Origin: Candidatus Harrisonbacteria bacterium
GTDB lineage: Bacteria; Patescibacteriota; Minisyncoccia; UBA6257; UBA11618
Assembly (NCBI GenBank): GCA_023244835.1
Contig: JAHFLN010000001.1
Coordinates: 4,912-68,911 of the forward strand
Direction of reading: 5' to 3'
DNA length: 64,000 nucleotides
Shown here: in pieces, positions 1 to 64,000 of the stretch
Position numbering within the stretch: position 1 is the first letter of the stretch
Layout of the letters: every line of letters begins with the position of its first letter
The notes under the pieces: generated by a model
Seen by the model: the letters and a program-made list of their open reading frames with translations, nothing else
The model's database searches: none
Told to the model about the DNA's origin: nothing
Made by a program: the position numbers and the translations under genes

Positions 1-336
1 CCGGCCGAGGACATCGCCCTTCGGCCGCCGTTCCTATCACCCTGCCTACGCACCCTACCGATTGGATCGAGGTAGAAGACGAGACGATCGCGAAATCCGC
101 CTGACTTTCAGGACTGAATAAGGGTTTCGGATACTCCTTTCCTTCTTCCGTTTCCGCGAATTTCCGGTAGAGTTGCCATTCGAGGCCGGTATCCGCGGCG
201 AAGAGCGCTTGGAGCGATTGGCCGAAATTCGTCGCTTGGCGAATTTGGTAGCGCATGAGGAGGCCGGCGACGGTCGTCGCGCCCAAAACGGTACCTGATA
301 CGATGAGGACGGTGAGAAGCATGACCTGGCCGCGCA
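1..336 (-). CDS. Partial ORF running off window start: hypothetical protein with N-terminal hydrophobic segment
   Basis: ATG at 336 (rc), open frame to position 1; translation MRGQVMLLTVLIVSGTVLGATTVAGLL...; TTGAAA/TATTAA promoter-like upstream; not in ORF track (edge-truncated). Confidence 0.3.
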
Positions 337-402
337 TATCCTCTTAAGAATACGGCAAGCTATTAATATTGGATACCCTCGTCATTTCAATATGACGATG
401 AA

Positions 403-440
403 TAAAAAATCCGCCAGGGAGAGATGAGTCTCCCCGGCGG
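403..440 (-). terminator. Rho-independent terminator downstream of 528..1289 gene
   Basis: Hairpin CCGCCAGGGAGA...TCTCCCCGGCGG followed by T-run on minus strand (A-run 403-409 on plus). Confidence 0.5.
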
Positions 441-527
441 TATTCGGTTTCATGGCGTAATGAGCACCATGGCTCCATAGCGCCCGCATCGGGCTTTTAC
501 GGCGGCTATGAGCGCCGTCAGGGTACG

Positions 528-1289
528 TCACGGAATCCAATCGAATCCCGTTCCGAACCGAAGGTGTCCCAATCGGACGTTTCCTCCGAGAAGCGGTTTC
601 GGCGCACACCAGTTCCGCCAGCCGTTCTGGCGATAGGTGACGCCGGCTCCGACGCCGAGTCCCAAGGCATTCACGCCTCCGCTTGCCAGCGTTTTTCCGC
701 GCGGTTGCTGGTTGTTGCAGCAGCCGGGCTGTCCGTACGGAACGCTCGTTGTCCATCCTTGTGACGGGATTGACGGGCTTTGAAAGCCCTGCGACGGCAG
801 TCCGTTGAATTGCGCGTCCGGGATCGGTTCGGGGGGCGGGTTTTGCGCCCGCACCTCGAGCTGGGTTTGCCGTACGCGCGATTCGCGCGCCCGCACTTCG
901 CGCAGGCGCTCGGCATCTCCCGAGCTGATTTGCGGCGCGCCCTCGAATGCGCATTGGCAGAAACTCCATCCGCATTTCGAGCAGAACTCAAGATTTTTGG
1001 GAATCTTCACTTTGCAGTTTCGATCCGCACAATGATGAAAGTGCCACTCATCGGGCTTCATTCGGCAGCCTTCGCATCGGTGCGAGTGCTTCACCCGTCC
1101 CGTTCCTTCATCGAAGCCGAAGTTGATCTCCGGCTTCCCCTCTTTGATCGGCCGTGCCGTTTCGGGTTGTCCGATGAGGCGCGGCTCGTCCGGAACGCTT
1201 TCCGGATCACCCAGTCGGATGAACGGTTCGTCGGCGAGCGCTGCGCCCACCATCAAAAGAAACGTAAAGGAACACACGAGATGTCGCAT
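528..1289 (-). CDS. Secreted cysteine-rich hypothetical protein (signal peptide, CxxC/CxC clusters, Gln/Pro-rich C-terminus)
   Basis: N-terminal MRHLVCSFTFLLMVGAALA signal-like; AGGAGGAG Shine-Dalgarno 6 nt upstream; terminator downstream; the other ORFs overlapping 382..1349 are judged frame artefacts. Confidence 0.55.
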   Translation of the reverse strand: MRHLVCSFTFLLMVGAALADEPFIRLGDPESVPDEPRLIGQPETARPIKEGKPEINFGFDEGTGRVKHSHRCEGCRMKPDEWHFHHCADRNCKVKIPKNLEFCSKCGWSFCQCAFEGAPQISSGDAERLREVRARESRVRQTQLEVRAQNPPPEPIPDAQFNGLPSQGFQSPSIPSQGWTTSVPYGQPGCCNNQQPRGKTLASGGVNALGLGVGAGVTYRQNGWRNWCAPKPLLGGNVRLGHLRFGTGFDWIP

Positions 1290-1411
1290 CTGGACTCCTC
1301 CTATTCGGTTGACAACGCGTTGGATACGGTCGTATTACGGCCCCTATAGCCCTTTTCCGTCAGGTCGCGTTCTGCGCATAGTATACGCTATACGCTCTAT
1401 TTTGTCAACCT

Positions 1412-1464
1412 CGTTAGAAGCCCGCTTTTTAGCGGCAGTCGCCTAAGGCGTCTTGCTTCTAACG
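1412..1464. repeat. Family-2 palindromic element, short copy: CGTTAGAAGC ... GCTTCTAACG, 33 bp spacer
   Basis: 10 bp perfect inverted repeat 13 nt downstream of map stop; same termini and internal CTAAGGCG as the copy at 24970-25086. Confidence 0.6.
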
Positions 1465-1476
1465 CGGCAAATATTC

Positions 1477-2235
1477 TTATTTCGTAAGTATTATAGGGCC
1501 GTTTTCGGTTATTGCCACCGTATGCTCAAAATGGGCCGCGAATCCCCCTTCTTTCGTCGCGAAGCTCTCGTCGGCCAGCTCTTTCACCGCACCGCTTCCC
1601 AAGGTCACCATCGGTTCTATCGCCAGTACCATGCCCGACTCGAGGCGCGCTCCCAATCCCGGCTTTCCTTCGTTGTAGACAACCGGATCCTCGTGCAGGC
1701 GCCGGCCTATGCCGTGGCCCGTGAGTCCTTTTGCCACATGCATGCCGTGCTTGCGCACGTAGGCATTCACTGCGAATCCAATATCCCCCACCGCATTGCC
1801 CGCTTGGCATTCGTCGATCGCGAGCGTGAGCGCGTCTTCCGTGACCGCCATGAGCCGTTTTGCCTCGTCCGATATTTTTCCGATGCCGACCGTTATCGCC
1901 GTATCCGTATAGAAACCACGATATTTGAGGCCAAGGTCGAGCTTCACGATATCCCCCTCTTTAAGGCGATATGCACCCGGAACGCCGTGCACCACGACGT
2001 CGTTTACCGATGCGCAGATCGATGCCGTATAGGCTTTTTTAGCCCATGCGGGCTTGTATCCTAAAAATGCCGGAACGCCACCCGCCTCTTCCATTAACTT
2101 TTTCGCGAGGAGATCGAGCTCTTTCAGGCGCGCGCCTTCCACCGCCTTTTCCGCGAGCATGTCCGTAACGCGGCGGAGGATCTTTCCGCCTTCTGCCATT
2201 ATCGCGATCTCCTCTTCCGTTTTCAGCTCGATCAT
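1477..2235 (-). CDS. map: Methionine aminopeptidase type I
   Basis: Translation matches the MAP family throughout (…HGIGRRLHEDP…, …GMVLAIEPM…); start taken at internal MIELK abutting the adk stop. Confidence 0.9.
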   Translation of the reverse strand: MIELKTEEEIAIMAEGGKILRRVTDMLAEKAVEGARLKELDLLAKKLMEEAGGVPAFLGYKPAWAKKAYTASICASVNDVVVHGVPGAYRLKEGDIVKLDLGLKYRGFYTDTAITVGIGKISDEAKRLMAVTEDALTLAIDECQAGNAVGDIGFAVNAYVRKHGMHVAKGLTGHGIGRRLHEDPVVYNEGKPGLGARLESGMVLAIEPMVTLGSGAVKELADESFATKEGGFAAHFEHTVAITENGPIILTK

Positions 2236-2810
2236 ACTGATGCCGCGAGCAATTCCTGTACCGAGGCGATTTCCCCCTCCCCTTTCACCTGGATGAGGCG
2301 ACCATCGTAATAGTCGATGACTGGCATGACTTCGGTCGTGAACCATGAGAGGCGGTTTTCGATCGCGTCCGGCGTATCATCCCCGCGCATGCGGGCCGTG
2401 AGCCTCCTGCGCGATTCGTCTTCCGAGATATCGATATGGATCGCCCGCGGAGCCGAGCGGCCGAGATTTGCCATAAGCTCGTCCAAGGATTTCGCCTCGA
2501 AAAGCCGGCGTGGCGCACCATCTAAAATAAGCACCTGCCCCGTGCTTTTCAGGCTTTCCGCGAGCTCGTCGACCAGGAGCGTGAACGCGAGCCAGCTCGG
2601 GAAAGCCGCGCCTTTCCCGAGCATATCTTTTACCCAGGCGCCGATGAGTGTTTTTCGCGCGCCGAGCGCGCGGCCCAAGTCTCCGACCGTAAGGCGTAGG
2701 ACGTCGTATCCCTCCGATTCGAGACGTTTTACGAAAAGTTCCGACTGAGTTCCCTTGCCGCTTCCGGGCCTGCCTATGAATACGAACGTTTTACCCGCGA
2801 GATCATTCAT
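2232..2810 (-). CDS. adk: Adenylate kinase (short form)
   Basis: P-loop GRPGSGKGTQ; position secY-adk-map. Confidence 0.9.
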   Translation of the reverse strand: MNDLAGKTFVFIGRPGSGKGTQSELFVKRLESEGYDVLRLTVGDLGRALGARKTLIGAWVKDMLGKGAAFPSWLAFTLLVDELAESLKSTGQVLILDGAPRRLFEAKSLDELMANLGRSAPRAIHIDISEDESRRRLTARMRGDDTPDAIENRLSWFTTEVMPVIDYYDGRLIQVKGEGEIASVQELLAASV

Positions 2811-2884
2811 GGTGTGAGGATACCATATCGAATTATGAAAAAGGAGTTTCGTACGAATACGAAACTCCTTTTTTCAAATGCGAG

Positions 2885-4159
2885 CTAGAAGCTCGCGTCG
2901 TATTCGCGCACGATGAGCTGGCTGTCGATCTGCTTCATGGTTTCCAAGGCTACGGAGACGACGATCAGGAGTCCGGTGCCGCCGATCGAGAGGCGCTGTA
3001 TGCCCGTGATCATCTGCGTGAGGTTCGGGAGCACTGCCACGAAGCCCAGGAATACCGCGCCGAAGAACGTGATGCGGTTCAGAAGTTTCGAGAGAAAGGC
3101 GGTTGTGGGCTCTCCAGGCCTGATGCCGGGGATGAAGCCGCCTGCCTGCTGGAGGTTCTTTGAGATCTCCTTTGGGTCGAAGGTGACCATGGTGTAGAAA
3201 TAGGTGAAAATAACGACAAGCACGAAGTAGAAGGCGCTGTAGATGCCTTGGTTGTTGAACACGTAGCTCACCCAGTCGTTCACTTTCGCGGACCAGTCGA
3301 GCGAGACGATCGCGATGATCTGCGCGAAGAATTGCGGGAAGAGCATCACGGAGATCGCGAAGATGATAGGCATCACGCCGGCCTGGTTCACGCGGAGCGG
3401 CAGGTAGGTGGCGACGCCGCCGTATATTTTGTTTCCGCGTACGCGCTTCGCGTAAGATACCGGCACTTTGCGCTCCCCCTCGGTAACGAATACCACGGCG
3501 CCGATGATTACGACGCTCAATACGGCGAACGCGAGATAGGTCATGAGCACGGTCGGGTCATAGGTCGCGATCGCCGTCTGCAGTTCCTGGGGTAGGCGGC
3601 TTACGATGCCGGCGAAAATGATCAGGGAGACGCCGTTGCCTATCTTTTGTTTTGTAATCAGGTTTCCGATCCACACGAGCACCATGGAGCCTGCGGTCGC
3701 GATGATTACGTTCGTGACGATCGTATATATACCGAAATCCGTGAAGATTCCCTGGCGGTTCAGGAGGTTTAAGAGGCCATAGGATTGGAGCGCCGCGAGC
3801 GGGATCGTGAGATAGAGCGAGAGGCGGTTGAATTTTGCCCGACCCATGGCGCCCTCTTCGTAATAGAGCACTTTAAGGCTCGGGAAAACCATGGTCAGGA
3901 GCTGCATCACGATCGTTGCCGTGATGTAGGGGCCGACCCCGAGCATCACTATGGAGAGGTTGTTCAACGCGCCGCCCGAGAATACGTTTAGGAAGCCAAG
4001 CAGCTGGTTCGATGAGAACAGCTCGACGAGCCGCGCATGGTCGATGCCCGGGAGCGGGATATTTGCCATCAGGCGGAATATAAGAAGGAGGCCGGCGATG
4101 ACCCCGATCTTTCTCCGGATTTCCGGGATTTTGAATGCCGAAAGGAATCGGTCGAGCAT
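2885..4159 (-). CDS. secY: Preprotein translocase subunit SecY
   Basis: 424 aa polytopic membrane protein, SecY-like sequence, position after rplO. Confidence 0.93.
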   Translation of the reverse strand: MLDRFLSAFKIPEIRRKIGVIAGLLLIFRLMANIPLPGIDHARLVELFSSNQLLGFLNVFSGGALNNLSIVMLGVGPYITATIVMQLLTMVFPSLKVLYYEEGAMGRAKFNRLSLYLTIPLAALQSYGLLNLLNRQGIFTDFGIYTIVTNVIIATAGSMVLVWIGNLITKQKIGNGVSLIIFAGIVSRLPQELQTAIATYDPTVLMTYLAFAVLSVVIIGAVVFVTEGERKVPVSYAKRVRGNKIYGGVATYLPLRVNQAGVMPIIFAISVMLFPQFFAQIIAIVSLDWSAKVNDWVSYVFNNQGIYSAFYFVLVVIFTYFYTMVTFDPKEISKNLQQAGGFIPGIRPGEPTTAFLSKLLNRITFFGAVFLGFVAVLPNLTQMITGIQRLSIGGTGLLIVVSVALETMKQIDSQLIVREYDASF

Positions 4160-4160
4160 G

Positions 4161-4532
4161 CTATTTGACGGTTCCGCCCGCCTTTTCGATCTTCTCGCGG
4201 GCAGTCTTCGAAACCGGGCCGTAGACGGTTACCGCTTTCCTCACTTTTCCCTTGCCGAGGATCTTCACGCCGCGGGGAATTTCCTTCATCGCGTCAAGGT
4301 CACCCACGTTGATGATGGGGAGCTTTTCCCAAATAGGCTTGTTCTGATGGGTGCCGCGGCCGCGCATTTTCGGAAGACGCTGGACCAAGTCGCGAACTGC
4401 GGGGTGGATACGGCGGCCGGCGTGCGCTTTCTGCCCCTTCGTGCCGCGGCCCGAGGTTGTTCCGCGCTTTCCGCCGCGACCGATTCGTGCGCGGGCATTT
4501 TTATTGGATGAGGGTATTTCGTGGAGAAGCAT
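4161..4532 (-). CDS. rplO: 50S ribosomal protein L15
   Basis: Gly/Arg-rich N-terminus GRGGKRGTTSGRGTKGQKAHAG typical of L15; synteny. Confidence 0.9.
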   Translation of the reverse strand: MLLHEIPSSNKNARARIGRGGKRGTTSGRGTKGQKAHAGRRIHPAVRDLVQRLPKMRGRGTHQNKPIWEKLPIINVGDLDAMKEIPRGVKILGKGKVRKAVTVYGPVSKTAREKIEKAGGTVK

Positions 4533-4536
4533 GGTT

Positions 4537-5040
4537 TTATTTCTTCGCTTTCTTAGGTTTCAGCTGGCTCAAGGCCTCGATCGTTGCCAAAGCGTTCGTG
4601 AGCTTGTTGGGCGTGCGGCCGAGCGTTTTTGCCGTGATGTCCTTGATGCCGCATAGCGAGAGGACGACGCGCGCCGCGCCGCCCGCGCGCATGCCGTGGC
4701 CGACCGAAGCAGGTTTCAGGCGGATATGGGCCGCGGAGAACTTCGCCTCGACTTCATGCACTATCGAGCGCTTGTCGAGTTCCACCGTGATGAGGTTCTT
4801 CTTGGCCGCCGCACGGCCCTTTGCGATCGCGGCCGGCACGTCGATGCTTTTCCCTACGCCTACGCCCACGCGGCCCAGGCTGTCGCCAATCACGACCGTC
4901 GCGCGGAAGCGGAACCGCTTGCCGCCCGCCACGACGCGGGTGACGCGGCGCAAGTCGAGGACCTTGTCCTTGAACTCGTCCTGGGGCTGTCGTGCGAAGC
5001 CGCCCTTATTCCCCCCTCCGTATGTGCGCTGTTCTGCCAT
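4537..5040 (-). CDS. rpsE: 30S ribosomal protein S5
   Basis: S5 dsRBD region RVTRVVAGGKRFRFRATVVIGD; directly adjacent to rplO with no L30 gene between. Confidence 0.9.
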   Translation of the reverse strand: MAEQRTYGGGNKGGFARQPQDEFKDKVLDLRRVTRVVAGGKRFRFRATVVIGDSLGRVGVGVGKSIDVPAAIAKGRAAAKKNLITVELDKRSIVHEVEAKFSAAHIRLKPASVGHGMRAGGAARVVLSLCGIKDITAKTLGRTPNKLTNALATIEALSQLKPKKAKK

Positions 5041-5050
5041 ATGTATAGTT

Positions 5051-5386
5051 TTAGAATTCAAGCCCGGCTGCCCGCGCGCCGTCGGCGACCGCCTTCACAT
5101 TGCCGTGGTAGCGGTACGCGCCCCGGTCGAATACGGCCTTCGTGATGCCGGCCTTCTTCGCGGATTCGCCGATTTTCTTTCCGAGTACTTCCGCGCGCGC
5201 GACGCTCTTCTTATCGTGCGCGGAAAACACCGTCTTGCCTGCCGTGTCATCGATCAGCTGAACCGATACGTGCTTGTTGCTGCGGAATACCGTGAGACGC
5301 GGCTTTTCAGCCGTTCCGGTTATGCGGCCCCGCGTGCGGTTCCTGCGCCTCATCCTCTGGTTGTTGATCGCGTTAACTCGTTTCAT
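5051..5386 (-). CDS. rplR: 50S ribosomal protein L18
   Basis: PRLTVFRSNKHVSVQLIDD motif; start chosen at MKRVN. Confidence 0.88.
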   Translation of the reverse strand: MKRVNAINNQRMRRRNRTRGRITGTAEKPRLTVFRSNKHVSVQLIDDTAGKTVFSAHDKKSVARAEVLGKKIGESAKKAGITKAVFDRGAYRYHGNVKAVADGARAAGLEF

Positions 5387-5393
5387 GGTTTCG

Positions 5394-5957
5394 TTATGCC
5401 TTGGCTCCTGCCGCCGCGGCCTTCTTGCCCGCCTTCCTGCGCACGAATTCGCCGACATAGCGGATCCCCTTGCCCTGGTAGGGCTCCGGCTTCTTCAGTT
5501 TTCTGATTTCCGCGGCGACTTTTCCGACCAGTTCCTTGTCGATGCCCGATATGCTCATGATATTTTTCGTCATGACGGCCGCGATTCCTTTCGGAACAGG
5601 AAAATTCACCGGGTGGCTGAATCCGAGCGCGAGGACGATCTTGTCTCCCTCTACCGTCGCGCGGTATCCAATTCCTTCGAATTGAAGCTTTTTCTCGAAT
5701 CCCTGCGTTACGCCCAGGAAGGCGTTTTTGAGAAGTGATGCCATGGTTCCCCAGTTCGCCTGTGCCTGGCGGCCAGGATCGCTTATCGTGACCTGCGCCT
5801 CCTTCTTTCCTTCTGCCTCCTTACTCTCAACCGAGCAATACGGAAGAATGGGGAGAGAGAGCTCTCCTTTCGTTCCCTTCACGTGGGCTATGCCGCCCTT
5901 GATCTCGAGCGTCACGCCGTCGGGTATCCTTACCGGCCGTTTTCCTATCCTGGACAT
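5394..5957 (-). CDS. rplF: 50S ribosomal protein L6
   Basis: MSRIGKRPVRIP N-terminus and two-domain L6 pattern. Confidence 0.9.
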   Translation of the reverse strand: MSRIGKRPVRIPDGVTLEIKGGIAHVKGTKGELSLPILPYCSVESKEAEGKKEAQVTISDPGRQAQANWGTMASLLKNAFLGVTQGFEKKLQFEGIGYRATVEGDKIVLALGFSHPVNFPVPKGIAAVMTKNIMSISGIDKELVGKVAAEIRKLKKPEPYQGKGIRYVGEFVRRKAGKKAAAAGAKA

Positions 5958-6059
5958 AGATATATGCGGTTTGCGAAGTTTTCTCATCATAGCACGGCTT
6001 TTTCCCGCGCGCAATGGGAAAAAAGAACCGGCTTGGCAGACCTGCCTGAGCCGGAACCG

Positions 6060-6545
6060 TTATCGTCCGAAAAATGCCGTGCGTACGAGCTCTAAAGGCT
6101 TCCAACCCGCGAATGCGGGCATCGCTTCCATGTCGGCTAGCAGCTCTTTCACCTCTTCGTCGTCGTGGATCAAGACGGCGTTTCCGAGGCGGTAGAGCGC
6201 GCGCCAATCGTCCATTTCCATGGTTTCGGGAAGCTCGTGGATGGTTCTGCACACATCGCGCCGGAGGTCGTCATACGAAGGTATTTCCACGCGCAGTCCG
6301 ACCTGGCGGCGGATTAGCCATTCGTAGGCGATCGGCAGGATGACCGATGCGTAGGCGAGCGTCCGCGCATCGCGCCTGCAGATCTCCCCCATGGCGAATC
6401 CTACCGAGGCGTATGTCAGTCCGACAAACATGGTTAGCGAGGCCATGATACCCGCCCGTTCGACGCGACACATTGCTCGCGCGCGAATCATCGCATGGCA
6501 CGTTCGGAAGACTGTCATGAAAAAGCCGTACTTTCGGTTGAACAT
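6060..6545 (-). CDS. Hypothetical small protein with one hydrophobic segment, inserted between rpsH and rplF
   Basis: 161 aa ORF; AAGGGGG Shine-Dalgarno 5 nt upstream; own terminator and promoter-like context. Confidence 0.5.
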   Translation of the reverse strand: MFNRKYGFFMTVFRTCHAMIRARAMCRVERAGIMASLTMFVGLTYASVGFAMGEICRRDARTLAYASVILPIAYEWLIRRQVGLRVEIPSYDDLRRDVCRTIHELPETMEMDDWRALYRLGNAVLIHDDEEVKELLADMEAMPAFAGWKPLELVRTAFFGR

Positions 6546-6612
6546 GGCATCCCCCTTTCTCTCTGAAAAGCTTTTTTTATGATGCCATGAAATCTACTCT
6601 ATAGCTATAATG

Positions 6613-6640
6613 AAAAATCCGGCATTGCGCCGGATTTTTC
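6613..6640 (-). terminator. Rho-independent terminator after rpsH
   Basis: AAAAATCCGGCATTGCGCCGGATTTTT hairpin flanked by A/T runs. Confidence 0.6.
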
Positions 6641-6662
6641 TCTTGCAGCGAATTAAGTTGGG

Positions 6663-7046
6663 CTACCAAATTTCGAACAGGAGTTCGCCGCCCATATTCG
6701 CTTTTTTCGCTTCGTGATACGCCATGATTCCTTTCGGGGTCGAGACGACGCCGAGGCCATAGCCTTGCTTTACCGGGCGCAGTTCCTTCGCTCCCGCGTA
6801 GATGCGGCGCGAGGGGACGCTTAAATGGCTTACGCCCTTGATGGCGCCCGATTTCTTTTCGTCGTATTTCAGAATGACCTCGATCACGCGTTTCGGCATT
6901 CTTCCTTTTTTGTTCACGCCCGCCACGTATCCATACTTTGCGAGGAGGTCGAGCACGACCAAGTCCATGTTCGAAAAAGGCACCTTGAGGCTTTCCTTCT
7001 TCGCCGCCTGCGCGTTGCGTATTCTCGTTAAGACGTCTGTGTACAT
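6663..7046 (-). CDS. rpsH: 30S ribosomal protein S8
   Basis: MYTDVLTRIRNAQAA N-terminus, GGELLFEIW C-terminus. Confidence 0.93.
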   Translation of the reverse strand: MYTDVLTRIRNAQAAKKESLKVPFSNMDLVVLDLLAKYGYVAGVNKKGRMPKRVIEVILKYDEKKSGAIKGVSHLSVPSRRIYAGAKELRPVKQGYGLGVVSTPKGIMAYHEAKKANMGGELLFEIW

Positions 7047-7056
7047 ATGATAGGTA

Positions 7057-7242
7057 TTACCACGATGATTTCGTTACGCCCGGAATCTCGCCTTTTCCGG
7101 CCATTTCTCGGAAGCAGATCCTGCACAGTCCGAACTTGCGGATATATCCGCGCTTGCGCCCGCACTTGAAACAGCGGAGCACGGCGCGCGTCGAATATTT
7201 CGGCGTCTTCTTCGATCGGGCTATGACGGATGCTTTTGCCAT
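7057..7242 (-). CDS. rpsZ: 30S ribosomal protein S14 type Z (zinc-binding)
   Basis: 61 aa, CFKCGR...CRIC zinc ribbon. Confidence 0.9.
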
Positions 7243-7245
7243 GGT

Positions 7246-7812
7246 TTATTTAGCGGTTCGTTTCGATTTCGTCCTCGTTTTGGGAGCGGCTGACCTCGCT
7301 GCTGCCATATCCTTCTCTTTCTTGAGCGGCACGCCGAGCGCTTCGTAGAGGGCGATCGAGCGCTCGCGGCCGCGGACCAAGGGCACCATCGTGACTTCGA
7401 GTCCAAAGTCGATCTTCGAGTTTTCAGGCACTATTTCCGGAAATGCGGTGTGTTCCTTGATGCCGATCGTCAAATTGCCGTTGCCGTCGATATTCTTCGG
7501 GTCTATGCCGCGAAAGTCGCGGACGCGGGGAAGGACGATCGCGTTCAGGCGTTCGAGGAAATCCCTCATGCGCTTGCCGCGGAGCGTGGCGTTCATGCCA
7601 ACGATCATTCCCTGCCTCAGTTTGAATCCTGCGATTGAGGCGCGGGCTTTTCTCAGCGCGGGCTGCTGGCCCGTGATCGCTTTGAACTCGGCGATGATTT
7701 CGGGGAGTATCTTCTCCTCGAAGTGCGCGTTCGACGTGGAGAGGCGGCCGATGCCGGTGTTCACCACGATCTTCTGCAATCCGCTTTGAGTTGTCGCTTT
7801 CGTGATCGCCAT
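7246..7812 (-). CDS. rplE: 50S ribosomal protein L5
   Basis: L5 family sequence; synteny between rplX and S14. Confidence 0.92.
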   Translation of the reverse strand: MAITKATTQSGLQKIVVNTGIGRLSTSNAHFEEKILPEIIAEFKAITGQQPALRKARASIAGFKLRQGMIVGMNATLRGKRMRDFLERLNAIVLPRVRDFRGIDPKNIDGNGNLTIGIKEHTAFPEIVPENSKIDFGLEVTMVPLVRGRERSIALYEALGVPLKKEKDMAAARSAAPKTRTKSKRTAK

Positions 7813-7813
7813 A

Positions 7814-8125
7814 TTATTTTATTTCCGCGGAGCATTTTTTGCAGACGCGCGACTTCCCGCCGTCTTTCAGTGTTTTGTAACCGATGCGCGATGTTTTGCC
7901 GCACTTCGGGCAGATGAGCATAACGTTCGCGACGGAGACGAAACGGGGCGCGGTCACGATCTCGCCCTTTTCGCCCTGCTTCCGGGGTTTGCGGTTATGC
8001 TTCAGCATATTCAGTCCTTCCACGAGAACCATGCGGACGGCTTCCTTGGCGCGCAAAACCTTGCCGCTCTTTCCGGCGTCCTTGCCGACCGTCATTTGAA
8101 CCGTATCCCCTTTCTTTATCTTCAT
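7814..8125 (-). CDS. rplX: 50S ribosomal protein L24 with C-terminal CxxC...CxxC zinc-ribbon extension
   Basis: KIKKGDTVQMTVGKDAGKSGKV KOW region; C-terminal CPKCGK...CKKC. Confidence 0.88.
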   Translation of the reverse strand: MKIKKGDTVQMTVGKDAGKSGKVLRAKEAVRMVLVEGLNMLKHNRKPRKQGEKGEIVTAPRFVSVANVMLICPKCGKTSRIGYKTLKDGGKSRVCKKCSAEIK

Positions 8126-8251
8126 GGGAACTTAATGGGAATAGTATATCAGAAGCGGATGCGATTATCAAGGATATTGTCATTTCCTTCTATAATCGGC
8201 ATACTAGCATTCGCACCTTTCCATTACTCCTAATCCAGAAAGGGTTTTGCC

Positions 8252-8596
8252 GTGCATCCGAAACGATCGGTTCCCGCGTGGTACGATATTGCGTTTCGCT
8301 GGTTTTTATCTCTCGTTCTCGTCGCTGACGCTCTCGTCGTGTGCCATGCGTTTTCTCTGGCATTCGCATGCATGGGCATGGCTCCGCACGTGCCTGTTCC
8401 GCACGAGATCCGGAACGCCTTCGATATTTCGTGCATGGGCGCTCTTGGCATACTTATCGCTATCCGGATCGATTGGGGGTCCATGCCCGGACATCCGCCG
8501 ATTTCTGAGGATGCCGATTGGGTTCTCTTAAGGATCTTCTTAATGCTCATTTTCGTCGCCTGGGTCATGATGCGGATTATGGGGCATCCGTCATGA
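8252..8596 (+). CDS. Hypothetical membrane protein (GTG start)
   Basis: AGAAAGGG Shine-Dalgarno; several hydrophobic helices; TATAAT at 8193-8198 upstream. Confidence 0.45.
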   Translation: MHPKRSVPAWYDIAFRWFLSLVLVADALVVCHAFSLAFACMGMAPHVPVPHEIRNAFDISCMGALGILIAIRIDWGSMPGHPPISEDADWVLLRIFLMLIFVAWVMMRIMGHPS

Positions 8597-8626
8597 CTCT
8601 CCGTTGCGATCGATGCTTGTGCTAAA

Positions 8627-8671
8627 TAAAAAAAAGCCTGCTCTATCGAAAGGAATGAGCAGGCTTTTTTC
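8627..8671. terminator. Bidirectional rho-independent terminator
   Basis: A9-GCCTGCTC...GAGCAGGC-T7. Confidence 0.65.
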
Positions 8672-8768
8672 TGGCATCAGACGCATTGCCAATTATTCGA
8701 TGTGACAGTATGATTCCGCGTGAGCACATTCCAATTCCCCCCACCCTCTTTTCCAGAAGGAATTTCCC

Positions 8769-9119
8769 ATGGACCAGGATCCTATGCCTCCCGTGCATAT
8801 TCGCCTCGTCGGCATCGCGGTCGTTCTTGTTTTTGTACCAAGTCTTTGTATGTGGATAACCGGTCTCATCGCCACATGCGCATCGGCCCTGCTTTCGCCG
8901 ATTACTCCGATTTCGCTTGAAGGACGGCGGATATTCGGGATTTCCTCGATCTCCCTTCTTGCGAGTCTGGCACTTCTTCGCCTTATCATCGACCGATATC
9001 CGGGACATGAGATCACGCCGGACAAAGACGCAGGATTTCGCCGTATCTTCGTCCTCGTTTCCGTCATAAGCGCCTTGGCGCTTGTCGTGATGGCCCGGTC
9101 GTGGCGGATATTCAGCTAA
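8769..9119 (+). CDS. Hypothetical membrane protein
   Basis: 116 aa, three to four hydrophobic helices; followed by terminator. Confidence 0.45.
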   Translation: MDQDPMPPVHIRLVGIAVVLVFVPSLCMWITGLIATCASALLSPITPISLEGRRIFGISSISLLASLALLRLIIDRYPGHEITPDKDAGFRRIFVLVSVISALALVVMARSWRIFS

Positions 9120-9151
9120 GTCGATCATGCGGAGAGGTCGTGCGCATCATC

Positions 9152-9183
9152 AAAAAACCCGCGCCAGATTGCGCGGGTTTTTC
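9152..9183. terminator. Rho-independent terminator (A6-CCCGCGC-loop-GCGCGGG-T5)
   Basis: Perfect 7 bp GC stem flanked by A and T runs. Confidence 0.65.
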
Positions 9184-9194
9184 TCTCCTATTTT

Positions 9195-9563
9195 TTATAC
9201 GATCTCTTCCGCGAGGGAGAAGATGCCGTCGAAGCCCATTTCCTTGATTTCGCGCGGGATTGGCCCGAAGATGCGTGTCGCGCGCGGCTGCTTCTTGTCG
9301 TCGATCAAGACGACCGCGTTCTCATCGAAGCGCAGGCGCGTGCCATCGGGGCGGTTTATCGCGTGCGCCGTGCGCACGATGATGCATTTCACGATATCCT
9401 TCTTCTTTACCGCCTTCCGAGGCTCTGCGGTCTGGACGGACGCGATGACCGTCTCTCCGAGGTGTGCGTAGCGCTTGCGGCTCCCGCCGAGCAGCCTGAA
9501 GACACGGACGAATTTCGCGCCCGAGTTATCCGCAACTTTCAGTATCGAACGTTCCTGTACCAT
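9195..9563 (-). CDS. rplN: 50S ribosomal protein L14
   Basis: MVQERSILKVADNSGAK L14 N-terminus. Confidence 0.93.
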   Translation of the reverse strand: MVQERSILKVADNSGAKFVRVFRLLGGSRKRYAHLGETVIASVQTAEPRKAVKKKDIVKCIIVRTAHAINRPDGTRLRFDENAVVLIDDKKQPRATRIFGPIPREIKEMGFDGIFSLAEEIV

Positions 9564-9706
9564 ACCCTGTGTTACAAATTAAGCTTATTACTTATAAATC
9601 TATTGAAACTTGATTATACTCCCGATTTCTTTATTTGCCTAGTGTGTTTGCGATTCTTTAATCCCGCATTTTGCGGGATGGCTGAATTTGTAACACGGGG
9701 CATATG
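9561..9706. repeat. Family-1 palindromic intergenic element (terminal inverted repeats CCCTGTGTTACAAATT / AATTTGTAACACGGGG) between rpsQ and rplN
   Basis: ~18 bp inverted arms 105 bp apart; left arm overlaps the rplN start codon; inner hairpin CCCGCATTTTGCGGG. Confidence 0.7.
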
Positions 9707-9707
9707 C

Positions 9708-9959
9708 TTATTCGGCCTTGCCGACGATTATCCAGCGCTTCTCTTTTGACATCGGGCGCGTGGCGTGGATTACGACCGCGTCTCCCGTCTTATATTCGTT
9801 CTTCTCGTCATGCGCCTTGAATCTGGAGTGGACGGTGTATTGCTTCAGATACTTGGGGTGGCGTTTCGTTTCCGAAACCTCGACGACGCGGGTCTTCATC
9901 ATCTTGTCGGAGACGACGATGCCCTGCCGCTTGCGTACGTTTATCGCTTTCTTTTCCAT
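9708..9959 (-). CDS. rpsQ: 30S ribosomal protein S17
   Basis: 83 aa, S17-like GIVVSDKMMKTRVVEV. Confidence 0.9.
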   Translation of the reverse strand: MEKKAINVRKRQGIVVSDKMMKTRVVEVSETKRHPKYLKQYTVHSRFKAHDEKNEYKTGDAVVIHATRPMSKEKRWIIVGKAE

Positions 9960-9964
9960 GATAT

Positions 9965-10171
9965 TTATTTCTTTGCCGGGGCGAGCGCTTTTCGGGCGGT
10001 GAGTATCCGGGCGATATCTTTCTTCATCGTCCGTATTCCCTTTATATTCTTGACTTTTCCCGACATCAAATCGATCTTAGATTGCCATAATTTTTCGCGA
10101 AATTCAAGGGCGAGCTTTGCGAGCTCCGCATCTGTCTTCCCTTTGAAATTTTCCTTAGCTTGCTTTGCCAT
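9965..10171 (-). CDS. rpmC: 50S ribosomal protein L29
   Basis: 68 aa helical; synteny. Confidence 0.85.
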   Translation of the reverse strand: MAKQAKENFKGKTDAELAKLALEFREKLWQSKIDLMSGKVKNIKGIRTMKKDIARILTARKALAPAKK

Positions 10172-10175
10172 ATGG

Positions 10176-10592
10176 TTATTCGAATTTGGATATCATCTTG
10201 GTCTTTACCGGCAGCTTGTGCCCAGCGAGACGCAAGGCTTCTTTCGCGACTGTGGCCGATACGCCATCCATCTCGAACAGAACTCTGCCTTTCCTGACCG
10301 GGAAGACGTAAAATTCCGGATTTCCCTTACCGCCACCCATCGTAATGTCCGTCGGGCGCGAGGTAACCGGCTTGTCGGGGAATATGCGGATCCAGATCTT
10401 TCCCTCGCGCTTCACGAAGTTCGTGAGCGCCCTCCGTGCCGCTTCGATATGGCGCGATGAAATCCACGCAACGCCTTCGGAGCGCAGTCCATATGAGCCA
10501 TAGGAAAGCGTGAGTCCGCGCGTCTCAACCGTGCGCTTCCTCGACCGTCCTTTTTGCCACTTCCTGTGTTTTACTTTCTTAGGCAGTAACAT
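10176..10592 (-). CDS. rplP: 50S ribosomal protein L16
   Basis: [17 protein letters not shown]16 N-terminus. Confidence 0.93.
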
Positions 10593-10602
10593 GTCGTTTT
10601 TT

Positions 10603-11301
10603 TTAGGCGTTTTCCTTATTAGCCGCGATATCCGTTTCGAATACGTCTCCTTTATAGATCATGACCTTGATGCCGACCGTTCCGTAGGTCGTGAAGGCGG
10701 TATTTTCGCTGTAATCGATGTTCGCCCGCAGGGTCTGGAGCGGCAAGCGTCCCTTCGCGAGCCACTGGCGGCGGGCGATTTCCGCTCCGTCGATGCGGCC
10801 CGAGAATTGGATGCGCGCGCCAAGCACCCCCTTATTCATCATGATCGCCTCCAGCTGCTTTTTCATGGTGCGGCGCGAGGGCATGCGCTTTTCGAGATCG
10901 GCCGCGATATTCTGGCCGACGATTGCCGCTGAAATGTCGAAGCGGCGGAGTTCGTCTATCGTAAGGCTGACTGAGAATGACGGCTTTACCGCTTTTCGCG
11001 CGCGGAAGAGCTTTGTGAGCGCGTCTTCGAGGGCCTTATGGAGCAATTCGATACCTTTGCCTCCCCGGCCGATGATGAAGCCCGGCCGCGCCGCCTTAAT
11101 GACGATGCGGTAGTTGTTGTTCATCGTGCGTTCGATGTCGATGCGGATGATTCCTGCCGCGGCGATTTTATCCTCGATAATCGTGCGCAATAATAAATCC
11201 TCTTCAAGCTGGTTCCTGAAGCTCTTCTTGGCGAACCATCTCGACTTCCACGTTTCGATGATTCCCAAACGCAATGAATCCGGTCTGATCTTGTGTCCCA
11301 T
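10603..11301 (-). CDS. rpsC: 30S ribosomal protein S3
   Basis: [15 protein letters not shown]-terminus with KH domain. Confidence 0.93.
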
Positions 11302-11308
11302 ATATGTA

Positions 11309-11821
11309 TTATCCTGATTTACGCCTAAAAACGCGGCGCATGAATCCGGGGTCTTCCGAGGATTTCTTATCCGGCTTTTCCGCGGGCTTCGCCTTGCCCT
11401 TCGGGGCGCCCGGAACTCTTGCTTTCTTTTCTTTCGATTCCTTTTTCTCGCGCGGGATCATTACGAAGCGAGCGGGCTTCATATCTTTTTCCGATTCCGC
11501 GAGGATGATCGAGATGTGGCTCGTCATTTTGTGGATCGGCGAGGCGCTTCCTTTCGCGCGCGGGAGCGAGCGCTTCATCGTCGGTCCCTGGTCGACGCGG
11601 ATTGCCGCAACGCGGAGCTTTCCCATAACCATCTTCAATTCATTCGCGTTTGCCATCGCTGAGCGGAGCAATTTCAAGATTGCCGGCGCGGCGCGCTTCT
11701 TCATCATCATAAGTTGGGCTTCGGCTTCGGTTGTGGCCAAGCCGCGCACGACGTCGATAACGAGGCGCACCTTACGAGGCGCCATATGGAGATGATTCAA
11801 TTGTGCCTGCGCGTTTTTCAT
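11309..11821 (-). CDS. rplV: 50S ribosomal protein L22 with Lys-rich C-terminal extension
   Basis: PRKVRLVIDVVRG motif; synteny. Confidence 0.88.
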   Translation of the reverse strand: MKNAQAQLNHLHMAPRKVRLVIDVVRGLATTEAEAQLMMMKKRAAPAILKLLRSAMANANELKMVMGKLRVAAIRVDQGPTMKRSLPRAKGSASPIHKMTSHISIILAESEKDMKPARFVMIPREKKESKEKKARVPGAPKGKAKPAEKPDKKSSEDPGFMRRVFRRKSG

Positions 11822-11823
11822 GG

Positions 11824-12138
11824 TTATTTCTTGGCTGCCGGGGCGGCTGCGGGAGCGCCTTTCTCTATATCGCGCTGCATCTTGCCGCCGTGTTTCGTGA
11901 ATTTCCGGGTCGGCGAGAATTCGCCCAGGCGATGGCCGACCATTTCCTCCTTCACGGAAACCGCGGTGAACTGCTTTCCGTTATGAACGCCTATCGTAAT
12001 GCCGACCATTTCCGGCGAGATCTCGGAATCGCGCGACCAGGTCTTAATTCCTTCGGTTGCTCCACTCGCCTTCAATGCGGCCACCTTCTTCAGGAGCTTC
12101 GGGTCGATCCACGGGCCTTTTTTAGAACTTCTGGACAT
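11824..12138 (-). CDS. rpsS: 30S ribosomal protein S19
   Basis: [19 protein letters not shown]; GHRLGEF motif. Confidence 0.93.
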
Positions 12139-12147
12139 ATATATGTA

Positions 12148-12984
12148 TTACCGGACTTTCGGACGGCGGCGGAGAATCAGCGGGTTCGACCACTTCTTCG
12201 GACTGCGTGTCTTTTTGCCGCCGGTTATGTTTCCCCACTTATCCTTCGGGCGGCGCGTGCCGCGCGGCTGGCGCCCTTCACCGCCTCCGTAGGGGTGATC
12301 GCAGGGGTTCATCGCGCTTCCGCGCACCGTGGGCCTTATACCCATCCAGCGGGACCTGCCTGCCTTCCCGAAATTCGTGAGGCTCCAGTCGGGATTCGAA
12401 ACCTGTCCTATCGTCGCGAGTGACGTCCAGAGGATGCGACGCACTTCTTTCGAGGGCATCTTAAGCGTGGTGTAACCGGCATCGTGACCTAATACTTCCG
12501 CCGCGGATCCCGCCGAGCGGATGAGCTTTCCTCCCGCACCGCGCTGCATCTCGATATTATGCACCTGCGAGCCAACCAGTATGTTCTTTAGGGGCATACG
12601 GTTGCCGGGCGCGAGCGCCACGGTTTCAGAGGTGAGTATTACGTCGCCTTTCTTCATGCCTTCCGGCGCCAAGATATAGCGGCGTTCGCCGTCTTTGTAA
12701 ACAACGAGGGCGATGAATGCGGTGCGGTAAGGGTCGTATTCGAGCGTTTCGACGCGACCGGGAATATCGAACTTGTCTTGCTTGAAATCGACCATGCGGT
12801 AGGTTTTTCTATTACCTCCTCCCTGGTGGCGCATGGTTATGATGCCGCGGTGGTTGCGCGCCGCCTTGTTCTTCAAGTGCTTCGTGAGCGGCTTATGCGG
12901 AACGTTTGTCGTGATGCACGAATAATCTATCGTCTTCATCTGACGACGGCTCGCGCTTGTGGGTTTGTAGGTCTTGATCGGCAT
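12148..12984 (-). CDS. rplB: 50S ribosomal protein L2
   Basis: 278 aa, GGGNRKTYR...DHPYGGGEG motifs. Confidence 0.95.
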   Translation of the reverse strand: MPIKTYKPTSASRRQMKTIDYSCITTNVPHKPLTKHLKNKAARNHRGIITMRHQGGGNRKTYRMVDFKQDKFDIPGRVETLEYDPYRTAFIALVVYKDGERRYILAPEGMKKGDVILTSETVALAPGNRMPLKNILVGSQVHNIEMQRGAGGKLIRSAGSAAEVLGHDAGYTTLKMPSKEVRRILWTSLATIGQVSNPDWSLTNFGKAGRSRWMGIRPTVRGSAMNPCDHPYGGGEGRQPRGTRRPKDKWGNITGGKKTRSPKKWSNPLILRRRPKVR

Positions 12985-12995
12985 GGGCGTGTCTC

Positions 12996-13277
12996 TTATT
13001 GCGGCATTATATCGAGTTTTTCGCCTTTCTTCAAGGTAACGATCGCCTTCTTGAAGCCGTGTTTTACGCCCATGATCTTGCCCCTGCGCCTTTCTTTCGG
13101 ACGCACGTTCATGACATGCACGGCGGTTACCGTGACCTTATATTCCTTTTCCACGATCTTTTTTACCTCTGACTTGTTCGCATCGCTTCCCACAAGGAAG
13201 GTGTATTTGCCGTTTGCGGTCGCCAAGCCAGCCTTTTCGGTGATATACGGGCGTTTTACGAGGAATTTATCAGTCAT
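12996..13277 (-). CDS. rplW: 50S ribosomal protein L23
   Basis: 93 aa; synteny between L4 and L2. Confidence 0.85.
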   Translation of the reverse strand: MTDKFLVKRPYITEKAGLATANGKYTFLVGSDANKSEVKKIVEKEYKVTVTAVHVMNVRPKERRRGKIMGVKHGFKKAIVTLKKGEKLDIMPQ

Positions 13278-13286
13278 GGCAGTATT

Positions 13287-13880
13287 TTATGAAATCGCCT
13301 GGACGGCTTTCTGATCGATCAGAACGCTTTTGAATTTAAGCACATCCTCGACGTTTAAGGAGCGGACGTCGAGCGCCTTTATCTTTTGCATGTTTGCCGA
13401 TGCGCGGAAGATATCCTTGTTTCCCATCGCCGGGACAAGGAGAGTGCTCTGTTTTACCCAGCGCAATTCGCGGGTCTTGGGTTCTTTAAGATCCATAGTA
13501 TCGATTACGCGGAGCTCGCCGTCCGCGAGTTTACGGGACAAGGCGACATAGAGCGCCGCTTTAACCATCTTCTTATTAACTTTCTGCGAAAAATCGCGAT
13601 CTTTGCGAGGGCCGAATGTCGCGCCGCCGCCTTTCCAGAGCGGAGAGCGAGTCGAGCCATGTCGTGCGCGGCCGGTTCCTTTTTGCCGCCATGGCTTCTT
13701 GCCGCCGCCCGATACTTCGTCGCGCTGCTTCGTGTGCGCTAGGGGCTGCCTGCGGTTCGCGGCGATTGCGACAACAACCTGGTGGATCAAGTCGGAGTTC
13801 CATGGGCGGCTGAAAATCGCGTCGGATGCCTCGACTTCGCCAACCGTCTCGTTCTTCTTGTTATATACCGCGAGTTTCAT
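13287..13880 (-). CDS. rplD: 50S ribosomal protein L4
   Basis: GGGKKPWRQKGTGRARHGS motif; start chosen at MKLAVYNK to avoid overlap with rplC. Confidence 0.9.
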   Translation of the reverse strand: MKLAVYNKKNETVGEVEASDAIFSRPWNSDLIHQVVVAIAANRRQPLAHTKQRDEVSGGGKKPWRQKGTGRARHGSTRSPLWKGGGATFGPRKDRDFSQKVNKKMVKAALYVALSRKLADGELRVIDTMDLKEPKTRELRWVKQSTLLVPAMGNKDIFRASANMQKIKALDVRSLNVEDVLKFKSVLIDQKAVQAIS

Positions 13881-13884
13881 GATG

Positions 13885-14307
13885 TTATGAGGAAATTTCG
13901 ACAGATCCTTTCCGAGGGCCGGGCACGGCGCCGCGGATGGAAACTTCGCGCGTTTCGGCATTTACCGCGACCACTTTCAAGCCTTTCACGGTTTTCCGGA
14001 TAACGCCCATGTGGCCTGCCATGCGCAAGCCGGGAATGACGCGCTGCGCGGCCGTGTTTCCGATCGAGCCCGGGGCGCGGAAACGGTTCTTTTGACCGTG
14101 GGTTTTCGGGCCGCCGCCGAAATTATGGCGCTTCACCACGCCGGCGAAACCATGGCCCTTCGTGGTGCCGGTTACGGCAACGAGCGAATCTTCGGCGATC
14201 GTTGAAATATCGCCCGCTTCGTCGAGTTTCACGAGGGTTACAGGAATGACAACGTCGCCTTTCCAGACCTGCGTCATTTTCAGTTTCTTTCCGGTTAATC
14301 TAGCCAT
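13885..14307 (-). CDS. rplC: 50S ribosomal protein L3, unusually short (140 aa)
   Basis: KMTQVW...GHGFAGVVKRHNF...GAVPG motifs; lacks ~65 aa internal region relative to E. coli L3. Confidence 0.85.
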   Translation of the reverse strand: MARLTGKKLKMTQVWKGDVVIPVTLVKLDEAGDISTIAEDSLVAVTGTTKGHGFAGVVKRHNFGGGPKTHGQKNRFRAPGSIGNTAAQRVIPGLRMAGHMGVIRKTVKGLKVVAVNAETREVSIRGAVPGPRKGSVEISS

Positions 14308-14455
14308 ATGCGACTATCGTGAAAACAGTTTTTTAATAATAGAGTATCCGACTGCTTTTTGCAAGGAGTATTGCCATATCAAGCGTCCCGTGGCATACTG
14401 GCTCCGCGTCAGGTCTTCGAAAATCTACCATCTCCTAATCAGAAAGGAGGCTCGC

Positions 14456-15157
14456 ATGCCTTCTCAATCGAATCCGTCGCAACGGATTCTCATGGTTCAT
14501 GCCTATGGATTCCGCGATGCCGCGCATCTTGGCGCGCTTACGCTCGCCGTGTGCAGGAAAGTCTTGAAGCATGCCGACGATTATGACCGGATCATCCTTT
14601 TGGGCGGCTGGGACACGAAAGGAAAGCCTGCCCGCCCGACTTCAGCCGAACTCATGGCTATATGGCTTATCGAGCATGGCGTCTCTCCGAACAAGCTCGT
14701 CGGCCAAATCACTGCGGGAGAGCGTTCCCGAAACCGACGGCCTGCGCGCGACACCATCGAAGAAGCAGATTTGGCGGGGATCATTCTCCGGGATCTCTAC
14801 CCTGGCGCGCATTTGCAGGAAATCCGCTTCGATGCCGTAGGCGCTTGGTTCCATGCGCCGCGCATCAAGATAATTTGGTGGAAACGAACCCCGCGTCTCG
14901 GGCGATTCCTGCATGCGTTCTCGTGGCGCATGCTCCTGCCCGACATGTGGTGGCGGATGTTCGAGGAGATTCCCGGCATCTGGCTTACTCGGCGCGATCC
15001 GCTCGGTACGGGAGATTTCTTCCGATGGTTGCGTCGTGGACGAACGCATGAGCATGTCATGAGTGAATATTCCGCGAATACCATCGATGCGTGGTATCCC
15101 GAACGATCCGTTTTCGATCGGCCTGCGGCATGCACGAGCCTGCCCGCATCGGAATGA
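14456..15157 (+). CDS. DUF218 (YdcF/SanA-like) domain protein
   Basis: AAAGGAGG Shine-Dalgarno at 14443-14450; RIILLGG...SAELMAIWLIEHGV...RDTIEEA pattern; the upstream part of track ORF 14162..15157 is antisense to rplC and discarded. Confidence 0.55.
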   Translation: MPSQSNPSQRILMVHAYGFRDAAHLGALTLAVCRKVLKHADDYDRIILLGGWDTKGKPARPTSAELMAIWLIEHGVSPNKLVGQITAGERSRNRRPARDTIEEADLAGIILRDLYPGAHLQEIRFDAVGAWFHAPRIKIIWWKRTPRLGRFLHAFSWRMLLPDMWWRMFEEIPGIWLTRRDPLGTGDFFRWLRRGRTHEHVMSEYSANTIDAWYPERSVFDRPAACTSLPASE

Positions 15158-15323
15158 CCGGCTCAATGCCCTCATTCCAGCTCTTTCGCGTTTTCTCCCT
15201 TTTTTGCCGTCTTGTCCTCATTAGGATCGGACGGCATTTGATTTTATATTCGATATGTGGCATACTAGGCGCAGCTCGAGTAGGCATATCGCCCGCTCAC
15301 CAACTTGAACAAGGAGACCGCCC

Positions 15324-15698
15324 GTGCTTAAGCGATTCGTGATCTTCATGCTTTTGAATGCCGAGGGACTTCCCCGCGGCGGCGGAGGCTGCAAAGACTT
15401 CATGATGACTGATGATGGCAAAAACATTGCTTCGTGGGATAGTCAGGATGAGGCCATTGAGGCCCTTCGAACGCGATTCCCTCTTCGATGCAATGTCGCG
15501 CAAGTGTGCGACACGAATGATAATTCTTTCGTTGAGCTTCTGCTGAAACGTGTTTGGGAGCTTCCCGAGACGCCGAAGTCGCAGCAGCAGCAACGAGGAG
15601 GAGGCGACCAGTCACGCAGCGATCGAGAACGGCCGCAACAGCAGCACTCTTCGAACCCTCCGCCTCCGAAAGGCGATGGCGGCGGCCCTTCGAAGTAA
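15324..15698 (+). CDS. Hypothetical secreted or membrane protein with low-complexity Gln/Gly/Pro C-terminus (GTG start)
   Basis: AAGGAG Shine-Dalgarno; TTGATT-17-CATACT promoter at ~15230-15265. Confidence 0.4.
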   Translation: MLKRFVIFMLLNAEGLPRGGGGCKDFMMTDDGKNIASWDSQDEAIEALRTRFPLRCNVAQVCDTNDNSFVELLLKRVWELPETPKSQQQQRGGGDQSRSDRERPQQQHSSNPPPPKGDGGGPSK

Positions 15699-15730
15699 TT
15701 TTCTTGCGATAGACGCATCCTTCACCCTCC

Positions 15731-15756
15731 CTCGCCCTTTCCGGGCGAGTTTTTTT
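15731..15756 (+). terminator. Rho-independent terminator (CTCGCCC-TTTCC-GGGCGAG-T7)
   Basis: Perfect 7 bp stem plus T7. Confidence 0.65.
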
Positions 15757-15761
15757 GTATG

Positions 15762-15787
15762 AAAAAACCGCCTTTCGGCGGTTCTTT
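15762..15787 (-). terminator. Rho-independent terminator after rpsJ (CCGCC-GAAA-GGCGG plus T-run on minus)
   Basis: Hairpin plus A6 on plus strand. Confidence 0.55.
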
Positions 15788-15789
15788 CA

Positions 15790-16116
15790 TTACATCATCT
15801 TTATCTCAATATCGACGCCCGCGGGCAGGTTGAGCTTGGAAAGCGCTTCAACGATGCCCGGCGTGATATTGAATATATCTATCAGCCGCTTGTGCACGCG
15901 GAGCTCGAATTGCTCGCGCGAGTTCTTATGGACGAAGGTCGAACGGTTCACCGTATACTTGTGAATCTCCGTCGGGAGCGGGATCGGCCCCATCACCTCG
16001 ACGTCATATCGTCTCGCGGTTTCAACGATCTGGCGCGCCGAGCTGTCGATCAGCTTGTGATCGTACGCCTTGATGCGGAGGCGGAGCTTCTCTACTTTCG
16101 GCTTTTCCTTGACCAT
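15790..16116 (-). CDS. rpsJ: 30S ribosomal protein S10
   Basis: [14 protein letters not shown]...GPIPLPT S10 motifs. Confidence 0.93.
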
Positions 16117-16143
16117 AATGACTGAAAGAGCTTGGTTAGCGGA

Positions 16144-17343
16144 CTATTTATTTATCTTCGTCACGACGCCCGCTCCTACGGTCTTGCCGCCTTCGCGGAT
16201 CGCGAAGCGCTGCTTTTCCTCGAGCGCGACCGCCATAATAAGCTTGACGTTGATCTTGATCGTGTCGCCCGGCATGACCATTTCTGTTCCTTCCGGCAGG
16301 ATCACCTCGCCTGTTACGTCCGTCGTTCTCATGTAGAACTGGGGTTTATATCCCTTGAAGAACGGGGTGTGACGGCCGCCTTCCTCCTTGCTCAATACGT
16401 AGACCTCGCACTCGAAGTCGGTGTGCGGCGAGACGGAGCCGGGCTTCGCGAGCACCTGGCCGCGCTCCACGTCCTCCTTCTTCAAGCCGCGGACCAAGAT
16501 GCCGACGTTGTCGCCCGCGCGACCCTCGTCCAAGAGCTTGTTGAACATTTCGATGCCGGTTACGACGGTCTTCTGGCTCGGGCGAAGACCGATGATTTCG
16601 ACTTCCTCGTTGACTTTCACGATACCGCGCTCGATACGGCCGGTTACGACCGTGCCGCGGCCTTCAATTGAGAAAATATCTTCGACGGGCATAAGGAAGG
16701 TCTTGTCGGTCTCGCGGACAGGCTCGGGGATGTACTCGTCGAGCGCTTTCACGAGATCAAGGATCGGCTGGACTGACGGGTCTTCGAGGCTCGAAGATTC
16801 AAGCGCCTTCAAGCCGGATCCGCGAATAACGGGGATCTGGTCTCCCGGGTATTCGTATTTCTTCAGCAATTCGCGGACTTCTGACTCAACGAGGTCGATG
16901 AGCTCCTTGTCGTCGACCATGTCGCACTTGTTCAAAAAGACGATGATCGAGGGAACGCCGATCTGGCGCGCAAGCAGAATGTGCTCGCGGGTCTGAGGCA
17001 TCGGGCCGTCGGTCGCTGAAACCACGAGGACCGCGCCGTCCATCTGGGCGGCTCCCGTGATCATGTTCTTGATGTAGTCTGCGTGACCCGGCGCGTCGAT
17101 GTGCGCGTAGTGCCGTTTCTCGGACTCGTATTCCGAGTGGTGGATAGAAATGGTGATTCCGCGGGCCTTTTCCTCCGGGCTCTTATCGAGCTCGTCGACG
17201 GTCAGCTCTTTGCCGGCCAAGCCCTTCATGTGGAGGACGTGGGTAATAGCGGCCGTGAGCGTGCTCTTGCCGTGGTCGACGTGACCGATCGTTCCGACGT
17301 TTACGTGCGGCTTAGACCGCTCGAATTTTGCCTTTTCTGCCAT
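16144..17343 (-). CDS. tuf: Elongation factor Tu
   Basis: [17 protein letters not shown] and NKCD GTPase motifs; 399 aa. Confidence 0.97.
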
Positions 17344-17438
17344 GTGTGCTGTTTTTTTACCTCTTATTTATATATGTTCTTTTTTCGACGAAAGTAACGA
17401 TAAGCATACCAATCGCCATGGGGACTGTCAATACGATA

Positions 17439-18443
17439 TTAGTACGCTTCCGGAACCCCGTTTTTAATGCGTTTCAGCACTAGATCTCGGACGCTCGTTC
17501 CGTTCCCGTCGAACATACCCGAGCCGTCGATTCCCTCCTTCGTGCAGGCATAGTCGCCCTTACACGCGCCTGCCTTGGCGATGAGGAGTTCCGCCGACTG
17601 TTTCGAAAGCTCGTATATCGCCCCCTTGCCGATTTTGGCCATATCTCCTGGAAATGAATACGCGACTCCTTCTACCAAAGGACGGAGCGCCGGCAATTCG
17701 ACGGCGTAGGAAGAGAATACGGGCTGCGTTATGCCTAAATCCTTCAGTTTTTTCAATCCTTGCGCGAAGAAGAAGGAAATATCGGTCGAGAAAATCGCAT
17801 CGTATTCCGCTCCTTTGAGCTTTAGGAGGCCCGAGGAAATATCTTTTTCCGTGCCCGTGAATATGACTTCTTTCGCGATATGGTCCTCTCCGTACGCTTC
17901 TTTAAAACTATCCGCGAGGGTCTTTGAGAATGCGTTTTGGTAGGAAATAACGGCAACTTTCTCATATTTCAAAGTATCGTGCATCTGTCTCGCTAAGAAC
18001 GCCGCTTCGCTTTCCAGGGCATATTGCATGTCATACATATTCTCCCCGCTTTCCGCATAGAGCTTTTGCGAAGCGGCCGAAGGGACGACGGCGAGGATTT
18101 CAGCTCCCTTCATGAGTGGCGCGACTGCTTCCTGCGGCGAACCGCATGCGGGACCTATAATAAGGTTCACTTTGTCGAAATCGACTAGCTTCTTATACAC
18201 CGTTACGGCTTCTTTCGGATCGCATTTGTCATCTTCGTATATGAATTCGGCATCAGTGCCGCCGAATGACGCTTCTACCCCCTCTTTCATTTCCGCGCCG
18301 TAATCGGCGGCGATGCCCGAGAGCGGCGCGATCACGCCGATTCTGACTTTAATCCCATCCGCTTTTTTCGATGTGCGAAGTAACGCCATGTAACCGCCTA
18401 TCGCAACGACGATGATCGCGAGCCATAACCAGATGCTTTTCAT
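17439..18443 (-). CDS. ABC transporter substrate-binding protein, LivJ/Peripla_BP_6-like, N-terminal TM anchor
   Basis: MKSIWLWLAIIVVAIGGYMAL anchor; paralogous to 18448, 20031, 21170, 30416 and 34224. Confidence 0.8.
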   Translation of the reverse strand: MKSIWLWLAIIVVAIGGYMALLRTSKKADGIKVRIGVIAPLSGIAADYGAEMKEGVEASFGGTDAEFIYEDDKCDPKEAVTVYKKLVDFDKVNLIIGPACGSPQEAVAPLMKGAEILAVVPSAASQKLYAESGENMYDMQYALESEAAFLARQMHDTLKYEKVAVISYQNAFSKTLADSFKEAYGEDHIAKEVIFTGTEKDISSGLLKLKGAEYDAIFSTDISFFFAQGLKKLKDLGITQPVFSSYAVELPALRPLVEGVAYSFPGDMAKIGKGAIYELSKQSAELLIAKAGACKGDYACTKEGIDGSGMFDGNGTSVRDLVLKRIKNGVPEAY

Positions 18444-18447
18444 GGCC

Positions 18448-19521
18448 TTATTTGATTTCTTTTACGACGAACACGCCGTCCCCCCAGGCGGCATAGCCGC
18501 TTCCGTCGAAATTAATCGTGCCCGTCAGCCCTGCATAGTCCTTGACGGCGCGGATGCTGTTCGCGATTTCGTCAGATGTCTTCGCGCCTGCTTTGATCGC
18601 CGCGCCTACTAAAGACATCGCGTCATATGCCGTCTGCGTGCTTGGCGCGACCTCATCAGTCGAGCCGTACGCCTCTTTGAATTTTGCGCTCATCGCATCC
18701 GACATTGTGAAATCAACCATATAGGTTCCTGTGAGGATCGGAATGGTCGTTTCGTTGATCGTTTGTCCGCCCGGGTAGACTATGAGTGCCTTAATGCCTT
18801 GTTCCTTGGCTTTTTTTATGAATGGGATCGCCTGCGGCTGGACGAGATTTACTACGATGCTATCTGGCTTTTGCGCTTTGATTTTTGCGATCACCGTCCT
18901 AAAATCCTTCTCGTCCGGATTCGCTATATGCACGTCGTCCACGATTACTACGCCGTAGCCGGATGCAAGCTTTTTGACGTTTTCCGTAACCTTGTCCATG
19001 AAGGCGTTTGCCGTGGTTATGACAATCGCCTTCTTCATATTCCGATCTTTCGCGAATTTCAATTCCTGCTTCGCCCATCCTTCGTATGAGACGCCGAGCG
19101 AGAATACGTAGGGCTGATAGGACATATCGCTCAGGCCCGAGGGCGAGATCATCGCCACTTTCGCCTCTTTAGCTATCGGCGCGACTGCCTCGAACCATTC
19201 TGTCCATTGCGGTCCTATGATCGCAACTACCTTATCTATGCTTATGAGCTTTTGCGCGGCTGACACGCATTTCGGGATGTCCGACGCGCAGTCTTCCGAG
19301 ATAAGCCTGATATTCAGTCCGTCCGCCCGTAGTTCCTTCACGCGCAATGCGACGGCTTTCTCTTCCCCTACGCCCCACGAGCTTCCGAAGCCCGTCACGT
19401 TTGTTAACTGACCGATAACGATTTCCCTTTCTTCGGATGGGGTAATTTTTTTATCCGATAACGTAAGCCATCCACCCACTATCACCACCAGGACCGCGAG
19501 CCACAGCAAGGGATTTTTCAT
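18448..19521 (-). CDS. ABC transporter substrate-binding protein, LivJ-like paralog
   Basis: MKNPLLWLAVLVVIVGGWLTL anchor; Peripla_BP_6 pattern. Confidence 0.8.
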   Translation of the reverse strand: MKNPLLWLAVLVVIVGGWLTLSDKKITPSEEREIVIGQLTNVTGFGSSWGVGEEKAVALRVKELRADGLNIRLISEDCASDIPKCVSAAQKLISIDKVVAIIGPQWTEWFEAVAPIAKEAKVAMISPSGLSDMSYQPYVFSLGVSYEGWAKQELKFAKDRNMKKAIVITTANAFMDKVTENVKKLASGYGVVIVDDVHIANPDEKDFRTVIAKIKAQKPDSIVVNLVQPQAIPFIKKAKEQGIKALIVYPGGQTINETTIPILTGTYMVDFTMSDAMSAKFKEAYGSTDEVAPSTQTAYDAMSLVGAAIKAGAKTSDEIANSIRAVKDYAGLTGTINFDGSGYAAWGDGVFVVKEIK

Positions 19522-19546
19522 ATCCCCATGCTAGCTTCGGCATGCA

Positions 19547-19578
19547 TAAAAAACAAGCGGGGCGAAGGGCCCCGCTTG
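19547..19578 (-). terminator. Rho-independent terminator after ORF 19613..19948
   Basis: CAAGCGGGGC-GAAG-GGCCCCGCTTG plus T-run on minus. Confidence 0.6.
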
Positions 19579-19612
19579 GTACGGAAATCCATGATTACCG
19601 ATCCTTGCATGG

Positions 19613-19948
19613 TCAGAGATGCAGGGCGAGCGCGACCAGATTATGCTCGCGGCACAGATGCGTATCGCCAATCGCCGGAGCGTTCTTGCATGTCCAGCAC
19701 ATCTCATCATCGGGGGCATCGGGAGCTGATGCGATCAGGCTTTCCGCCTCTCTCACGTCATCAGGGCTAAGGAAGGGAATCGAATAGGTATTCAAGAGCA
19801 TCAACTGCAGGAGCCGCGAAGCCGCCGCATATTGCGCCTCGAGCTGGTCCGCCCGATTGTCATCCCCGAGCCAGAACACTTCTCGATCGCCCGCTCTCCC
19901 GACAACCGTAGGAAAGCCGCTTGCGTTAGGACCTCGTTCACGACTCAT
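19613..19948 (-). CDS. Hypothetical 111 aa protein
   Basis: ORF followed by its own terminator; GC-consistent codon usage. Confidence 0.4.
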   Translation of the reverse strand: MSRERGPNASGFPTVVGRAGDREVFWLGDDNRADQLEAQYAAASRLLQLMLLNTYSIPFLSPDDVREAESLIASAPDAPDDEMCWTCKNAPAIGDTHLCREHNLVALALHL

Positions 19949-20030
19949 ATGTCACCTCGTTTCGGTTTCGATTGGAATACAAGGGATTTCTCCCACTGCC
20001 GGACACGATACCACGAAACCAATGCGTCGC

Positions 20031-21152
20031 CTAGATATCCGTGAGCGCTCCCGCCTTGATGCGACGGACCGAGAATTCCCTCGCCGTATCGCCGTTCACA
20101 TCGATCGTAATCATGCCCGTGATGCCTTGGTATCCTTTCGTCGCATACAATGCATCGCGTACGCACGCCGATTCCGTGCCGCCGCATTTTCCGATCGCGT
20201 CGGCTAATACGTTATAGCCGTCAAACGGCAGGGCCGCATAGATTTCCTGGCTTGGCTTCTTTCCGTATGCCTTCTCGTATGCCGCCATATATTCCACGAA
20301 TGCCGGGGCTGAGGCATCGTACGCGTATTGCGTGATGTAGAACCCCTCCGCATCCGGGTTTACTACAACCTCCTTGAAGCCGAAGTATTCGTTGCCGAGC
20401 ACGGGGATCTTCAAGCCGAAGTCCTTGCCCTGCTTGATGAACGCATTCGCCGTCACGGTTGAATTCATCACTGCGACTATGATTTGCGGCTTCAAGGCCG
20501 CGAGTTTCGCGAGCTCTGTCCGCACGTCGTACTCCTTCGAATTCACGCCTTCCGCGCCCAGGATGGCATTCCCCGCTCTCGCTCCGAAGTCCGCGACGAA
20601 CGCGTCTTTCATGCCCACGGTATAGTCCGCATTCTCGAAAAGGATAGCGACGCTCTTATAACCTGCCTTCGCGAGGAATGCCGACATCGCTTTCGCGGTC
20701 GCGACGGACGATGCGGACGTGCGGAACACGTAGTCGCCCGCATCGGTAATCTTCGGCGAGGTAGAAACCGGCGTGAAGAGAACGGCCTTCGCGGTTTCGG
20801 TGATCGGCGCCATGGAAAGCATCGAACCGCTGCAGACGCCGTTCACCACTATCGAAACCTTATCGACGGCGAGGAGCTTCTGCGCCGCAGAGGCCGCCTG
20901 CTTGGGATCGCATGCGTCGTCTTCATATACCATTTCTACCTTCTTGCCGGCGATTTCCGGCCGCTCTAAGGCGGCGAGCTTCCAGCCGCTCGCAACATCC
21001 TCGCCGGACGATCCCGCAACCGGGCCGGTGAAGGGGCCGACATAGCCGATCTTAATCGTATCTGCTCCTGCGCCGTCCTTATTTCTTTTAAACGCCATAT
21101 AACCCCCGACTGCGACGATGATTATTACGACTATTATCCAGATTTGTTTCAT
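20031..21152 (-). CDS. ABC transporter substrate-binding protein, LivJ-like paralog
   Basis: MKQIWIIVVIIIVAVGGYMAF anchor. Confidence 0.8.
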   Translation of the reverse strand: MKQIWIIVVIIIVAVGGYMAFKRNKDGAGADTIKIGYVGPFTGPVAGSSGEDVASGWKLAALERPEIAGKKVEMVYEDDACDPKQAASAAQKLLAVDKVSIVVNGVCSGSMLSMAPITETAKAVLFTPVSTSPKITDAGDYVFRTSASSVATAKAMSAFLAKAGYKSVAILFENADYTVGMKDAFVADFGARAGNAILGAEGVNSKEYDVRTELAKLAALKPQIIVAVMNSTVTANAFIKQGKDFGLKIPVLGNEYFGFKEVVVNPDAEGFYITQYAYDASAPAFVEYMAAYEKAYGKKPSQEIYAALPFDGYNVLADAIGKCGGTESACVRDALYATKGYQGITGMITIDVNGDTAREFSVRRIKAGALTDI

Positions 21153-21169
21153 ATGATTCTTTCTTCGGC

Positions 21170-22309
21170 TTAATCAACCGGCACCGGCGCGTCGTTCCTG
21201 ATTTGCTTCATCACGAAGCCTAAGTCCGAGTTCCCATTCGCGTCGAGGGAGAACGTGCCCATCAAGCCCGTCCACTTCTTTATGTTTTCGAGGAGCCAAT
21301 CCTTCACTTTCGCGCTGTCGTCACCCTCCGCTCGCAAACCCACGACCATCATCATGATCGCGTCATGCGTTGCCGCGGCATGGAAGGCGATGAGCGGATC
21401 CCTCTCGTATTTCGCCTTATATGCCGCGAGAAAATCCTTCCACGCGGCGCTTTCGCCGTCATATGCGGGATCGGCGAAGTATAAGCCCTCGAACGAGCCG
21501 ACGATTTTCTTCGCGTCGCCGTTCAAGGCAAGCGTGAAGTCTGAAAAAAGCGGCGCATCCAGCTTTTGTTCCTTGACTTGCTTCATGAAATTGCCCGCGG
21601 AGAGCCCCGTCTGCGAGGCGATCAATATCGCATCGGCACCCCGCGCTTTCAGTTTCGCTATGATAGTGCGGAAATCGTTCGTCCCGGGCTGGAACTGCTC
21701 GTCTATCGCTATTGCGCCGCCGCCCGCCATGATCGTTTCCTTGAAGCTCTTCGCAATATCTAACGTATATTCAGTCACTTCGGAAACCGAGGCTACTTTC
21801 TTATAGCCCATCTTTAGCATCGCATTCGCGATGTCCCGGCCCGCCAGTATGTCAGAATTCGCTGTGCGGAAAATGTATTCGCCTGCGGCATCCACATTGC
21901 TTCCACCTGTTACCGGCGTCATCACGATCGCCTTGTTCTCGTTCGCGACAGGAGCCGCGGCGATCGTGCCGTTGCTACACATACCACCCACGATGTAGCG
22001 GATGCCGTCTACCGAGACGAGCTTCGTTATGGCCGCAAGACCGGTCTTACTGTCGCATTTCGAGTCTTCGACCGTGAGCTCGAGCGGGTGGCCGTTCACG
22101 CCTCCTTTGGTATTTATCTCGTCGATCGTGAGGCGGGCCGCATTCACCATATTCTCGCCCGCGACGGCCAGGTCTCCGCTCAATATCGTCGCGATGCCGA
22201 TTTTTATCGGCGCCGCATTCGCATCGAGAGGCGTCGCCTTGTCTTTATTAACTATCAGATATCCTCCCGCCACTATAACGACCGCGGCCCATATCCAGAG
22301 ATTTTTCAT
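21170..22309 (-). CDS. ABC transporter substrate-binding protein, LivJ-like paralog
   Basis: MKNLWIWAAVVIVAGGYLIV anchor. Confidence 0.8.
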   Translation of the reverse strand: MKNLWIWAAVVIVAGGYLIVNKDKATPLDANAAPIKIGIATILSGDLAVAGENMVNAARLTIDEINTKGGVNGHPLELTVEDSKCDSKTGLAAITKLVSVDGIRYIVGGMCSNGTIAAAPVANENKAIVMTPVTGGSNVDAAGEYIFRTANSDILAGRDIANAMLKMGYKKVASVSEVTEYTLDIAKSFKETIMAGGGAIAIDEQFQPGTNDFRTIIAKLKARGADAILIASQTGLSAGNFMKQVKEQKLDAPLFSDFTLALNGDAKKIVGSFEGLYFADPAYDGESAAWKDFLAAYKAKYERDPLIAFHAAATHDAIMMMVVGLRAEGDDSAKVKDWLLENIKKWTGLMGTFSLDANGNSDLGFVMKQIRNDAPVPVD

Positions 22310-22384
22310 ATCGAAATACTACCTGTTAGAGCCTCATAAAATCAATCGATAAAAAATACTCCGTCATTCGACGAGGTATCTTCC

Positions 22385-24490
<2,106 letters not shown>

Positions 24491-24501
24491 TGCGTCGTAT
24501 A

Positions 24502-24969
24502 TTACCAGCCGAAATGAGCGAACGCGCGGTTCGCTTCGGCCATGCGGTGCATGTCGAGCTTCTTCTTAACCGCCGTACCCTCGTTTTTCGACGCCGCGAT
24601 GAATTCCTCGGCCAGCTTTTCAGCCATTGACTTTCCCTTCTTCGCTCCCGCGGTCGCGATCAGCCAGCGGACGGCAAGCATGTACTGGCGTTCGGGGCGC
24701 ACCGGGCGCGGCACCTGGTAGTTCGCGCCTCCCACGCGACGGCTCGACACCTCGACTGCTGGGGAGATGTTCTCCAGCGCCTTCTCGAATACCTCGATCG
24801 GAGCCTGCTTGTGCTTCTTCTCGATCAGGTCAAACGCATCGTAGACGATCTTCTCGGCCACGGCCTTCTTGCCATCCTCCATTATATAGTTGATAAAGCG
24901 ACCGACGGCGATATTACCGTGCTTCAGGTCTCCTGCGTGATCGCGCTTATAATTACGTTTCTTTCTCAT
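24502..24969 (-). CDS. rpsG: 30S ribosomal protein S7
   Basis: 155 aa S7-like sequence; synteny rpsL-rpsG-fusA. Confidence 0.92.
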
Positions 24970-25086
24970 CCCGTTAGAAGCAGGTTATCGCAGATAACCG
25001 CATAGTAGCATTAGATATAGTATTGATTGACTCGATGATGATACTCATTTTTTTCTAATAAGGCAACTTAAGGCGCTTCTAACGGG
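24970..25086. repeat. Family-2 palindromic element, long copy: CCCGTTAGAAGC ... GCTTCTAACGGG, fills rpsL-rpsG spacer
   Basis: 12 bp perfect inverted arms 94 bp apart; inner hairpin GGTTATC-GCAG-GATAACC; embedded TTGCCT-17-TATCAT promoter-like for rpsG. Confidence 0.65.
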
Positions 25087-25087
25087 A

Positions 25088-25513
25088 TTATGCGGCCTCG
25101 GCCTTCTTAGGGGTTTTCGCGCCATATTTAGAGCGCTGCTGCTTCCTATCTTTCACGCCGCTCGTGTCGAGGACTCCGCGGAGGATATGGTAGCGCACGC
25201 CCGGAAGATCCTTAACCTTGCCGCCGCGGATTACGACTACCGAGTGCTCTTGGAGGTTGTGGCCTTCGCCCGGGATGTATGCCGTGACTTCGCTGCCGTT
25301 CGTAAGCCGTATACGGGCAACTTTCCGAAGCGCCGAGTTCGGCTTCTTGGGGGTCGTCGTGAAGACCTTCACGCATACGCCGCGCTTGAAGGGTGACGCC
25401 GAGTTCACCGGCTTGTTCAGGATATTATTGAAATACTTCAAAAGGGCCGGAGACTTTGATTTCGTCTTGAGCGGCTTCCTTCCTTTACGCACCAATTGTC
25501 GCATTGTCGGCAT
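25088..25513 (-). CDS. rpsL: 30S ribosomal protein S12 (with C-terminal Lys-rich extension)
   Basis: [13 protein letters not shown]...[11 protein letters not shown] motifs. Confidence 0.93.
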
Positions 25514-25693
25514 GTGTCGGTCTTATAATCGAATTATCATGATATCAGATGCGCTGGGACATTGTAAAGATGACGGGCCTGATCCTTTCACGGACCCTGC
25601 GATCCATTGACATATTCCAATAAATAATGCATATTAGTGACAGATGGGGCATAGCAATCCCCTCTTTCCTATCTCTTATCAGGAGCTGAAATC

Positions 25694-26305
25694 ATGGCGA
25701 CATTCGCCGAACAGCGAGAAGCGGAGCATCAAAAATTCCTCGAGACATTGCTCCAGGCAGCCCGGACGTATGCCGAAACGGCAGCGCCCGACGAGTATTT
25801 CGATTGGCAGAAGCTCGTAGCCTCTACGATGATTCTCACACCAGAAGTACTTCGCGAGATGATCGGCGAACGCACGATGATCCTGCGAAGCCAGGCCCTT
25901 TCGAAGGCCCTCCAGAACCATTCCGTCGCGGTCATGTGCGTGAAGACGCTCCTCGACTGGCATACTCTCGATCCCGACTGGAGTCCCGAGCGCATGGACA
26001 TGGGTATCGCCCAGGAATTCCTTGCCCGTGTCATCGTCAGCGTCCATCTCTTCAGCAATACGCCGCAAGAGGCGGCGTATCTCGTATGGCGGCTCATTGC
26101 CGCCATGATCATGTCCTATGGCGCGGAAATGACGAATGGCTATCTCGAGCAGATGGTCAGCGGTCAGACGCTCCTCTACGGAAGCTCTGCGATGGATGAC
26201 GTTCCCAGATCGGAATGCCTCCGTCGTGACGAGATGATCGCTACCATGCCCGAGCGCTATGCGATTCCCAAAATCAACGCGCCGCTCACGTGGGCCGCGC
26301 CGTGA
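25694..26305 (+). CDS. Hypothetical protein
   Basis: AGGAG Shine-Dalgarno; TTGACA-17-CATATT promoter at ~25600-25632; terminator after. Confidence 0.5.
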   Translation: MATFAEQREAEHQKFLETLLQAARTYAETAAPDEYFDWQKLVASTMILTPEVLREMIGERTMILRSQALSKALQNHSVAVMCVKTLLDWHTLDPDWSPERMDMGIAQEFLARVIVSVHLFSNTPQEAAYLVWRLIAAMIMSYGAEMTNGYLEQMVSGQTLLYGSSAMDDVPRSECLRRDEMIATMPERYAIPKINAPLTWAAP

Positions 26306-26340
26306 CGGGAGATCGGACGAAGAGAATGTTTGCGATAGTG

Positions 26341-26376
26341 CGCCGCCCCAGGCACCTGCCTAGGGCGGCGTTTTTT
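26341..26376 (+). terminator. Rho-independent terminator
   Basis: CGCCGCCCCAGG...CTAGGGCGGCG plus T6. Confidence 0.6.
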
Positions 26377-27003
26377 ATGCGACGCCCGTAAACGCCATAA
26401 GCGCGCCGTACAGCGCCTCTACAACTTCCCCCACTAATGAGAATCCGAGAAATATGAACGCGAGGATCAGGACCATGCTATTTCGTTCGAGAAAGTCGAT
26501 TATGGGCGAACGATCGGGTAGGAGCGCCGTAAGAATCTTCGAGCCGTCCAAAGGCGGGATCGGAACCATATTAAATACAGCAAGCATAAGATTAATGAGA
26601 ATAACGTAGGTAAACGCTACGCTTATCGCCAACCCTTGTCCCGTAAACGATACGAGGAGAGCGAATACGAACGCGATTATGATATTGCTTACGGGCCCCG
26701 CGAGCGCGATAATGCCCGCGCCCGTTTTCGGATTCTTTAGATTGTACGGATTATACGGCACGGGTTTTGCCCAACCTATGATTATGGGCTGGGCACCGAA
26801 CAGGACCGGGATTGAGAGGAGTAGCGGCAGAATCACCGATCCGAAGGGGTCGATATGCCGCACGGGGTTCAGCGTCAAGCGGCCCATGCGATATGCCGTC
26901 TCGTCGCCCAGCCAATACGCAACCGCGCCGTGCGATATTTCATGCACGATGACCGAGAAGATGAGCACGGCGAGCTCGAAGAGGATGATGATCGGTTCCA
27001 TCC
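26375..27003 (-). CDS. Peptidase M50 / site-2 protease family membrane metalloprotease
   Basis: HEISHG (HExxH) and NMVPIPPLDG motifs; start at internal MEPIIILF. Confidence 0.7.
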
Positions 27004-27134
27004 ATGCACTATATCGACTCCTTGGACACGAGGCAAACCCCTTGCCAGGGCCCACAGCCTCCCGTATCATTATATTTTAGTACGTCTCTGTACGTAATAC
27101 TGTCCGCTTCACCCCTTCAGAAGGAGGCACGACG

Positions 27135-27623
27135 ATGCCCGTATTACACTGGCATACCGCCGCGTGGGATCTGCAAGCTGGCTGGAAGAGTCTCGCGAGA
27201 ACCCTTTCATCCCAGTACCTCGGAATCGAAGTCCGCGGTCAGGAGATGTTCGAGAGCCATGTCAGGTGGGCCGCATCGTTCGCCCCCCACATCCTCTCGG
27301 ATTTCGAATGGCCTGAAGTCGAAGATTCGCACGTCCTCATGCTCGTCAGCATGACGAATGTCGATTCTTTGGAACCCGCCGAGTCCGTCCTCGTGATCGA
27401 GCAGGCCCATTTCATACGGCAGGTGCGATGGGAGCGGGTTCCCGGAACCGCGCTCATCATCCCCAATCGCCCGCTCGAGGACATGAAGGCAATCATTGCG
27501 GGGCAGTCGTTCGGCCGCGTTCAAAAACTGGGAACGCCCGGAACGATGTTCATGGTTTCCGATGATACGGCCGATGCCATGATTAGCGCGGCGCTCGGAC
27601 GCCGAGCTCTCATGCCTGCCTGA
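27135..27623 (+). CDS. Hypothetical protein
   Basis: GAAGGAGG Shine-Dalgarno; terminator downstream. Confidence 0.5.
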   Translation: MPVLHWHTAAWDLQAGWKSLARTLSSQYLGIEVRGQEMFESHVRWAASFAPHILSDFEWPEVEDSHVLMLVSMTNVDSLEPAESVLVIEQAHFIRQVRWERVPGTALIIPNRPLEDMKAIIAGQSFGRVQKLGTPGTMFMVSDDTADAMISAALGRRALMPA

Positions 27624-27662
27624 ACGCGAAAAATCATGCGCGACTATGCGGAACGTCGCATG

Positions 27663-27691
27663 CGCCGGGCTCTCACAGCCCGGCGTTTTTC
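27663..27691 (+). terminator. Rho-independent terminator
   Basis: CGCCGGGCT-CTCAC-AGCCCGGCG plus T5. Confidence 0.65.
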
Positions 27692-27783
27692 ATCCTTGTA
27701 TAATTGACATTTATCAGAAAATAAAGTTTGATAATCGTGTTGTTACCCACCCCCGCATCTTTCACAACTCAAGGAGTCCCGTT

Positions 27784-28869
27784 ATGGGAAGGCTCGAAGT
27801 AATCAAGACCATTCCTGCACAGAAAGCCGTGCGCGCCCCGCGCATCGTGGAGCCTGCTCCGACCGCAGGCTTCGCGAAATTCACTGAATTTCAAGATGCT
27901 ACGGGAGCCGATCTCTCCCTCGACGATGCCCTTGTTCGCGCGGGCTATCTCGAGCATGCCGATGAAACGGCGTTCTTTACCCGCTATCGCGGCACCGTCG
28001 CCAGCCGTTTCTCGAAAATCGGGCTTGGAAAAGCGTTTCCGCCTTCCATCCGGCATCGGCTTAATGCGGCAACTCATCTCCAAGCGATCTTTGTCGATCA
28101 GCCTGAATTCCACGAAGCGCTCATTCTCGCGTGGGGATCCTATGCCGACGCCACTCTCAAGGCGGCCCGGAAAAGCCAGAGAGCGGACATTCTCGAGTCA
28201 TTCGGTTTTCCTTCCGGCTTTTTCGAGATCCATGAGCCGTCGGGCATGCCTATGACCACGATCGCCGTCTGGGGTATGGTGCCGGATAACAAAGGTCTCG
28301 CCTATGCGAAGGCGATGGACTGGCTTGCCGCCTTGGGGACTTTGAATCCTTATAAACGGAGGGATGCCCGCTCATTCGAGATCCGGCCGGGAATCAACAC
28401 CGTGTCGCTTTTTCAGCGGTCGCCGACCATTGCGCATACGGGACGCTGTCTCGCATCGTTCGGCATTCCACTTACGCATAATGAGGCTGACCGCCTCATC
28501 CGGAAAGCAGGATACGTTCCCGGAGGGTTCAAGGATCTCATCCAACATCTCACGCCGGAGATCATTCTCGGAATTCCAAACCCGAACTATCCCGACCTTA
28601 CGGGAAGGAACCAAACACCGGAACGGATCAATGGCATCGTTTCGGGCGCGCCGATCGTCGCGCTCGCATCTGCCGACGAGCACCATGTCCCCTGTTTCTC
28701 GCTTACTTCGACATACGGAGTTACGCTCGATGCGGCTTCCCTGGGAGGAGGCGGATTCCCGCCACACACCCGGTTCATAGCGCTTTCGGGTGCCCGTGAA
28801 ATAAAGACGCGATCTCCGTATGAGACACGAGACGTTCCCGGAACGACTCGCGAAGGCGTCCTGCTCTGA
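27784..28869 (+). CDS. Hypothetical protein (361 aa)
   Basis: TTGACA-17-GATAAT promoter at ~27707-27740; AAGGAG Shine-Dalgarno; track ORF 27646 start rejected because it begins inside the upstream terminator. Confidence 0.5.
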   Translation: MGRLEVIKTIPAQKAVRAPRIVEPAPTAGFAKFTEFQDATGADLSLDDALVRAGYLEHADETAFFTRYRGTVASRFSKIGLGKAFPPSIRHRLNAATHLQAIFVDQPEFHEALILAWGSYADATLKAARKSQRADILESFGFPSGFFEIHEPSGMPMTTIAVWGMVPDNKGLAYAKAMDWLAALGTLNPYKRRDARSFEIRPGINTVSLFQRSPTIAHTGRCLASFGIPLTHNEADRLIRKAGYVPGGFKDLIQHLTPEIILGIPNPNYPDLTGRNQTPERINGIVSGAPIVALASADEHHVPCFSLTSTYGVTLDAASLGGGGFPPHTRFIALSGAREIKTRSPYETRDVPGTTREGVLL

Positions 28870-28896
28870 AACGGACCCGCTGTTTCGAATTCCATG

Positions 28897-28932
28897 CCAC
28901 TGCCAGGCCATCAAGCCAGGCAGTGGTTTTTT
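28897..28932 (+). terminator. Rho-independent terminator
   Basis: CCACTGCC...GGCAGTGG plus T6. Confidence 0.55.
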
Positions 28933-29671
28933 ATTTCTCCCCCAGGAAGATTTTCTCGAGCACGCCGGACGACAGAAGCTCCTCCGGCTTCCCTTGTGCC
29001 GCCACTTTTCCCTTCGCAAGCACATATGCCCGATCGACGATACCTAAGATTGATTTGATATTATGCTCAACAACCACGATTGCCGTCCCGTGACGCTCGT
29101 TGATCTCTTTAATATTTTCGAATACCTCCTTCACAATCTTAGGCGCTAAGCCAAGCGACGGCTCGTCGAGCAAAAGCACTTTGGGGTCAACCATCAACCC
29201 GCGGGCGATCGCGAGCATCTGCTGCTGGCCGCCCGACAGAGTTCCCGATTTCGTTCTCCGTTTTGCCTTCAGCGCCGGAAACGTTTCCATGACTTCGGCC
29301 ATGCGCCGCGCGAGCTCTTTTTTGTCGCCGACTATGAAGCCGCCGATCTCCAAGTTCTCCTCGACAGTCAGATATTTGAACACGCGACGCCCCTGCGGAA
29401 CGAAGGCGATCCCCCGCGCAACAACCTCGTGCGGCACCGGCTTAAACCGCTTCTCGTGCCATAAGACCTCGCCCGAATGGACGGGCGCGATGCCGAAAAT
29501 CGCCTTCAACACCGTAGATTTTCCCGCGCCATTCGGACCCATAAGAGCCACGATCTCGCCTTCATCAATCGCGACCGAGGCGCCGTCCAAGGCATGCACG
29601 CCCCCGTAGTGGACATGCACATCGTCGAGTTTCAGGAGAATTTCCTTTTCATTTCTGATTTCGGATTTCAT
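28931..29671 (-). CDS. livF: Branched-chain amino acid ABC transporter ATP-binding protein
   Basis: Walker A GPNGAGKST; LSGGQQQ signature. Confidence 0.88.
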   Translation of the reverse strand: MKSEIRNEKEILLKLDDVHVHYGGVHALDGASVAIDEGEIVALMGPNGAGKSTVLKAIFGIAPVHSGEVLWHEKRFKPVPHEVVARGIAFVPQGRRVFKYLTVEENLEIGGFIVGDKKELARRMAEVMETFPALKAKRRTKSGTLSGGQQQMLAIARGLMVDPKVLLLDEPSLGLAPKIVKEVFENIKEINERHGTAIVVVEHNIKSILGIVDRAYVLAKGKVAAQGKPEELLSSGVLEKIFLGEK

Positions 29672-29680
29672 AGTTCGAAT

Positions 29681-30412
29681 TTATTCCCCGAGGTACGCCT
29701 CGATTACGTCCCGGCGGGCAAGCACTTCGTCGGGCTTTCCCTTGGCTAAAAGACCGCCCGCATCCATCACGATTACGTGGTCGGAGAGCTCCCTGATCAA
29801 CTCCATATTATGCTCAATTAAAAGCACGGTCTTCCCCGCGGCCTTCAGCTCGCCGATAATCCCGACGATCACCCGCACCATCTCCTTGAAAAGCCCCGCG
29901 AACGGCTCGTCTAAAAGCACGATGTCCACATCCATAGCGAGCACGCGGCCGATCTCCACAAGCTTCCGCTGGCCGTATGACAGATTGTACGCGAGCTCGC
30001 GCCGCTTCTCCCACAGGCCGATCTTCTCGAGAACGGCCTTGACTCTTTCCTCGCGGTCCGCGCTTCCACGCTCGAGGAGCGCGGCAAGGGGGCCGCGCGC
30101 GGTCAATGCGACCATTATATTATCAGCAACCGTCATCTGCTCGAACAGGCGCACGTCCTGGAAGGTGCGCGTGATGCCGAGCCGCGGCAGGCTCTCGGGC
30201 CGTATCGCATGAAACGATTTTCCACCGACAACGACCGCGCCTCCCGTAATCGCGTGCATACCCGTCAAGACATTCACGAGCGTCGTCTTGCCCGAGCCAT
30301 TCGGACCAATGACGCTCGTGAGCTTCCCCTTCGCGAATGATATCGAGAGATCGCTTATGGCGTGGACTCCGCCAAAGCTTTTTTTAAGATTCTTTGTCTC
30401 CAGTATATTCAT
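29681..30412 (-). CDS. livG: Branched-chain amino acid ABC transporter ATP-binding protein
   Basis: Walker A GPNGSGKTT; LSYGQRK signature. Confidence 0.88.
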   Translation of the reverse strand: MNILETKNLKKSFGGVHAISDLSISFAKGKLTSVIGPNGSGKTTLVNVLTGMHAITGGAVVVGGKSFHAIRPESLPRLGITRTFQDVRLFEQMTVADNIMVALTARGPLAALLERGSADREERVKAVLEKIGLWEKRRELAYNLSYGQRKLVEIGRVLAMDVDIVLLDEPFAGLFKEMVRVIVGIIGELKAAGKTVLLIEHNMELIRELSDHVIVMDAGGLLAKGKPDEVLARRDVIEAYLGE

Positions 30413-30415
30413 ATG

Positions 30416-31564
30416 CTATTTAAACGGAATAAATGCGCCATTTCTGACCGTTTTCAATTCGAACTCCCCACCCAAGACCTGATGCTTTTCGTCGAACCCC
30501 AAGTCGCCTATAAACGCTCCTTTAATGCGGACTTTCTCAAGCGCGTTCCGAATCTCCTGCCCGTTCTTCGCTCCTGATCCGATCGCGGCGACAATAATAC
30601 GAACCGCATCATACGCATTCACGGCCGCAGGCCCTTGCGGATCTTCATTGTATTTCGCCCGATACGTTTCCTTGAATGCTTTCTGCTCCTCGTTTGCCAC
30701 CGGGTAGGTATAAATCACACCGTCCATCGCCGACCCGAAACTCTCAAGCACACTTTCGTCCTGGATGTCCGCGGCAGAGAGTATTATCGCCCTGAATCCC
30801 AGCTCCTTCGCCTGTTTCAGGAAACTTGCCTTTGTGTGCGGAGCGAGAAAGGAAATGAATACAGCCTCGATATTCGCCGTCTTCATCTTCGCAATGACAG
30901 TTCTAAAGTCCTGGATACCCGTCGGCATTTCATGTTTCTCCCCTATCTGAATGCCGTGGAAAGGAGAGGCTTCCTCGAAAAGCCGCGTCATCATCGTGCT
31001 GTACGAGTCCTGATCCCACACCATCGCGACCTTCTTCAACTCCACTCGCTCGGCATAGGCCTCGAGCGCCGCTATTTCCTTCCGTTGGGGCGCGTACGTC
31101 GAGAAAATATAGTCGATTGACTGCTTCTGGAACTCTAGCGCTTCCATAGCAGTATCAGGCGACACAGCCGGGGTCATAGAGCCGTTTATGACCGGGCTCG
31201 CTCCCTGGTAGGCATCGCCCCATGTGGGACCGACGATCGCTATGACATGGTCGGCGTTCACAAGCTTCTGCACGGCATTCACCGTCGTCTTATTCTCGCA
31301 CTGCGTGTCCTCGATCATGAAATCGATCTTCTTGCCATTCACGCCGCCCGCAGCATTCGCCTCGTCGACCGCCATCTGCGCCGCCTTCTTCTCGCCCTCG
31401 CCCCACTCGGCGCATACGCCTGATAGGCCGAATGCCCCGCCGAGTCGTACCGTCGACAGGTCGTCCAACTCCGCGACTTTCGCTTCGCGGCGAGACATTA
31501 CTAAGCCAATTCCCACGACAAGCAGCATAACAATGAGCGCGATATAGAGAGAATTCCTTTTCAT
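30416..31564 (-). CDS. ABC transporter substrate-binding protein, LivJ-like, TM-anchored
   Basis: Peripla_BP_6 pattern; inside livFG-SBP-livMH operon. Confidence 0.82.
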   Translation of the reverse strand: MKRNSLYIALIVMLLVVGIGLVMSRREAKVAELDDLSTVRLGGAFGLSGVCAEWGEGEKKAAQMAVDEANAAGGVNGKKIDFMIEDTQCENKTTVNAVQKLVNADHVIAIVGPTWGDAYQGASPVINGSMTPAVSPDTAMEALEFQKQSIDYIFSTYAPQRKEIAALEAYAERVELKKVAMVWDQDSYSTMMTRLFEEASPFHGIQIGEKHEMPTGIQDFRTVIAKMKTANIEAVFISFLAPHTKASFLKQAKELGFRAIILSAADIQDESVLESFGSAMDGVIYTYPVANEEQKAFKETYRAKYNEDPQGPAAVNAYDAVRIIVAAIGSGAKNGQEIRNALEKVRIKGAFIGDLGFDEKHQVLGGEFELKTVRNGAFIPFK

Positions 31565-32427
31565 AGTTTATATTCTCCGAACATGCCCTGCGGCCGATAC
31601 AGCATGAGGAGGACGAGAATCGCCCCGTACGCGACCTGGCGCATCTGCGCGGCGATGTCGGGCGGGAAACCTACGAACCGCAGGATCTCGGGCAAGAGGA
31701 TGAATACGATCGCCCCGAATACCGACCCGTTCACGTTCGCGAGCCCGCCCAAGATCACGAGCGACAATATGAAGATTGACTCATTAAGCGAGAAGGTTGA
31801 GGGATCGATATAGGAGATATATGAGGCGAAAAGCGACCCTGCGACCGCCGCGAGCATCGCGGCGATCATAAAAATAATGCGCTTGTACCGCGCCGTGTCA
31901 TAACCGAAGACCCGCAAGGCATCTTCATCTTCCCGAATTCCTTTAAGCGCCCTGCCAAACGAAGATTTCACGATCCATTGCGAAATAGCGTAGGTCAAAA
32001 GCGCGAAGACTATGGAAAGGATGAGGAATTGCGCGTTCGTGCGTATCGCCGTTCCAAACAACTCCGGCTTCGGAATACCCGGAATCCCCAAAGGGCCGCG
32101 CGTGACGCTCTGAACGTTCAGGAATATGCTGAACACGATTATATTGAAACCGAAAGAGACCAAAGCGTAATAGTCTCCCTTAAACTTCCCTGACACGATG
32201 CCGATGAACCATGCGGCTGCGGCCGCGCATACCATGCCGATCGCGGTTGCTTCGAAAAAGCCGTATCCACGAGACACCGTGAGGATGCCCACCGCATATG
32301 CTCCCACGCCATAGAACGCCGCGTGCGTCACCGATAGGAGCCCTGCGTAACCCACGACCAAATTCAAGCTCATGCCTAATATGGCATAGATCGAAGACAT
32401 GACGGCTAAATGGATAAGGTATTCCAT
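31561..32427 (-). CDS. livM: Branched-chain amino acid ABC transporter permease
   Basis: 288 aa polytopic permease. Confidence 0.85.
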   Translation of the reverse strand: MEYLIHLAVMSSIYAILGMSLNLVVGYAGLLSVTHAAFYGVGAYAVGILTVSRGYGFFEATAIGMVCAAAAAWFIGIVSGKFKGDYYALVSFGFNIIVFSIFLNVQSVTRGPLGIPGIPKPELFGTAIRTNAQFLILSIVFALLTYAISQWIVKSSFGRALKGIREDEDALRVFGYDTARYKRIIFMIAAMLAAVAGSLFASYISYIDPSTFSLNESIFILSLVILGGLANVNGSVFGAIVFILLPEILRFVGFPPDIAAQMRQVAYGAILVLLMLYRPQGMFGEYKL

Positions 32428-32428
32428 A

Positions 32429-33343
32429 TTATTTCTTCACGATCCCTTCCGGCCTTATGAGCAGGAATATGATCAATACGACGAACGCGATCGCGTCTTT
32501 CCATTCGCCGCTTATCTTCCAGATGCCGAAGTTCTCCGCGAACCCGAGCACGAACGCGCCTAAGAAGCCGCCGTAGAGACTCCCCACGCCGCCGATAATC
32601 GAAGCGATAGTTCCTTTTAAGAGCAGGTTCATGCCCATGGTCGGTTCGATGCCCGTATCGAAGCCGATCAGGATTCCCGCGACGCCCGCGATCGCCGAGC
32701 CGATGAAGAACACGCGGCCGATGATCTTGTTCGTGTCGATACCCACCATACGCGCGACTTCCTCATCGTCCTTTATCGCCGATACGGCCTTGCCGAAGAG
32801 GGTATATTTCGCGACGAGTCCCAAGACCGCCATGATCGCGAGGCCGCAAGCGATGATCACGACCTGCGTGTGCGTGATTATCGCGCCATAGACTTCGACT
32901 GAGCCCGACACGCCGCCGGACGATTCAAGCGCTTGGAATTGACTCGTGAAAAGAATCGCGATAACCGCCTGAATCGCCGTGAAAGCGCCGAGCGACGCGA
33001 CCATGAGCACCATATTCGACGCCTTACGCTTGCGAAGCGGCAGATAAACGAACTTGTCCAGCCCATAGCCGATGGAGCCCGCGACCACAGCGCCTATCAC
33101 GCACGTGACGACGACATTTACTGGCAAGGCGAATATCTTAAGGATGGCGAATACCGTATAGGCGCCGCATGCCGCAACCGCCCCGTGAGCGAGGTTAAAA
33201 AACTTGGTCGTGCCGTAAATGAGGTTGAATCCGAGCGCGATCAGGGCGTATATAGCGCCGGCGATCACGCTGTTCGCGATAAGTTGAGGCACGATGTCCA
33301 CATAAGGAAATATATAGGACTCACTCGTTTTCATCAATCGCAT
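32429..33343 (-). CDS. livH: Branched-chain amino acid ABC transporter permease
   Basis: Polytopic permease; start uncertain (MRLMKT at 33343 or MKT at 33334). Confidence 0.8.
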   Translation of the reverse strand: MRLMKTSESYIFPYVDIVPQLIANSVIAGAIYALIALGFNLIYGTTKFFNLAHGAVAACGAYTVFAILKIFALPVNVVVTCVIGAVVAGSIGYGLDKFVYLPLRKRKASNMVLMVASLGAFTAIQAVIAILFTSQFQALESSGGVSGSVEVYGAIITHTQVVIIACGLAIMAVLGLVAKYTLFGKAVSAIKDDEEVARMVGIDTNKIIGRVFFIGSAIAGVAGILIGFDTGIEPTMGMNLLLKGTIASIIGGVGSLYGGFLGAFVLGFAENFGIWKISGEWKDAIAFVVLIIFLLIRPEGIVKK

Positions 33344-33446
33344 AATCTTGACTTTAATCAATATTTTATGCACTATATATTCGGCTATCCGACAACCGAA
33401 TACTGCTTGTAAGTCCCTATTTTTTCGAACGAAAGGAACGGTTCCG

Positions 33447-34136
33447 ATGTCTATCTTACACTCAAATCCCACGAAAAAGAGAGGCAGACGAAAGAAAAAG
33501 GCCCTTGCCCTGAAGGATACGGCGCGACGGAAAAGCGACCTGCCCGCGCGTCGCTATATGGGAGCGTATGTCTCTCGCGCGAAACGCGCAGGGCTTTCCC
33601 ATTCACAAGGGAAACCCCCCAAGATCATCCAGCTAAAACCCTCTGTCGCGAAACGGACGGAAATGACGCCGAGTGTCGCTCCCCCGTTCATTCTCTTCCT
33701 CGCAACGGCGGAGGCTCTGCAGCGATCCGGCATCACCATGACGGGAAAAACATCGAAGCAAAAAAGGAGACTTCTTCTTTTGGCTGAATCCGTTTCTGAT
33801 GGCCGGCACCATGCGAAGATCCTTATGCGCGCCGAGCTTGACGAGTTTCTCTGCGTCATCGCCTTCGACGAGGAAAGCTGGACTCCCGAAAAAGACGACG
33901 TTCTGTTCGACTTCGAACTCAAACTCCGCAGATCGTGTGGCCACTGTGTTCATTTCTACGCCAAAGAGGCTGCTATGAATACCGGCGAGGTCATCGCCCG
34001 GATTATTGCCGAACGCTTCAAGAAATACGTTCTCGGCCGTGCCCGGCTTGCGCTCCGTACCGCGGAAATCAGGAATGAGATCAATAGCCTCGTGGCCGAA
34101 GCTATGCAGTTCACTCTTCCGCTCAGCGATAGCTGA
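33447..34136 (+). CDS. Hypothetical basic protein
   Basis: AAAGGAACGG Shine-Dalgarno; TTGACT promoter-like upstream; terminator downstream. Confidence 0.45.
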   Translation: MSILHSNPTKKRGRRKKKALALKDTARRKSDLPARRYMGAYVSRAKRAGLSHSQGKPPKIIQLKPSVAKRTEMTPSVAPPFILFLATAEALQRSGITMTGKTSKQKRRLLLLAESVSDGRHHAKILMRAELDEFLCVIAFDEESWTPEKDDVLFDFELKLRRSCGHCVHFYAKEAAMNTGEVIARIIAERFKKYVLGRARLALRTAEIRNEINSLVAEAMQFTLPLSDS

Positions 34137-34170
34137 TACGATCGGCATTTCAAAACGCGGGAAAACACAA

Positions 34171-34203
34171 ACGCCCCCGGCAGCTTGCCGGAGGCGTTTT
34201 TTC
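34171..34203. terminator. Rho-independent terminator
   Basis: ACGCCCCCGGCAGCTTGCCGGAGGCGT plus T7. Confidence 0.6.
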
Positions 34204-34223
34204 TTTACCTTTTTATATCCTCC

Positions 34224-35429
34224 TTATTGCGGGGTGCTTGTCGCGGTAGTCGCGGCCATCATTTCCACCTTACCGCCCTTCACCACCTCGCCGCTGTAGC
34301 CGCTCTCGCGGTCGCCGTCCGGCTTGATCGTGATCGAGCCCGATGCGCCCTGCCAATCCTTCACGGTGCGGAACCAGTCCGCGAGCTTCGCGCCGTCGTC
34401 TCCCACGGCCATCAGGCCCTCTTTCGCCATATAAACGCCGTCGTACACGGTCTGGCCGTAGGACTTGAACGGCATATCAACACCGAACTTTGCTTTGTAG
34501 GCCTGATCCAATGCCGCGAACTTCGTATTCGCCGGGTCAACCGCGAATTCGGCCGCGAGCGCACCTTCCAAAATATCCTTGTATTTCTCGACCGTCGCGC
34601 GGTCGCCTACGAACGCCTCGTTCACGAGCATCTTCGGCTTCCACTTCAAGTCGACTAATTGCTTAATGACCCGCTCGCCGGATGCCGGCGTCTGCGCGTT
34701 CAGGAAGAGCGCGTCGGGCTTCGCCGCCTTTAACTTTGTAAGCATCGAGCGGAAATCGGTCGCGCTCGTCGGGAACTCCTCCTTCACCACCGTACCGCCT
34801 AATGCTTCGAACGAAGCGCTGAATGCCTTGAAGATGCCCAAGGGGTAGTCAAGCTGCTCCTGAATCATCGCGACCTTCTTCCAGCCTTTCGCGGCCGCGG
34901 CCTTCGCCAACACCTCGCCCTGCGTCGCGTCACTCGGATAGTCACGCACGAAGAAACGGCTCTTGCCCGTCAAGTCGGGACTGCTCGAGCCGGTCGAGAG
35001 CATGAGTACCTGGCCCGCCTCCGCGACCGGGATCGCCGCGAGCGATTCGCCACTGCAGAACCCGCCGAGAATGAAATGAACCTTGTCGACGTTTACCAGC
35101 TTCTGCGCCGCGCTCGTCGCGTCCTTACCGCTGCACTTACCATCTTCATAAATAACTTCGAGCGGCCGGCCATTTACGCCACCCGCGGCGTTGATTTCTT
35201 CAACCGCGAGCATGACGACGTTCCGCTTCATTTCCCCATATGACGCGCCATCGCCCGACAAGGGAGCGATGAAACCGATCTTAAGCGGCTCGACAGCCAC
35301 CGGAACCGTGCTCGTCGCGACGGTCTCCTCAACCGGCGCTTCAGCAGGCGCGCCGAGCATGGCGTACCCCGCCCATGCGACCACGCCCAACACGACGACC
35401 CATATAATAGCTTTCGCTGTAGTGTTCAT
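34224..35429 (-). CDS. ABC transporter substrate-binding protein, LivJ-like, TM-anchored
   Basis: Peripla_BP_6 pattern. Confidence 0.82.
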   Translation of the reverse strand: MNTTAKAIIWVVVLGVVAWAGYAMLGAPAEAPVEETVATSTVPVAVEPLKIGFIAPLSGDGASYGEMKRNVVMLAVEEINAAGGVNGRPLEVIYEDGKCSGKDATSAAQKLVNVDKVHFILGGFCSGESLAAIPVAEAGQVLMLSTGSSSPDLTGKSRFFVRDYPSDATQGEVLAKAAAAKGWKKVAMIQEQLDYPLGIFKAFSASFEALGGTVVKEEFPTSATDFRSMLTKLKAAKPDALFLNAQTPASGERVIKQLVDLKWKPKMLVNEAFVGDRATVEKYKDILEGALAAEFAVDPANTKFAALDQAYKAKFGVDMPFKSYGQTVYDGVYMAKEGLMAVGDDGAKLADWFRTVKDWQGASGSITIKPDGDRESGYSGEVVKGGKVEMMAATTATSTPQ

Positions 35430-35547
35430 AGTGCCTTCATACTACCCAAGCCATGATGTCCGTCAATATGGACAAAACGCACTATAATCATCGTAATTAC
35501 GCCTGATTGAACGAATCGGCAGGGCACGATATACTGAACCCGCCGAA

Positions 35548-35635
35548 GGAGGGGTCGCATAGCGGCCTAGTGCACCATCTTGGAAAGGTGGCATACCGAA
35601 AGGTATCGAGGGTTCGAATCCCTCCCCCTCCGCCA
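35548..35635 (+). tRNA. tRNA-Ser (anticodon GGA), class II with long variable arm, CCA encoded
   Basis: Acceptor GGAGGGG/CCCCTCC; anticodon stem CCATC/GGTGG; loop TTGGAAA; T-loop GGTTCGAATCC; TTGAAC-17-TATACT promoter upstream. Confidence 0.85.
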
Positions 35636-35656
35636 GATTGGCAACTTTGAACCAAT

Positions 35657-36430
35657 ATGAATACATGGACTAAAAAGAGTATAGAACTGGCGCGTAAACC
35701 GGGATATTTAGATGCCTTGGGCGCTATTTATGTTATGAATATAAATCCTAGTAGACCACTAACGGAAGAAGTTGAGAAAAAAATACGAGAGGCTTTCCAT
35801 AATAGAAAAAATAAAGAGTTAGTTCATCTGTTAATTCAAAACGAAGTCTTTCCGGTCAAGGATTCTTATGTCGGATTTTTAAGACTTAACCCTGCGGCTA
35901 TTGATCAAAATCCGATAACTATCAATAGAATATCAGAAAGGCTTTACTCATTGGGGATTGAAGCACTTCTTAAGGAGGCAACTCGTCCTAAAGAGACAAA
36001 TCGTCAACTCGGACACTCATTCAAAAAATGGTTGCCTCAATTAGGTTATCCCGTACTTAATGTAGAAGAGTTTGCCAATACTCGAGGTGTGGCCATCCTT
36101 GCCGGTGGGGACGCACAACTTGCAAAATACGCTAGAGAGAAGTTGGGCTGTGAATTATCCAAAGGTATTGATTTTGTTTTAAAGAAAGGAAAGAATCATA
36201 TTATTGGTGAAGCTAAATTTCTTACAACTCCTGGAGGAGAGCAAGATCGAGGTTTTGATGACGCATCAAATTTTATTAAAGGAAAATTGCGCCCAAATGT
36301 GAAAAGAATAGCTGTTTTGGATGGCTATATCTGGGTAGAACGAACTGGTGGGCTCCACAATAAGATCGTGATGAACAACCTTGATATTTTTAGTGCTCTA
36401 CTCCTTCCCGAATATATTAAAAAGTTTTAG
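35657..36430 (+). CDS. Putative type II restriction endonuclease, PD-(D/E)xK-like
   Basis: AT-rich gene beginning 22 bp after the tRNA; candidate GIDFV...IIGEAKF catalytic motif; convergent with and overlapping the methyltransferase stop. Confidence 0.5.
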   Translation: MNTWTKKSIELARKPGYLDALGAIYVMNINPSRPLTEEVEKKIREAFHNRKNKELVHLLIQNEVFPVKDSYVGFLRLNPAAIDQNPITINRISERLYSLGIEALLKEATRPKETNRQLGHSFKKWLPQLGYPVLNVEEFANTRGVAILAGGDAQLAKYAREKLGCELSKGIDFVLKKGKNHIIGEAKFLTTPGGEQDRGFDDASNFIKGKLRPNVKRIAVLDGYIWVERTGGLHNKIVMNNLDIFSALLLPEYIKKF

Positions 36431-38187
36431 GTTGCAGAATAAACCTCAAAAGAAGCTTTTAATTTAGCTCCTTCTTTTTCTATAAGACTAATAGCATTTT
36501 TATTGAGGTCTATTCCTATCCAATTTCTTTTTAGTTCTTCAGCGGCTAGTAGAGTAGTACCCGACCCCGCAAAACAATCCAAAACCAAGTCGTCTTGCGT
36601 TGTAGAGCTCTGAATAATTTGTTTCAATAAGTCTCGATTTTTCTGTGTTGGGTAAAGAGAGCTCTCGAAACCAGGATCTTTAAAGTCCCACACGTCCTGA
36701 AGTTTCTTGCCTCGGTTTTCGTCTGCGTAGATTTTTTTTCGAGGATTCCCTGAACTAGACCACTCAATCAATCCTTCTTTATCTAGGCGTGTTAATTCTT
36801 CAGGGTTATATCTCCAATGCCTTCCTTTCGGTGGGAGCATGCCTTTCCATTCTCTGCCCGTAGGACCATTTCGTGTCTCTCCTTTAGCGTGAAGAGGTGT
36901 GGTGGCATACCTACGCCCTTTTTTGTCAATCTTGGGAAATTGTTTTATGATCTCCTCCTCAGTTAAGGCTATACGATGGTCCGTCCAAGACATTGGGTCA
37001 TGTCCATTTGGTTTTGATTTGGAATAAAAATATATTACATCTTTTATGTTCCCGAAAGCTTTCCTATCGAAATTTTTTGGATTACATTTTATTCTGGTAA
37101 TGTCATTTCTAAAATTTTCCTCTCCGAATACTTCGTCCATTAATACTTTTACATAATGTCCTATTTTCTGATCAATATGGAGGTATATGCTACCTGTTTC
37201 GGAAAGTAATTCTCTAAGAAGGATCAGTCTTTTTCTTAAAAACTCAAGGAAATCTGTGTTTGTAAGTTTGTCGCTATAAAAGTTTTCTTCGTTATAACCA
37301 ACAAAATCTTGCCCTGTACCAAAAGGTGGATCGATATAAATTAATTCGATATTGCCCTTTATATTTTTATTTTCATACAAATTCTTAAGAACACTGAGAT
37401 TGTCGCCTGCAATTAATTTATTTACAGACTTTGATCCATATTTCTTAGTAAGTTTAAGTTGAGCCGCTTTGATTTCAAGAACTTCTTCTTCCTTTATTTT
37501 TCCTCGATAAATCAACTCAGCTCCTCCTTTAGGACGACGTGCATGAGGAATCGTATGAAGAATATTTTCTGCTCTCTCCCTCTCGGAATATCTTTCGTTG
37601 GATTTAATAATATCTATAACTACACCTTGGATAGTTAACCGTTCAGGTTCAATAAAAAGAGGTAGCATTGTTTGGTTCGCAGGCTGTAGCCGTATCCTAT
37701 TTTTCTCCCTAAAAAACTTTTTAAGTGTGGCGGACTCCTGATCAATCAAAGCAACAACTTTTTGACCATTGTGTGCTACCGATTGACTCTGAATCAACAC
37801 AATGTCTCCATCGTTGATATTCTCATCAATCATACTATCGCCATACACACGTAGAGCGTAAACATCACTACTTTTAGGCATTTTCGATTTCGGGATAGCG
37901 ATTGTCTCCTTTTCTTGAATTGCTTCAATTGGCTCGCCTGCAGCAATAGTACCCAGGAGAGGAATGCTTACCAGGGGTTCGCCAGAGGAAATACTTATAG
38001 AACGTGCTTTATTTTCAGATTTATCCAAATATCCACTATCTCGTAGTTTGTTTATATGAAAATGTGCAGTAGAAACAGAGGCAAGTTTAAAATGCCTCTG
38101 TATTTCCTCTAAGGAGGGGGCATACCCTTTCTTTTTGGAAGACTCTTTTACGAAATCGAAGACCTCTTTTTGCTTTTTGGTGAGCAT
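36427..38187 (-). CDS. LexA-like repressor (HTH plus S24 peptidase) fused to beta-class amino-DNA methyltransferase (DPPF ... FAGSGTT)
   Basis: N-terminal ~205 aa align to LexA (IAAGEPI cleavage site, LRVYGDSM Ser, DGDIVLI, NGQKVVALID, TLKKF Lys); C-terminal motif IV IDPPF then motif I DCFAGSGTT. Confidence 0.8.
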   Translation of the reverse strand: MLTKKQKEVFDFVKESSKKKGYAPSLEEIQRHFKLASVSTAHFHINKLRDSGYLDKSENKARSISISSGEPLVSIPLLGTIAAGEPIEAIQEKETIAIPKSKMPKSSDVYALRVYGDSMIDENINDGDIVLIQSQSVAHNGQKVVALIDQESATLKKFFREKNRIRLQPANQTMLPLFIEPERLTIQGVVIDIIKSNERYSERERAENILHTIPHARRPKGGAELIYRGKIKEEEVLEIKAAQLKLTKKYGSKSVNKLIAGDNLSVLKNLYENKNIKGNIELIYIDPPFGTGQDFVGYNEENFYSDKLTNTDFLEFLRKRLILLRELLSETGSIYLHIDQKIGHYVKVLMDEVFGEENFRNDITRIKCNPKNFDRKAFGNIKDVIYFYSKSKPNGHDPMSWTDHRIALTEEEIIKQFPKIDKKGRRYATTPLHAKGETRNGPTGREWKGMLPPKGRHWRYNPEELTRLDKEGLIEWSSSGNPRKKIYADENRGKKLQDVWDFKDPGFESSLYPTQKNRDLLKQIIQSSTTQDDLVLDCFAGSGTTLLAAEELKRNWIGIDLNKNAISLIEKEGAKLKASFEVYSAT

Positions 38188-38242
38188 ATTGATATTATAG
38201 AAAATAAATAGAAAGTATACAAATCAAGTTATCCACAAGGTC

Positions 38243-39238
38243 ATGGCAAAGCATCACATCGTTCAAGACAAATATCTCACTCAATGGAGAAAAAGCGGAA
38301 CAGAAAATCAGCTCAATATTTATGTTATTCATGAAAATCAAATTATAGAAAGAGGACCGGGATGGAAGGGTTTTTGGAGAGATGATTTTAATGTGCTTGA
38401 AGATGACGGTGAAAAGTCCTACCTCCCAGAGGAAGTTACGGTAATTATTGATACAAAGGGTATTGAAGCTGTCAGGAAAATAAATACTACAAGCGAAGAA
38501 TTATTATCAGGTATGGATAGGAGTTGCGTAGCTTTTTATACGGCATTGCAGTACACAAGAACTCCGCGACACAGAGAGGAAACAAACAAATTGATCGAAG
38601 CTACTACCCGACATTTTATGAGAAAAGACCTTCCATCACCAGATAAGGTGCATATGTCCAAAGATAAGATACTCGAGTATAACCCACAGAATAAAATGGA
38701 GGAGGATGCTCTGGATGTGATAAGTAAGATGACGCAAGAGGAAATCAACTCACAGATTTTTAAGGCAATACACGATGATACAGTCAGGATCGGCCTTACA
38801 AAGACAGGCCACTCAAAAGGCATTCTGAAAGTAGATCGTCATGCCGAGAAGATATTTGAAATGCAGTGGCTATTCCTAGTAACTCCTGAGGGTACGTCCT
38901 TCATTACCTCGGATAGCCCTTGTTTTACAATATCCACATCGAAACTGAATGGGCTAATATCGCCTCACTCAACGGTATATTTCCCATTAAGACCAGATAT
39001 ATGTCTTTACATAAAACCGAGCATGAAATCAAAAGCAGAATACTATATGAAGTTAGATAAGGGACAGGTTAGGGATATAAATTCACTGATACTCTCAAAC
39101 AGTACCCAATGTGCAGTTGCCAAGGACAAAATACATTTAGAGAAACTGACCAAGAACTTCGATTACAAAAACCACAGAAAGTCACGCGTTATATCTATTA
39201 GCGAATCGGGGCCATACACAATGTTTACCGCAGAATAG
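38243..39238 (+). CDS. DUF4238-like protein
   Basis: N-terminal KHHIVQDKYLTQW matching the DUF4238 HhxPQxYL motif; AT-rich; adjacent to R-M pair. Confidence 0.5.
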   Translation: MAKHHIVQDKYLTQWRKSGTENQLNIYVIHENQIIERGPGWKGFWRDDFNVLEDDGEKSYLPEEVTVIIDTKGIEAVRKINTTSEELLSGMDRSCVAFYTALQYTRTPRHREETNKLIEATTRHFMRKDLPSPDKVHMSKDKILEYNPQNKMEEDALDVISKMTQEEINSQIFKAIHDDTVRIGLTKTGHSKGILKVDRHAEKIFEMQWLFLVTPEGTSFITSDSPCFTISTSKLNGLISPHSTVYFPLRPDICLYIKPSMKSKAEYYMKLDKGQVRDINSLILSNSTQCAVAKDKIHLEKLTKNFDYKNHRKSRVISISESGPYTMFTAE

Positions 39239-39479
39239 TAAATTAACCTGAGTAGCCTGTATATTTTAGGCTAGACAGAATAATCAACTGCATTTTGCCC
39301 TATATCTGACTTTGGCTTCGGTACTTCAAACCATTCAGGGTGGACTTTGTAGATAACCCTTAGTTTCTGTATACTTTTATCAAGATCCTCGAATTTGAGC
39401 CGTACTTTTGGTTCAAAGTTACGGGCATCGTCCCCGCCTAATGCAAAAGAGATGGCCTTGCGCCATCCCCTTTTGCATT

Positions 39480-39600
39480 AGATGTGATGGCTTGGAGAGG
39501 ATTCGAACCGAAGGTCCCCTATTTTCAAGGAGGCTTACAGCCGACTATGAAAATAGCGGCCTCGACCGAAGGAAGAGGCGAATCCCCCCCGCCCTTGCAT
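39480..39600. other. Degenerate tRNA-like remnant(s) at far edge of island
   Basis: Plus strand ATAGCGGCCT..ACCGAAGGAAGAGGCGAATCCCCCCCGCCC resembles tRNA-Ser D-loop, variable arm and 3' end; minus strand carries a GGTTCGAATCC T-loop-like motif. Confidence 0.4.
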
Positions 39601-39614
39601 TACTCCTCTTTAAC

Positions 39615-40079
39615 TTAATCCTTCCCAGACTTCGCGCTTATTCCATCGCGTACGATACCCTCAAGCACTGCCGCCGTACTGGCAGCAATGATAGAGCCGA
39701 AGGCAACGAGAAGTCCTATAGCAACCCCGCCTGCCCGGTCATCGCTCGTGTTCAGCATAATGAATACTTCCCCTACCGCGACGAAGCCAATGATAACAAA
39801 GGCGCACCGCCTAATAGTCCGCATGGCATTTACGACTTGTTGCGAAAACGCCTTACCCTCTCGGATATATCGGAGCGCCGTGAATGCCTGATAGAGCGCC
39901 GTGAAAAACGCGATTGATCCTATATAAGCGAATAGTATGAAAGGATCGGAATACATTTCGAAATTCGTGGCGTTCGCGTTCACGCCCTCGACGCGAGGTT
40001 CCCATACGAGAAACGCAAGCGCGCCAATGCCGATAAGCATGATGACTGCTTGAAGAAATATCGTCGGGCCTTTTTTCAT
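39615..40079 (-). CDS. Hypothetical polytopic membrane protein
   Basis: Four predicted TM helices; start chosen at MKKGPTIF. Confidence 0.5.
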   Translation of the reverse strand: MKKGPTIFLQAVIMLIGIGALAFLVWEPRVEGVNANATNFEMYSDPFILFAYIGSIAFFTALYQAFTALRYIREGKAFSQQVVNAMRTIRRCAFVIIGFVAVGEVFIMLNTSDDRAGGVAIGLLVAFGSIIAASTAAVLEGIVRDGISAKSGKD

Positions 40080-40116
40080 ATATAGTTCTTTATGCATACT
40101 ACATTCATCGTAAGAC

Positions 40117-40563
40117 ATGAAGACTACTTTCACCATCGGGGCGTTCGGGATGATATTCGATGCCGAATGGCGCGTGCTTCTCTGCCATAGGACGGACTAC
40201 GACCTATGGAACCTGCCCGGCGGCACTGTCGAGCACGGCGAATCTCCCTGGGATGCCGTGGTGCGCGAAATCAAAGAAGAAACGGGACTGGATGCCATCG
40301 TCTCGCGACTCGCGGGTATCTACAGTAAACCCGACCAGAATGACGTCGTTTTTTCTTTCGTCTGTACGATAACGGGCGGCGTGATAACGCCGAATAACGA
40401 AGCTGATCGTATAGAATGGTTCGCGCCTGCTTCCTTGCCTCCGAATACCTCACCGAAACAAGTCGAGCGTATTATGGATGCCGTTCGGGATCCGAATGCC
40501 ATGCATATGAAAATCCAAACCGGGAAATCCTCGATCGAACTCATCAGGGACGGCCGGCTTTAG
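40117..40563 (+). CDS. NUDIX hydrolase
   Basis: Nudix box GGTVEHGESPWDAVVREIKEETG. Confidence 0.85.
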   Translation: MKTTFTIGAFGMIFDAEWRVLLCHRTDYDLWNLPGGTVEHGESPWDAVVREIKEETGLDAIVSRLAGIYSKPDQNDVVFSFVCTITGGVITPNNEADRIEWFAPASLPPNTSPKQVERIMDAVRDPNAMHMKIQTGKSSIELIRDGRL

Positions 40564-40642
40564 GACGAACTTGAGCGACAGTCCCCGATTACGCTAGACT
40601 GATACTCGTTTTCCGCATTTCACCATTTCAAAGGAGGCATCC

Positions 40643-40729
40643 GTGAGACGCAGCAGACTTCCCGATCCCACCACTATCTTCGCGATCATCATCGGCATAA
40701 TCCTCGTGATTTTCGCCTGGAACCGGTAA
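40643..40729 (+). CDS. Putative 28 aa single-TM micro-protein (GTG start)
   Basis: AAAGGAGG Shine-Dalgarno 5 nt upstream; translation MRRSRLPDPTTIFAIIIGIILVIFAWNR. Confidence 0.35.
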   Translation: MRRSRLPDPTTIFAIIIGIILVIFAWNR

Positions 40730-40784
40730 TGATCGGGAGCAAGCACGCACCCTGATAACCCAAACCACAGAAAGGACAGATGTA

Positions 40785-41402
40785 ATGCCCAACGCATCAG
40801 GCAACCTCTCCGTCCGCGAAGTTCTCGAACAGGCGTTCGCCTTGCTTCTTGAACATTTCAGCGTAACGGCCGTCGACCTGCCTTGCCGCGCGCAGGCGGA
40901 AATAGCCGACGACTCCTTCGTTCCCCATGAGCCCGCATTCGGCTTTATCGGTTACGATCGCGCGGCGCTCGTATGTCTTGTAGACGGCACCCGATGGGCG
41001 CTTAGCAATGGCCGTAAGTGCGGCCAGTATCCGGGCGATGAATACGATTCGGATATTGCCGCGGTCATCCTTACCGGATTTTCCGAAGATGACACGATAG
41101 AGCCCGCGCACCTCGGCTACGCGCTCGCTTCAAACGATCACTTCTTCCACTCCGCGATCGTCGCGTGTCGCGACGGGGGGTTCGGCGTCGCGAACGATTC
41201 GGTATTCCACCAAGCGACGAGCGCGCTCGTCCTGCCCCGCACTCCCGGCTTCGTCGCGACGCCTGCCATTACCGATACGCGGCGAGTCATTGACCCGGGC
41301 ACGATGCGCGTGCGCGTCGCACAGCCGGCGACCTATCGGCCGGACATCGTCCCATTTCTCGCGGATATGATCACCTTGATTATCAAAGGAGAAATCTCCT
41401 GA
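40785..41402 (+). CDS. Hypothetical protein
   Basis: AAAGGACAG Shine-Dalgarno; hairpin plus T-run downstream. Confidence 0.5.
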   Translation: MPNASGNLSVREVLEQAFALLLEHFSVTAVDLPCRAQAEIADDSFVPHEPAFGFIGYDRAALVCLVDGTRWALSNGRKCGQYPGDEYDSDIAAVILTGFSEDDTIEPAHLGYALASNDHFFHSAIVACRDGGFGVANDSVFHQATSALVLPRTPGFVATPAITDTRRVIDPGTMRVRVAQPATYRPDIVPFLADMITLIIKGEIS

Positions 41403-41453
41403 TATCGCGCGAATCAACACCCCCGCTCCGGCCGACCTTCGGCTGGGGCTTTT

Positions 41454-42677
41454 TTACGCTTTTCCCGCAGGCACGCGGCGCAGGAGCGCCGCTCCGAATA
41501 TGATAAACGCGCTGATCGCGACGATCGCCACGCGATACCGGTCGCTGCCGAGTCCCGAAAGCCCAGACACCATAAGCCCCCACACGACCGGCCCCACGAA
41601 TGACGACGCGCGCTCGGCAAGGCCGAAGTACGCGAACGCGAGGTTGTGCTTATCTTTCGGCGCTATATCTCCCATGGCCGAACGCGATACCGTCCATGTC
41701 GCGCCGAACCAGAATCCCATCATCACCGTCGCGAATACGAACCAGGGAAACGACACGAGAAGTCCCACGAGAGGCAAGAGGAAAACCCATCCGCATAAGA
41801 CGACGAAAAGCGTGCGCCTATGCCCGTACCGGTCGGCGATCATACCTGATACCATGCCGCCTATGCCGCACGTCACGAGAATCGCCAAAAGGAGAACGGT
41901 CTTCACCGTATCCGACACGTGCCATACCTGCTCCAGGAATATAGGGAAGTTGTTGGAAACCGTGAGCACCGCATCATTGAAGAGGAAGTACGCTCCCAGA
42001 AATGCCGCGATTCCCGGGCGGAGGAATATATTCTTAGTTTCCGCGACCACTGTCCGTATTGCCTTGCCGAACGGGACCCGCTCCGTTCCCCGCCCAGGCT
42101 CTTCAAACCATATGAGCGTCGGAAGCGACAGGAGAAAGAAAACGACAGTCGCCGGCAGAAGCGTTTCCGCGCGCGGCGACGCATGGAAGACCGTCCACAC
42201 GCCCTTTGAGAACGGGAGCGCGAGGAGGAGCCCGGCGAACTGGCCCGCATAATTCGCCGCGATCCCGAAACCCGATATGCGGCCGCGCCGCTCGGGCGAG
42301 GCGATGTCATTCATAAGCGGCGTATAGAACGTGAACGAGAGGAGATATATATAGAGCGCGAACGCGAAGCATATGAGCGCTCCCCACGCATTTCCCGCGA
42401 CGGCGAAGAGAGCGCACGCGCCATAGAGCGCTGCCGCTGTAGCCGTCGACCAGCGCAATCCCGTAATGCGCCTGAGCGAGCTGTCGAGGAATACGCCGGT
42501 TATAGGCGCCGTGAGAAGCAGAAGAAACGCGGAAAGCGTGAAGGCGAGATTGAAATGAAAATCGGCGATTCCCTTGTCCACGACCGCCCACTGCGCGAAA
42601 TACAGAAAGAACGTTATCGAAACGATCGAATTAGCGAAGTCGTACGCGACCCATAGCGCGACGTTCCTCCGCGTATG
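41454..42677 (-). CDS. MFS-type transporter
   Basis: ~12 TM polytopic; start at MHTRRN chosen to avoid overlap with htpX. Confidence 0.7.
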   Translation of the reverse strand, partial: HTRRNVALWVAYDFANSIVSITFFLYFAQWAVVDKGIADFHFNLAFTLSAFLLLLTAPITGVFLDSSLRRITGLRWSTATAAALYGACALFAVAGNAWGALICFAFALYIYLLSFTFYTPLMNDIASPERRGRISGFGIAANYAGQFAGLLLALPFSKGVWTVFHASPRAETLLPATVVFFLLSLPTLIWFEEPGRGTERVPFGKAIRTVVAETKNIFLRPGIAAFLGAYFLFNDAVLTVSNNFPIFLEQVWHVSDTVKTVLLLAILVTCGIGGMVSGMIADRYGHRRTLFVVLCGWVFLLPLVGLLVSFPWFVFATVMMGFWFGATWTVSRSAMGDIAPKDKHNLAFAYFGLAERASSFVGPVVWGLMVSGLSGLGSDRYRVAIVAISAFIIFGAALLRRVPAGKA

Positions 42678-42694
42678 CATCGGGAGCGCGGCCA

Positions 42695-43615
42695 TCATCG
42701 CGTGCCGCGCAACGCGGCGATACGTTCCGCGACCGGCGGATGCGTGAGGAAGAGCTTCGCGAACCACGGAATCCCCTTCGCCGACCCATGGCGCGCATCC
42801 GCCTTGAACGGGCTCTCGAACCACAGGTGCGCCGTGCTCGCGCTCGCGGACTGTACCGCATGCGGGTCCGCCGAGATTTTCTCGAGCGCGCTCGCAAGAC
42901 CTTCCGGATAACGCGTAAGGAGCGCCCCCGAAGCATCAGCCAAGAACTCGCGCTTGCGCGAGATGGCGAGCTGGATCAGGGTCGCCGCAAGGGGCAGGAG
43001 AATCACGCCCGCGATCGCGAATATACCCGCTAAGGCATTGCGCTCGCCGCCGCGATCGTCCCGGCTCCTCATACCACCCCATATGAACGAGCGCGTCATC
43101 ATATCCGCGGCGATCGATATACAACCCACAAGTACCACAACAACGGTCGACACAAGCATGTCCCAATTCCCGATATGCGACAGCTCATGCGCGATCACGC
43201 CTTCGAGCTCGGGCTTGCCGAGCCGCGCAAGCAAGCCCGTGGTCACCGCGACCACCGCATGCTCGGGATTCCTACCCGTCGCGAACGCGTTCGGGGCCGG
43301 ATCATCAACGACATATATCTTCGGCACGGGCAATCCGGCCGCGATCGAAAGATTTTCGACGATGGCGTAGAGGCCCGGCGCATCACGACGCCCGATAGGC
43401 CTCGCATTCGCCATCCTCAAAACCAGCTTGTCCGAATACCAATAGCTCCCGACACTCATCAGAACGCTTAGTATGACCGCGATAACGAGGATCGCGGGAT
43501 TTTCAAAGTAGACTCCTAATGCATAGCCGAATCCGATAATGACGGCGAAAAAGACCGTGAGCAGAAACCATGTCTTGCGGATATTCGCATCCCTATGCCG
43601 ATATATGTCCATCAA
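42695..43615 (-). CDS. htpX: Zinc metalloprotease HtpX (M48)
   Basis: HELSHIGNWD HExxH motif; TM N-terminus; lemA partner upstream. Confidence 0.88.
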   Translation of the reverse strand: MMDIYRHRDANIRKTWFLLTVFFAVIIGFGYALGVYFENPAILVIAVILSVLMSVGSYWYSDKLVLRMANARPIGRRDAPGLYAIVENLSIAAGLPVPKIYVVDDPAPNAFATGRNPEHAVVAVTTGLLARLGKPELEGVIAHELSHIGNWDMLVSTVVVVLVGCISIAADMMTRSFIWGGMRSRDDRGGERNALAGIFAIAGVILLPLAATLIQLAISRKREFLADASGALLTRYPEGLASALEKISADPHAVQSASASTAHLWFESPFKADARHGSAKGIPWFAKLFLTHPPVAERIAALRGTR

Positions 43616-43618
43616 AAG

Positions 43619-44239
43619 CTAGAACTTCACCGAAACCGGCGCGCGTTCCGCATCAGAAAGCCCTTCGAAGAATTTCTCCGCACCGAAGCCGAACATTCCC
43701 GCAATGATATTCGTGGGGAAGGAATGCACCGCCGCGTTCAACTCCATCACCATCGCGTTGTAGAAGCGGCGCGCGGCCTGGATCTTGTTCTCGGTATCCG
43801 ACAGCTCGCCCTGGAGGCCCATGAACGTCGTATTCGCCTTCAGGTCAGGATAATTTTCCGCGACCGCGAAAAGCGACTTAAGCGTTCCCGAGAGAGCGTT
43901 CTCGGCGGATGCCCGGTCGATAGGGCTCCCGCCTCCCGCGACGCGCGAGCGCGCCTCGGTTATCTTTTCGAACACGCCGCTCTCGTGCGAGGCATATCCT
44001 TTCACCGTCTCCACGATATTCGGAATCAGGTCAAACCGGCGCTTCAGCTGGACATCGATGTCCGAGAGCGCTTCGTGCACGCGGTTACGCACCCGAACGA
44101 GCCCGTTATACGCGGCGACCACCCATAAGACAGCGACGAGCGCGATAAGCGGGATATTGAGAGACCAGCTGATCGCATCGAATAATCCGCTTATAACGAG
44201 CAGGATTATGACTACCCCTCCTATGAAGTTCCAGATCAT
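43619..44239 (-). CDS. lemA: LemA family protein
   Basis: N-terminal TM plus LemA-like sequence; classic lemA-htpX pair. Confidence 0.8.
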   Translation of the reverse strand: MIWNFIGGVVIILLVISGLFDAISWSLNIPLIALVAVLWVVAAYNGLVRVRNRVHEALSDIDVQLKRRFDLIPNIVETVKGYASHESGVFEKITEARSRVAGGGSPIDRASAENALSGTLKSLFAVAENYPDLKANTTFMGLQGELSDTENKIQAARRFYNAMVMELNAAVHSFPTNIIAGMFGFGAEKFFEGLSDAERAPVSVKF

Positions 44240-44271
44240 ATGATTTCAGTGTAGCACTTCCCCCTTCCGCG

Positions 44272-45954
<1,683 letters not shown>

Positions 45955-45966
45955 TCAGGGCGGATA

Positions 45967-46263
45967 TTACGACTCAAGGATCGCGAGGATATCCGCCTCG
46001 TCGGCAACCAAATACTTCTTGCCGTCAAGCTCGACCTCGTCCGGCCCGTATTTCTTGAAAAGCACGAGGTCTCCCACCTTCACGGACATCGGATTCAGCT
46101 CCCCTCGGTCATTCCGCTTGCCCGCGCCGACCGCGAGCACGCGCCCCTTTACCGGCCGTTCTTTTTCCGCTGTATCCGGCAGGACGATGCCTGATTTCGT
46201 CATGCGGTCTTCTTCCATGGCATCGAGAAACACGCGATCAGCAATGGGTTTTATGGTCATCAT
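45967..46263 (-). CDS. groS: Co-chaperonin GroES (as the C-terminal 98 aa of a 328 aa ORF)
   Basis: MMTIKPIADRVFLD...GKRNDRGELNPMSVKVGDLVLF typical GroES; no stop separates it from the upstream nucleotidyltransferase-fold region. Confidence 0.85.
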   Translation of the reverse strand: MMTIKPIADRVFLDAMEEDRMTKSGIVLPDTAEKERPVKGRVLAVGAGKRNDRGELNPMSVKVGDLVLFKKYGPDEVELDGKKYLVADEADILAILES

Positions 46264-46953
46264 AGTACCTAGGAGTATATCCTGTTTTTTCCCATGGTCA
46301 AGAGCGCGAACGCTTTCTCCCGGCGCTTTTTTCGGACGGAAGCACAGCTCGACGCGGCTTTCCGAAACGCTGATGCGCGATTCGCTTGACGCGCCGAATC
46401 GAATGCTCTGCGCCGCGATCCGGCGCTCCTGAATACGCCTCATGAGCGCTTCGCCCCAGGCGCCGAATGCGAAATCGAAGAGCGTCTCCGCGCACGCGAC
46501 AAGCGGGATCTTCTCCTTCCTATAGCGATATCTCACATTCGCGAATATCCCCTCGCGCATCGCCCCTGATGCCGTAAGGAATTCCCCAATCGCCTCCCGC
46601 GTTCCCACGACGGGCACGAGCGACGCGGCGAGGGCCCGTGCATACGCGTCCTCCGGCGCGTCGAGGCGGGCATCCGTCGCTATAAAATGATTCAGGCAAA
46701 AGCCTCTGCCGCGCGCGGCGATATGCGTACGGAGTCCGAGCAAACGGAAAATCCCCAAACAGAAAAAACGCGCCGTATACATACGGCCCGGCCGCGTTCC
46801 GACGATCACATCCCAGTCGGAATTCCTATGGGCATCGCCTGTCGCGAGCGATCCCGACACGAGCACTAAGTCGACGAAGGGGATCCACTCGAAGATCCAG
46901 ACCTTCCCGAGCAGGCCGTGCCATGCGTGGTCGAAAATTCCTTTTTGGTCCAT
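46264..46953 (-). CDS. Nucleotidyltransferase-fold domain ORF continuous in-frame with groES
   Basis: Pol-beta-type motif LVSGSLATGDAHRNSDWDVIV (G[GS]-x9-13-DxD); ATG at 46953 three nt after the rmuC stop. Confidence 0.5.
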
Positions 46954-46959
46954 CAGGGG

Positions 46960-48036
46960 TTATGACTCCCCATCCTGCTCCTCCGCTCGCGGCTTTTCAA
47001 GCAGCGTTGCCTTTATTCCGCTCGATTCCCCCGTCACCTTCAACACATCCTTATCGATCTTTCCGAGCTCTTTGTATGCGGTATTGTACGCGTTCACCGC
47101 AGTGCCAAGATGCGTTCCGATTTTTTCAAAGTAACCCTGATATGCCCCCAGATGCCTGTCGAGATCCTGCACGCGCCGAATGATTATCTCGATCTCCTTG
47201 TGAAGATGCTCGCGGCGTATACCCTGGATAACCGTCTGCAAGTATGCGAGAAACGAGGTTGGTGAGACGATCACCACCTTCTTGTCCTTCATCGCGTACT
47301 CTATGAGATCCTGAGCGCTCGCCGTACCCACGCGGTTTACCAAGAGGTCATAATAGATCGCCTCGGCCGGAATAAACATGAACGCGAAATCCATCGTATC
47401 CTCCTCCGGCCGGACATATTTCGCCGTCTCGTCGATGCGATTCTTCAGGTCGGTCCTGAACGCTTTCTCGAGCCGCGCGCGTTCCTCGCCGTCCTTTGCC
47501 TCGACCAGGCGGTTGTAATTCTCCAAGCTGAATTTCGAGTCGATAGGGATCACCTTCTCCTGATAGAAGACTGCCGCATCAACGATATCCCCGTTCTTGA
47601 ACGCGTATTGCATCTGATATTGGCCGGGCGGAAAGACATTTTTTAGGAGGGTTTCCAAGAGGTATTCGCCGAGTATCCCCCGCTGCTTCGGATTTTTTAA
47701 AATATCCTCGAGTCCCCTGATCTGCTCCATACCGAGCGCGACCTGCTTGTTCGTCGCATCGAGCTTCACGAGCTTTTCGGCAACTTCCTTCATCATGTTC
47801 GCGCTCGAAGCAAACTGGCCGTGCGAAAGGCGATTCGATTCCATAAGCTTTTCGTCGAGCGACTTCCGCAAGCTTTCATTCGCCCGCGCCAATTCGGCCA
47901 TCTGGGCCTGAAGCATCAAGAAGCCCTGCTCGGATGCCCGATCTTCCGGAACATCGAGCTTCTTCCTTATGAGTATGAATAACCCCGTGAAGCCTACAAT
48001 GACAATGACGGCGAGGACCCATGTGCCGGATATCAT
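46960..48036 (-). CDS. rmuC: DNA recombination protein RmuC
   Basis: N-terminal TM, coiled-coil, RmuC-like C-terminal domain. Confidence 0.8.
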   Translation of the reverse strand: MISGTWVLAVIVIVGFTGLFILIRKKLDVPEDRASEQGFLMLQAQMAELARANESLRKSLDEKLMESNRLSHGQFASSANMMKEVAEKLVKLDATNKQVALGMEQIRGLEDILKNPKQRGILGEYLLETLLKNVFPPGQYQMQYAFKNGDIVDAAVFYQEKVIPIDSKFSLENYNRLVEAKDGEERARLEKAFRTDLKNRIDETAKYVRPEEDTMDFAFMFIPAEAIYYDLLVNRVGTASAQDLIEYAMKDKKVVIVSPTSFLAYLQTVIQGIRREHLHKEIEIIIRRVQDLDRHLGAYQGYFEKIGTHLGTAVNAYNTAYKELGKIDKDVLKVTGESSGIKATLLEKPRAEEQDGES

Positions 48037-48107
48037 CCGTTCAGGATATGCCAGCCGGGCAAAAAAAAATAGACGGAGCCGTTCCGTCAGTAACCTATAA
48101 AAAAATA

Positions 48108-48282
48108 AACGGTTGTCGACCCATCATACCCCTCCCATGCGCTCGTGATCTTGGGCGGGCTCACGAAGGAAATAGCCGTAGCCTGCAAACAGATCGCATG
48201 TCCAGGACTTCAACGCATCGCCAAGACGATACTCTTTCATGGACGACGTGTGACCGTGCAGTGATGGGCCGACAAACCGTTT
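48108..48282 (-). ncRNA. Candidate structured RNA 1: 20 bp terminal helix enclosing ~130 nt, intrinsic terminator at 48061-48088
   Basis: AAACGGTTGTCGACCCATCA (48108-48127) pairs with TGATGGGCCGACAAACCGTTT (48262-48282); TTGACG-17-TAAATT promoter-like at ~48285-48315 on minus. Confidence 0.35.
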
Positions 48283-48345
48283 AACCTTATTAATTTACAT
48301 TAATGACTCCATCGCGTCAATATCCGTCCGCACTGGGCAAAAAAA

Positions 48346-48511
48346 ATAGATAGCCGGTTCCTCGTATTTCCATCATGCGGCCTTTCGGAACATCGCTCCT
48401 GGAAATAGCCGAGAGGGCCTATGATCCGTATCCATGGCGTCTATGCCTCGCTGGCAACGTTAGCGAGACTCTTCCACGAGGGATCATAGCGAGGAACCGG
48501 TCGCTATCTAG
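48346..48511 (-). ncRNA. Candidate structured RNA 2 or complex terminator: 19 bp terminal helix plus T8
   Basis: ATAGATAGCCGGTTCCTCG pairs with CGAGGAACCGGTCGCTATCTAG; internal nested helices; A8 on plus strand = T8 on minus. Confidence 0.35.
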
Positions 48512-48543
48512 TACTTACACGGTAGTCTGAAAACTGCTTTGTG

Positions 48544-49272
48544 TCAATGACAGCTCGGATCGGCGGGGTTGATTTCGCAGAGTTGTGACTTCACGACCGT
48601 GACGGTCTTCGGAATCTCCACTGACTGGCCCCCCGCATTACCGCACTTCAGAGTATAGGTCGTCGTGCGCGGCGGCGTTACCGTTACTCCGCCGGAAGAA
48701 GGATCGGCGAGCTTGCCGACCGTCGGCAGTATGCGACACTCGTCGGCATCCTCGCATTGCCAGGTGAGGCGCGATGTCTTCTGAGGCGATATGAGAACTT
48801 TCGGCCCCGCATTAAAGGAACAAGCGATGTCGAAAAGATGCGGCGGTTCGACAGGCACGATGCACTTCGCGAGAGAAACCTTATATGTCGGCCCGTTGAA
48901 ATGAAGCCACCCTACCACGTCAGATCCCCATGCATATCCCGAAAGACTGCATCCCAAAGCTTCCGTTCCCACGACTTTAGGTCCGTATGTCGCCCCCTTC
49001 AGCTTCACGATTCCGTCCCAGTCCCCGGAATTCGCGGAAATGACATTCGAGCAATCACCGCCCTCGGTTGCCGAGCAGACCCGGGCAGTATCCCCCGCAA
49101 GCTTGATCCACCCCACATTCTCCGACCATGCATATCCTCCGAACGCTCCCGTTTCCTCGTCTATCGTTGCCTGGTACCCGGGACCCGCAAAGCCGACCCA
49201 GCCGATATTTTCCGACCACGCATGGCCGGAGAGCGAGACGAGCGCGAAGAGCGGAACGAACAGAAATCCCAT
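48544..49272 (-). CDS. Secreted protein with three internal YAWSENIGW-type repeats and Cys-rich C-terminal region
   Basis: Signal peptide MGFLFVPLFALVSLSGHA; repeats GHAWSENIGWVGFAGP, GGYAWSENVGWIKLAG, SGYAWGSDVVGWLHFNG. Confidence 0.6.
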   Translation of the reverse strand: MGFLFVPLFALVSLSGHAWSENIGWVGFAGPGYQATIDEETGAFGGYAWSENVGWIKLAGDTARVCSATEGGDCSNVISANSGDWDGIVKLKGATYGPKVVGTEALGCSLSGYAWGSDVVGWLHFNGPTYKVSLAKCIVPVEPPHLFDIACSFNAGPKVLISPQKTSRLTWQCEDADECRILPTVGKLADPSSGGVTVTPPRTTTYTLKCGNAGGQSVEIPKTVTVVKSQLCEINPADPSCH

Positions 49273-49278
49273 AGGGAA

Positions 49279-49800
49279 TTAGCAGAATAATCCTCCAAAG
49301 CAGACTATGGTTTTCAACACATTTCCGGCAGTTCCCAAAAAGGTATCGCCCCCATCTCCTGCCGCATTCTGCTTGGTATAGAGCGCCTGCGAACACGGGG
49401 CGGGCGCAGTCGCGCCGCATGATTTCGGCTTCGAACTGATTTGGAGCGAGACAACTTTTATGCCTGTAAGTTGGCCGCCTGAACATTGAAGACCCACGGT
49501 CATCGCGAGGCCGGCCGCGCTCGAGCCGTCGCTCTTACAATCGCACTTCCAGCCAGTCCATGTGCATGACGATCCGGCTTCGAGCCATGACGCGCGCGTT
49601 TCCCCGCCAAGGGTTATGCTCGTAGCCTTCAGGTTATTTACCGTCAAATCGCCCGCCTTCACCTGCCTTCCCGATCCTACCGTGATCGGTGAGGGCGCAT
49701 TGTTCAAGGGCGGAAGCGCCGTCGGTTCGGTGAATGCTAACGCAACGGATGCGATGGCTGACATAGCTGCGATCCCCCCGATAAACAAAGATTTCTTCAT
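49279..49800 (-). CDS. Secreted Cys-rich hypothetical protein, paralog A
   Basis: Signal peptide ...ALA|FTEP; shared block with the next gene (SCxWxGWKCDCKSD, KSCGAxAPAPC, C-terminal CFGGLFC). Confidence 0.6.
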   Translation of the reverse strand: MKKSLFIGGIAAMSAIASVALAFTEPTALPPLNNAPSPITVGSGRQVKAGDLTVNNLKATSITLGGETRASWLEAGSSCTWTGWKCDCKSDGSSAAGLAMTVGLQCSGGQLTGIKVVSLQISSKPKSCGATAPAPCSQALYTKQNAAGDGGDTFLGTAGNVLKTIVCFGGLFC

Positions 49801-49849
49801 AGTAGTATCATACCCCGGAACCGAACCTCCGCTCTTGTGGATAAGTCCC

Positions 49850-50740
49850 TCAGCACCAGAAGCAGAGCGCCTTTACCACTTTCGTGGCCGCTTTTACCAC
49901 GGTCGTCGCAGCCGATGTCACGGCAGTCACCGCCGCTTTTACTACCGTCGTACCGACCGCAACCGCGGCCTTAACCGCCGCAACGCCCGTTCCTACCACA
50001 AGCTCGATCGGATTAGTCTTCGGATCAAGGGCGAGTTTCGACACGTCCGAGGCAAGTCCCTTTACGGCATCCACTACCCCGCCCCCGATCGATTTCACCG
50101 TCTCGAATGTCGTTTTCACGCCTTGAACGACGATATCCGTCGCAGCGCTTACTACCGCAACCGTCGTCTTCACCGCAAACGCGCCAACGGCAACCGCGGC
50201 TTTAACAGGAGCGAGTGCTATATCCGCCGCAACCTTTGCCCCACCCGAAAGCCCGGCTGTCGCAGACTCGAGGAATGTCCCGCTATCCTGATTGTTCCGC
50301 GTGTATATCCCTTGCGTGCACGGAGCGGGAGCTTTCGCGCCGCACGATTTCGTCTTTGAGCTCACAGCCAGTCCGAACAGGCCCGCATCCTCCACGCGGC
50401 CGCCCGCGCATTTCACGCCGAAGGTGATCGCAAGGCTCACAAAACTCGAGCTGTCGCTCTTGCAGTCGCATCTCCACCCCTCCCATGAGCACGACTGGCC
50501 CGCGGGAAGCCATGAGGCGCGCGTTTCTCCTCCTAAACCGATGCCGTTTAACGCTTTTATATTTTCTAATGTGAGGTCGCCCGCTTTCGTTTGCGGAACA
50601 GAACTCACATTCAGAAGCTTAGGCGAAGAAAAGCCAGCAGGAGAAGCGATGGGTTCCGTGAATGCGAGCGCCGTTCCGGCCGACGCGCATAGGGCGAGAA
50701 CCGCGCCGCATACGATATGCGCCCGATTGATACTTTTCAT
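49850..50740 (-). CDS. Secreted Cys-rich hypothetical protein, paralog B, with C-terminal Ala/Val/Lys/Thr-rich 11-mer repeat region
   Basis: Same N-terminal block as paralog A, then ~120 aa of VKAAVAVGTTV-like repeats, ends CFWC; DNA-level repeats 49860-50240. Confidence 0.6.
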   Translation of the reverse strand: MKSINRAHIVCGAVLALCASAGTALAFTEPIASPAGFSSPKLLNVSSVPQTKAGDLTLENIKALNGIGLGGETRASWLPAGQSCSWEGWRCDCKSDSSSFVSLAITFGVKCAGGRVEDAGLFGLAVSSKTKSCGAKAPAPCTQGIYTRNNQDSGTFLESATAGLSGGAKVAADIALAPVKAAVAVGAFAVKTTVAVVSAATDIVVQGVKTTFETVKSIGGGVVDAVKGLASDVSKLALDPKTNPIELVVGTGVAAVKAAVAVGTTVVKAAVTAVTSAATTVVKAATKVVKALCFWC

Positions 50741-50741
50741 C

Positions 50742-51689
50742 TCAACGAGGAGGCGGCTGGCCGCCCTGCGGAGGAGGCATTGATGGCGGCGTACATCCTC
50801 CTGGAGGCATCGTGGGCATCGGGCCGCCTGGCTGCATTATAGGACATGGAGGTAACGAAGGGGCCGATGCTTGCACGGTAACCGATGTGGCGCCCAGTGC
50901 CTGACCCTTCGTCCGCAAGGCGGGCACCCTGAGCATTTCCGACCATGAAATGACATCCAGGATATCCCCATCCCTCGTCGTATAACCGTATTTCCCGTTA
51001 ATCCCGATACATACCTCGACTTCGCGACCGGTTGTGTCGGTGCCGACATAGCGATATGCCGCAGTCAGGCGATCCTTAATGGACTGTTTCGAACAGATTC
51101 CGTCGGTATCGCCTCCGAGTGATATCTTATATCTCGTCTCATTGCACTGCGCGGCCGTAAGCGCTGTCCCGTATGCGTCATATGCCCCCCACTTACAAAA
51201 CGGCTCAAGCGGCCCCTTGCCGCACTCTTCCTGGGTTTTTATGCCCGCGCAATTAACGCTTTGCGCTATCTGCGCGAGACTTGGAGGCCTCGGCGCCTCG
51301 ACGACCGGCTGAGGAGTCGGTTCCGGAACAGGCTCAGGAACTATGACGGCGGCCTGAGCCGATGATCTTCTACTCCTCCATCGCGATGTTCTCACTGCTG
51401 GAGTTCCTAATATGGCATCGACAGCTTGGGCGGCATATATTCCGTCCCCATTACCCTCGTCACCATAGAGCGCAAGCTCGACCTCCGTGCATAATTCGGC
51501 ATCCAAGACCTCGCCCTTCGCGCACGCGACATCGAGCACCCTCGTCATCATGCTATATCCCGAAACATATCCCGCCCGATAGCTTTGGGCGTCAATGAAT
51601 CCATATATCAGTATCGCCGCGGCGATCACGATCACCGCGATACTTGCTATCCGCACATTCTTTCCCATATTTTTCATCATACCCCACAA
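50742..51689 (-). CDS. Membrane-anchored hypothetical protein with Pro-rich linker and Pro/Gly-rich C-terminus
   Basis: N-terminal TM; PEPVPEPTPQPVVEAPRPP linker; Cys-containing extracellular domain. Confidence 0.5.
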   Translation of the reverse strand: MWGMMKNMGKNVRIASIAVIVIAAAILIYGFIDAQSYRAGYVSGYSMMTRVLDVACAKGEVLDAELCTEVELALYGDEGNGDGIYAAQAVDAILGTPAVRTSRWRSRRSSAQAAVIVPEPVPEPTPQPVVEAPRPPSLAQIAQSVNCAGIKTQEECGKGPLEPFCKWGAYDAYGTALTAAQCNETRYKISLGGDTDGICSKQSIKDRLTAAYRYVGTDTTGREVEVCIGINGKYGYTTRDGDILDVISWSEMLRVPALRTKGQALGATSVTVQASAPSLPPCPIMQPGGPMPTMPPGGCTPPSMPPPQGGQPPPR

Positions 51690-51714
51690 CAGGACTTCGT
51701 CCCTTGTGGAAAAC

Positions 51715-52347
51715 TTATTTCTGGATCGTCACCGGGAACGTATATGATTTCTTCCCCGTCGCCGTTCCCGTTATCTCCACCAATATTGAATAATCGCCGA
51801 GCTCTTTCCAGAAATGCTCGATTGACTTGCTCTCCCCCTTCTTCACCGAACCAGAAATCGCTTGCTTGTCCCCCCAATTCACCGAATATAAGAGATCCTC
51901 GACGTCCGCTCCTATAAGAAGCGAGAGATTTTGCTGGACGGGACGGACGATAGATACGCTCGATTGCTCGCCTAGAGTCCCAATCGGCACCCCTAAAACC
52001 TGTCCAAGCTCCTTCCTCGCGACCTCGATGCCCGCTTTCGTCATCTCGTTAGCGAAACCCGTTACGGCCTCCTTCGGCTTCTCAATAAGGAGTTCCATAC
52101 CTGATTTCACGAGCGATGCGCCCGCATCTTTCGCCGTCTGCGCATGACCCGGCGTCTGATCGAATAACTTCCCGATGCCTATGGAAAGCGATTCGCCGCT
52201 TATCGCGCGCGTCGCCTTCCCGATATCGAAGCCGGAATTCCAGAAATACCATATGCCGCCCGCGACGGCGACAAGAAGCACGAGATAGAGAATTCCGCCT
52301 CCTCCTTTCTTACCTCTCGACCGGCGCGGATATTCGTCGTCGTTCAT
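51715..52347 (-). CDS. Membrane-anchored hypothetical protein
   Basis: N-terminal basic region plus TM helix; first gene of the cluster. Confidence 0.5.
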   Translation of the reverse strand: MNDDEYPRRSRGKKGGGGILYLVLLVAVAGGIWYFWNSGFDIGKATRAISGESLSIGIGKLFDQTPGHAQTAKDAGASLVKSGMELLIEKPKEAVTGFANEMTKAGIEVARKELGQVLGVPIGTLGEQSSVSIVRPVQQNLSLLIGADVEDLLYSVNWGDKQAISGSVKKGESKSIEHFWKELGDYSILVEITGTATGKKSYTFPVTIQK

Positions 52348-52367
52348 GTCTAGAGTATACTACCTTC

Positions 52368-53480
52368 TTATTTGAAAATCTCCGGCCGATACCTATTGCT
52401 CGGGTTCCAATTGAGCCACCCCGCGGATAGGCCCGCGTCATGGATTGCCCGTATCTGCGCGCGTACCATCTCAGGCGTATAGTCCGCGCCCATATTGAAA
52501 TCCTGAATCCACGGCCTAATATTCGTGAATGGCTGATTTGCGGCCATAAATATCTCCTTCCCCTTCGCGAGCGTACCCGCCATCACCTCATAAGGATGCG
52601 CCGCCGGATTATCGAAGCCGAAATTGCCCGCGTCGAAATGCGACGGGTAAATCATCGGACAAATCGCATCAAATACTGCCGCGAGAGCCGGCGCCGACTG
52701 ACCGATACCGAGATCCGCCTTTCGCATAAAGGTGTAGCCGAAAATATCGGCGGTTAAGCGGATATCCGGATAGTCCCTCTTGATCTCATTTTTCAGATAA
52801 TTCGCGGCCTCTACGATAACATCGCTTTTTTCCCTACCAGCCCCTTCCCGCCAGAATGGATAAACCGCGGTCGTCACTCCTTCGGAGGGAAACCTAAAAT
52901 AATCGAAATTAATTTCACCGAAACCCGCGTCAACCGCTTCCTTCGCGATGCCCGCAACATGCGCCCACGCCTCCTTATTACTCGGATCGAGCCAATGCCG
53001 CCCTCCATTATCGCGCCATAAGCCGCCGCCAGCGCCGTGTACGGCCCAACTCGGCTTCTCTGCCGCTATATTATTATTCTGAAACACCACAAGCCGCGCG
53101 ATGGGGAAGATGCGCAGGAACCGCAAGCGGCGGATCGCCGCACGCAGACGATCATCGATTAAAACGCGCCCGGAATCGTCTTGGATATCCACAACGACCG
53201 CATTCGGCGCCATGTCACCCGAAGCGTCTTTTATAAGACTCACGATGCCGTCCATCTTTCCGCTCCGCAGGATCGAGGCGGTAATATACAGCGCTCGAAC
53301 TTCTGCCGGATATTCGAGAGGAGTAAGCGGCGGGAGAACGATCTGATCCGGAGCTACTACCGCTACCGCTTGAGCCTCCTGCCCCATAGACGCCGGAACG
53401 GGACGGGTGGTTATGAACGCCGCGCCCGATGCTGAAACAATCATAAGCGCCGATGCGAGCACTTTCGCCTTACCGGGCAT
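52368..53480 (-). CDS. Putative glycoside-hydrolase-like TIM-barrel protein (DUF4015-like), signal-anchored
   Basis: ...INFDYFRFPSEG... pattern; start chosen at MPGKAKVLASALMIV. Confidence 0.45.
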   Translation of the reverse strand: MPGKAKVLASALMIVSASGAAFITTRPVPASMGQEAQAVAVVAPDQIVLPPLTPLEYPAEVRALYITASILRSGKMDGIVSLIKDASGDMAPNAVVVDIQDDSGRVLIDDRLRAAIRRLRFLRIFPIARLVVFQNNNIAAEKPSWAVHGAGGGLWRDNGGRHWLDPSNKEAWAHVAGIAKEAVDAGFGEINFDYFRFPSEGVTTAVYPFWREGAGREKSDVIVEAANYLKNEIKRDYPDIRLTADIFGYTFMRKADLGIGQSAPALAAVFDAICPMIYPSHFDAGNFGFDNPAAHPYEVMAGTLAKGKEIFMAANQPFTNIRPWIQDFNMGADYTPEMVRAQIRAIHDAGLSAGWLNWNPSNRYRPEIFK

Positions 53481-54327
53481 ACGGGAAAATAACGATGAAC
53501 CACGCGGCGGCCGACAGGAGCACCGCGAGGACCTTCTCGGGAAGATTCGCAACGAGGCTTTTCCGAAGCTCTATCTTCTTCGGATCGTATTTATCCCGCA
53601 TGAATTCTCCGATCGCCTGCTTAAGCTCCTCAGCCGATGCCATAACCGCAAGACGCCCGTCACGGGCGACCGAAATCGTTCCCTTTTCCTCCGATACGAT
53701 GACGGCGAGCACGTCGGACACTTCGGCGATACCCAAGCCCGCGCTATGGCGCGTGCCGTACGATTCGATCTGCCCGAAATCCTGCGACAACGGAAGGTGC
53801 ACGCCGAATTTAGCAATAAGCCCGCCCGCGATTACAAGAGCTCCATCATGCCCCGGCGAGCTCGCGTCGAATATACTTTCAAGGAGAGGCTCTGAGATCT
53901 TCCCCTCGAGTGAAAATCCGCCGCTTAAGTGGCGGCCGATCGCTTCACGGCCCGTGAATACCACGATCATGCCGATTTTCTCCTTACTGAAACGCTCCGC
54001 AACCCGCACTACGCACTCAACAATACCCGTTCCCGGCCGTTTCTTCATCGAGGCTCCTCCCGCGCCTATCCATATGGCGATCATCTCGAAATATCTCCGC
54101 AGTTCCGCCTGGAATATAATCACAAGGCCGAGCAGAAATACGCTGAAAAAAAGATTCAACGCCGCGGCGGACAGACGTAAGCCAAATGTGTTTGCGGCGG
54201 CATAGACTACGGATACGACGATAATCCCGTACACGACGAAGAGCGACCGCGTCTGCTTCAGGAGCATGATAAGCCCGTACGTGAGGAACGAAGAAAGCCC
54301 GATATCGAGAATATCTATCAATCTCAT
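53470..54327 (-). CDS. cdaA: Diadenylate cyclase CdaA (c-di-AMP synthase)
   Basis: N-terminal TM helices; DAC domain motifs DGALVI, GTRHSAGLGIAE, AVIVSEE. Confidence 0.85.
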   Translation of the reverse strand: MRLIDILDIGLSSFLTYGLIMLLKQTRSLFVVYGIIVVSVVYAAANTFGLRLSAAALNLFFSVFLLGLVIIFQAELRRYFEMIAIWIGAGGASMKKRPGTGIVECVVRVAERFSKEKIGMIVVFTGREAIGRHLSGGFSLEGKISEPLLESIFDASSPGHDGALVIAGGLIAKFGVHLPLSQDFGQIESYGTRHSAGLGIAEVSDVLAVIVSEEKGTISVARDGRLAVMASAEELKQAIGEFMRDKYDPKKIELRKSLVANLPEKVLAVLLSAAAWFIVIFPYAR

Positions 54328-54335
54328 ATGAGCAG

Positions 54336-54430
54336 TATACCCCGTGTTACAAATCCGACCATATATGACCCGTCATATTAGCTCGTCCATAGCGTTTCTA
54401 CACCACGTCGGATTTGTAACACGGGGTATA
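54336..54430. repeat. Family-1 palindromic element: perfect 24 bp inverted repeat TATACCCCGTGTTACAAATCCGAC / GTCGGATTTGTAACACGGGGTATA
   Basis: Arms 54336-54359 and 54407-54430; 47 bp spacer; begins 9 nt from cdaA start codon. Confidence 0.8.
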
Positions 54431-54440
54431 CCTCGTCGTG

Positions 54441-54489
54441 AAAAAAATACAGCCGCTCTACCCGATACCGGGAGCGGCTGTATTTTTTA
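54441..54489. terminator. Bidirectional rho-independent terminator
   Basis: A7-ATACAGCCGCTC...GAGCGGCTGTAT-T6. Confidence 0.7.
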
Positions 54490-54505
54490 AAACCGACAGT
54501 TCGCG

Positions 54506-55168
54506 CTACAGCGCGATCAGAATATCCTTCTTTCCTCCCGCAACCACATCGATCGGCATCATTTTTATAGATTCATTCGGAATGCCGGTGTCGTTCGAAA
54601 GCGTACGCACCTTTACCTCGTCGTACGCGATAGCCGCGAGCGATACGGTGAAGATATTCGTCACGGAACCTGCCTGAACGGGCTTATAACCGTCATAGAC
54701 CTGTATCCATCCGCCGTTCGCGTCGGCTACGCGATACGGATTATGCACGAAGATTTCGCGCACCGTTACCGCCGTAGGCGACGATACCGAGAACGACACC
54801 TCGCCCTTCCCTACCGCGGCCGGAACGGCTGTTCCCTGCGCAGGAGCTTCGGGCATCGAAGGAGAGACCGCTTCTTCCGCCGGACCCGCGCCCGCAGGCG
54901 GCATGGTGTCTAGAACATCGGCCCCGGTCGATGTCGCTTCCTCCGCCGCCTCGGTCGATGTCGAGACTGCTTCTTCCGCCGCCGGCATGCCAGCAGTCGA
55001 TGACGACATGAGAAGCTTAACCCCTACGACTACGATTACGAGCACCAGTATGACTATGGCGAGATTAGTGCCTGCCTGACCCTTATCCTCTTCAGGAGCC
55101 TTATGCTCCCCATAGTATGACGCGCCATTACCCACCCGATTTCCCTGCTCCGATCCTATTGGTTCCAT
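54506..55168 (-). CDS. Membrane-anchored hypothetical protein with Ala/Glu/Pro-rich linker
   Basis: TM helix then low-complexity linker and C-terminal beta-rich domain. Confidence 0.5.
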   Translation of the reverse strand: MEPIGSEQGNRVGNGASYYGEHKAPEEDKGQAGTNLAIVILVLVIVVVGVKLLMSSSTAGMPAAEEAVSTSTEAAEEATSTGADVLDTMPPAGAGPAEEAVSPSMPEAPAQGTAVPAAVGKGEVSFSVSSPTAVTVREIFVHNPYRVADANGGWIQVYDGYKPVQAGSVTNIFTVSLAAIAYDEVKVRTLSNDTGIPNESIKMMPIDVVAGGKKDILIAL

Positions 55169-55209
55169 ATGCGCCTCATGGTAGGGCGAAGCATACCGAA
55201 CGTCAACAC

Positions 55210-56325
55210 CTATAATCCGGAAAGCGTGATGCCTGATCCCTCCAGCATCTTTTTCAGCGGATAGGTGGAAATTATCGTCGCGCGAACCGACCCGTCTTCC
55301 TTCGCGCTCACGACGCCGATCACCCTACCCTTCCAGAATATGGGCGATCCCGACCTTCCGCCGATCGTTTCCATATCCGCCAAAATACCGATGGGCTCAT
55401 CCTTGAAAAGCGCGTCACCCCCGACATACTTCCGCACCGCGCCGACACTTCCTTGCAAATAAAACGAATTTCCATATGCCGGTGTTCCGCTCGGGAAGCC
55501 GAACGTGAGCAGTTCCCCGCCCGGCGCGGGAAAGGCTACCTCCTCGATCCTGCTCGCCGGAAACGAGCTAGGCATCGAGCGGCCGAAGAACTCCCTCGCA
55601 TCGTCCGTTACATCGATGATCTTCAATATCGCCATATCGAGAAAGTCTCCTTCGCCCGCGCTCATACCCGGCTTTCCGGCCGAATTCGGCACGAACGCTA
55701 CCGTCGCGCGGTACGGCAAGGCGTTTACGAGCGTGAATGGATTCAAGGCCCTGATTTCCTGCGGCGTCGGCGCATGCGCATCCAGATCGGGCCCGCCCAC
55801 GATACATGACTTAAGCGAATAACCCGAAGCCCCCTGCCTGCCCCCGGTACGTCGATACGCGTACTCCATATCGACCACGTGCCGCGCGGTCAGCACGTAT
55901 CCGCGCGAGTCCACGATCGCGCCGGAACCGAATGCCGTGATCGTCCCGCCTGTCGCCGCATTCTCGAACGAACACTTCACGACGACGATAGACGACATCA
56001 CGATCGGCGTTTCGGGAAGTGTCTTCTCCGATGACTCCTTCGGCAGGGAAACGGGGGGTTGCTTCGGCGCGGGGAGAGGGAGCACGGGCATAGGAGCAAC
56101 GGACTTCGAAGGCTCGCGCGCCGCCTTCTTCGCCGACTCCGACTGCGTAGCCGGCGCAGGAAGCGCGGCGGGTTCCATCCTATCGGACGCGAGCGGCTTC
56201 GTAGGCGCTTCTGCTTTTCCATTATCCCCATCGGGAAGCATGACGACCGTTTTCGCCCTCATACCATACGTGCCGAAACCAATGACTACCGCGACGATCA
56301 GCGCGAATATGATACGGAACGTCAT
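55210..56325 (-). CDS. Membrane-anchored trypsin-like (S1) serine protease
   Basis: TARHVV (His) and GRSGSPIF (Ser) motifs; N-terminal TM. Confidence 0.7.
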   Translation of the reverse strand: MTFRIIFALIVAVVIGFGTYGMRAKTVVMLPDGDNGKAEAPTKPLASDRMEPAALPAPATQSESAKKAAREPSKSVAPMPVLPLPAPKQPPVSLPKESSEKTLPETPIVMSSIVVVKCSFENAATGGTITAFGSGAIVDSRGYVLTARHVVDMEYAYRRTGGRQGASGYSLKSCIVGGPDLDAHAPTPQEIRALNPFTLVNALPYRATVAFVPNSAGKPGMSAGEGDFLDMAILKIIDVTDDAREFFGRSMPSSFPASRIEEVAFPAPGGELLTFGFPSGTPAYGNSFYLQGSVGAVRKYVGGDALFKDEPIGILADMETIGGRSGSPIFWKGRVIGVVSAKEDGSVRATIISTYPLKKMLEGSGITLSGL

Positions 56326-57914
56326 TTCCTCCTGATATGCGCCTCCGCGTATGCGGCGCTGCCGCCGACCTTCTTTCCCGGATTAAATATGCCGTGCGGA
56401 TCGAAGATGCGCTTCACTTCTCCGAAAAGCGCGCACACTTTTTCTCCGTACATCCGCTCCAAATACGGCGTTCGCATGAGCCCGTCATTATGCTCGGCCG
56501 TAATCGATCCCCCGTATTTCACGACCAAGGCGTACACCTTTTCCCCCAGCTCCTTGATAACCTCCCGCGATCGGGCACTTCCGAGATCCATGAGCGGAAT
56601 GATATGAAAATTGCCGTTGCCCATATGCCCTGCGACGGTATAGGTCATATCGGCCTCGTACGGCTTCATAAGCGCCTCGAGTTCGGGCAGGAATTGCGGA
56701 AGCTTCTTAGGCGATACAATCACGTCGTCTATGAAGGGCGCCGTCTGTCTGCCGTGAATCTTCGTGCGGAGCAAGCTAAAACTTTCACGACGCACCGCCC
56801 AATACTTCTCCGCATCGCGGGCCGTCCTCGTGACCCGCATCGCGCCCACGAGCCCCGCAAGCGACTTCCGTGCCGCCTCGGCCTTCGTGAGCGTCTCACG
56901 CTCCGAATCTCCCGTGAACTCCGCGAGGAGCACGAGCTTCGGCAGGCCGCCGTTCCGAACGATCATCATGACCTCCGGGATGAATTGCCAGGCGAAGCGG
57001 AAGAACATATAGCGCATGCCGAGCATGAGCGTATGGTCGTCATATGACTCGAAGCTTTCAGGCCGATGCTCAAGCACCTTGGGAATAAGCGTGGCAAGCG
57101 TCGAGGCGTCATTCAAAAATATCACGAGCAGGCGCGAATGCTTTTTAGGACGAATAGTTCGAAACCGTATCTCTGTCACCAACCCGAGCGTCCCCTGCGA
57201 ACCCGTTATGAGCCGCGTCATGTCGAATGTCGTGCCGTCATACACGTCCCAGAGCGCGTATCCCGCCGAATTCTTGCTGACCGCGGGCTTCGCCGCGCGC
57301 AGGACATCGGCATTCTTCGTGACAAGATCGTAGACGGAACGATAGAGGTCGCCCTCGAACGTCCCAAGACGCATCTTTTCCCGCAGGCCGCGTTGATCGA
57401 GCTTGCCGAACGAGTACTGATTGCCGTCTGCGCATACAACGTCGAGCTTCGACACGTAATCCGCCGTTTTCCCGTATGATAAGGTCTTTTCCCCGCCAGA
57501 ATTGTTCGCGACCATGCCGCCGATTGCGCACAACCCCTTCGACGCCGGATAGCTCGGCATGAGAAAGTCTTTCGCCGCAAGCTCCCGCTCGAGATCGCGG
57601 TAATACGTTCCCGGTTCCGCGACTGCAAACCCGTATCCGACCTCGCGGATATGGTTCATATAGCGCGTGAAATCAACCACGACCGATTCGGACAATGGGC
57701 CACCCGTCATGTCCGTGCCCGCCGCACGGGCTGTTAAGGACACGCCGAGGCTCCGATTCTCAGAAACGAACGCGACGAGCGCCTTCACATCATCCTCATC
57801 GCGCGGAAAGACGACGGCCTGCGGCACCACCTTAAAGAGGCTCGCGTCGCGACTCGCCGTCTCCCGCGAGGCATGATCTTCCGCGATATCTCCCTTGAAT
57901 CCCGGGATCACCAT
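56322..57914 (-). CDS. FAD-linked oxidase (GlcD / D-lactate dehydrogenase family)
   Basis: FAD_binding_4-like N-terminus; 530 aa. Confidence 0.75.
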   Translation of the reverse strand: MVIPGFKGDIAEDHASRETASRDASLFKVVPQAVVFPRDEDDVKALVAFVSENRSLGVSLTARAAGTDMTGGPLSESVVVDFTRYMNHIREVGYGFAVAEPGTYYRDLERELAAKDFLMPSYPASKGLCAIGGMVANNSGGEKTLSYGKTADYVSKLDVVCADGNQYSFGKLDQRGLREKMRLGTFEGDLYRSVYDLVTKNADVLRAAKPAVSKNSAGYALWDVYDGTTFDMTRLITGSQGTLGLVTEIRFRTIRPKKHSRLLVIFLNDASTLATLIPKVLEHRPESFESYDDHTLMLGMRYMFFRFAWQFIPEVMMIVRNGGLPKLVLLAEFTGDSERETLTKAEAARKSLAGLVGAMRVTRTARDAEKYWAVRRESFSLLRTKIHGRQTAPFIDDVIVSPKKLPQFLPELEALMKPYEADMTYTVAGHMGNGNFHIIPLMDLGSARSREVIKELGEKVYALVVKYGGSITAEHNDGLMRTPYLERMYGEKVCALFGEVKRIFDPHGIFNPGKKVGGSAAYAEAHIRRK

Positions 57915-57918
57915 GCCT

Positions 57919-58725
57919 CTATGGTATCACGAATTTCCCCCGCCTTTCCCGTACCAGTCCCTCCTTCAGAAGATTCGCCATAGTGCGCCGTATCCGCCCT
58001 TCGGCCATGCCCGTTTCCCCCATAACTTCCGCGATCGCGCGCGGCCCGGAAGCAACAAGCAGTTTCACGATCGCGCCGCGGGCCTGCCTATCCGACCCCT
58101 CGAATTTCGCCTGCGTGACGTGGTGGGCGCTCCTGCGAGAAGGATTCGCCTCTGCCCCCTTCAAATACGCGCCGTAATCCATGAGCGCCCAGTACCACTC
58201 GCGCGGACGAACGCGGTCAAGCGCGCGCTCCACAAACGGCATAATCTGCCCGTCCCTCACCCCGCTCCGACCCGGAAAAAAATGATGCAGGAATACGCTC
58301 CGCACGTTCGTCTCGATGAATGCGACCGGCGCATTGAATGCGAACGCGGCGATCGAGCGCGCGGTCGCCTGGCCTATACCCGGCAACCGTTCGAGAAATT
58401 CCGGATCCTCCGGAAGCTTCCCGCGATGCTTCCGCGCAACCTCCTCCGCGATCCGCTTCAGATACAACGCACGCCGGTTATATCCCATACCCTGCCAAGC
58501 GGCGAGCACGTCCTTCAAGGAAGCGGACGCGAGCGAGGCGAAGTCCGGAAATGCCGCGATGAATTCGGGATATTTCTTCTCCACGCGGCTAACCTGCGTC
58601 TGTTGAAGCATGATCTCCGAAACGACGATACGATACGGATCGTGCATGACGCGCCACGCCATTCCGTGCCGTCCGCGTTTCCGATAATGGTCCCATATTT
58701 TTTTCCTGAATTGCCCGATGGTCAC
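57919..58725 (-). CDS. mutY: HhH-GPD DNA glycosylase, MutY-like (truncated form with C-terminal winged-helix-like tail)
   Basis: WRVMHDPYRIVVSEIMLQQTQVSRV and LPGIGQATARSI HhH-GPD motifs. Confidence 0.65.
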   Translation of the reverse strand: MTIGQFRKKIWDHYRKRGRHGMAWRVMHDPYRIVVSEIMLQQTQVSRVEKKYPEFIAAFPDFASLASASLKDVLAAWQGMGYNRRALYLKRIAEEVARKHRGKLPEDPEFLERLPGIGQATARSIAAFAFNAPVAFIETNVRSVFLHHFFPGRSGVRDGQIMPFVERALDRVRPREWYWALMDYGAYLKGAEANPSRRSAHHVTQAKFEGSDRQARGAIVKLLVASGPRAIAEVMGETGMAEGRIRRTMANLLKEGLVRERRGKFVIP

Positions 58726-58793
58726 TCTTCAGGCATATCAGGTAAATCCCCCGGCGTGAAGGCTTCCGCGCGCCATTTCGACCGACATAGAAA

Positions 58794-58836
58794 CAAAAAA
58801 AACGGCTCCGTCCAGCATCCTGCCGAACGAAGCCGT
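58794..58836 (-). terminator. Rho-independent terminator after 58853..59398
   Basis: ACGGCTCCG...CGAAGCCGT hairpin plus T8 on minus. Confidence 0.6.
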
Positions 58837-58852
58837 ATCGTGCCGCCCTCCC

Positions 58853-59398
58853 TCACGCAGCATCGTATATTTTCAAACGATGATACGTATGCTTCTTGCC
58901 CGGAACCCCCTTCTTCAAGGCGATCCGGGATTCCCCATTAAACCCCGCATTCATCCGATACAGCTCGACAACAAGCGCTGCATCGATTTTTTTCAGGCAT
59001 GGCACGAACCATTCGCTACCGCCATCCGCCATAAGCGGGATCGCCGGAAAATCGATACGCATCCACTCGGGAATGCGCCCGACATCCACTTTGCCCGGAT
59101 TGTCTGCCATCCATAGCGCATGTTTCAGGCTCAAGTAGCCTCCCGCTATCGGCGCAAGGCGATACCGGTACGCCCGTCCGCCGATAGAGCTTTCTTCGGG
59201 ATACAGCATACTTCCCCAGATAGCATCCACCTCGCACAGAAGCGCGTCCCTGAATGCGCCGACCGACCGCATGCCAGGAAACCTCTCTTTAATCTCAGCT
59301 TCGGACATCTCGCGGAGCGCGGGAATATGCGCGCTGAAATAGTCTCCGCTCGCCCTCGCCTCCAAACGCGATCTTCGTATAGGCTCATGAACCATCAT
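58853..59398 (-). CDS. Hypothetical protein
   Basis: 181 aa ORF with terminator downstream. Confidence 0.45.
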   Translation of the reverse strand: MMVHEPIRRSRLEARASGDYFSAHIPALREMSEAEIKERFPGMRSVGAFRDALLCEVDAIWGSMLYPEESSIGGRAYRYRLAPIAGGYLSLKHALWMADNPGKVDVGRIPEWMRIDFPAIPLMADGGSEWFVPCLKKIDAALVVELYRMNAGFNGESRIALKKGVPGKKHTYHRLKIYDAA

Positions 59399-59682
59399 GG
59401 CCTTTTCTCCTTATGCAAGCCGATCGCTTCTCTACACATAACGAAATGCGCAGAGACGCGATAAAAATCAAGACACTGGAATTATAATGGATTTATTTGA
59501 CAAAAAAGTCAAATTCCATTCCAATCATCCAAGAACCACGCCACGATATCGTTTAATATCCCGAAATGCGAATCATCTTTTTTTCGAAGATATATCGCGA
59601 TGCCATAGAAAAGATACCCCAGCCAGATCGGCAGAGTCGCCCAAAAAAAGATTGCCCGGGGCGAAATCAGCTTTCCCATTCC

Positions 59683-59901
59683 TTACGACGTGGCGCAGGA
59701 GCACTTGCTCTTCGCCTCGCTACATCCGCAGCAGCGTTCCTCGCGCGGCATACCGCAGCATTCTTCCGCCGAAGCCTCTGCCTCGCTTCCACAGCCCGCG
59801 CATTTATATCCGTGCGCCTCGCCGCATTTCTCGCACATTTTCATGTCTTCTTGTTCCATATATCCAGTATCGCAACCAAGCCCCCCGCTGTCAATTATCA
59901 A
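59683..59901 (-). CDS. Small cysteine-rich protein (metallothionein-like; ~16 Cys in <60 aa)
   Basis: MKMCEKCGEAHGYKCAGCGSEAEASAEECCGMPREERCCGCSEAKSKCSCATS; start among MII/MEQ/MKM uncertain; overlaps truB stop. Confidence 0.4.
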   Translation of the reverse strand: MIIDSGGLGCDTGYMEQEDMKMCEKCGEAHGYKCAGCGSEAEASAEECCGMPREERCCGCSEAKSKCSCATS

Positions 59902-60548
59902 CCGATGCGAATCGCGTCCTCCGCCCGGTACTGTCCGACGCGCGTGCGTTCAAGACCGGCGAGATAGCCTCCCACGCCCAAAACGACACCTATATCCCGC
60001 GCGAGCGCACGAATATAGGCCCCCGGGCCGGTCACGACCCGCACACAGACCTCAGGCCATGCATATGAAACGACTTCGATTTCCTTTATGAGAATCGGAC
60101 GCGCCTTCATTTTAAGCTCCTCTCCCGCGCGCGCTCGCGTATATGCCGCCTTTCCGCCAATTTTCAAAGCGCTGTATATCGGCGGTACCTGCATAATCTC
60201 GCCCACGAACTCCTTGCATGCGCGCTCGACATCCTCTCGCGTCGGAACCCTTGGAACCTCGCGCGTCGACTTTTCCCCCTCTTCATCATCCGTCGCGCTT
60301 GTCATACCGAGCCGCACCACGGCGACATACTCCTTCTCATGCGCTACGACCTCGGCCAATGTACGCGTCGCCGCTCGGCCGATGCCCACGACGAGCACGC
60401 CTCTCGCGAGCGGGTCGAGCGTGCCCGCATGACCCACCCTGCGCTCGCCCGTCGCACGACGAATCAGGCCCACGACATCGTGCGATGTCATGCCGATGGG
60501 CTTGTATACAGCGACTATTCCCTCTTTAGGATAGGTTCTACTATTCAC
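59898..60548 (-). CDS. truB: tRNA pseudouridine(55) synthase
   Basis: GIVAVYKPIGMTSHDVV...GHAGTLDPLARGVLVV motifs. Confidence 0.9.
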   Translation of the reverse strand: MNSRTYPKEGIVAVYKPIGMTSHDVVGLIRRATGERRVGHAGTLDPLARGVLVVGIGRAATRTLAEVVAHEKEYVAVVRLGMTSATDDEEGEKSTREVPRVPTREDVERACKEFVGEIMQVPPIYSALKIGGKAAYTRARAGEELKMKARPILIKEIEVVSYAWPEVCVRVVTGPGAYIRALARDIGVVLGVGGYLAGLERTRVGQYRAEDAIRIG

Positions 60549-60897
60549 GGAGCATTTTCTTCAGCTCCGCGCCACCGCGCTTCTTCGCATCCACGCTTTT
60601 TTCCTTATGCCGTTCAAGCTCGGTGCGCATATCCTCCTGCGCCTTATCCATCGCCTCAAGCAGGGTTTTTCCTACGGCTTCAGCCCGCAACTCCTTTCCC
60701 GGAACATGAATCATGATCTCCACGCGGAATACGTCGCCTGTGCGGTGGTGGCGCGTGGTGCGCGCGGCCTCTACATGCGCCGAGAGCGCCTCGCCGAAAT
60801 GGCCGGCAACCTTGTCGAGCGCTGCCATCTTCTTCCCGACATACTCTTCGACGGATGCCGTTAACTCGACGTCCGTAGCCTTCATAACGTATTTCAT
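60541..60897 (-). CDS. hpf: Ribosome hibernation promoting factor (HPF/RaiA)
   Basis: 118 aa; YfiA fold sequence. Confidence 0.8.
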   Translation of the reverse strand: MKYVMKATDVELTASVEEYVGKKMAALDKVAGHFGEALSAHVEAARTTRHHRTGDVFRVEIMIHVPGKELRAEAVGKTLLEAMDKAQEDMRTELERHKEKSVDAKKRGGAELKKMLRE

Positions 60898-60901
60898 ACC
60901 T

Positions 60902-61537
60902 TCATGATATGCCTGCGAGGATGGGAGTCAAAGGACACTTCCCGTGGGCGTGCGGCCGGGCCACGCACCACCTCCTCCCATACTCTATCAACCGATACGT
61001 AAACGAGAACCACTCCCCCTTCGGAATGAGACGCATAAGATCGCGCTCGATACGTACGGGATCAGAATGCTCCGTAAGGCCGAGCACCTTCGCGAGCCGC
61101 TTCACGTGCGTATCGACCGCGATGCCTTCCACTACGCCGTATGCGTTCCCGAGCACGACGTTCGCGGTCTTTCTCGCCACGCCGGGAATCGAAAGCATCT
61201 CCTCCATCGTTTTCGGCAACTCGCCGTGGAACCTGTCCTTCACCATCTTCGCCGCCGCGAGAATGTTCTTCGTCTTATTCCTAAAAAATCCCGTTGAATG
61301 AATATCCCGCTCGAACTCCGCGGGATCGGCCGCGCAATAGTCCTCGAGCCGCGGGTATTTCCGGAAGAGCGCGGGCGTGACCTCGTTGACCTTCTTATCG
61401 GTGCATTGGGCGGATAACTGGACGGCGACCATGAGCTCCCAGTTATCGGAATACGAAAGCGCGATATGCGCATTAGGAAAAAGATTTTTCAGAGTACCGA
61501 GTATCGCCTTCACGCGCACGTCCATGTCCGTATCCAT
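60902..61537 (-). CDS. nth: Endonuclease III family HhH-GPD glycosylase
   Basis: LSAQCTDKKVN...IPGVARKTANVVLGNAYG motifs. Confidence 0.8.
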   Translation of the reverse strand: MDTDMDVRVKAILGTLKNLFPNAHIALSYSDNWELMVAVQLSAQCTDKKVNEVTPALFRKYPRLEDYCAADPAEFERDIHSTGFFRNKTKNILAAAKMVKDRFHGELPKTMEEMLSIPGVARKTANVVLGNAYGVVEGIAVDTHVKRLAKVLGLTEHSDPVRIERDLMRLIPKGEWFSFTYRLIEYGRRWCVARPHAHGKCPLTPILAGIS

Positions 61538-61560
61538 ACGCTGAGCGTATCATACTGCGA

Positions 61561-61594
61561 CAAAACCCCCGCGCCTCGCATGAGGCGCGGGGGC
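61561..61594 (-). terminator. Strong GC hairpin after doxX (12 bp stem), weak T-run
   Basis: CCCCCGCGCCTC-GCATG-GAGGCGCGGGGG. Confidence 0.45.
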
Positions 61595-61620
61595 ATGTCC
61601 CGCATCAGCGCGCGAATCTC

Positions 61621-62022
61621 TTACTTATTCCCCGCAAGCTTATGAACCGTGAATCCTCCCGGACCCGCGAACGCCACGCCGAGCGACACAAGAAGCAGGG
61701 TTAGGGTGTACTCATAACCCCCACCCCCCATGAACCCCTTCGCTCCCGTCACGTACCAGATCGCTCCGGCCATAACGATCGCGAGCAGGATGCCTGCCCA
61801 TTTCGTCCATACCCCAAGAATCATAGCGATGCCTCCGAGGAGCTCGACCCATGACACGAGATACGCGACGAACGTCGCGAGGCCGAGTGACGCGAAAAAG
61901 CTCACCGTGCCGTCCATCATTTGGATCTTGCTCCAGCCATGGGAAACGAACACGAGTCCCAATGCCACGCGGATTAGGAACATGCCCGTGTCCGCGCACA
62001 TCACCTTGTCTTTTGACATCAT
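61621..62022 (-). CDS. DoxX family membrane protein
   Basis: DoxX-like four-helix hydrophobic pattern. Confidence 0.75.
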   Translation of the reverse strand: MMSKDKVMCADTGMFLIRVALGLVFVSHGWSKIQMMDGTVSFFASLGLATFVAYLVSWVELLGGIAMILGVWTKWAGILLAIVMAGAIWYVTGAKGFMGGGGYEYTLTLLLVSLGVAFAGPGGFTVHKLAGNK

Positions 62023-62141
62023 TGTTTTCCGTACGCCTTATCCGACGACCTTTATATATATCCATAGTATCACGACGATATCTCCTTTTCGCAACGCCCC
62101 CGATGCTTGACGCGCGACCGATAATCTCCGTATGCTCCGAT

Positions 62142-62278
62142 CATGCCCCGTGTTATAAATCCGATCTTTCCCGCGGGGAAAATAAAAAACCACGAAATCC
62201 ATATATGATAATCAGAACGATGCATATCAATGACCCCTATCAACCCGATAATCAATCGGATTTGTAACACGGGGCATG
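62142..62278. repeat. Family-1 palindromic element: CATGCCCCGTGTTATAAATCCGAT / ATCGGATTTGTAACACGGGGCATG (23/24 match)
   Basis: Arms 62142-62165 and 62255-62278, 89 bp spacer; right-arm terminal ATG is the dcd start codon. Confidence 0.8.
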
Positions 62279-62944
62279 TTACTCTCAGCACCCGCGATAC
62301 TGCGCCATATAAAGAAAGGAACGATCACGGTCGACCCGTACGACGCGAAGAATCTCGGCAACGCGAGCTTCGACGTGACACTCGGCGAACATTACTACCG
62401 CGAACATGCTCCGCAGAACGGAAACGCCGTCTTCAACCTCTATAATGAGGCGGATACCTACCGCGTATGGGGAAAGAAGCATGAGACCGCCCAGCCGTTC
62501 GGTAGAAATGACACGCCCGGCATCGGAGCGAAAGACCTGGTAATTTGGCTCGCTCCCGGCGAAACGATCCTCGCCCACACTCGGGAATTCATCGGCGGCA
62601 CGGAAACGGTGGACGCGATGCTTAAAGCGCGCTCCTCGACTGCGCGTAATTTTATAAGCGTATGCAAGTGCGCCGGCTGGGGCGACGTCGGCTATGTGAA
62701 CCGCTGGACGATGCAGATAACGAACCACAGCAGGCACTATCATATCCCGCTCGTCGTGGGCCGTCGCATCGCCCAGATCGTCTTCTTTGAAGTCGAACCG
62801 CTCGTTGAGAAGGATAACGCGGGCGCCTACGGCAAGAAGAAAGACGGTAAATATCAAGCTTCTGCCAACCTGAAGACCATTAAAAAGAACTGGAAACCGG
62901 CAGACATGCTGCCGAAGATGTGGAAGGATCGGGACGTGAAGTAA
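62276..62944 (+). CDS. dcd: dCTP deaminase family protein
   Basis: N-terminus ILSAPAILRHIKKGTITVDPYD...SFDVTLG and GRRIAQIVF dUTPase-fold motifs. Confidence 0.8.
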   Translation: MLLSAPAILRHIKKGTITVDPYDAKNLGNASFDVTLGEHYYREHAPQNGNAVFNLYNEADTYRVWGKKHETAQPFGRNDTPGIGAKDLVIWLAPGETILAHTREFIGGTETVDAMLKARSSTARNFISVCKCAGWGDVGYVNRWTMQITNHSRHYHIPLVVGRRIAQIVFFEVEPLVEKDNAGAYGKKKDGKYQASANLKTIKKNWKPADMLPKMWKDRDVK

Positions 62945-63303
62945 ATCCGAAATTCGAATATCGAAATTCGAAAACGGATCACTTCTCCGCCTTACGAACT
63001 ATCGAGCCAAAAATCATCATAAGCTCGGCGCATTCCCCAATCAGCTCGGCGCAGCGTCCCTCATCCCCTTCTAATAATCGCAACCAATATATGCTCTCTT
63101 TCGCCTCTTTGCGGCAAATCCTTATCCGCATCAAAAAATCTTTTTCGCCCAAGGCCTCGTTCGCCTCGATATAATTCGCGCCGACCGAAGCCGACGATCG
63201 TATAAGCTGTTTCGAATATTCCTTACAGCGAATGCCAATGTCCTGTCCTCTAAATCGTATACGGCCATCCGTCTATCTTTTTTTTCGGATTTCGGATTTC
63301 GAG
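62943..63303. repeat. Non-coding segment bounded by inverted terminal repeats built from tandem CGAAATYCGAA units
   Basis: Left AAATCCGAAATTCGAATATCGAAATTCGAAAACGG; right (rc) CTCGAAATCCGAAATCCGAAAAAAAA; lies between convergent genes. Confidence 0.5.
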
Positions 63304-63749
63304 CTTCTCGCTAAGGGGAGCGGGTGCAAGTGCGCGGCGAGCGATAAGGCGAGCGCGATGATAACAAGGTTTTTGATTATATACTGCCCCTCAAACGTTG
63401 GTACGAGTACGCTCTGCCACGTAAGCTCGGGCAGGACGACAAGCGGCAGAAACGCCGCGACCATGTGCAGCGCGAGCAGTGCCACCGCAAGCCTCTCCAT
63501 GCCCGATACGAGGAATGCCGCCCCGATCACCATCTCGTAGATGCCGAAAAATATCCGGAACGGGGCAAATGGGACGAACGGCAGCGCCTTCGCGAGGAGC
63601 GCCGCGACGAGCGGATCGGCAGGGCTCAGATCCATCACCTTCAAGAGGCCAAACCAGAAAAAAACTATGAATAACGCCACGCGCGCAACGGGAACGGCGA
63701 TCTCGCGCACTCCGTGAATCATCACACGGTCGAATCGGGGGAAGTCCAT
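63273..63749 (-). CDS. Hypothetical polytopic membrane protein
   Basis: 158 aa, four hydrophobic helices. Confidence 0.5.
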   Translation of the reverse strand: MDFPRFDRVMIHGVREIAVPVARVALFIVFFWFGLLKVMDLSPADPLVAALLAKALPFVPFAPFRIFFGIYEMVIGAAFLVSGMERLAVALLALHMVAAFLPLVVLPELTWQSVLVPTFEGQYIIKNLVIIALALSLAAHLHPLPLARSSKSEIRKKR

Positions 63750-63874
63750 ATATCAATACTATCATATTGACAAAACCACTTCGATGCCCCATGCTGTAGT
63801 CACGTAGATACCACCGTTGCAATGCAAATTGCCCTGGGTCTCGGAACGTCGTTTACAAATCAAACAAGACCACA

Positions 63875-64000
63875 TGGCATTTGAACGCAGCAATGGCGGC
63901 ATGGGAGGCGGAAGCTTCCAGCGCCAGATGTTCAACGGAGACTGGAAGTGCTCGAAGTGCAACGGTCCGATCACGGAACTCCCGTTCCAGCCGGATCCTG
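63875..64000 (+). CDS. Partial ORF at window end (MAFERSNGGMGGGSFQRQMFNGDWKCSKCNGP...)
   Basis: ATG at 63875 continuing past window end; CxxC motif; no clear Shine-Dalgarno. Confidence 0.25.

Follow-up and report, generated by a model that had tools for sequence, protein, structure and literature searches.

The window, by which we mean the whole 64-kb stretch of DNA that was analysed, belongs to the genome of an uncultivated, ultra-small, Paceibacteria-like member of the Patescibacteria (CPR). The best matches to its RmuC protein among GTDB species representatives come from Paceibacterota/Parcubacteria MAGs, at only 50-61% identity. Upstream of rmuC, an intergenic gap holds two structured elements, E2 and E1, of which E2 is the one flagged in a preliminary description of this DNA (Table 1). 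Beyond rmuC lie, on the minus strand, an ORF containing groES, then groEL, lemA and htpX. All genes around the two elements are on the minus strand, and E1 lies ~55 nt downstream of E2 in the sense of that strand. The gap lacks coding potential; no conserved ORF is present in it, and its ORFs differ in both frame and sequence between the window and the related locus L204. A tRNA/tmRNA scan found no such gene in the E1/E2 region.

Table 1. Features of the locus, in window positions; a slash separates the two strands of a helix.
Feature	Position	Strand	Remarks
Operon of Pfam-less secreted proteins (surface-protein operon)	upstream of gap	minus	last gene is the 242-aa gene
242-aa gene	48544-49272	minus	conserved; ends the secreted-protein operon
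Intergenic gap	48037-48543		507 nt; holds E2 and E1
E2 -35, TTGACA	48542-48547	minus	overlaps TGA stop codon of the 242-aa gene
E2 -10, TACCGT (TAnnnT)	48519-48524	minus	17-nt spacer
E2 RNA body (flagged element)	48347-48510	minus	three-way junction fold
E2 P1a	48503-48510/48347-48354	minus	
E2 P1 bulge, GAC	48500-48502	minus	
E2 P1b	48490-48499/48355-48364	minus	
E2 P2 base	48481-48489/48419-48427	minus	CTATGATCC (48419-48427) pairs with GGATCATAG (48481-48489)
E2 P2a (inner P2 helix)	48474-48479/48432-48437	minus	
E2 P2b (inner P2 helix)	48462-48469/48445-48452	minus	CTCGCT/AGCGAG within 48445-48469
E2 J2/3	48408-48418	minus	
E2 P3 base	48401-48407/48365-48371	minus	TATTTCC (48365-48371) pairs with GGAAATA (48401-48407)
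E2 U8 tract	48339-48346	minus	directly after P1 3' strand; presumed transcript end
E1 promoter, TTGACG-17-TAAATT	48292-48320	minus	listed by generic promoter scan
E1 RNA body (E2 paralogue)	48106-48283	minus	same design as E2
E1 P1a	48275-48283/48106-48114	minus	
E1 P1 bulge, U	48274	minus	
E1 P1b	48262-48273/48115-48126	minus	
E1 P2 base	48257-48261/48183-48187	minus	
E1 J2/3	48175-48182	minus	
E1 P3 base	48169-48174/48127-48132	minus	three G.U pairs
E1 U7 tract	48099-48105	minus	directly after P1
Small classical terminator, GACGGA-ACGGC-UCCGUC, then UA and U9	48061-48088 (hairpin 48072-48088)	minus	called by terminator scan
rmuC putative -10, TATCCT	48043-48048	minus	6 nt before ATG
rmuC	46960-48036 (ATG 48036-48034)	minus	downstream of gap

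The minus strand of E2 folds with a minimum free energy (MFE) of -75.7 kcal/mol, in a plan in which a closing helix, P1, brings together the two ends of the element around a three-way junction with two arms, P2 and P3. The preliminary description had proposed a helix between 48346-48364 and 48490-48511 that encloses 125 nt. This helix has an 11-nt core in which 48354-48364 and 48490-48500 are 100% complementary at a distance of 125 nt, and with a 3-nt bulge it extends to 48347-48354/48503-48510, giving a total of 18 bp. The three nested helices that had been listed (TATTTCC/GGAAATA, CTATGATCC/GGATCATAG and CTCGCT/AGCGAG) lie where Table 1 places them and are present in the MFE folds of both strands, and the run of eight T that had been reported after the structure on the minus strand directly adjoins it. 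MFE folding, which had been suggested as a check, gives z-scores of -4.0 for the minus strand and -4.2 for the plus strand, with none of the 200 dinucleotide shuffles folding as well. A palindromic AACGUU in P2b was considered as a kissing loop and dropped because it is not conserved.

E1 has the same design, with a closing helix of 21 bp that contains one bulged U and a fold z-score of -3.4. As had been noticed at the outset, sequence motifs of E2 recur in E1; the 11-mer GGAAATAGCCG (RNA form CGGCUAUUUCC) is exact at 48168-48178 in E1 and 48401-48411 in E2, AAAAAAATAGA-type tails and several shorter motifs are also common to both, and the two elements are otherwise ~50% diverged. The RNAalifold consensus of E1 and E2 contains 37 pairs, 15 of which have changed on both sides.

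Promoter and terminator signals

Upstream of each element lies a sigma70-type promoter, identified by consensus match. The E2 -10 ends 7 nt before C48511, the nucleotide that precedes the first P1 pair at 48510; because this -10 matches the consensus at only three of six positions, the promoter was missed by a stricter generic scan. The E1 promoter likewise ends 7 nt before the 5' end of E1 at 48284 (first P1 pair 48283). Matches to TTGAC[AG]-N17/18-TAnnnT number six on both strands of the 64-kb window, where 1.2 are expected from shuffles, and two of the six are the promoters of E1 and E2.

Runs of at least seven T on the minus strand occur 11 times in the window, and three of these lie within the 507-nt gap. 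A generic terminator scan did not call the closing helix and U-tract of either element, in which the loop measures 125-150 nt, and did call the small hairpin downstream of E1. This hairpin (GGAACGGCUCCGUCUAUUUUUUUUUGCCC) is similar in sequence to the E2 3' end and is therefore probably the remnant of the end of an ancestral element; L204 has a homologous ...CCGGCTATTTTTTTTTGCC upstream of rmuC.

The rmuC gene probably has its own promoter. Its putative -10 lies within 17 nt (TGGCATATCCTGAACGG) that are identical in L204, and a TATCCT only 6 nt before the ATG suggests that the rmuC mRNA would be leaderless; the spacing from promoter to ATG is the same at 55206 and similar for groES. The candidate rmuC promoter is weak, with no recognisable strong -35 between the last terminator and the ATG, and given this weakness control of rmuC by read-through is conceivable. 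A groES promoter, TTGACC-16-TATACT, lies inside the annotated 328-aa ORF. With its own promoters for groES and, probably, for rmuC, the region would not need E1 and E2 to drive the chaperone operon, and the idea that the elements form a heat-shock leader for groESL was dropped because groES has its own promoter.

Six elements in three genomes

We traced the closest RmuC proteins (66-81% identity) to their contigs. The 242-aa gene and rmuC adjoin in all contigs that cover the region upstream of rmuC, and between these two genes we found four more members of the family, three in the related metagenomic genome L204 and one in a second such genome, L210. The family is thereby known from three genomes, one locus and six copies. 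In L204/L205 (74% RmuC identity), a 674-nt gap holds three elements, EA, EB and EC. EA has the promoter TTGACA-18-TATGAT and lacks a U-tract, and EB, which is joined to EA by 5 nt, ends in U7 and lacks a promoter of its own; this 5-nt junction implies a dimeric transcript. EC has the promoter TTGACG-18-TATACT and ends in U7. In L209/L210 (78% RmuC identity), there is one shorter element, F1, of 124 nt, with the promoter TTGACG-17-TACTAT and a U9 end; L210 has no other good promoter upstream of rmuC.

Taken together, a promoter of the form TTGAC[AG]-17/18-TAnnnT is found by consensus match in five of five independent units (E2, E1, EA, EC and F1). In all five, the RNA would begin 7 nt past the end of the -10, with the first P1 pair 0-2 nt further on. 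A tract of U7-U9 directly follows P1 in E2, E1, EB, EC and F1, and does so only on the sense strand.

Single-sequence MFE folds of all six members lead to the same P1/P2/P3 plan, and the RNAs are ~125-185 nt long across units. P1 totals ~18-22 bp, with 5-9 bp on the outer side of a bulge or small internal loop and 9-14 bp on its inner side, and has a duplex energy of -29 to -36 kcal/mol. No nucleotide separates P1 from P2 (J1/2 is 0 nt in six of six members), P2 opens with an invariant C-G pair, and P3 abuts the 3' strand of P1 with zero unpaired nucleotides between them. The interior of the P2 arm is variable (19-71 nt). The single-stranded J2/3 measures 7-11 nt (GCUACGGC, GCCCUCUCGGC, GUAGAGCGAC, GCUACGCGC, GCUAUGC and ACUACGGU), and the base of P3 is conserved in sequence as UAUUYC:GRAAUA.

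We aligned the six copies in a core alignment (A5) in which the P1, P2-base, J2/3 and P3-base segments were registered by hand to the structure, each block being confirmed as a contiguous substring of the real sequence. Of the 182 cells in this alignment, 98.4% form standard pairs, and 25 of the 34 pairs have changed on both sides, including 9 of 9 in P1a and 9 of 14 in P1b; hand registration inflates these pairing statistics, and only three genomes contribute the six sequences. Across 500 column shuffles, none of the five measures is equalled even once, and when the partner is slid by 1-3 columns as a control, pairing falls to 37-42%. The elements are thus under selection for secondary structure, with compensatory changes beyond controls, and the covariance folding proposed in the preliminary description agrees both for the pair E1 and E2 (15 of 37) and for the core of all six members (25 of 34). 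The sense strand has the lower MFE in six of six members, by 1.1-10.8 kcal/mol, and the core contains 11 G.U cells versus one A.C cell. Better sense folds and an excess of G.U are what selection acting on the minus-strand RNA would produce. A structured non-coding RNA on the minus strand, as originally suggested, is what the promoter, the U-tract and the common architecture with its compensatory changes support.

At least seven relatives lack the element. In L201, L203, L206/L207, L334 and the P0012 contig the gap is short (41-75 nt), and in L212 and L213 it contains a long perfect palindrome. In L211 the site is occupied by an RNA of two hairpins (z = -4.35) that is not homologous to the family and has a promoter of its own and U7. 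Absence of the structure in relatives had been named in advance as evidence against it; the structure is present in L204 and L210 but absent in these seven or more close relatives, and for this reason we consider the family dispensable.

E2 and EA share the junction CCUCG/CGAGG, and E1, EB and EC share CAUCA/UGAUG together with a P2 starting CUG[CU]A. Since these junction types are common to the window and L204, both subtypes predate the split of these genomes, in which they occur in the same order, and the E2-type and E1-type are ancient paralogues. The proposal of a diverged tandem duplication of an RNA gene is strengthened accordingly. In a neighbour-joining tree of RmuC, L204 is basal, followed by the window and then by a clade containing L210 and the element-less genomes, an order that agrees with a single gain, tandem duplication and losses thereafter and does not suggest repeated insertion.

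This history bears on whether the elements are selfish or mobile DNA, either MITE-like with terminal inverted repeats (TIRs) or a DNA palindrome such as a recombination site, inserted repeatedly at a hotspot. Long terminal inverted repeats are indeed present, the distribution among relatives is patchy with copy numbers from 0 to 3, and L211 has non-homologous inserts in the same gap. However, the would-be TIRs differ completely between copies and keep their complementarity, which points to selection on pairing and not on a transposase-binding sequence, and the G.U pairs favour one strand. Neither a target-site duplication nor a flanking direct repeat was seen at the locus, and beyond E1 and E2 the descriptor scan and the covariance-model search detected nothing in the 64-kb window, nor any dispersed copies in the 90 related loci. 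Moreover, there is no phage or plasmid similarity, and the RmuC tree agrees with vertical inheritance and loss. A MITE-type element is unlikely given the differing arms and the lack of a target-site duplication and of dispersed copies, and we consider mobile DNA of any of these kinds highly improbable.

The descriptor scan looks for a U-tract, a strong long-range duplex and a promoter, and is blind to EA (no U-tract) and to EB (no promoter of its own and a duplex energy below the cutoff). Its only finds were E1 and E2 in the 64-kb window, together with EC, F1 and one unrelated candidate (in L070) in the 90 related loci. A covariance model built from the core alignment (R1) recovered only E1, E2, F1 and part of EA; with its filters off it returned only short hairpins and missed even E1 and E2, presumably because inserts as long as those in the arms are too much for the core model to bridge in that mode, which makes this run uninformative. 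Neither the descriptor scan nor R1 found a member among 80 GTDB rmuC loci (50-61% RmuC identity). In viral contigs, the exact pattern AAGAGTNTCG...CGGCTATTTCC had 0 matches, and the pattern CGGCTATTTCC...CGCATG, which is too loose, had at least 120 unrelated ones. In metagenomes, the E1-type triple motif had 0 matches, and a P3-plus-U-tract pattern had at least 120, which were screened by P1 duplex energy and promoter; there was no convincing member among the matches listed, L287 being a plain hairpin and L311 a different, repeat-containing element.

Comparison with known families gave equally little. Rfam 15 (4227 covariance models), run over the whole window at the gathering threshold, identified only one tRNA, at 35548, and at E<=10 the segment 47900-48700 yielded only RAGATH-25, with 11.8 bits, inside rmuC. 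The Rfam scan that had been proposed for the flagged element thus assigns it to no family, and the elements of L204 and L210 have no shared or significant Rfam match either. No match was obtained by blastn against phages and plasmids, and a search of the literature on structured or small RNAs of CPR/Patescibacteria found nothing relevant. E1 and E2 therefore represent a new, undescribed and narrowly distributed family of structured sRNAs in CPR, and as a kind of object they are ordinary.

A proposed role for the RNAs

We favour the explanation that E2 and E1 are two independently transcribed genes of a lineage-restricted family of structured sRNAs, and we assign it a probability of about 0.6; protein binding at the junction is the function that we prefer, at lower odds. 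Each unit would be transcribed from its sigma70-type promoter, starting ~7 nt after the -10. P2 and P3 would fold first, and the 3' strand of P1 would then zip from the junction as it emerges. Because the U-tract comes directly after P1, the two together would act as an intrinsic terminator in which the 'loop' is the whole pre-folded RNA. Termination would release a clamped, compact and nuclease-resistant RNA with paired ends and a U-tail. The transcripts would accumulate, and the free RNA would function in trans.

The same P1 and U8 would also end transcripts of the upstream surface-protein operon and insulate rmuC. The preliminary description had offered a giant terminator as its other possibility, and P1 with U8 would indeed stop transcripts of the 242-aa gene, but a terminator leaves the promoters, the junction and the two paralogues unexplained. 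A purely cis-acting role could take one of two forms, oversized terminators or insulators on the one hand, or on the other an attenuator leader that controls whether transcription from the strong upstream promoters continues into rmuC, in either case with no function for the free RNA. All members have the same orientation and the same place, with the 242-aa gene on one side and rmuC on the other, and three U-tracts are stacked in 507 nt of the window. Likewise, rmuC shows no strong -35 of its own after the last terminator, and the F1 promoter has no good competitor upstream of rmuC in L210. However, a terminator needs no private promoter exactly at its 5' end, such as is found in five of five units, and needs neither a conserved junction nor two paralogue types kept across genomes. 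P1, at ~18-22 bp and with no evident alternative antiterminator pairing, is the reverse of what the P1 of a switchable riboswitch would be. Furthermore, relatives without the element manage with gaps of 41-75 nt, and groES has its own promoter. We therefore give a purely cis-acting role a low probability.

For RNAs that act in trans, what is conserved offers a guide. Recognition by a protein is favoured because the junction (J2/3 and the P3 base) is conserved, whereas the arms and P1 vary freely. We suggest, tentatively and at somewhat less than even odds, that the RNA binds a protein at this junction and serves as a scaffold or sponge, in which case the arms and P1 would be variable structural struts around it.

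The conserved segment could equally well mark base-pairing regulatory sRNAs, with J2/3 and the 5' strand of P3 (CGGCUAUUUCC) as an mRNA-pairing seed and the rest of the molecule providing stability and a U-tailed terminator. Eleven nucleotides are identical in E1 and E2 despite ~50% divergence, with a related CGGUUAUUUC in F1 and CUAUUCC in EA. An exact complement, GGAAAUAGCCG, is found once elsewhere in the window, at 40898-40908 on the sense strand of the ORF at 40785-41402; ~0.03 exact matches of this type are expected per window. Tandem paralogues are also typical of sRNAs that share a seed; OmrA/B, PrrF1/2 and Qrr are examples. However, seven of the 11 nucleotides are locked in the P3 helix in every member, and EB and EC preserve the motif only loosely. 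The sole candidate site lies at codon 38, inside the coding region and not at a start site, and complementarity there ends at 11-12 nt. We also know of no Hfq- or ProQ-type context for this lineage, which counts against a seed. On this evidence, regulation by base pairing is unlikely.

Returning to recognition by a protein, a more specific form of it, which we think doubtful, would make the elements RNA subunits of a CPR-specific ribonucleoprotein in which the three-way junction (J2/3 and the UAUUYC:GRAAUA helix) docks a putative protein. By placing an RNA inside its own terminator, these reduced genomes might then have a general means of proofing RNAs against nucleases, and the locus between the surface-protein operon and rmuC might be a hotspot where RNA genes are born, duplicated and lost, as the unrelated RNA in L211 could illustrate.

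Patescibacteria account for a large share of bacterial diversity and have tiny genomes with few recognisable regulators, and to our knowledge almost nothing has been described of their non-coding RNAs. The locus is a clean, testable example, with two compact units (three in a relative) that carry textbook promoter and terminator signals. It also hints at how genes are expressed in CPR, where the -35/-10 consensus would resemble that of E. coli, transcription would begin ~7 nt past the -10, and mRNAs are likely leaderless. If a partner protein or target is found, the RNAs would be among the first lineage-specific riboregulators described for CPR; if not, they would be one more orphan structured sRNA of narrow distribution.

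Comparison with known RNA systems

Several minor candidates were rejected. Motifs resembling C/D boxes (AUGAUGA/CUG) are Watson-Crick strands of P1b and P2 and are absent from E2, EA and F1. A CsrA-type GGA sponge was set aside as the GGA motifs are not in the conserved loops, and a retron ncRNA was set aside as no reverse transcriptase gene is nearby.

The elements resemble intrinsic terminators in that a helix at the end of an operon is directly followed by 7-9 U, and such a helix probably does stop transcription here. They differ in that the loop of an intrinsic terminator measures 3-8 nt, whereas theirs is a structured insert of 125-150 nt, in that a separate promoter adjoins the base of the helix, and in that a generic scan calls the small hairpin at 48072-48088 but not E1 or E2.

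With the aptamers of three-way-junction riboswitches (purine, TPP), the elements share a junction closed by P1, conserved junction nucleotides and a position 5' of a gene, and tandem arrangements occur in these riboswitches as they do with E1 and E2. Unlike riboswitches, however, they have a P1 of 18-22 bp that is not switchable, no expression platform or antiterminator, and a terminator of their own at the end of each unit, and they are dispensable in close relatives with the same downstream gene. A riboswitch or attenuator leader of rmuC is unlikely, since no fold competes with P1 and rmuC orthologues are found in at least seven relatives without the element.

6S RNA (SsrS) is similar in length and has a long closing stem to which its two ends contribute. 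This regulatory RNA is abundant and transcribed independently, and some phyla have duplicated paralogues of it. The centre of 6S RNA is a large bubble, single-stranded on its 5' side, that mimics an open promoter, whereas the family has a tight three-way junction. We excluded 6S RNA because there is no central bubble (J1/2 is 0 nt) and the Rfam 6S models gave no match.

The pRNA of phi29-type phages (RF00044; ~120-174 nt) also has a bulged 5'/3' helix and a central three-way junction with two arms, and it too combines low conservation of sequence with high conservation of structure. In contrast to pRNA, E1 and E2 have rmuC, groESL and surface-protein genes as neighbours and no phage context. 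Their family has no similarity to any phage record and no Rfam match, and its P2 and P3 loops show no conserved mutual complementarity.

Bacterial Y RNAs (YrlA/Yrn1), the partners of Rsr/Ro60, are ~100-180 nt long, with a long bulged 5'/3' stem and a branched domain; they often occur as two to four tandem paralogous genes and act by protein binding and not by base pairing. These features reportedly go back to Chen and colleagues in 2014 and to work from the Wolin laboratory. No rsr or rtcB gene is among the called neighbours of the locus. Y RNAs have a Ro-binding stem that is conserved in sequence, whereas P1 of the E1/E2 family varies freely, and the family differs from them further in having no tRNA-like T-arm motif and no hit to a Y-RNA-type Rfam model at E<=10. 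The likeness is topological only, and it extends to the size of E1 and E2, the bulged 5'/3' stem, the branched head and the tandem paralogues.

Promoter placement and mRNA leaders

The open reading frame (ORF) at window positions 45967-46953 on the minus strand, annotated here as 'GroES', encodes 328 amino acids, and its N-terminal part of approximately 230 amino acids, which is in frame with GroES, gives weak matches to nucleotidyltransferases. Inside this ORF, a promoter is located 10 nt upstream of M231, the internal start codon (ATG) of the GroES domain. Given this position, groES is probably transcribed separately, from an mRNA that would be almost leaderless. Promoter-like -10 hexamers are also found 6-9 nt upstream of the ATG of both rmuC and the gene at 54506-55168. 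This spacing suggests that mRNAs with no leader, or almost none, are common in the genome.

Motifs in the E1 and E2 RNAs

The terminal loop of P2b, the inner helix of the P2 arm of the small-RNA gene E2, reads AACGUUGCC and includes the self-complementary hexamer AACGUU, through which loop-loop dimerisation could occur. This hexamer is not conserved among the other members of the family. An 11-mer spanning J2/3 and the 5' strand of P3 is conserved in E2 and its paralog, E1. Its complement, GGAAATAGCCG, has an exact copy within the ORF at 40785-41402, with a chance expectation of approximately 0.03 exact matches per window. Complementarity to E1 or E2 does not continue past this match.

Other structured elements

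A tRNA gene is the sole Rfam or ARAGORN match across the whole 64-kb window. With filters turned off, the core covariance model of the family detects two short palindromic hairpins in the window, which are probably bidirectional terminators. At the intergenic site that the E1/E2 family occupies, L211 carries a different, non-homologous candidate small RNA. A further candidate, unannotated, lies 3' of rplU in L070, a distant CPR genome. The metagenome element in L311 is without a promoter and is probably unrelated to the E1/E2 family.

Features in the window and in other genomes or metagenomes (L-numbers)
Feature	Location	Strand	Description
-10-like hexamer, rmuC	window 48043-48048	minus	
-10-like hexamer, gene 54506-55168	window 55177-55206	minus	
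groES promoter	window 46261-46301	minus	TTGACC-16-TATACT; good consensus match
E2 P2b loop	window 48453-48461	minus	
11-mer complement	window 40898-40908	plus	
Hairpin	window 2828-2883	both	15.5 bits
Hairpin	window 54335-54431	both	12.2 bits
tRNA-Ser(GGA)	window 35548-35635	plus	
Candidate sRNA	L211 2636-2860		TTGACT-17-TATACT, two tandem long hairpins, then U7; z = -4.35
Candidate sRNA	L070 4361-4547		TTGACA-16-TACCAT, ~150-nt structured region, then T7
Metagenome match	L311 1976-2126		15-bp closing helix and T9 around three copies of CGCTATTTCGAAC
Palindrome	L212 ~975-1012		
Palindrome	L213 ~2906-2947		
Palindrome	L211 ~2913-2950		

A palindrome upstream of rmuC-groES-groEL

In three relatives without the E1/E2 family (L211, L212 and L213), a long perfect palindrome lies immediately 5' of rmuC-groES-groEL. 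Its right arm contains an extended -10-like element, TGnTAnnnT, as in the L213 example, TTTCACTATCATACCACGCGGCCGCGTGGTATGATAGTGAAA. In this CPR clade, a heat-shock repressor could use the palindrome as its operator, in a role like that of CIRCE.

Follow-up and report, generated by a model that had tools for sequence, protein, structure and literature searches.

Type IV pili (T4P) are the best-documented attachment organelles of CPR bacteria (PMC6744442). The Pam pilus of Saccharimonadia and Microgenomatia is CPR-specific and Sec-dependent, and comprises formerly unannotated proteins, Ig-like folds and a membrane-anchored accessory protein, PamR (bioRxiv 10.64898/2026.03.03.709456). Phage tail fibres and receptor-binding proteins combine a conserved N-terminal attachment region with exchangeable heads, and some fibres end in a Peptidase_S74 intramolecular chaperone. 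In docking-module display (cohesin-dockerin, SLH, choline-/cell-wall-binding repeats), one module serves many cargos.

We analysed five ORFs, g1 to g5, all on the minus strand, from an uncultivated Parcubacteria (CPR) bacterium, within a window of 64,000 nucleotides, which is the whole stretch of DNA analysed. Predicted Sec export, unannotated proteins, an Ig-like domain and a membrane-anchored member recall the Pam pilus. Its chaperone-like PamC/D genes are absent here, and both the lineage (Parcubacteria) and the gene neighbourhood differ. The NCBIfam CPR_pilus models for PamA, PamB, PamE, PamT, PamC and PamD did not match g2-g5, and the only hit of the NCBIfam scan at E<=1 was g1 against PamR (E 0.035, 13 bits, cut-off 300), so that an identity with the Pam pilus was rejected. 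The same applies to a type IV pilus, since a regex scan found no class III signal peptide (G↓FTLIE with a hydrophobic helix) in g1-g5, and to a sortase system, since an LPXTG-like motif with TM and basic tail is absent from the C-termini of g1-g5 (in order ...TIQK, ...QPPPR, ...CFWC, ...CFGGLFC and ...PSCH).

The family of g3 and g4 has a conserved N-terminal region, here called N-module, with exchangeable heads as in tail fibres, and some of its members likewise carry S74. In contrast to tail fibres, g3 and g4 have a predicted Sec signal peptide and neither shaft repeats nor S74; their genes lie on the chromosome among housekeeping genes, and viral contigs yielded no relatives. As in docking-module display, the N-module occurs with many cargos, one N-module protein has dockerins, and g5, a repeat-rich aromatic beta-hairpin protein, is a plausible anchor. 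However, searches for homology to cohesin, SLH or CW_binding repeats were negative, and docking by the N-module is hypothetical.

Gene layout and predicted products

The coordinates are given in Table 1. The gaps from g1 to g5 are, in order, 25, 1, 49 and 6 bp, which bears out the run of five closely spaced minus-strand genes described in the initial annotation; gene callers place the start of g2 three codons later (312 aa). Judging from the spacing, the five genes may form an operon. Strong terminator-like sites occur only downstream of g5, and cdaA and a DUF4015 gene lie directly upstream of g1 in the same direction.

Table 1. Positions of the genes and of their predicted parts in the window
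Feature	Residues (aa)	Nucleotides	Strand	Basis
g1, ORF	210 in total	51715-52347	-	
g1, basic N-terminus	1-18		-	hydropathy
g1, predicted TM	19-36	52240-52293	-	hydropathy
g1, linker	~85 in total		-	
g1, predicted C-terminal PKD domain	121-210	51718-51987	-	ortholog profile
g2, ORF	315 in total	50742-51689	-	
g2, predicted TM	14-31	51597-51650	-	hydropathy
g2, Pro-rich	117-137		-	sequence
g2, Pro-rich	279-315	50745-50855	-	sequence
g3, ORF	296 in total	49850-50740	-	
g3, predicted signal peptide	1-26		-	g4 paralogy
g3, N-module	27-77	50510-50662	-	g4 paralogy
g3, six-Cys head	78-150	50291-50509	-	g4 paralogy
g3, Ala/Val/Lys/Thr amphipathic tail	151-292	49865-50290	-	periodicity
g3, terminal CFWC		49853-49864	-	
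g4, ORF	173 in total	49279-49800	-	
g4, predicted signal peptide (ALA↓FTEP)	1-22		-	
g4, N-module	23-72	49585-49734	-	
g4, six-Cys head	73-145	49366-49584	-	
g4, short helical tail	146-166		-	
g4, terminal CFGGLFC		49282-49302	-	
g5, ORF	242 in total	48544-49272	-	
g5, short signal-like N-terminus	1-16		-	
g5, three-repeat WSENIGW beta-hairpin domain	17-135	48868-49224	-	
g5, Ig-like domain	146-228	48589-48837	-	
g5, C-terminal Cys loop CEINPADPSC		48550-48579	-	
cdaA (context, outside core)		53470-54327	-	Pfam DAC/CdaA_N, TIGR00159
DUF4015 putative glycosyl hydrolase (context, outside core)		52368-53552, start likely near 53480	-	Pfam DUF4015

The sequences predict an extracytoplasmic location for each of the five products. 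By a crude test, about 38% of the window ORFs have a hydrophobic N-terminus, so that this feature is not statistically striking alone, and the run of such ORFs continues upstream through the DUF4015 protein, a 220-aa protein and a Trypsin_2 protease. Pfam and NCBIfam scans gave no match for g2-g5 at E<=1. They related none of the five products to an enzyme family, in keeping with the earlier failure to recognise enzymatic motifs, or to a housekeeping family, a relationship which had been named as an objection to a novel surface structure. A regex scan for a lipobox ([LVI][ASTVI][GAS]C) at the signal-peptide end was negative for all five proteins; g4 and g5 have no recognisable anchor in the form of LPXTG, lipobox or C-terminal TM.

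From its sequence, g1 is predicted to be a type II membrane protein with a C-terminal PKD domain. In both g1 and g2 a basic N-terminus precedes a single, strongly hydrophobic segment, which agrees with the TM anchors assigned to them before. A profile of nine g1 orthologs matches the PKD-domain structure 4xed_A (E 9e-5), and in Pfam six of the nine match PKD_4 and five match PKD (best E 1.8e-5), while g1 alone is sub-threshold (E 0.026). The signature WGD(G/K)...H.W...GDY is invariant among the orthologs. This domain and signature (WGDG...H.W...GDY) are shared with PKD-domain surface proteins, from which g1 differs by its single PKD domain, N-terminal membrane anchor and linker and by having no attached catalytic or S-layer domain.

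The two Cys-rich proteins g3 and g4 are paralogs, as had been noted together with their CFWC and CFGGLFC ends, and align over 158 aa with 53% identity (E 3e-51). The conserved mature N-terminus, (W/F)TEPT..PP..N..Q.K.G.L, or in its longer form (W/F)TEPT-Pro-rich-Q.K.G.L...ITLGG..R.SW, follows a hydrophobic segment that lies ahead of the motif A↓(F/W)TEP, and an (A/V)-x-A cleavage motif is found at median position 27 in 155 N-module proteins. The AF2 monomer model shows the N-module as disordered (pLDDT 43-58). At E<=1e-3, a profile of the g4 family retrieved 3,873 cluster representatives, about 20 of which match over the full length; the remainder share only the N-terminal 60-85 residues. Among these proteins, P0182 and P0196 have C-terminal tail-fibre PHROG repeats with a Peptidase_S74 chaperone, L094 carries three dockerin repeats, and in P0169 a g4-type head terminates a long fibre. 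The fibre and S74 features are confined to the distant sharers P0182 and P0196, and g3 and g4 themselves match no PHROG or Pfam family. The six Cys of the head are invariant, and no structural match for the head was found. CPR bacteria encode MdbA/VKOR disulfide machinery (PMC6744442). VKOR genes were also seen near the syntenic cluster in two relatives (L011, L018).

For the g3 tail, 11-residue repeats had been described. Its autocorrelation peaks at lags of 7 (z=4.1), 11 (z=2.8) and 18 (z=2.7) residues, and its periodicity of 3.7 residues is of the amphipathic helix type; the 11-residue spacing thus recurs as a lag, but not as discrete tandem repeats, and Tandem Repeats Finder detected none in the tail DNA. 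Amphipathic 11/3-periodic helices (apolipoprotein, synuclein and LEA-type lipid-binding repeats, hendecad coiled coils) share this period and these lags, whereas the g3 tail has neither sequence homology to them nor a discrete repeat unit, and is predicted to be extracellular, Ala/Val/Thr-rich and with a Cys-flanked hydrophobic tip.

The internal repeats reported for g5 were located as three AWSENIGW-type copies at aa 18, 48 and 114. They resemble no CW_binding-type repeat (no Pfam match at E<=1, no PDB sequence match), and structural matches of the N-terminal domain are generic beta-meanders or barrels only. The C-terminal domain can be assigned to the Ig-like/PKD/FN3 beta-sandwich fold. In this lineage the N-terminus of g5 (MGFLFVPLFALVSLSG) is free of basic residues; canonical signal peptides occur in more distant orthologs. 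The conservation of g5 is at the level of a housekeeping gene, with 92% and 68% identity to the relatives L002 and L005, compared with 91% and 68% for CdaA; for g4 the values are 84% and 55%.

Conservation of the block and linkage of the two families

Lack of conservation of the five-gene block as a unit had been named as an objection to the surface structure. We found all five genes only in the close relatives L002-L004 and, with one extra gene, in L017; the block is not a conserved unit. In relatives at about 55% g4 identity, g1, g4 and g5 are the only members present, and in several of these relatives an opposite-strand gene lies between g1 and g4. The set seen in more distant Parcubacteria consists of a g1-like gene, one or two g4-like genes and one g5-like gene, always upstream of rmuC-groES-groEL, an order which could in part reflect vertical synteny in streamlined genomes. 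The conserved part is a pair of g4-type and g5-type genes from two undescribed families.

In 11 of 11 distinct syntenic arrangements, down to 38% g5 identity, a g4-type gene lies immediately upstream of the g5 ortholog; in close relatives the two genes overlap by up to 11 nt or lie up to 10 bp apart. Genomic linkage of the g4-type and g5-type families reaches far beyond this lineage. Of 80 metagenomic loci whose WSENIGW proteins are 28-46% identical to g5, 44 have an N-module ORF, almost always within 2 kb and on the same strand (55 of 57 N-module ORFs); the 36 loci without such a neighbour include many short contigs. Up to 1 kb from the WSENIGW gene, N-module ORFs have a density of 0.29 per kb; none occurs in the 109 kb beyond 4 kb. 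When the WSENIGW proteins are clustered at 50% identity, the association is present in 31 of 54 clusters.

A possible surface display module and its alternatives

We propose, with a probability of roughly 0.45, that the locus encodes a module for surface display or adhesion, made up of two undescribed families that are linked in the genome, in which the N-module docks cargo on a WSENIGW partner. Sec export and cleavage by signal peptidase would expose the conserved N-terminus of g3 and g4, behind which come the six-Cys head, stabilised by disulfides, and a variable, amphipathic tail with hydrophobic tip. The N-module may act as a common attachment or sorting module, docking many cargo heads (tail-fibre-like shafts, dockerins, Cys-rich heads) onto a cell-proximal partner. 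This partner would be the conserved WSENIGW protein, serving as adaptor, wall anchor or assembly factor. The heads would then face outward and bind to cells (partner or host) or to other surfaces, and g1, as a membrane-anchored PKD protein, may tether or organise the assembly, but is equally a member of the upstream cdaA-DUF4015 envelope operon. The conserved gene pair probably builds a cell-surface attachment structure, in which we infer that g3, g4 and g5 interact physically, are retained at the surface and have a role in adhesion; a fibre or envelope structure is one hypothetical form. An envelope, fibre or adhesion system had already been suggested in the initial annotation. Predicted export, the N-module common to tail-fibre-like and dockerin proteins and the g4-g5 linkage are consistent with that suggestion, while its five-gene unit did not hold. 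Several results speak against our proposal: the missing anchor motifs of g4 and g5, the disordered N-module in the AF2 model, the 36 WSENIGW loci with no N-module neighbour, the g5 repeats that Pfam does not place among wall-binding repeats, and the chance that vertical synteny accounts for part of the order beside rmuC-groESL.

Alternatively, the genes may encode unrelated lineage-specific secreted or membrane proteins, kept together only by vertically inherited gene order and without joint function. The stretch from the Trypsin_2 protease to an M48 peptidase is entirely syntenic among relatives, g2 and g3 are gained or lost there, opposite-strand genes interrupt g1 and g4, and hydrophobic N-termini are frequent in the window. 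We nevertheless consider this unlikely, given the adjacency of N-module and WSENIGW genes in varied contexts, with its steep decay over distance, and given that L008 retains the g4-g5 pair, with an 11-nt overlap, in another neighbourhood. That the two families are accessories of the CPR type IV pilus (adhesins, envelope or assembly factors) which drifted from the pil operon appears quite unlikely. PilB is encoded in 8 and PilC in 5 of the 80 WSENIGW loci, directly beside the genes for WSENIGW and N-module proteins, L039 has its WSENIGW gene embedded in a pil operon, with the major pilin on one side, PilD on the other and then three minor pilins, and the standing of T4P among CPR attachment organelles fits this explanation. 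However, NusA/trigger-factor synteny is common to six of the eight PilB loci, which hence represent few independent events, pilin-like ORFs are flat at 0.01-0.04 per kb without decay from the WSENIGW genes, the class III signal is absent from g1-g5, and neither the surroundings of the cluster nor the window ORFs covered by the Pfam scan include a pil gene.

It is very unlikely that g3 and g4 are secreted, polymorphic-toxin-like effectors, with an N-terminal trafficking module, exchangeable payloads and a membrane-acting tail or tip, and with g5 as delivery, immunity or chaperone partner. The conserved N-terminus and hypervariable C-terminus over about 3,900 clusters, tandem paralogs in L079 whose N-termini are almost identical but whose heads differ, the amphipathic g3 tail and the hydrophobic tips of the family (CFWC, CFGGLFC, CFGFC) would suit such proteins. 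Yet Pfam, NCBIfam and PHROGs revealed no toxin or enzyme domain, many family members have no tail, the recognisable domains of relatives are structural (fibre, S74 chaperone, dockerin), and g5 is itself predicted to be secreted, unlike typical immunity proteins. A comparably low probability is given to a role of g1, possibly of the whole block, in a c-di-AMP/envelope homeostasis operon with cdaA and DUF4015, where g1 would be a CdaR-analogous extracytoplasmic partner of CdaA. Overlapping cdaA and DUF4015 genes are followed by g1 within about 20-60 bp in four relatives (L002, L005, L009, L015), and in L011 a g1-like gene comes directly after cdaA. On the other hand, g1 has a PKD domain and no YbbR domains as in CdaR-type partners, the g1-like genes of L010 and L018 have no adjacent cdaA, and the g4-g5 pair would be left unexplained. 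A prophage or tail-fibre remnant is hardly credible: N-module relatives match tail-fibre PHROGs and Peptidase_S74, and the Ig-like domain of g5 matches a virion-structural PHROG (E 2e-8) and is weakly similar to cyanophage structural proteins, but the GC content is even at 0.56, the flanks are conserved housekeeping genes, no other phage genes are present, relatives of the g4 and g5 families were not found in 2.9 million viral contigs, and all the proteins carry predicted Sec signals.

The display module proposed above might extend further, with the (W/F)TEPT module on thousands of cargos and the WSENIGW protein as anchor or assembly factor of an undescribed CPR-wide surface-display system, which we regard as rather doubtful. 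If true, this system would be the principal means for Parcubacteria and related ultrasmall bacteria to decorate their surface and recognise partner cells.

The accessory gene g2 and the long-tailed g3

The g2 protein contains 10 Cys, and among 5.8 billion sequences its homologs form only 7 protein clusters. It is missing from L005 and L015, and L009 has only a 98-aa ORF resembling its N-terminus. Long-tailed versions of g3 occur only in close relatives (L002, L017, P0150, P0152). Both of these genes, g2 and the long-tailed g3, are lineage-specific and were probably added recently.

Predicted products of the five genes

The genes g1 to g5, numbered in the order of transcription, are five real, co-directional genes encoding extracytoplasmic proteins, and their flanking genes run in the same direction. 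From g1 to g5 they are separated by gaps of 25, 1, 49 and 6 bp. Both g1 and g2 show a single strongly hydrophobic segment after a basic N-terminus, and the N-termini of g3 and g4 are signal-peptide-like. ORFs, spacing and hydropathy thus agree with the initial annotation, which had described a minus-strand run with small gaps and anchored or secreted products. Hydrophobic N-termini occur in about 38% of the ORFs of the window and the run of such genes extends upstream of g1, so that this feature alone is not significant. Ten cysteines were counted in g2, which also has two Pro-rich stretches, ten in g3 and eight in g4. We found no family match for g2 to g5 in Pfam or NCBIfam, and a motif scan of all five proteins revealed no LPXTG, lipobox, class III signal or PEP-CTERM motif.

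Coordinates of the features discussed (window positions unless a locus is named)
Feature	Position	Strand	Remarks
g1	51715-52347	minus	210 aa
g2	50742-51689	minus	315 aa; 312 aa in public gene calls
g3	49850-50740	minus	296 aa
g4	49279-49800	minus	173 aa
g5	48544-49272	minus	242 aa
g5-rmuC intergenic gap	48037-48543		507 nt
Terminator-like tracts	48063-76, 48099-112, 48340-53		in the g5-rmuC gap
Promoter-like site, TTGACG-17-TAAATT	48320-48292	minus	in the g5-rmuC gap
Candidate structured RNA	48285-48095	minus	191 nt, in the g5-rmuC gap
groES ORF	45967-46953	minus	328 aa; Cpn10 domain at aa 234-325
Low-GC island	35548-40136		GC 0.38-0.42 vs 0.56
Tsp45I-type restriction enzyme	35657-36430	plus	in low-GC island
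Fusion of LexA DNA-binding domain, S24 peptidase and N6/N4 DNA methylase	36427-38187	minus	586 aa, in low-GC island
DUF4238 protein	38243-39238	plus	in low-GC island
Fifth Peripla_BP_6 paralog	34224-35429
fusA	22385-24490
Four tandem Peripla_BP_6 paralogs	17439-22309	minus
tuf	16144-17343
L039, a WSENIGW locus	5338-9624		PilB...PilC, major pilin, WSENIGW gene, PilD, three minor pilins
L079, three tandem N-module genes	7320-9611
L016, DPANN protein with neck motif	7806-8525		239 aa; Woesearchaeota chromosome CP060219.1
L011, VKOR gene	1289-2281
L018, VKOR gene	121-1101

A profile of nine g1 orthologs matches PKD-domain structures (4xed_A, E 9e-5). Pfam assigns most of these orthologs to PKD or PKD_4, and a WGD(G/K)...H.W...GDY signature is conserved among them. 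We classify g1 as a type II membrane protein bearing a single extracellular PKD domain.

As had been proposed, g3 and g4 are paralogs (53% identity over 158 aa, E 3e-51) that end in CFWC and CFGGLFC, respectively. The family alignment shows six invariant cysteines and an invariant A|FTEP..PP..N.P.P...G.G.Q.K.G.L...ITLG..TR.SW block, while the C(L/F)GG(L/I)FC tip is found in most members, not in all. AF2 models show the head as a small beta-sheet domain (pLDDT 76-89) with a helix behind it, and leave the N-terminal module unstructured. The tail of g3 has a hydrophobic period of 3.7 residues and is self-similar at lags of 7, 11 and 18, which indicates an 11/3 amphipathic helix. Of the 11-residue repeats ascribed to g3, the periodicity therefore stands as lag-11 self-similarity, but discrete tandem 11-mers were rejected, since none was found at the DNA level.

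The internal repeats reported for g5 could be confirmed as three AWSENIGW-type repeats. More than 3,389 relatives of g5 were found, here called WSENIGW proteins; the orthologs begin with a canonical signal peptide, have W, G and C residues at invariant positions, and conserve a C-terminal CEI.P..P.C loop. A confident AF2 model (pLDDT 87) shows that g5 consists of a novel repeat domain, an N-terminal domain of beta-hairpin repeats, and an Ig-like domain, a C-terminal beta-sandwich. A specific structural homolog was not obtained: matches to PDB structures were of generic Ig or beta-meander type, those in BFVD were weak (TM about 0.3), and PDB sequence profiles gave nothing specific.

Conservation and genomic linkage of N-module and WSENIGW genes

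The initial annotation had treated the five genes as one block, and conservation as a unit was not borne out. The complete set occurs in L002-L004 (g4 identity 84%) and, with one extra ORF between g1 and g2, in L017 (72%). In L005-L007 and L015 (54-55%) only g1, g4 and g5 are present and an unrelated opposite-strand gene separates g1 from g4, and L009 has g1, a 98-aa ORF matching the N-terminus of g2, g4 and g5. A g4-g5 pair with an 11-nt overlap lies in a different neighbourhood in L008 (43%). In four loci of distant Parcubacteria, one labelled Harrisonbacteria (L010, L011, L012, L018; g5 identity 38-46%), a g1-like PKD protein (missing in L012), often an opposite-strand DUF4383 gene, and one or two g4-like genes precede the g5 ortholog, followed by rmuC-groES-groEL. 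Taxa are given as labelled in the sequence records (Parcubacteria group, Harrisonbacteria, Nealsonbacteria); close relatives are recorded as Parcubacteria group bacterium.

Identity to L002 and L005 is 92% and 68% for g5, on par with CdaA (91% and 68%), 84% and 55% for g4, and 80% and 47% for g1, while g2 and g3 show 66-68% to L002 and are absent from L005. Just 7 clusters of g2 exist among 5.8 billion proteins. The full-length g4 family comprises 29 clusters. This distribution indicates that the five-gene unit is recent. The old core consists of one or more g4-type genes and g5 with g1 nearby, and it is the g4-g5 family pair, not the five-gene operon, that is conserved and generalises across CPR metagenomes.

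An exhaustive profile search with the g3/g4 family returned 3,873 cluster representatives, only about 20 of which match over the full length; the others share only the first 60-85 residues, the N-module. These proteins are 79-950 aa long and differ greatly in their C-terminal parts: some contain GNVGIGT-type fibre repeats matching tail-fibre PHROGs, P0182 has a Peptidase_S74 chaperone, a g4-type head terminates the 566-aa fibre of P0169, and a protein of L094 carries three dockerins. In 155 N-module proteins the (W/F)TEP motif starts at a median position of 27, with Ala directly before it in 93% and Val or Ala at -3 in 82%, so the module's start reads as a textbook signal-peptidase I site. The L079 paralogs are nearly identical over their first ~60 residues (the second and third identical over ~100) and have mutually unrelated C-terminal heads, a cassette-like diversification of the distal domain; phage tail collar assignments for these heads were dropped, as Pfam gave no confirmation at E<=0.01. 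In the secreted or anchored DPANN protein of L016 the same 'ITLGGERRTTWP' neck motif precedes a Cys-containing head, which suggests that CPR bacteria and DPANN archaea have the neck/head architecture in common.

Using the g5 alignment, we collected 80 metagenomic loci whose WSENIGW proteins are 28-46% identical to g5, and searched all their ORFs with an HMM of the mature N-module. N-module genes are strongly coupled to WSENIGW genes: 44 of the 80 loci contain a total of 57 N-module ORFs, 55 of them on the strand of the WSENIGW gene and none inside the WSENIGW ORF itself. Their density falls from 0.29 per kb within 1 kb of the WSENIGW gene to 0.11 at 1-2 kb, 0.06 at 2-3 kb and 0.014 at 3-4 kb, and is 0 over the 109 kb beyond 4 kb. 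The association is spread over 31 of 54 clusters of WSENIGW proteins (50% identity) and so does not reflect multiple counts of a single lineage. This distance-dependent linkage speaks most strongly for joint action of g4-type and g5-type proteins.

A putative surface module and its alternatives

A life attached to other cells is assumed for CPR bacteria (Patescibacteria), and we know of no attachment molecules for those outside Saccharibacteria (type IV pili, Pam pili). That the locus encodes a novel surface structure, as the initial annotation had suggested, is plausible but only partly supported; the operon as the conserved unit has to be given up. The g4-g5 linkage is robust, but the function is entirely inferred. 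The N-module might be a common docking or sorting module, for which the conserved WSENIGW protein would serve as adaptor, anchor or assembly factor. Disulfide-rich heads would face outward and bind a partner surface; genes for the MdbA/VKOR disulfide machinery are known from CPR bacteria (PMC6744442). For the amphipathic tails, which end in hydrophobic, Cys-flanked tips, contact with membranes is conceivable, and g1 might tether the assembly or, alternatively, belong to a cdaA-DUF4015 envelope operon.

A similar logic is known from phage receptor-binding fibres and from modular display by cohesin-dockerin pairs, SLH domains and choline-binding repeats. None of the defining features of these families, of Pam pili, type IV pili or sortase systems was found in g1 to g5, and Pam pilus membership is ruled out by the lack of NCBIfam matches. 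Searches of Pfam, NCBIfam and PDB sequences gave no match for the g4-type and g5-type families, and we found no description of them in the literature on these motifs and on CPR tail-fibre or surface proteins.

It is unlikely that the linkage is mere synteny, a gene order shared without joint function; should the two families not interact, the locus would represent merely lineage-specific secreted proteins. Less likely is an accessory role in type IV pili. Here pilB is directly adjacent in 8 of the 80 loci and pilC in 5, and in L039 the WSENIGW gene lies between the major pilin and PilD; however, one and the same NusA/trigger-factor synteny is common to six of the eight pilB loci, the frequency of pilin-like ORFs does not fall off with distance from WSENIGW genes, and no pil gene occurs in the vicinity of the cluster or in the set of window ORFs that was scanned. 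With only ~10% of loci involved, a general pilus association was rejected and kept as a minor rival. Slightly less probable again are secreted effectors and, to the same degree, partners of a c-di-AMP operon. A prophage remnant is very improbable and was ruled out by uniform GC, housekeeping synteny and the lack of any relatives of either family in 2.9 million viral contigs.

Our data indicate two abundant, genomically coupled families, the N-module (~3,900 protein clusters) and the WSENIGW proteins (>3,000 relatives). Should these make up a display or adhesion module, they would offer a starting point for the annotation of thousands of CPR surface proteins now called 'hypothetical', aid in predicting host-binding heads and serve as targets for labelling or enriching uncultivated Parcubacteria.

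Neighbourhood of the cluster and other features

The window is a chromosome segment with a GC of 0.56, and the same genes are present on a metagenomic contig of 289.7 kb. Upstream of g1 lie genes for a FAD oxidase, a Trypsin_2 protease and a 220-aa TM protein, cdaA and DUF4015; downstream of g5 follow rmuC, groES with a long N-terminal extension, groEL, lemA and an M48 peptidase gene. The extension of ~230 aa has a weak nucleotidyltransferase or MntA-antitoxin-like match (E about 2e-3). The long groES ORF is also called in L002 (328 aa) and L017 (321 aa), whereas L012 has NTP_transf_2 and Cpn10 as separate genes.

The gap between g5 and rmuC contains three CCGTCTATTTTTTT-like terminator tracts, a promoter-like site and a stretch with a closed fold (z = -3.8) and no Rfam match, a candidate small structured RNA. 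This gap is partly conserved in L002 and has shrunk to 28-98 nt in L005 and L015. In two distant relatives, L011 and L018, disulfide-bond-forming VKOR genes are located at a distance of a few kb from the syntenic g1/g4/g5 cluster and adjoin an opposite-strand DUF4015 gene. Four further WSENIGW loci (L060, L069, L079, L094) share the order WSENIGW gene, small TM protein, one to three N-module genes and PilB.

Elsewhere in the window, the low-GC island adjoins tRNA-Ser(GGA) and, with its unusual LexA-methylase fusion, resembles an R-M island acquired by horizontal transfer. Moreover, the four tandem Peripla_BP_6 (branched-chain amino-acid-type) binding-protein paralogs are inserted in the str operon between fusA and tuf.

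Follow-up and report, generated by a model that had tools for sequence, protein, structure and literature searches.

A tandem pair of putative cell-surface proteins from a Parcubacteria-group bacterium, one of them extended by a hendecad amphipathic tail

Two adjacent genes of an uncultured ultrasmall Parcubacteria-group (CPR/Patescibacteria) bacterium, located in a DNA stretch of 64,000 nucleotides (the window), encode members of a small uncharacterised protein family of modular build, and the longer protein ends in a tail of 139 residues whose hydrophobicity follows a strict 11/3 period and keeps one register throughout. Family members are composed of an N-terminal hydrophobic segment with a V/A-x-A site, a W/F-T-E-P module, a six-cysteine beta domain of ~75 residues and a C-terminal segment, usually ending in Cys-x2-5-Cys with aromatic flanks; the tail is this fourth module in the long paralog. 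The family is rare, with ~50 clusters. We tentatively interpret the two products as a pair of cell-surface proteins, the tail of which would bury its broad Ala/Val face on a membrane or another hydrophobic surface; to this reading we give a little less than an even chance.

The translations of both open reading frames agreed with the strings quoted in an earlier sequence-only reading of this DNA, at the same coordinates and on the same strand (Table 1). The paralogy proposed there was borne out: 83 of 158 positions were identical (53 %, BLASTP, E=6e-51), spanning the shared blocks listed in that reading. A gene duplication is supported as well. Long and short forms adjoin in the window and in L003, L010 and L012, and a single duplication led to the long-type clade, the domains of which group together with 96 % bootstrap. 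The more distant relatives L007, L008, L009 and L011 possess the short form only, at the same position. An assembly artefact in the repeat region had been considered beforehand. The identical 296-aa protein is encoded on six contigs, which derive from at least three different ENA assemblies, and the long orthologs (286-300 aa, 49-70 % identity) have tails of like length; therefore the tail is not an assembly artefact. The check for copy-number variation that had been proposed revealed no length variation among the six contigs with the identical protein. The modular build, the C-terminal Cys-x2-5-Cys and the conserved gene cluster had escaped the sequence-only reading.

Table 1. Features of the tandem genes and their neighbours (window positions; residues refer to the respective protein)
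Feature	Position	Strand	Remarks
Long paralog (P0001), 296 aa	49850..50740	minus	ORF list, stop codon counted in
Long paralog, putative Sec-type signal peptide, residues 1-26	50663..50740	minus	MKSINRAH, 18 uncharged residues, A-L-A before F27; read from sequence
Long paralog, N-terminal 'FTEP...P...Q.K.GD' module, residues 27-78	50507..50662	minus	invariant F27, E29, P30, P34, P40, Q50, K52, G54
Long paralog, Cys-rich beta domain, residues 79-157	50270..50506	minus	invariant C84, C91, C93, C111, C133, C141
Long paralog, hendecad (11/3) amphipathic predicted-helical tail, residues 158-292	49865..50269	minus	about 12.3 units
Long paralog, Cys-Phe-Trp-Cys C-terminus, residues 293-296	49853..49864	minus	C293 and C296 invariant in alignment A1
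Short paralog (P0008), 173 aa	49279..49800	minus	ORF list
Short paralog, putative signal peptide, residues 1-22	49735-49800	minus	
Short paralog, FTEP module, residues 23-73		minus	
Short paralog, Cys-rich domain, residues 74-152		minus	AF2 pLDDT 74-91
Short paralog, short tail TFLGTAGNVLKTIVCFGGLFC, residues 153-173	49282-49344	minus	AF2 C-terminal helix 154-168, low confidence
Downstream partner gene, 242 aa	48544..49272	minus	N-terminal hydrophobic segment, [YH]AWSENIGW repeats, Cys-containing C-terminal domain
Upstream gene, 315 aa (ORF list; 312 aa in source assembly)	50742..51689	minus	N-terminal TM segment, Cys-containing middle, Pro-rich C-terminus
Upstream gene, 210 aa	51715..52347	minus	N-terminal TM segment and C-terminal beta domain
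Terminator-like hairpin, then T-run, between 242-aa gene and rmuC	48072..48088	minus	consensus scan only

By the rule for signal peptidase I substrates, applied to the sequence only, the N-termini have a basic n-region, then a hydrophobic h-region, and at positions -3 and -1 small residues. Among the module-carrying proteins, position -1 is Ala in 125 of 135 and position -3 is Val or Ala in 113 of 135, and the motif starts at median residue 27. From these features we infer Sec export of both proteins with cleavage before the F/W. A lipoprotein reading was rejected, as the cysteines within the signal peptides are not conserved in the alignment and mostly do not fit the lipobox [LVI][ASTVI][GAS]C. 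Rejected was also a type IV pilin reading, for which a short basic leader and a G|F/M-x-x-x-E cleavage motif ahead of the hydrophobic helix would be expected: the hydrophobic segment precedes F/W-T-E-P, and a Pro-rich stretch follows it. In the long paralog the FTEP module was predicted by AF2 with a pLDDT of about 45-50. The profile is matched by 3,159 representative clusters, mostly at positions 4-80 only, which is the N-terminal module, and many of these proteins are fibre-like. Since the module is common to thousands of fibre-like secreted proteins, it may be the cell-proximal docking part. With thousands of clusters and no Pfam or NCBIfam model describing it, the W/F-TEP module could mark CPR surface proteins for cataloguing. 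Neither for the Cys-rich domain nor for the N-module was a relative detected on IMG/VR contigs, on which ground a viral origin was rejected. A literature search on W/F-TEP motif strings, the WSENIGW motif and CPR cysteine-rich or tail-fibre surface proteins yielded nothing relevant.

All six cysteines of the central domain are invariant across the 35 sequences of the alignment and would form extracellular disulfides. AF2 predicted this domain of the long paralog with a pLDDT of 84-92 and long strands at residues 88-96, 102-112 and 115-127; no fold match was found in PDB or BFVD. Sequence searches of PDB with the profile of alignment A1 and with the tail alone gave nothing meaningful, and both paralogs as well as the tail alone remained without a hit above threshold in Pfam, NCBIfam and PHROGs; a match to NS1_C (E=0.01-0.04), below the cutoff, was regarded as noise. 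In P0054, P0056 and P0061 the Cys-rich domain is located at the C-terminal end of fibre-like proteins of 290-566 aa. This distal position on long fibre-like proteins in other members suggests that the domain may serve as a binding 'knob'. Both paralogs close with Cys-x2-5-Cys, and the Cys pair of the long one has variants in other members, e.g., CFGFC, CLWC, CFGGLFC, CLGIFC and CLWGLLCH.

The tail had been described as rich in Ala, Val, Lys and Thr with an 11-mer rhythm, and both statements held. Residues 158-296 comprise 31 A, 30 V, 16 T, 13 K and 12 G among 139, and large residues are few (L 7, I 4, F 3, M 0). Residue autocorrelation peaked at lags 7, 11 and 18 (z=4.0, 2.9 and 2.7), and the Fourier spectrum of hydrophobicity had its peak at 98.0 degrees, equal to a period of 3.67 or 11/3 (z=17 in the window protein). 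In all seven long orthologs the 11/3 peak was present with z=13-24 and above every shuffle, and it was about 3- to 40-fold stronger than the signal at 100 degrees (period 3.6) or at 102.9 degrees (period 3.5); a 98.0-degree peak was absent from the Cys-rich domain. The phase ranged from +170 to -122 degrees in every 22-residue window and was constant across the predicted helix breaks. Within the hendecad, a is occupied by K/E/D and e, h and i by small or polar residues, whereas Ala and Val abound at the remaining seven positions; the apolar face spans 7/11 positions. The tail has a GRAVY of +0.91, the remainder of the mature protein one of -0.10, and the net charge of the tail is +5. One ortholog tail differs by exactly 11 residues; in general the indels among ortholog tails are -11 or a compensated +4/-4 pair, and the phase is kept. 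An 11-residue repeat in continuous register with phase-preserving indels, the pattern by which hendecad coiled coils are recognised, is thus present. Structure prediction, also proposed beforehand, returned helices at residues 168-198, 203-216, 220-238 and 244-295, although with low confidence (AF2, pLDDT 37-63, pTM 0.38). The helical region is broken by a Gly-rich GGG at 219-221 and a Pro-containing DPKTNP at 239-244; the latter belongs to the turn LALDPKTNPIELVVGTG (residues 236-252), which is conserved in the orthologs as LA.DP.TNPIELVVGTG. A C-terminal sorting signal of the LPXTG/sortase, PEP-CTERM, GlyGly-CTERM or a similar type (signature motif, hydrophobic TM helix, basic tail) was rejected: NCBIfam gave no match, a charged residue recurs every 11 positions, an uncharged run of about 20 residues is missing, and the terminus is a Cys.

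The DNA-level repeats reported for 49860-50240 were found in part. A repeat search detected copies of 13-47 nt with 64-92 % identity, but Tandem Repeats Finder identified no array within these limits. Identical tail residues spaced 11k apart used identical codons in 57 cases versus 60.8 expected from the codon usage of the tail. At the nucleotide level the best tail block had 59 % identity, as the amino acids predict (p=0.62). The self-similarity of the tail protein exceeded that of a full shuffle (p<1/300), but not that of a shuffle keeping the hendecad columns (p=0.38). A recent duplication inside the tail was rejected, because its best candidate, residues 176-206 versus 253-283 with 16/31 identical, corresponds to the hendecad column expectation without an excess at synonymous sites. 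Lacking both a tandem array and a synonymous codon excess, the DNA repeats have to be seen as a by-product of periodic coding, and the elongation therefore as old; the repeat and shuffle tests characterise the tail as a periodic architecture rather than a series of recently copied units. Of the proposed history, duplication followed by repeat expansion, the outline stood, as the tail lengths in the clade support an elongation after the duplication; a recent expansion visible in the DNA did not, for synonymous sites keep no trace of it and head-to-tail DNA copies are absent. Within the long-type clade, tails of 21 (P0037), 88 (P0036), 136 (L003) and 146 residues occur, and basal family members have no tail. 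Since many family members are tailless, the tail is an accessory and not the core function. The natural series of 0, about 20, about 40, 88, 136 and 146 residues could be used to ask whether helix length sets binding strength.

Both genes reside in a conserved cluster, the other products of which also start with TM or signal segments. The 242-aa gene starts 6 nt past the stop codon of the short paralog and lies immediately 3' of the short form in the window, L003, L008, L009, L010, L011 and L012. Residues 134-226 of its product match PHROG 2155 'virion structural protein' (E=2e-8); Pfam and NCBIfam gave no match. The stop codon of the 315-aa gene abuts the start codon of the long paralog. This gene was found only beside long forms and is absent from L007 and L008, both without a long form; the version in L010 has 112 aa, and searches of Pfam, NCBIfam and PHROG assigned no family to the 315-aa protein. 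The 210-aa gene is kept upstream in L003, L007, L008, L009, L010 and L012, and its product had sub-threshold family matches only (PKD_4, E=0.026; PamR, 13 bits versus a cutoff of 300). A link to the Pam pilus via this neighbour was rejected on the PamR score together with the description of the system in the preprint. A consensus scan detected no terminator-like site between the five genes, and the hairpin downstream of the 242-aa gene probably represents the 3' end of the transcription unit. The locus is embedded in conserved housekeeping synteny (cdaA ... rmuC, groES/EL); family-library scans of the cluster brought up no gene for a toxin, for immunity or for a secretion system.

Binding of the tail to a membrane or other hydrophobic surface is plausible in view of the 11/3 periodicity, the 7/11 apolar face and the GRAVY value, to which an oligomeric coiled coil is equally fitting. 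The tail would fold as a long 3-11 amphipathic helix, with seven of eleven positions (Ala/Val/Thr/Gly), which span about 230 degrees of arc, buried against lipid or another hydrophobic surface and the single Lys/Glu/Asp stripe directed towards water. The target may be either the outer membrane leaflet of the bacterium itself or a host cell's envelope; the Cys-aromatic-Cys loop at the terminus would act as an interfacial plug. Growth of the tail by 11-residue steps would enlarge the contact area, hence the avidity, at unchanged geometry. Several observations speak against membrane binding. With so broad an apolar face and so little charge on the polar one, a monomeric tail would be poorly soluble en route to the surface, the conserved central turn suggests a specific fold rather than generic adsorption, the confidence of the AF2 tail model is low, hendecad coiled coils are marked by just this periodicity, and many members lack a tail.

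The main rival reading takes the tail as an oligomerisation stalk, a possible but doubtful explanation. The tails would associate in parallel, as trimers or higher oligomers, into a hendecad coiled coil that is straight or slightly right-handed and, if uninterrupted, about 20 nm long. A C-terminal ring of inter-chain disulfides would staple its far end, and the whole would be a short surface fibre that bears the Cys-rich knobs. A single register over about 135 residues, with indels of 11 or compensated 4s, is a precondition of a continuous coiled coil. Proteins with tail-fibre-type C-termini (Peptidase_S74) possess the N-module too, and such proteins are trimeric. Also the variable Cys spacing, x2 to x5, suits inter-chain staples better than a precise intramolecular motif, and obligate oligomers typically score a low pLDDT when modelled as monomers. 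However, with seven of eleven positions apolar the exterior of the bundle would be greasy too; known hendecad coiled coils have an a/d/e/h core and far fewer apolar positions. Large core residues are scarce in the tail, and the rod would be interrupted by the GGG and DPKTNP breaks.

An effector that permeabilises or inserts into the membrane of a host cell is improbable. Its helices would assemble in the target bilayer, aided on insertion by the disulfide-closed aromatic loop; helical peptides of amphibians with a C-terminal 'Rana box' are a design analogue, not homologous. The narrow polar stripe opposite a broad apolar face and the positive net charge agree with such an activity, an amphipathic helix with C-x5-C behind it is present already in the short forms, and the Patescibacteria in culture all live as obligate episymbionts on other microbes, as stated in PMC12206443. 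In conflict with it, genes for toxins, immunity and secretion systems are missing from the cluster, the locus lies in conserved housekeeping synteny and not on an island that is mobile or variable, the length of the helices far exceeds the thickness of a bilayer, and PDB and Pfam searches revealed no sequence relation to a known pore former. We likewise consider it improbable that the tail folds back as a soluble intramolecular Ala-rich four-helix bundle regulating or shielding the Cys-rich domain. The four AF2 helices split by Gly or Pro turns and the conserved central turn are in line with a bundle; helix lengths of 31, 14, 19 and 52 are unlike a regular one, nothing in it demands one hendecad register across turns or indels of 11 or +4/-4, the GRAVY is too apolar for a small soluble bundle, and the pTM is low. 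That the tail is no real functional feature at all, but the product of faulty assembly, of a wrongly called frame or of drift in low-complexity sequence, is highly improbable: its composition is of low complexity and its identity among orthologs of 39-73 % is below the 65-92 % of the domain, but the identical protein occurs in different assemblies, like length, phase-preserving indels, the turn and a KALCFWC end are kept in lineages only about 50 % identical, and local phmmer with the tail alone found all seven long forms at 62-244 bits.

The way in which CPR/Patescibacteria attach to or exploit other cells is poorly understood, and most of their surface proteins are unannotated. A wider proposal, which we judge unlikely, is that the hendecad tail and its Cys-aromatic-Cys tip would let an episymbiotic ultrasmall bacterium grip or insert into the lipid envelope of its host, with reach and avidity tuned in 11-residue steps. 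The W/F-TEP module, with its about 3,100 clusters, would then mark an undescribed CPR-wide system of surface display whose members dock to one partner, perhaps the 210-aa TM or the 242-aa AWSENIGW-repeat protein. Should the tail prove to be a coiled-coil stalk of the ordinary kind, the finding would add modestly to the surface proteins already catalogued.

Among known systems, alpha-synuclein, the perilipins (especially Plin4) and the exchangeable apolipoproteins resemble the tail in a hydrophobic 11/3 periodicity held in one register over >100 residues. Alpha-synuclein 1-95, used as method control, peaked at 98.0 degrees like the tail, and the A+V+T+G+K fraction was 0.74 for this sequence versus 0.73 for the tail. 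The 11-mer repeats of perilipins, apolipoproteins and alpha-synuclein are 3-11 helices that fold upon lipid contact; longer helices bind better, and exchange of Thr to Val on the apolar face strengthens binding (PMC5889406). The design of the tail can be likened to the length-scalable one of Plin4 (PMC5889406). Neither sequence homology to alpha-synuclein (BLASTP, E=26) nor the KTKEGV repeat consensus was detected, nor did the tail match Synuclein, Perilipin or Apolipoprotein in Pfam at E<=10. The tail is more apolar than alpha-synuclein (GRAVY +0.91 versus +0.15), and with 7/11 positions its apolar face is far broader, its polar face far poorer in charge, than in apolipoproteins, perilipins and alpha-synuclein. 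Unlike the synuclein-type 11-mers its units are not recognisable sequence repeats, and unlike these proteins it is bacterial, putatively extracytoplasmic, placed behind a signal peptide and a disulfide-rich domain, and closed by a Cys-aromatic-Cys end. No example was found, in the libraries and literature searched, of an extracytoplasmic bacterial protein that joins a secreted disulfide-rich knob to a 3-11 helix of the lipid-binding type.

Right-handed or straight hendecad coiled coils occur in prokaryotic surface proteins, e.g., the stalk of tetrabrachion and stalk segments of trimeric autotransporters. They share with the tail the long in-register 11-residue periodicity and the surface setting, to which the N-module common to fibre-like proteins adds. 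The tail differs in that each repeat has far more apolar positions, large core residues are few and Gly/Pro breaks occur; no homology was detected. The Pam pili (PamA/PamB) are likewise CPR-specific extracellular proteins encoded in a conserved operon; according to the preprint, their pilins are Ig-like, polymerise through donor-strand exchange and are found mostly in Saccharimonadia and Microgenomatia (bioRxiv 10.64898/2026.03.03.709456). Neither paralog matched the NCBIfam Pam models. Homologous to the window proteins in signal peptide and N-module, 'A|W/F-TEP..PP..N.PAP.N.G...Q.K.G.L', are secreted CPR fibre-like proteins such as P0072, P0082, P0124 and P0169, and in P0072 the module is paired with a Peptidase_S74 / tail-fibre C-terminus; the hendecad tail was absent from the inspected members. 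P0054, P0056 and P0061 end in the same Cys-rich domain as the window proteins. In the fibre-like proteins, fibre repeats of the 'GNVGIGTT.P..KL.V.G' type extend over hundreds of residues and the C-terminus is in some cases a Peptidase_S74 one, whereas the window proteins join the N-module directly to the Cys-rich domain.

The two paralogs, 53 % identical over 158 residues (BLASTP, E=6e-51), and the periodic tail of the longer one (residues 158-296) are real and statistically solid. The protein strings quoted in the sequence-only reading agree with the translations of both ORFs, and the shared blocks align significantly. For plus-strand ORFs overlapping the two genes no homologs were found; these ORFs are the usual shadows of 56 % GC DNA. 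The 139 tail residues include 31 Ala, 30 Val, 16 Thr, 13 Lys and 12 Gly. The 11-residue rhythm already suspected was confirmed by periodicity analysis: in seven of seven long forms the hydrophobicity spectrum had a sharp peak at 98.0 degrees (z=13-24), which corresponds to 11/3 (3.67) residues and exceeded the power at 3.6 or 3.5 residues about 3- to 40-fold. The same analysis yielded no 11/3 peak in the Cys-rich domain (residues 79-157). In rows of 11, lettered a to k, position a is K/E/D (mean Kyte-Doolittle -3.5), e, h and i hold small or polar residues, and the remaining seven positions are Ala/Val-rich. The phase is constant in every 22-residue window, also across Gly- and Pro-containing breaks. 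The tail from the related lineage L003 differs by an indel of exactly 11 residues, and the other ortholog difference is a +4 insertion followed by a -4 deletion about 20 residues on. These phase-keeping indels argue for selection maintaining one continuous amphipathic stripe. AlphaFold2 predicted four helices in the tail (168-198, 203-216, 220-238, 244-295), with a low pLDDT of 37-63. For the Cys-rich domain of the long paralog the model was confident (pLDDT 84-92) and consisted mainly of long beta strands; the short form was modelled too.

A recent repeat expansion in the DNA did not hold. TRF detected no tandem array in the tail-coding DNA, the direct repeats are short and degenerate, and identical residues 11k apart used the same codon 57 times vs 60.8 expected, thus without a synonymous-codon excess. 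Self-similarity of the tail protein was above a full shuffle, but not above a shuffle preserving the hendecad (11-residue) columns (p=0.38). The DNA repeats are therefore a consequence of periodic Ala/Val/Lys/Thr coding, and the elongation of the tail is ancient. In a neighbour-joining tree (124 domain columns, 500 bootstraps) all long-type sequences formed one clade with 96 % bootstrap, in accord with a gene duplication; the tree supports a single event that would be older than the split of lineages now only ~50 % identical. Tail lengths within this clade are 21 (P0037), 88 (P0036), 136 (L003) and 146 residues, and basal family members stop right after the Cys-rich domain, which places the growth of the tail after the duplication. 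The outline of duplication followed by elongation stands, but both events are old. Alternatively, given the shorter tails of distant members (below), a tail with its hydrophobic end may predate the long/short duplication or may move between lineages.

Upstream of the paralogs, on the same strand, lie in order cdaA, DUF4015 and the genes of two TM proteins, one of 210 aa and one of 315 aa that is also Pro-rich; long, short and the gene of a 242-aa protein follow. Intergenic gaps are minimal: the 315-aa gene has its stop codon next to the start codon of long, and 6 nt separate the short stop from the next start. This order is shared with three more lineages (L003, L012, L010); four farther relatives (L007, L008, L009, L011) carry one short-type gene, without long and without the 315-aa gene. 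The latter is present only in genomes also carrying long, in L010 as a 112-aa N-terminal part, and the two genes seem to have been acquired together. The 242-aa (AWSENIGW) protein, 241-259 aa among relatives, has a Cys-containing C-terminal domain ending in CEINPADPSC; its sole family match was PHROG 2155 'virion structural protein' (E=2e-8, residues 134-226). Its gene is always directly downstream of the short gene (L003:10532-11260, L008:8451-9176, L009:8402-9181, L010:4563-5285, L011:5898-6623), including the single-short-gene loci L008, L009 and L011, and overlaps it in L011. The product may be a functional partner of the short Cys-rich protein.

Features of the locus and of other parts of the window
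Feature	Position	Strand	Remarks
Tsp45I-type restriction enzyme	35657-36430	plus	low-GC island
LexA DNA-binding domain + Peptidase_S24 + N6/N4 DNA methylase	36427-38187	minus	low-GC island; unusual 586-aa fusion
DUF4238 protein	38243-39238	plus	low-GC island
groES	45967-46953	minus	328 aa; Cpn10 domain only residues 234-325
Terminator-like hairpin	48088-48072		after 242-aa gene; then rmuC, groES/EL
AWSENIGW protein	48544-49272	minus	242 aa; hydrophobic segment at the N-terminus, [YH]AWSENIGW repeats
Short paralog	49279-49800	minus	ORF, 173 aa
Signal peptide + N-module, short	49582-49800	minus	also in P0053-P0182
Long paralog	49850-50740	minus	ORF, 296 aa
Signal peptide + N-module, long	50507-50740	minus	also in P0053-P0182
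315-aa protein	50742-51689	minus	TM segment at the N-terminus, Cys in the middle part, C-terminus rich in Pro/Gly/Met

Elsewhere in the window, the N-terminal extension of GroES (~230 residues) had no Pfam match; it is conserved, judging from gene lengths of 321-328 aa across related MAGs. Directly after tRNA-Ser(GGA) follows a low-GC island (35548-40200, GC 0.38-0.42 vs ~0.56). It is probably a restriction-modification island gained by horizontal transfer, with a self-cleaving, repressor-like domain on its methylase.

The family is rare: word-indexed searches returned 9 and 29 clusters out of 5.8 billion, 12 loci turned up in 241 million scanned metagenome records, and 19 proteins reached E<1e-30 when 1.84 billion representatives were searched exhaustively with the profile. 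Six Cys are invariant in 35 sequences. At E<=1e-3, 3,159 representative clusters matched the profile, most only over its first 60-80 positions. This region consists of a hydrophobic segment, then A and, past the predicted cleavage point, the N-module (residues 27-78 of the long paralog), W/F-T-E-P-T/S-x-x-P-P-x-G/N-N-V-x-A-P-L/I-N-V-G-x-x-x-Q-x-K-x-G-x-L. With Ala at -1 in 125 of 135 proteins and Val/Ala at -3 in 113, the predicted signal peptidase I site is textbook-like. N-module proteins vary in length, and many of them are fibre-like; a Peptidase_S74 domain forms the end of some, among them P0072 (Peptidase_S74/tail-fibre). On the fibre-like P0054, P0056 and P0061 the Cys-rich domain is at the far C-terminus, a hint at a possible role as distal binding knob. 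Neither the N-module nor the Cys-rich domain is covered by a Pfam or NCBIfam model, neither was found in IMG/VR viral contigs, and sequence and structure searches detected no relative of the Cys-rich domain. The N-module could be the signature of a surface-display or docking system general to CPR bacteria (Patescibacteria). Long forms terminate in KALCFWC (variants CLWC, CFGFC), many short forms in C-[LF]-G-G-[LI]-F-C, and some relatives without the terminal Cys still end in aromatic residues. The variable Cys spacing suggests either a small hydrophobic loop closed by a disulfide or staples between chains. Three distant members from the representative search have shorter amphipathic tails: P0052 (~40 residues, same KALCFWC end) and, without Cys, P0044 and P0047 with the aromatic-patch ends FGSLF and FRKWF.

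Architecture, periodicity, pattern of conservation and gene context are observed; beyond these, both paralogs would be exported by Sec and form extracellular disulfides, with the Cys-rich domain as putative knob and the N-module as putative docking part. We tentatively favour the tail as a 3-11 amphipathic helix whose broad Ala/Val face would be buried on lipid or on some other hydrophobic surface. Its periodicity and composition are like those of the regions with which alpha-synuclein and perilipins bind lipid (PMC5889406), the register is unbroken across helix breaks, as for segments on one surface, and so greasy a tail (GRAVY +0.91; remaining mature protein -0.10) cannot remain water-exposed. 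Membrane binding, raised in the sequence-only reading, would be a reasonable idea. The main rival, a disulfide-stapled hendecad coiled-coil stalk, accounts for the single register equally well and agrees with the fibre-like relatives, but does not explain seven apolar positions per repeat; we regard it as rather unlikely. Ranked below surface helix and stalk, a host-directed membrane-inserting effector is improbable, and an intramolecular bundle equally so. An artefact is excluded, because the 296-aa protein is identical on six contigs, the three listed places being three different ENA assemblies; the closest genome match was a Parcubacteria group MAG, farther ones other Patescibacteria MAGs.

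The tail did not pass the tests for a sortase-type or other C-terminal sorting signal, a lipoprotein, a type IV pilin or the CPR Pam pilus, which was described only recently. It belongs neither to the synucleins nor to the perilipins or apolipoproteins, though it would work like their 11-mer-repeat amphipathic helices. New would be a 3-11 amphipathic helix in a bacterial surface protein, presumably extracytoplasmic, of an undescribed CPR family, of greater interest if the tail engages host membranes or if the N-module defines a general CPR surface-display system.

Follow-up and report, generated by a model that had tools for sequence, protein, structure and literature searches.

A perfect inverted repeat directly upstream of cdaA

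In a contig of Candidatus Harrisonbacteria (JAHFLN010000001.1), the diadenylate cyclase gene cdaA is preceded by a perfect inverted repeat, and the question arises whether this repeat is a regulatory structure of cdaA or a mobile element. We analysed it within a stretch of 64,000 nucleotides (positions 4,912 to 68,911 of the forward strand), here called the window, to which all coordinates without a contig handle refer. The sequence TATACCCCGTGTTACAAATCCGAC at 54336-54359 on the plus strand and its reverse complement at 54407-54430 on the minus strand match without a single mismatch, and none of 100 dinucleotide-preserving shuffles of the window gave any such match, even with up to 3 mismatches allowed. 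A repeat finder lengthens each arm by one base to 25 nt (54335-54359 and 54407-54431; 25/25 complementary, spacer 47 nt). The perfect 24 bp repeat with a 47 bp spacer upstream of cdaA, as reported in a preliminary description of this DNA, is therefore confirmed. The distance of 9 nt to the cdaA ATG given there is right when counted to the A of the ATG, whereas the intervening nucleotides number 8 from the 24-nt arm and 7 from the 25-nt arm. The 25/25 complementarity is composed of terminal inverted repeats (TIRs) of 20 nt and a palindromic target-site duplication (TSD), so that the locus is built up as follows.

53470 to 54327, minus strand: cdaA, diadenylate cyclase, downstream of the repeat (Pfam DAC 3.4e-32, CdaA_N 3.5e-07), with the ATG at 54327-54325
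54334 to 54339, minus strand: -10-like hexamer TATACT, separated from the cdaA ATG by 6 nt; the duplicated target makes up its first four bases
54336 to 54339, no strand: cdaA-proximal TSD, TATA (sequence and flank listing), which together with 54334-54335 reads TATACT on the minus strand
54340 to 54359, no strand: cdaA-proximal TIR CCCCGTGTTACAAATCCGAC (repeat finder, motif search)
54360 to 54406, no strand: interior, a unique sequence of 47 nt that would form two small internal hairpins on folding
54407 to 54426, no strand: distal TIR GTCGGATTTGTAACACGGGG (repeat finder, motif search)
54427 to 54430, no strand: distal TSD, TATA (sequence and flank listing)
54442 to 54488, minus strand: terminator-type hairpin of the upstream gene, outside the element

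The last of these features, which lies just past the stop codon of the gene at 54506-55168 (minus strand), has a perfect stem of 17 bp (54442-54458 and 54472-54488), a loop of 13 nt, an A-run before and a T-run after it. It is a distinct hairpin that belongs to the upstream gene, and the terminator is thus separate from the element, as had been proposed. A simple terminator scan missed it, since its loop exceeds the limit of 8 nt, and consensus scans for sigma-70 promoters and terminators over 54200-54600 returned nothing. The inverted repeat itself was rejected as an intrinsic terminator, because no T-run follows either arm and the terminator scan finds none there. A riboswitch, a small RNA or a c-di-AMP leader was dismissed as well: Rfam models gave nothing over the element at gathering or permissive thresholds, only tRNA passes the gathering score in the whole window, and the best score over the element, that of ncr1175, is 29 bits against a cutoff of 60. 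The sole open reading frame in the 87 nt between the two duplications is a 48-codon frame that is not conserved in the other copies described below.

A family of elements with common termini

At up to 3 mismatches, the window contains six occurrences of the core CCCCGTGTTACAAATC, all of them in inverted pairs. Next to the repeat at cdaA, which we call copy B, there are two further arm pairs, 9562-9584/9681-9703 (copy A) and 62142-62165/62255-62278 (copy C).

9561 to 9704, no strand: copy A, with TSD CATA at 9561-9564, element of 136 nt at 9565-9700 and TSD CATA at 9701-9704
62142 to 62278, no strand: copy C, with TSD CATG at 62142-62145, element of 129 nt at 62146-62274 and TSD CATG at 62275-62278

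Copy A fills the gap between the genes for the ribosomal proteins S17 (9708-9899, minus strand) and L14 (9195-9563, minus strand); its arms are separated by 96 nt and are 87% complementary, and its TSD at 9561-9564 contains the L14 start codon on the minus strand. Copy C lies between the genes for DoxX and dCTP deaminase (dcd), has a spacer of 89 nt and arms that are 96% complementary, and its distal TSD contains the dcd ATG at 62276. With 25/25 complementary positions, copy B is indeed the best preserved of the three, and it is plausible that it is also the most recent.

Five more elements bring the family to eight elements with common termini. When one genome per species was scanned with 18-mers, paired arms were detected in one metagenome-assembled genome only (JAUSHG01), where one copy is situated between smpB and ftsH (contig L002) and another ahead of the atp operon (L010). 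Paired arms were also found in two contigs by a metagenome scan (L011 and L018), and L025 harbors a divergent pair ahead of dcd with the arms CCCTGTGCTACAACT and CCCCGTGCTACAACT. All five contigs are from Patescibacteria, and the earlier assignment of copy B to a repeated family holds within the window and beyond it. According to its ribosomal proteins, whose matches bear names such as Paceibacterota, Pacebacteria and Harrisonbacteria, the organism of the window belongs to Patescibacteria as well. The idea that the 47-nt spacer might recur as well did not bear out: in all DNA examined it matches solely the same locus in other samples. The common anatomy comprises TIRs of 13-23 nt with the core CCCCGTGTTACAA, a variable interior of 40-100 nt and a 4-bp TSD of the form YATR.

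No solo or decayed arm was found in any DNA examined with a profile built from the arms, and approximately 57 kb from close relatives (about 41 kb of the closest relative, syntenic with the window, and 16 kb of L030) contain no arm. The 18-mer scans also gave 14 lone-arm matches in unrelated taxa, which have no partner arm, lie within chance expectation and were discarded. Plasmids, phages and viral contigs yielded no match to the element, and an origin from a phage or plasmid was rejected, the 16 viral single-arm matches having no partner arm (two of them, in L045 and L046, represent a single site).

No tested ORF of the window encodes a transposase. The ORF at 27646-28869 (407 aa) matches none of the Pfam families and by eye does not resemble a transposase, and no arm pair at the spacing of an autonomous insertion sequence (IS) occurs in any DNA examined.

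Two other peculiarities of these genomes may be mentioned here. Following a tRNA gene, the window contains an island of low GC3 (35548-39238; GC3 of 0.30-0.39 compared to approximately 0.6-0.8 elsewhere), which encodes a Tsp45I-type restriction enzyme (35657-36430, plus strand), a DUF4238 protein and a protein of 586 aa (36427-38187, minus strand) in which a LexA DNA-binding domain is fused to an S24 peptidase and an N6/N4 DNA methylase. The island resembles an acquired restriction-modification locus, and its LexA-methylase fusion is unusual. The S10-spc operon of the lineage, for its part, is broken by several non-ribosomal ORFs that belong to no Pfam family and in part lie on the opposite strand (L027 3951-5244, 10437-11147 and 12849-13334; the corresponding region of the window is at about 2-16 kb).

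Empty sites and target-site duplication

The closest relative available, represented by L019/L020 and, for the ribosomal operon, by L027, has a CdaA that is 91% identical and shows synteny with the window, but it lacks all three copies. In filled sites, a tetramer is present on both sides of CCCCGTGTTACAA...TTGTAACACGGGG, where the relative has a single TATG or CATG. At the start of dcd, the empty site of L019 reads GAGAGTAA CATG ATCGGAGC (GTAA CATG ATCGG), and the window with copy C reads GAGAGTAA CATG, followed by 129 nt (CCCCGTG...CACGGGG), CATG and ATCGGAGC. Between the S17 and L14 genes, L030 has ...GAAATA TATG GTACAGG and L027 a gap of 11 nt, while the window with copy A has GAATAAGCA TATG, 136 nt and TATG GTACAGG. 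The third case is independent of the window: L050 is empty with CTCGGGGTTTTCT TATG CTCGCA, and L025 is filled with CTCGGGGTTTTCT TATG, 83 nt, TATG CTCGCAGG ATG, i.e. the stretch GGGGTTTTCT TATG CTCGCA of L050 is broken after TATG in L025 and TATG is duplicated. In all three cases (copies A and C and L025), the one tetramer of the empty site has become two direct copies that flank the element.

Direct repeats of a tetramer flank six of the eight elements, namely TATA/TATA (copy B, L002, L010), CATG/CATG (copy C) and CATA/CATA (copy A, L025), and AATA/TATT, which is not a direct repeat, flanks the two in L011 and L018. Since CATA is not a palindrome, the flanks are more than an extension of the inverted repeat. 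A duplication of only 2 bp (AT), or a blunt insertion of an element with the ends TG...CA, was considered and rejected; both fit the palindromic cases only and need extra mutations for the CATA/CATA flanks of copy A and L025. Empty sites together with such duplications characterize a TIR transposon that duplicates a 4-bp YATR target.

The TSD of copy B was set by the model derived from the empty sites of copy A, copy C and L025. L019 has 38 unrelated nt at this position, so the empty site of this closest relative is not clean, and the boundary and insertion of copy B are inferred from the other copies and from more distant relatives. The element is absent upstream of cdaA in L019/L020, L023, L025 and L047. 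The last three show the order T-run, about 11 nt, TATGAT or TATGCT, 7 nt and ATG, where the reading of a cdaA -10 box is based mainly on L047, because the gene caller starts cdaA of L023 and L025 at the ATG within TATGATG. If the element and one TATA are removed from the window, the order is T-run, CACGACGAGG, TATACT, GCTCAT, ATG; an empty allele would accordingly join TTTCACGACGAGG-TATA-CTGCTCATATG directly.

The 38 nt of L019 (within 9905-9995), CAGCCGCTATCGCGGCCGAGAGAGTTATGAGATAAGCT, lie between GGTAT and CTACTCAT ATG and are missing from the window and from the farther relatives. We also considered the interior of copy B as the ancestral cdaA promoter region, now bracketed by the arms, and rejected this, as its alignment to these 38 nt is not significant (p = 0.15-0.37). 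A different small insertion was seen by eye in L047 (2243-2559), with the inverted repeats TGTACACCCCCACACCT and AGGTGTGGGGGTACA and a short GIY-YIG-like ORF (MYILKSKKDGGLYIGSTNNIKKRITEH...) that has an in-frame stop.

The duplications also bear on the type of mobility. Two inverted repeats of about 20 nt with a variable spacer give a hairpin and have a general likeness to REPINs and attC sites, so that the copies could be hairpin elements moved as a single strand by a Y1/RAYT or IS200/IS605-type transposase, or by a site-specific recombinase as attC sites are. The covariation inside the arms fits this (CCGAC/CCGAC in copy B, CCGAT/CCGAT in copy C, TTCGA/TTCGA in L011). However, Y1 transposition and attC recombination make no TSD, and REPIN/REP-RAYT membership, which requires insertion without one, was rejected in view of the varied 4-bp duplications seen against empty sites. 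An attC site would have the core sites RYYYAAC and GTTRRRY (R'' and R') and lie at the 3' end of a cassette; as judged by reading, the arms lack GTTRRRY (GTTACAA has a C at an R position), and the neighbors are ribosomal and other core housekeeping genes instead of cassettes. We regard this kind of origin as extremely unlikely.

Promoters and start codons as targets

All eight elements are situated at gene starts, and the position of the duplicated tetramer follows a pattern. In copy B, the TSD and the next two bases form TATACT, 6 nt before the cdaA ATG. TATACT is also found 9 nt before the ftsH ATG (L002) and 6 nt before the first ORF of the atp operon (L010), and TATGCT 6 nt before the dcd ATG (L025). 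In copies A and C, the start codon lies within the duplicated tetramer. Among the relatives' genes with an upstream gap of at least 25 nt (L019, L023, L025, L027), 19 of 56 have a TANNNT that ends 6-10 nt before the start codon, compared to approximately 6% by chance, which suggests that leaderless-type expression is widespread in this lineage. Shine-Dalgarno-like sequences are few in the relatives' genes by eye. YATR targets would thus cluster at gene starts because -10-like TANNNT hexamers and leaderless-type promoters are frequent there.

The dcd locus illustrates two different outcomes. Its promoter is recognizable by TTGAC (-35) and TATGC (-10), which are invariant in 5/5 aligned sequences, and the original -10 box is still present in the window:

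62131 to 62136, plus strand: original dcd -10 box TATGCT, now parted from dcd by copy C, with the conserved -35 TTGACG 18 nt upstream

The element of L025 splits the dcd -10 box, and copy C has come to lie between the entire promoter and dcd. Transcription from the old start would yield an RNA that begins with a 21-codon upstream ORF and contains the full hairpin of the element. With regard to the surrounding sequence, the dcd -35 is embedded in a GC-rich hairpin that resembles a terminator of the upstream gene (window 62100-62136; also L019, L025, L048-L050). The sole arm mismatch of copy C is a C-to-T change at 62156 in the dcd-distal arm, by which the motif TGTTACAAAT, also present in the distal arm of copy B, becomes TGTTATAAAT, an improved extended -10-like motif that points inward to dcd. 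Hexamers resembling a -35 occur just inside the arm in L002 (ATGACA) and L025 (TAGGCA). By reading, the arm of copy B has no evident outward -35 (2-3/6 matches at 16-18 nt), and the region upstream of TATACT before the insertion had no recognizable one either, the best being a 2/6 match at 17 nt inside the terminator.

The location at gene starts could also mean that the arm pair is a device of the host. It might consist of two operators that bracket promoters and are recognized by a DNA-binding protein (perhaps a domesticated transposase); alternatively, it might act in 5' leaders as a regulatory RNA hairpin. Besides the 8/8 elements at gene starts, two findings speak for such a function: the arms of copies A, B and C would pair when folded as single strands (z-scores -6.5 to -10.5), and the element shared by L011 and L018 is more conserved than its flanking genes (see below). 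On the other side, the same promoters exist in the closest relatives without the element, its boundaries bear target duplications, and the downstream genes (L14, cdaA, dcd, ftsH, atp operon, surface protein) are functionally unrelated. Moreover, copy B would be outside the cdaA mRNA if transcription starts after the regenerated -10 box, and no Rfam family comes near its threshold. Either version of such a host device, also when both are taken together, therefore seems very unlikely to us. For copy A, one might speculate that formation of its stem would place the S17 stop next to the L14 start and could in this way preserve translational coupling.

Unrelated interiors and a conserved locus

The interiors are unrelated between the copies, with the exception of the orthologous pair L011/L018, so there is no homology over the whole length. 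Copies B and C differ in their 20-nt termini by one position per arm and by the single C-to-T change in the left arm of copy C, and directly inside these termini the sequences diverge on both sides. A weak similarity was found between copy C and L011, which share the 10-mer ACGATGCATA. MITE families (miniature inverted-repeat transposable elements) are usually homogeneous along their length, although this is not part of the minimal definition. The unrelated interiors are unlike the prediction of a simple amplification of one master MITE.

It is conceivable that each copy is the remnant of a separate full-length IS whose interior was deleted in situ and which never transposed as a miniature. 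The differing interiors and lengths (87, 129 and 136 nt in the window) would be expected in this case, no two non-orthologous copies have a common interior, and a loss of non-essential DNA is to be expected in the streamlined genomes of Patescibacteria. However, remnants of this kind should have common subterminal sequences, whereas copies B and C diverge immediately past their termini, and random deletions should often remove one TIR, whereas solo arms are absent from the DNA examined. We consider this origin unlikely.

The elements of L011 (680-805) and L018 (5704-5833) occupy the same locus in organisms of 53% and 43% GC. They are 86% identical (22/23 in the left arm, 84% in the non-coding interior), compared to 57-68% for the flanking coding DNA. 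The downstream ORF, encoding a surface protein, has its start inside the element (ATGATGCATGCTAAGCGCGAT), and the right arm encodes (G/E)FVTRGI, which forms part of the signal peptide. This conservation hints at a constraint beyond that of a selfish insertion, and since it coincides with an ORF that starts in the element, some copies seem to have been co-opted. One could even assume that the conserved part is only the pair of termini of about 20 nt, which together with the regenerated YATR would form a portable, selectively maintained promoter-proximal module, with a hairpin or a protein-bound arm pair that could be kept by the host, possibly via a domesticated transposase. The free interiors, the perfect arms and the L011/L018 element outlasting its flanking genes would all follow from this, and that element would then supply a start codon and the N-terminus of a signal peptide. 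Nevertheless, we give this assumption only a small chance.

Origin of copy B and its significance

In our opinion, the inverted repeat upstream of cdaA is very probably a miniature, non-coding, TIR-bounded transposable element, i.e. MITE-like. The copies are short and non-coding, possess TIRs and a TSD of fixed length, have empty counterparts in relatives and occur several times (three pairs in 64 kb). According to the mechanism we propose, a transposase encoded elsewhere would bind both termini and insert the element into a target cut with a stagger of 4 nt. Copy B would have integrated into the hexamer TATA|CT, 6 nt upstream of the cdaA start codon, and because TATA was duplicated in this process, an intact TATACT would have been rebuilt beside cdaA, with an arm of the element as the sequence upstream of it. 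The position of TATACT 6 nt from the ATG suggests a leaderless-type promoter, and if transcription starts after this hexamer, the hairpin would not be part of the cdaA mRNA. As the ancestral region abutted the terminator and had no recognizable -35, the effect of the insertion on cdaA expression was probably close to neutral. The hairpin should not be annotated as a regulatory element related to c-di-AMP.

Patescibacteria (CPR) have tiny, streamlined genomes, in which mobile DNA is believed to be scarce. The family described here shows that a small transposon can persist in them, apparently because the 4-bp YATR duplication rebuilds the signal that was interrupted, be it the start codon or a -10 box located 6-9 nt away from it. 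Sites of insertion can therefore serve as a natural marker of promoters and leaderless-type starts in an uncultured lineage.

Comparison with known elements

The family resembles prokaryotic MITEs in its length of 71-136 nt, the lack of coding capacity, TIRs of 13-23 nt, a short and fixed TSD, the potential to form hairpins, several copies per genome and presence/absence polymorphism between relatives. It differs from them in that its copies share the termini alone and that no parent IS is known, and also in its 4-bp YATR target in -10 boxes and start codons and in its Patescibacteria (CPR) hosts. We found no paper with MITEs of Patescibacteria in its title or abstract, and the papers whose full text contains both terms seem, to judge by titles and abstracts, to mention them in passing.

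Correia elements duplicate TA, have conserved interiors and are, to our knowledge, confined to Neisseria. In the way it works, the present family is nevertheless like these elements (CREE/NEMIS), which have about 100-150 bp and TIRs of about 26 bp beginning with TATA, are often located beside genes and can alter promoters (PMC5039591). A membership in the Correia family was rejected, as the TIR variants published for it (PMC5039591) align locally no better than shuffled sequences do (p = 0.17-0.55).

The L011/L018 locus, where an ORF starts in the element and reads through its arm, recalls the palindromic elements of Rickettsia (RPE). RPE are small palindromic mobile elements that can land inside coding sequences, whereas most copies of the present family are intergenic. 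There is also a parallel to the hybrid promoters at the ends of IS1, IS2, IS30 and IS257, in which an IS-borne -35 is paired with a resident -10. Here too, insertion directly upstream of a resident -10 puts element DNA in the place of the -35 and the spacer. In contrast to those insertion sequences, the -10 itself is the target in the present family and is rebuilt by duplication. The inverted repeat upstream of cdaA is thus not a cdaA-specific regulator, but one copy of a new MITE-like family in Patescibacteria, which represents a well-known kind of element.
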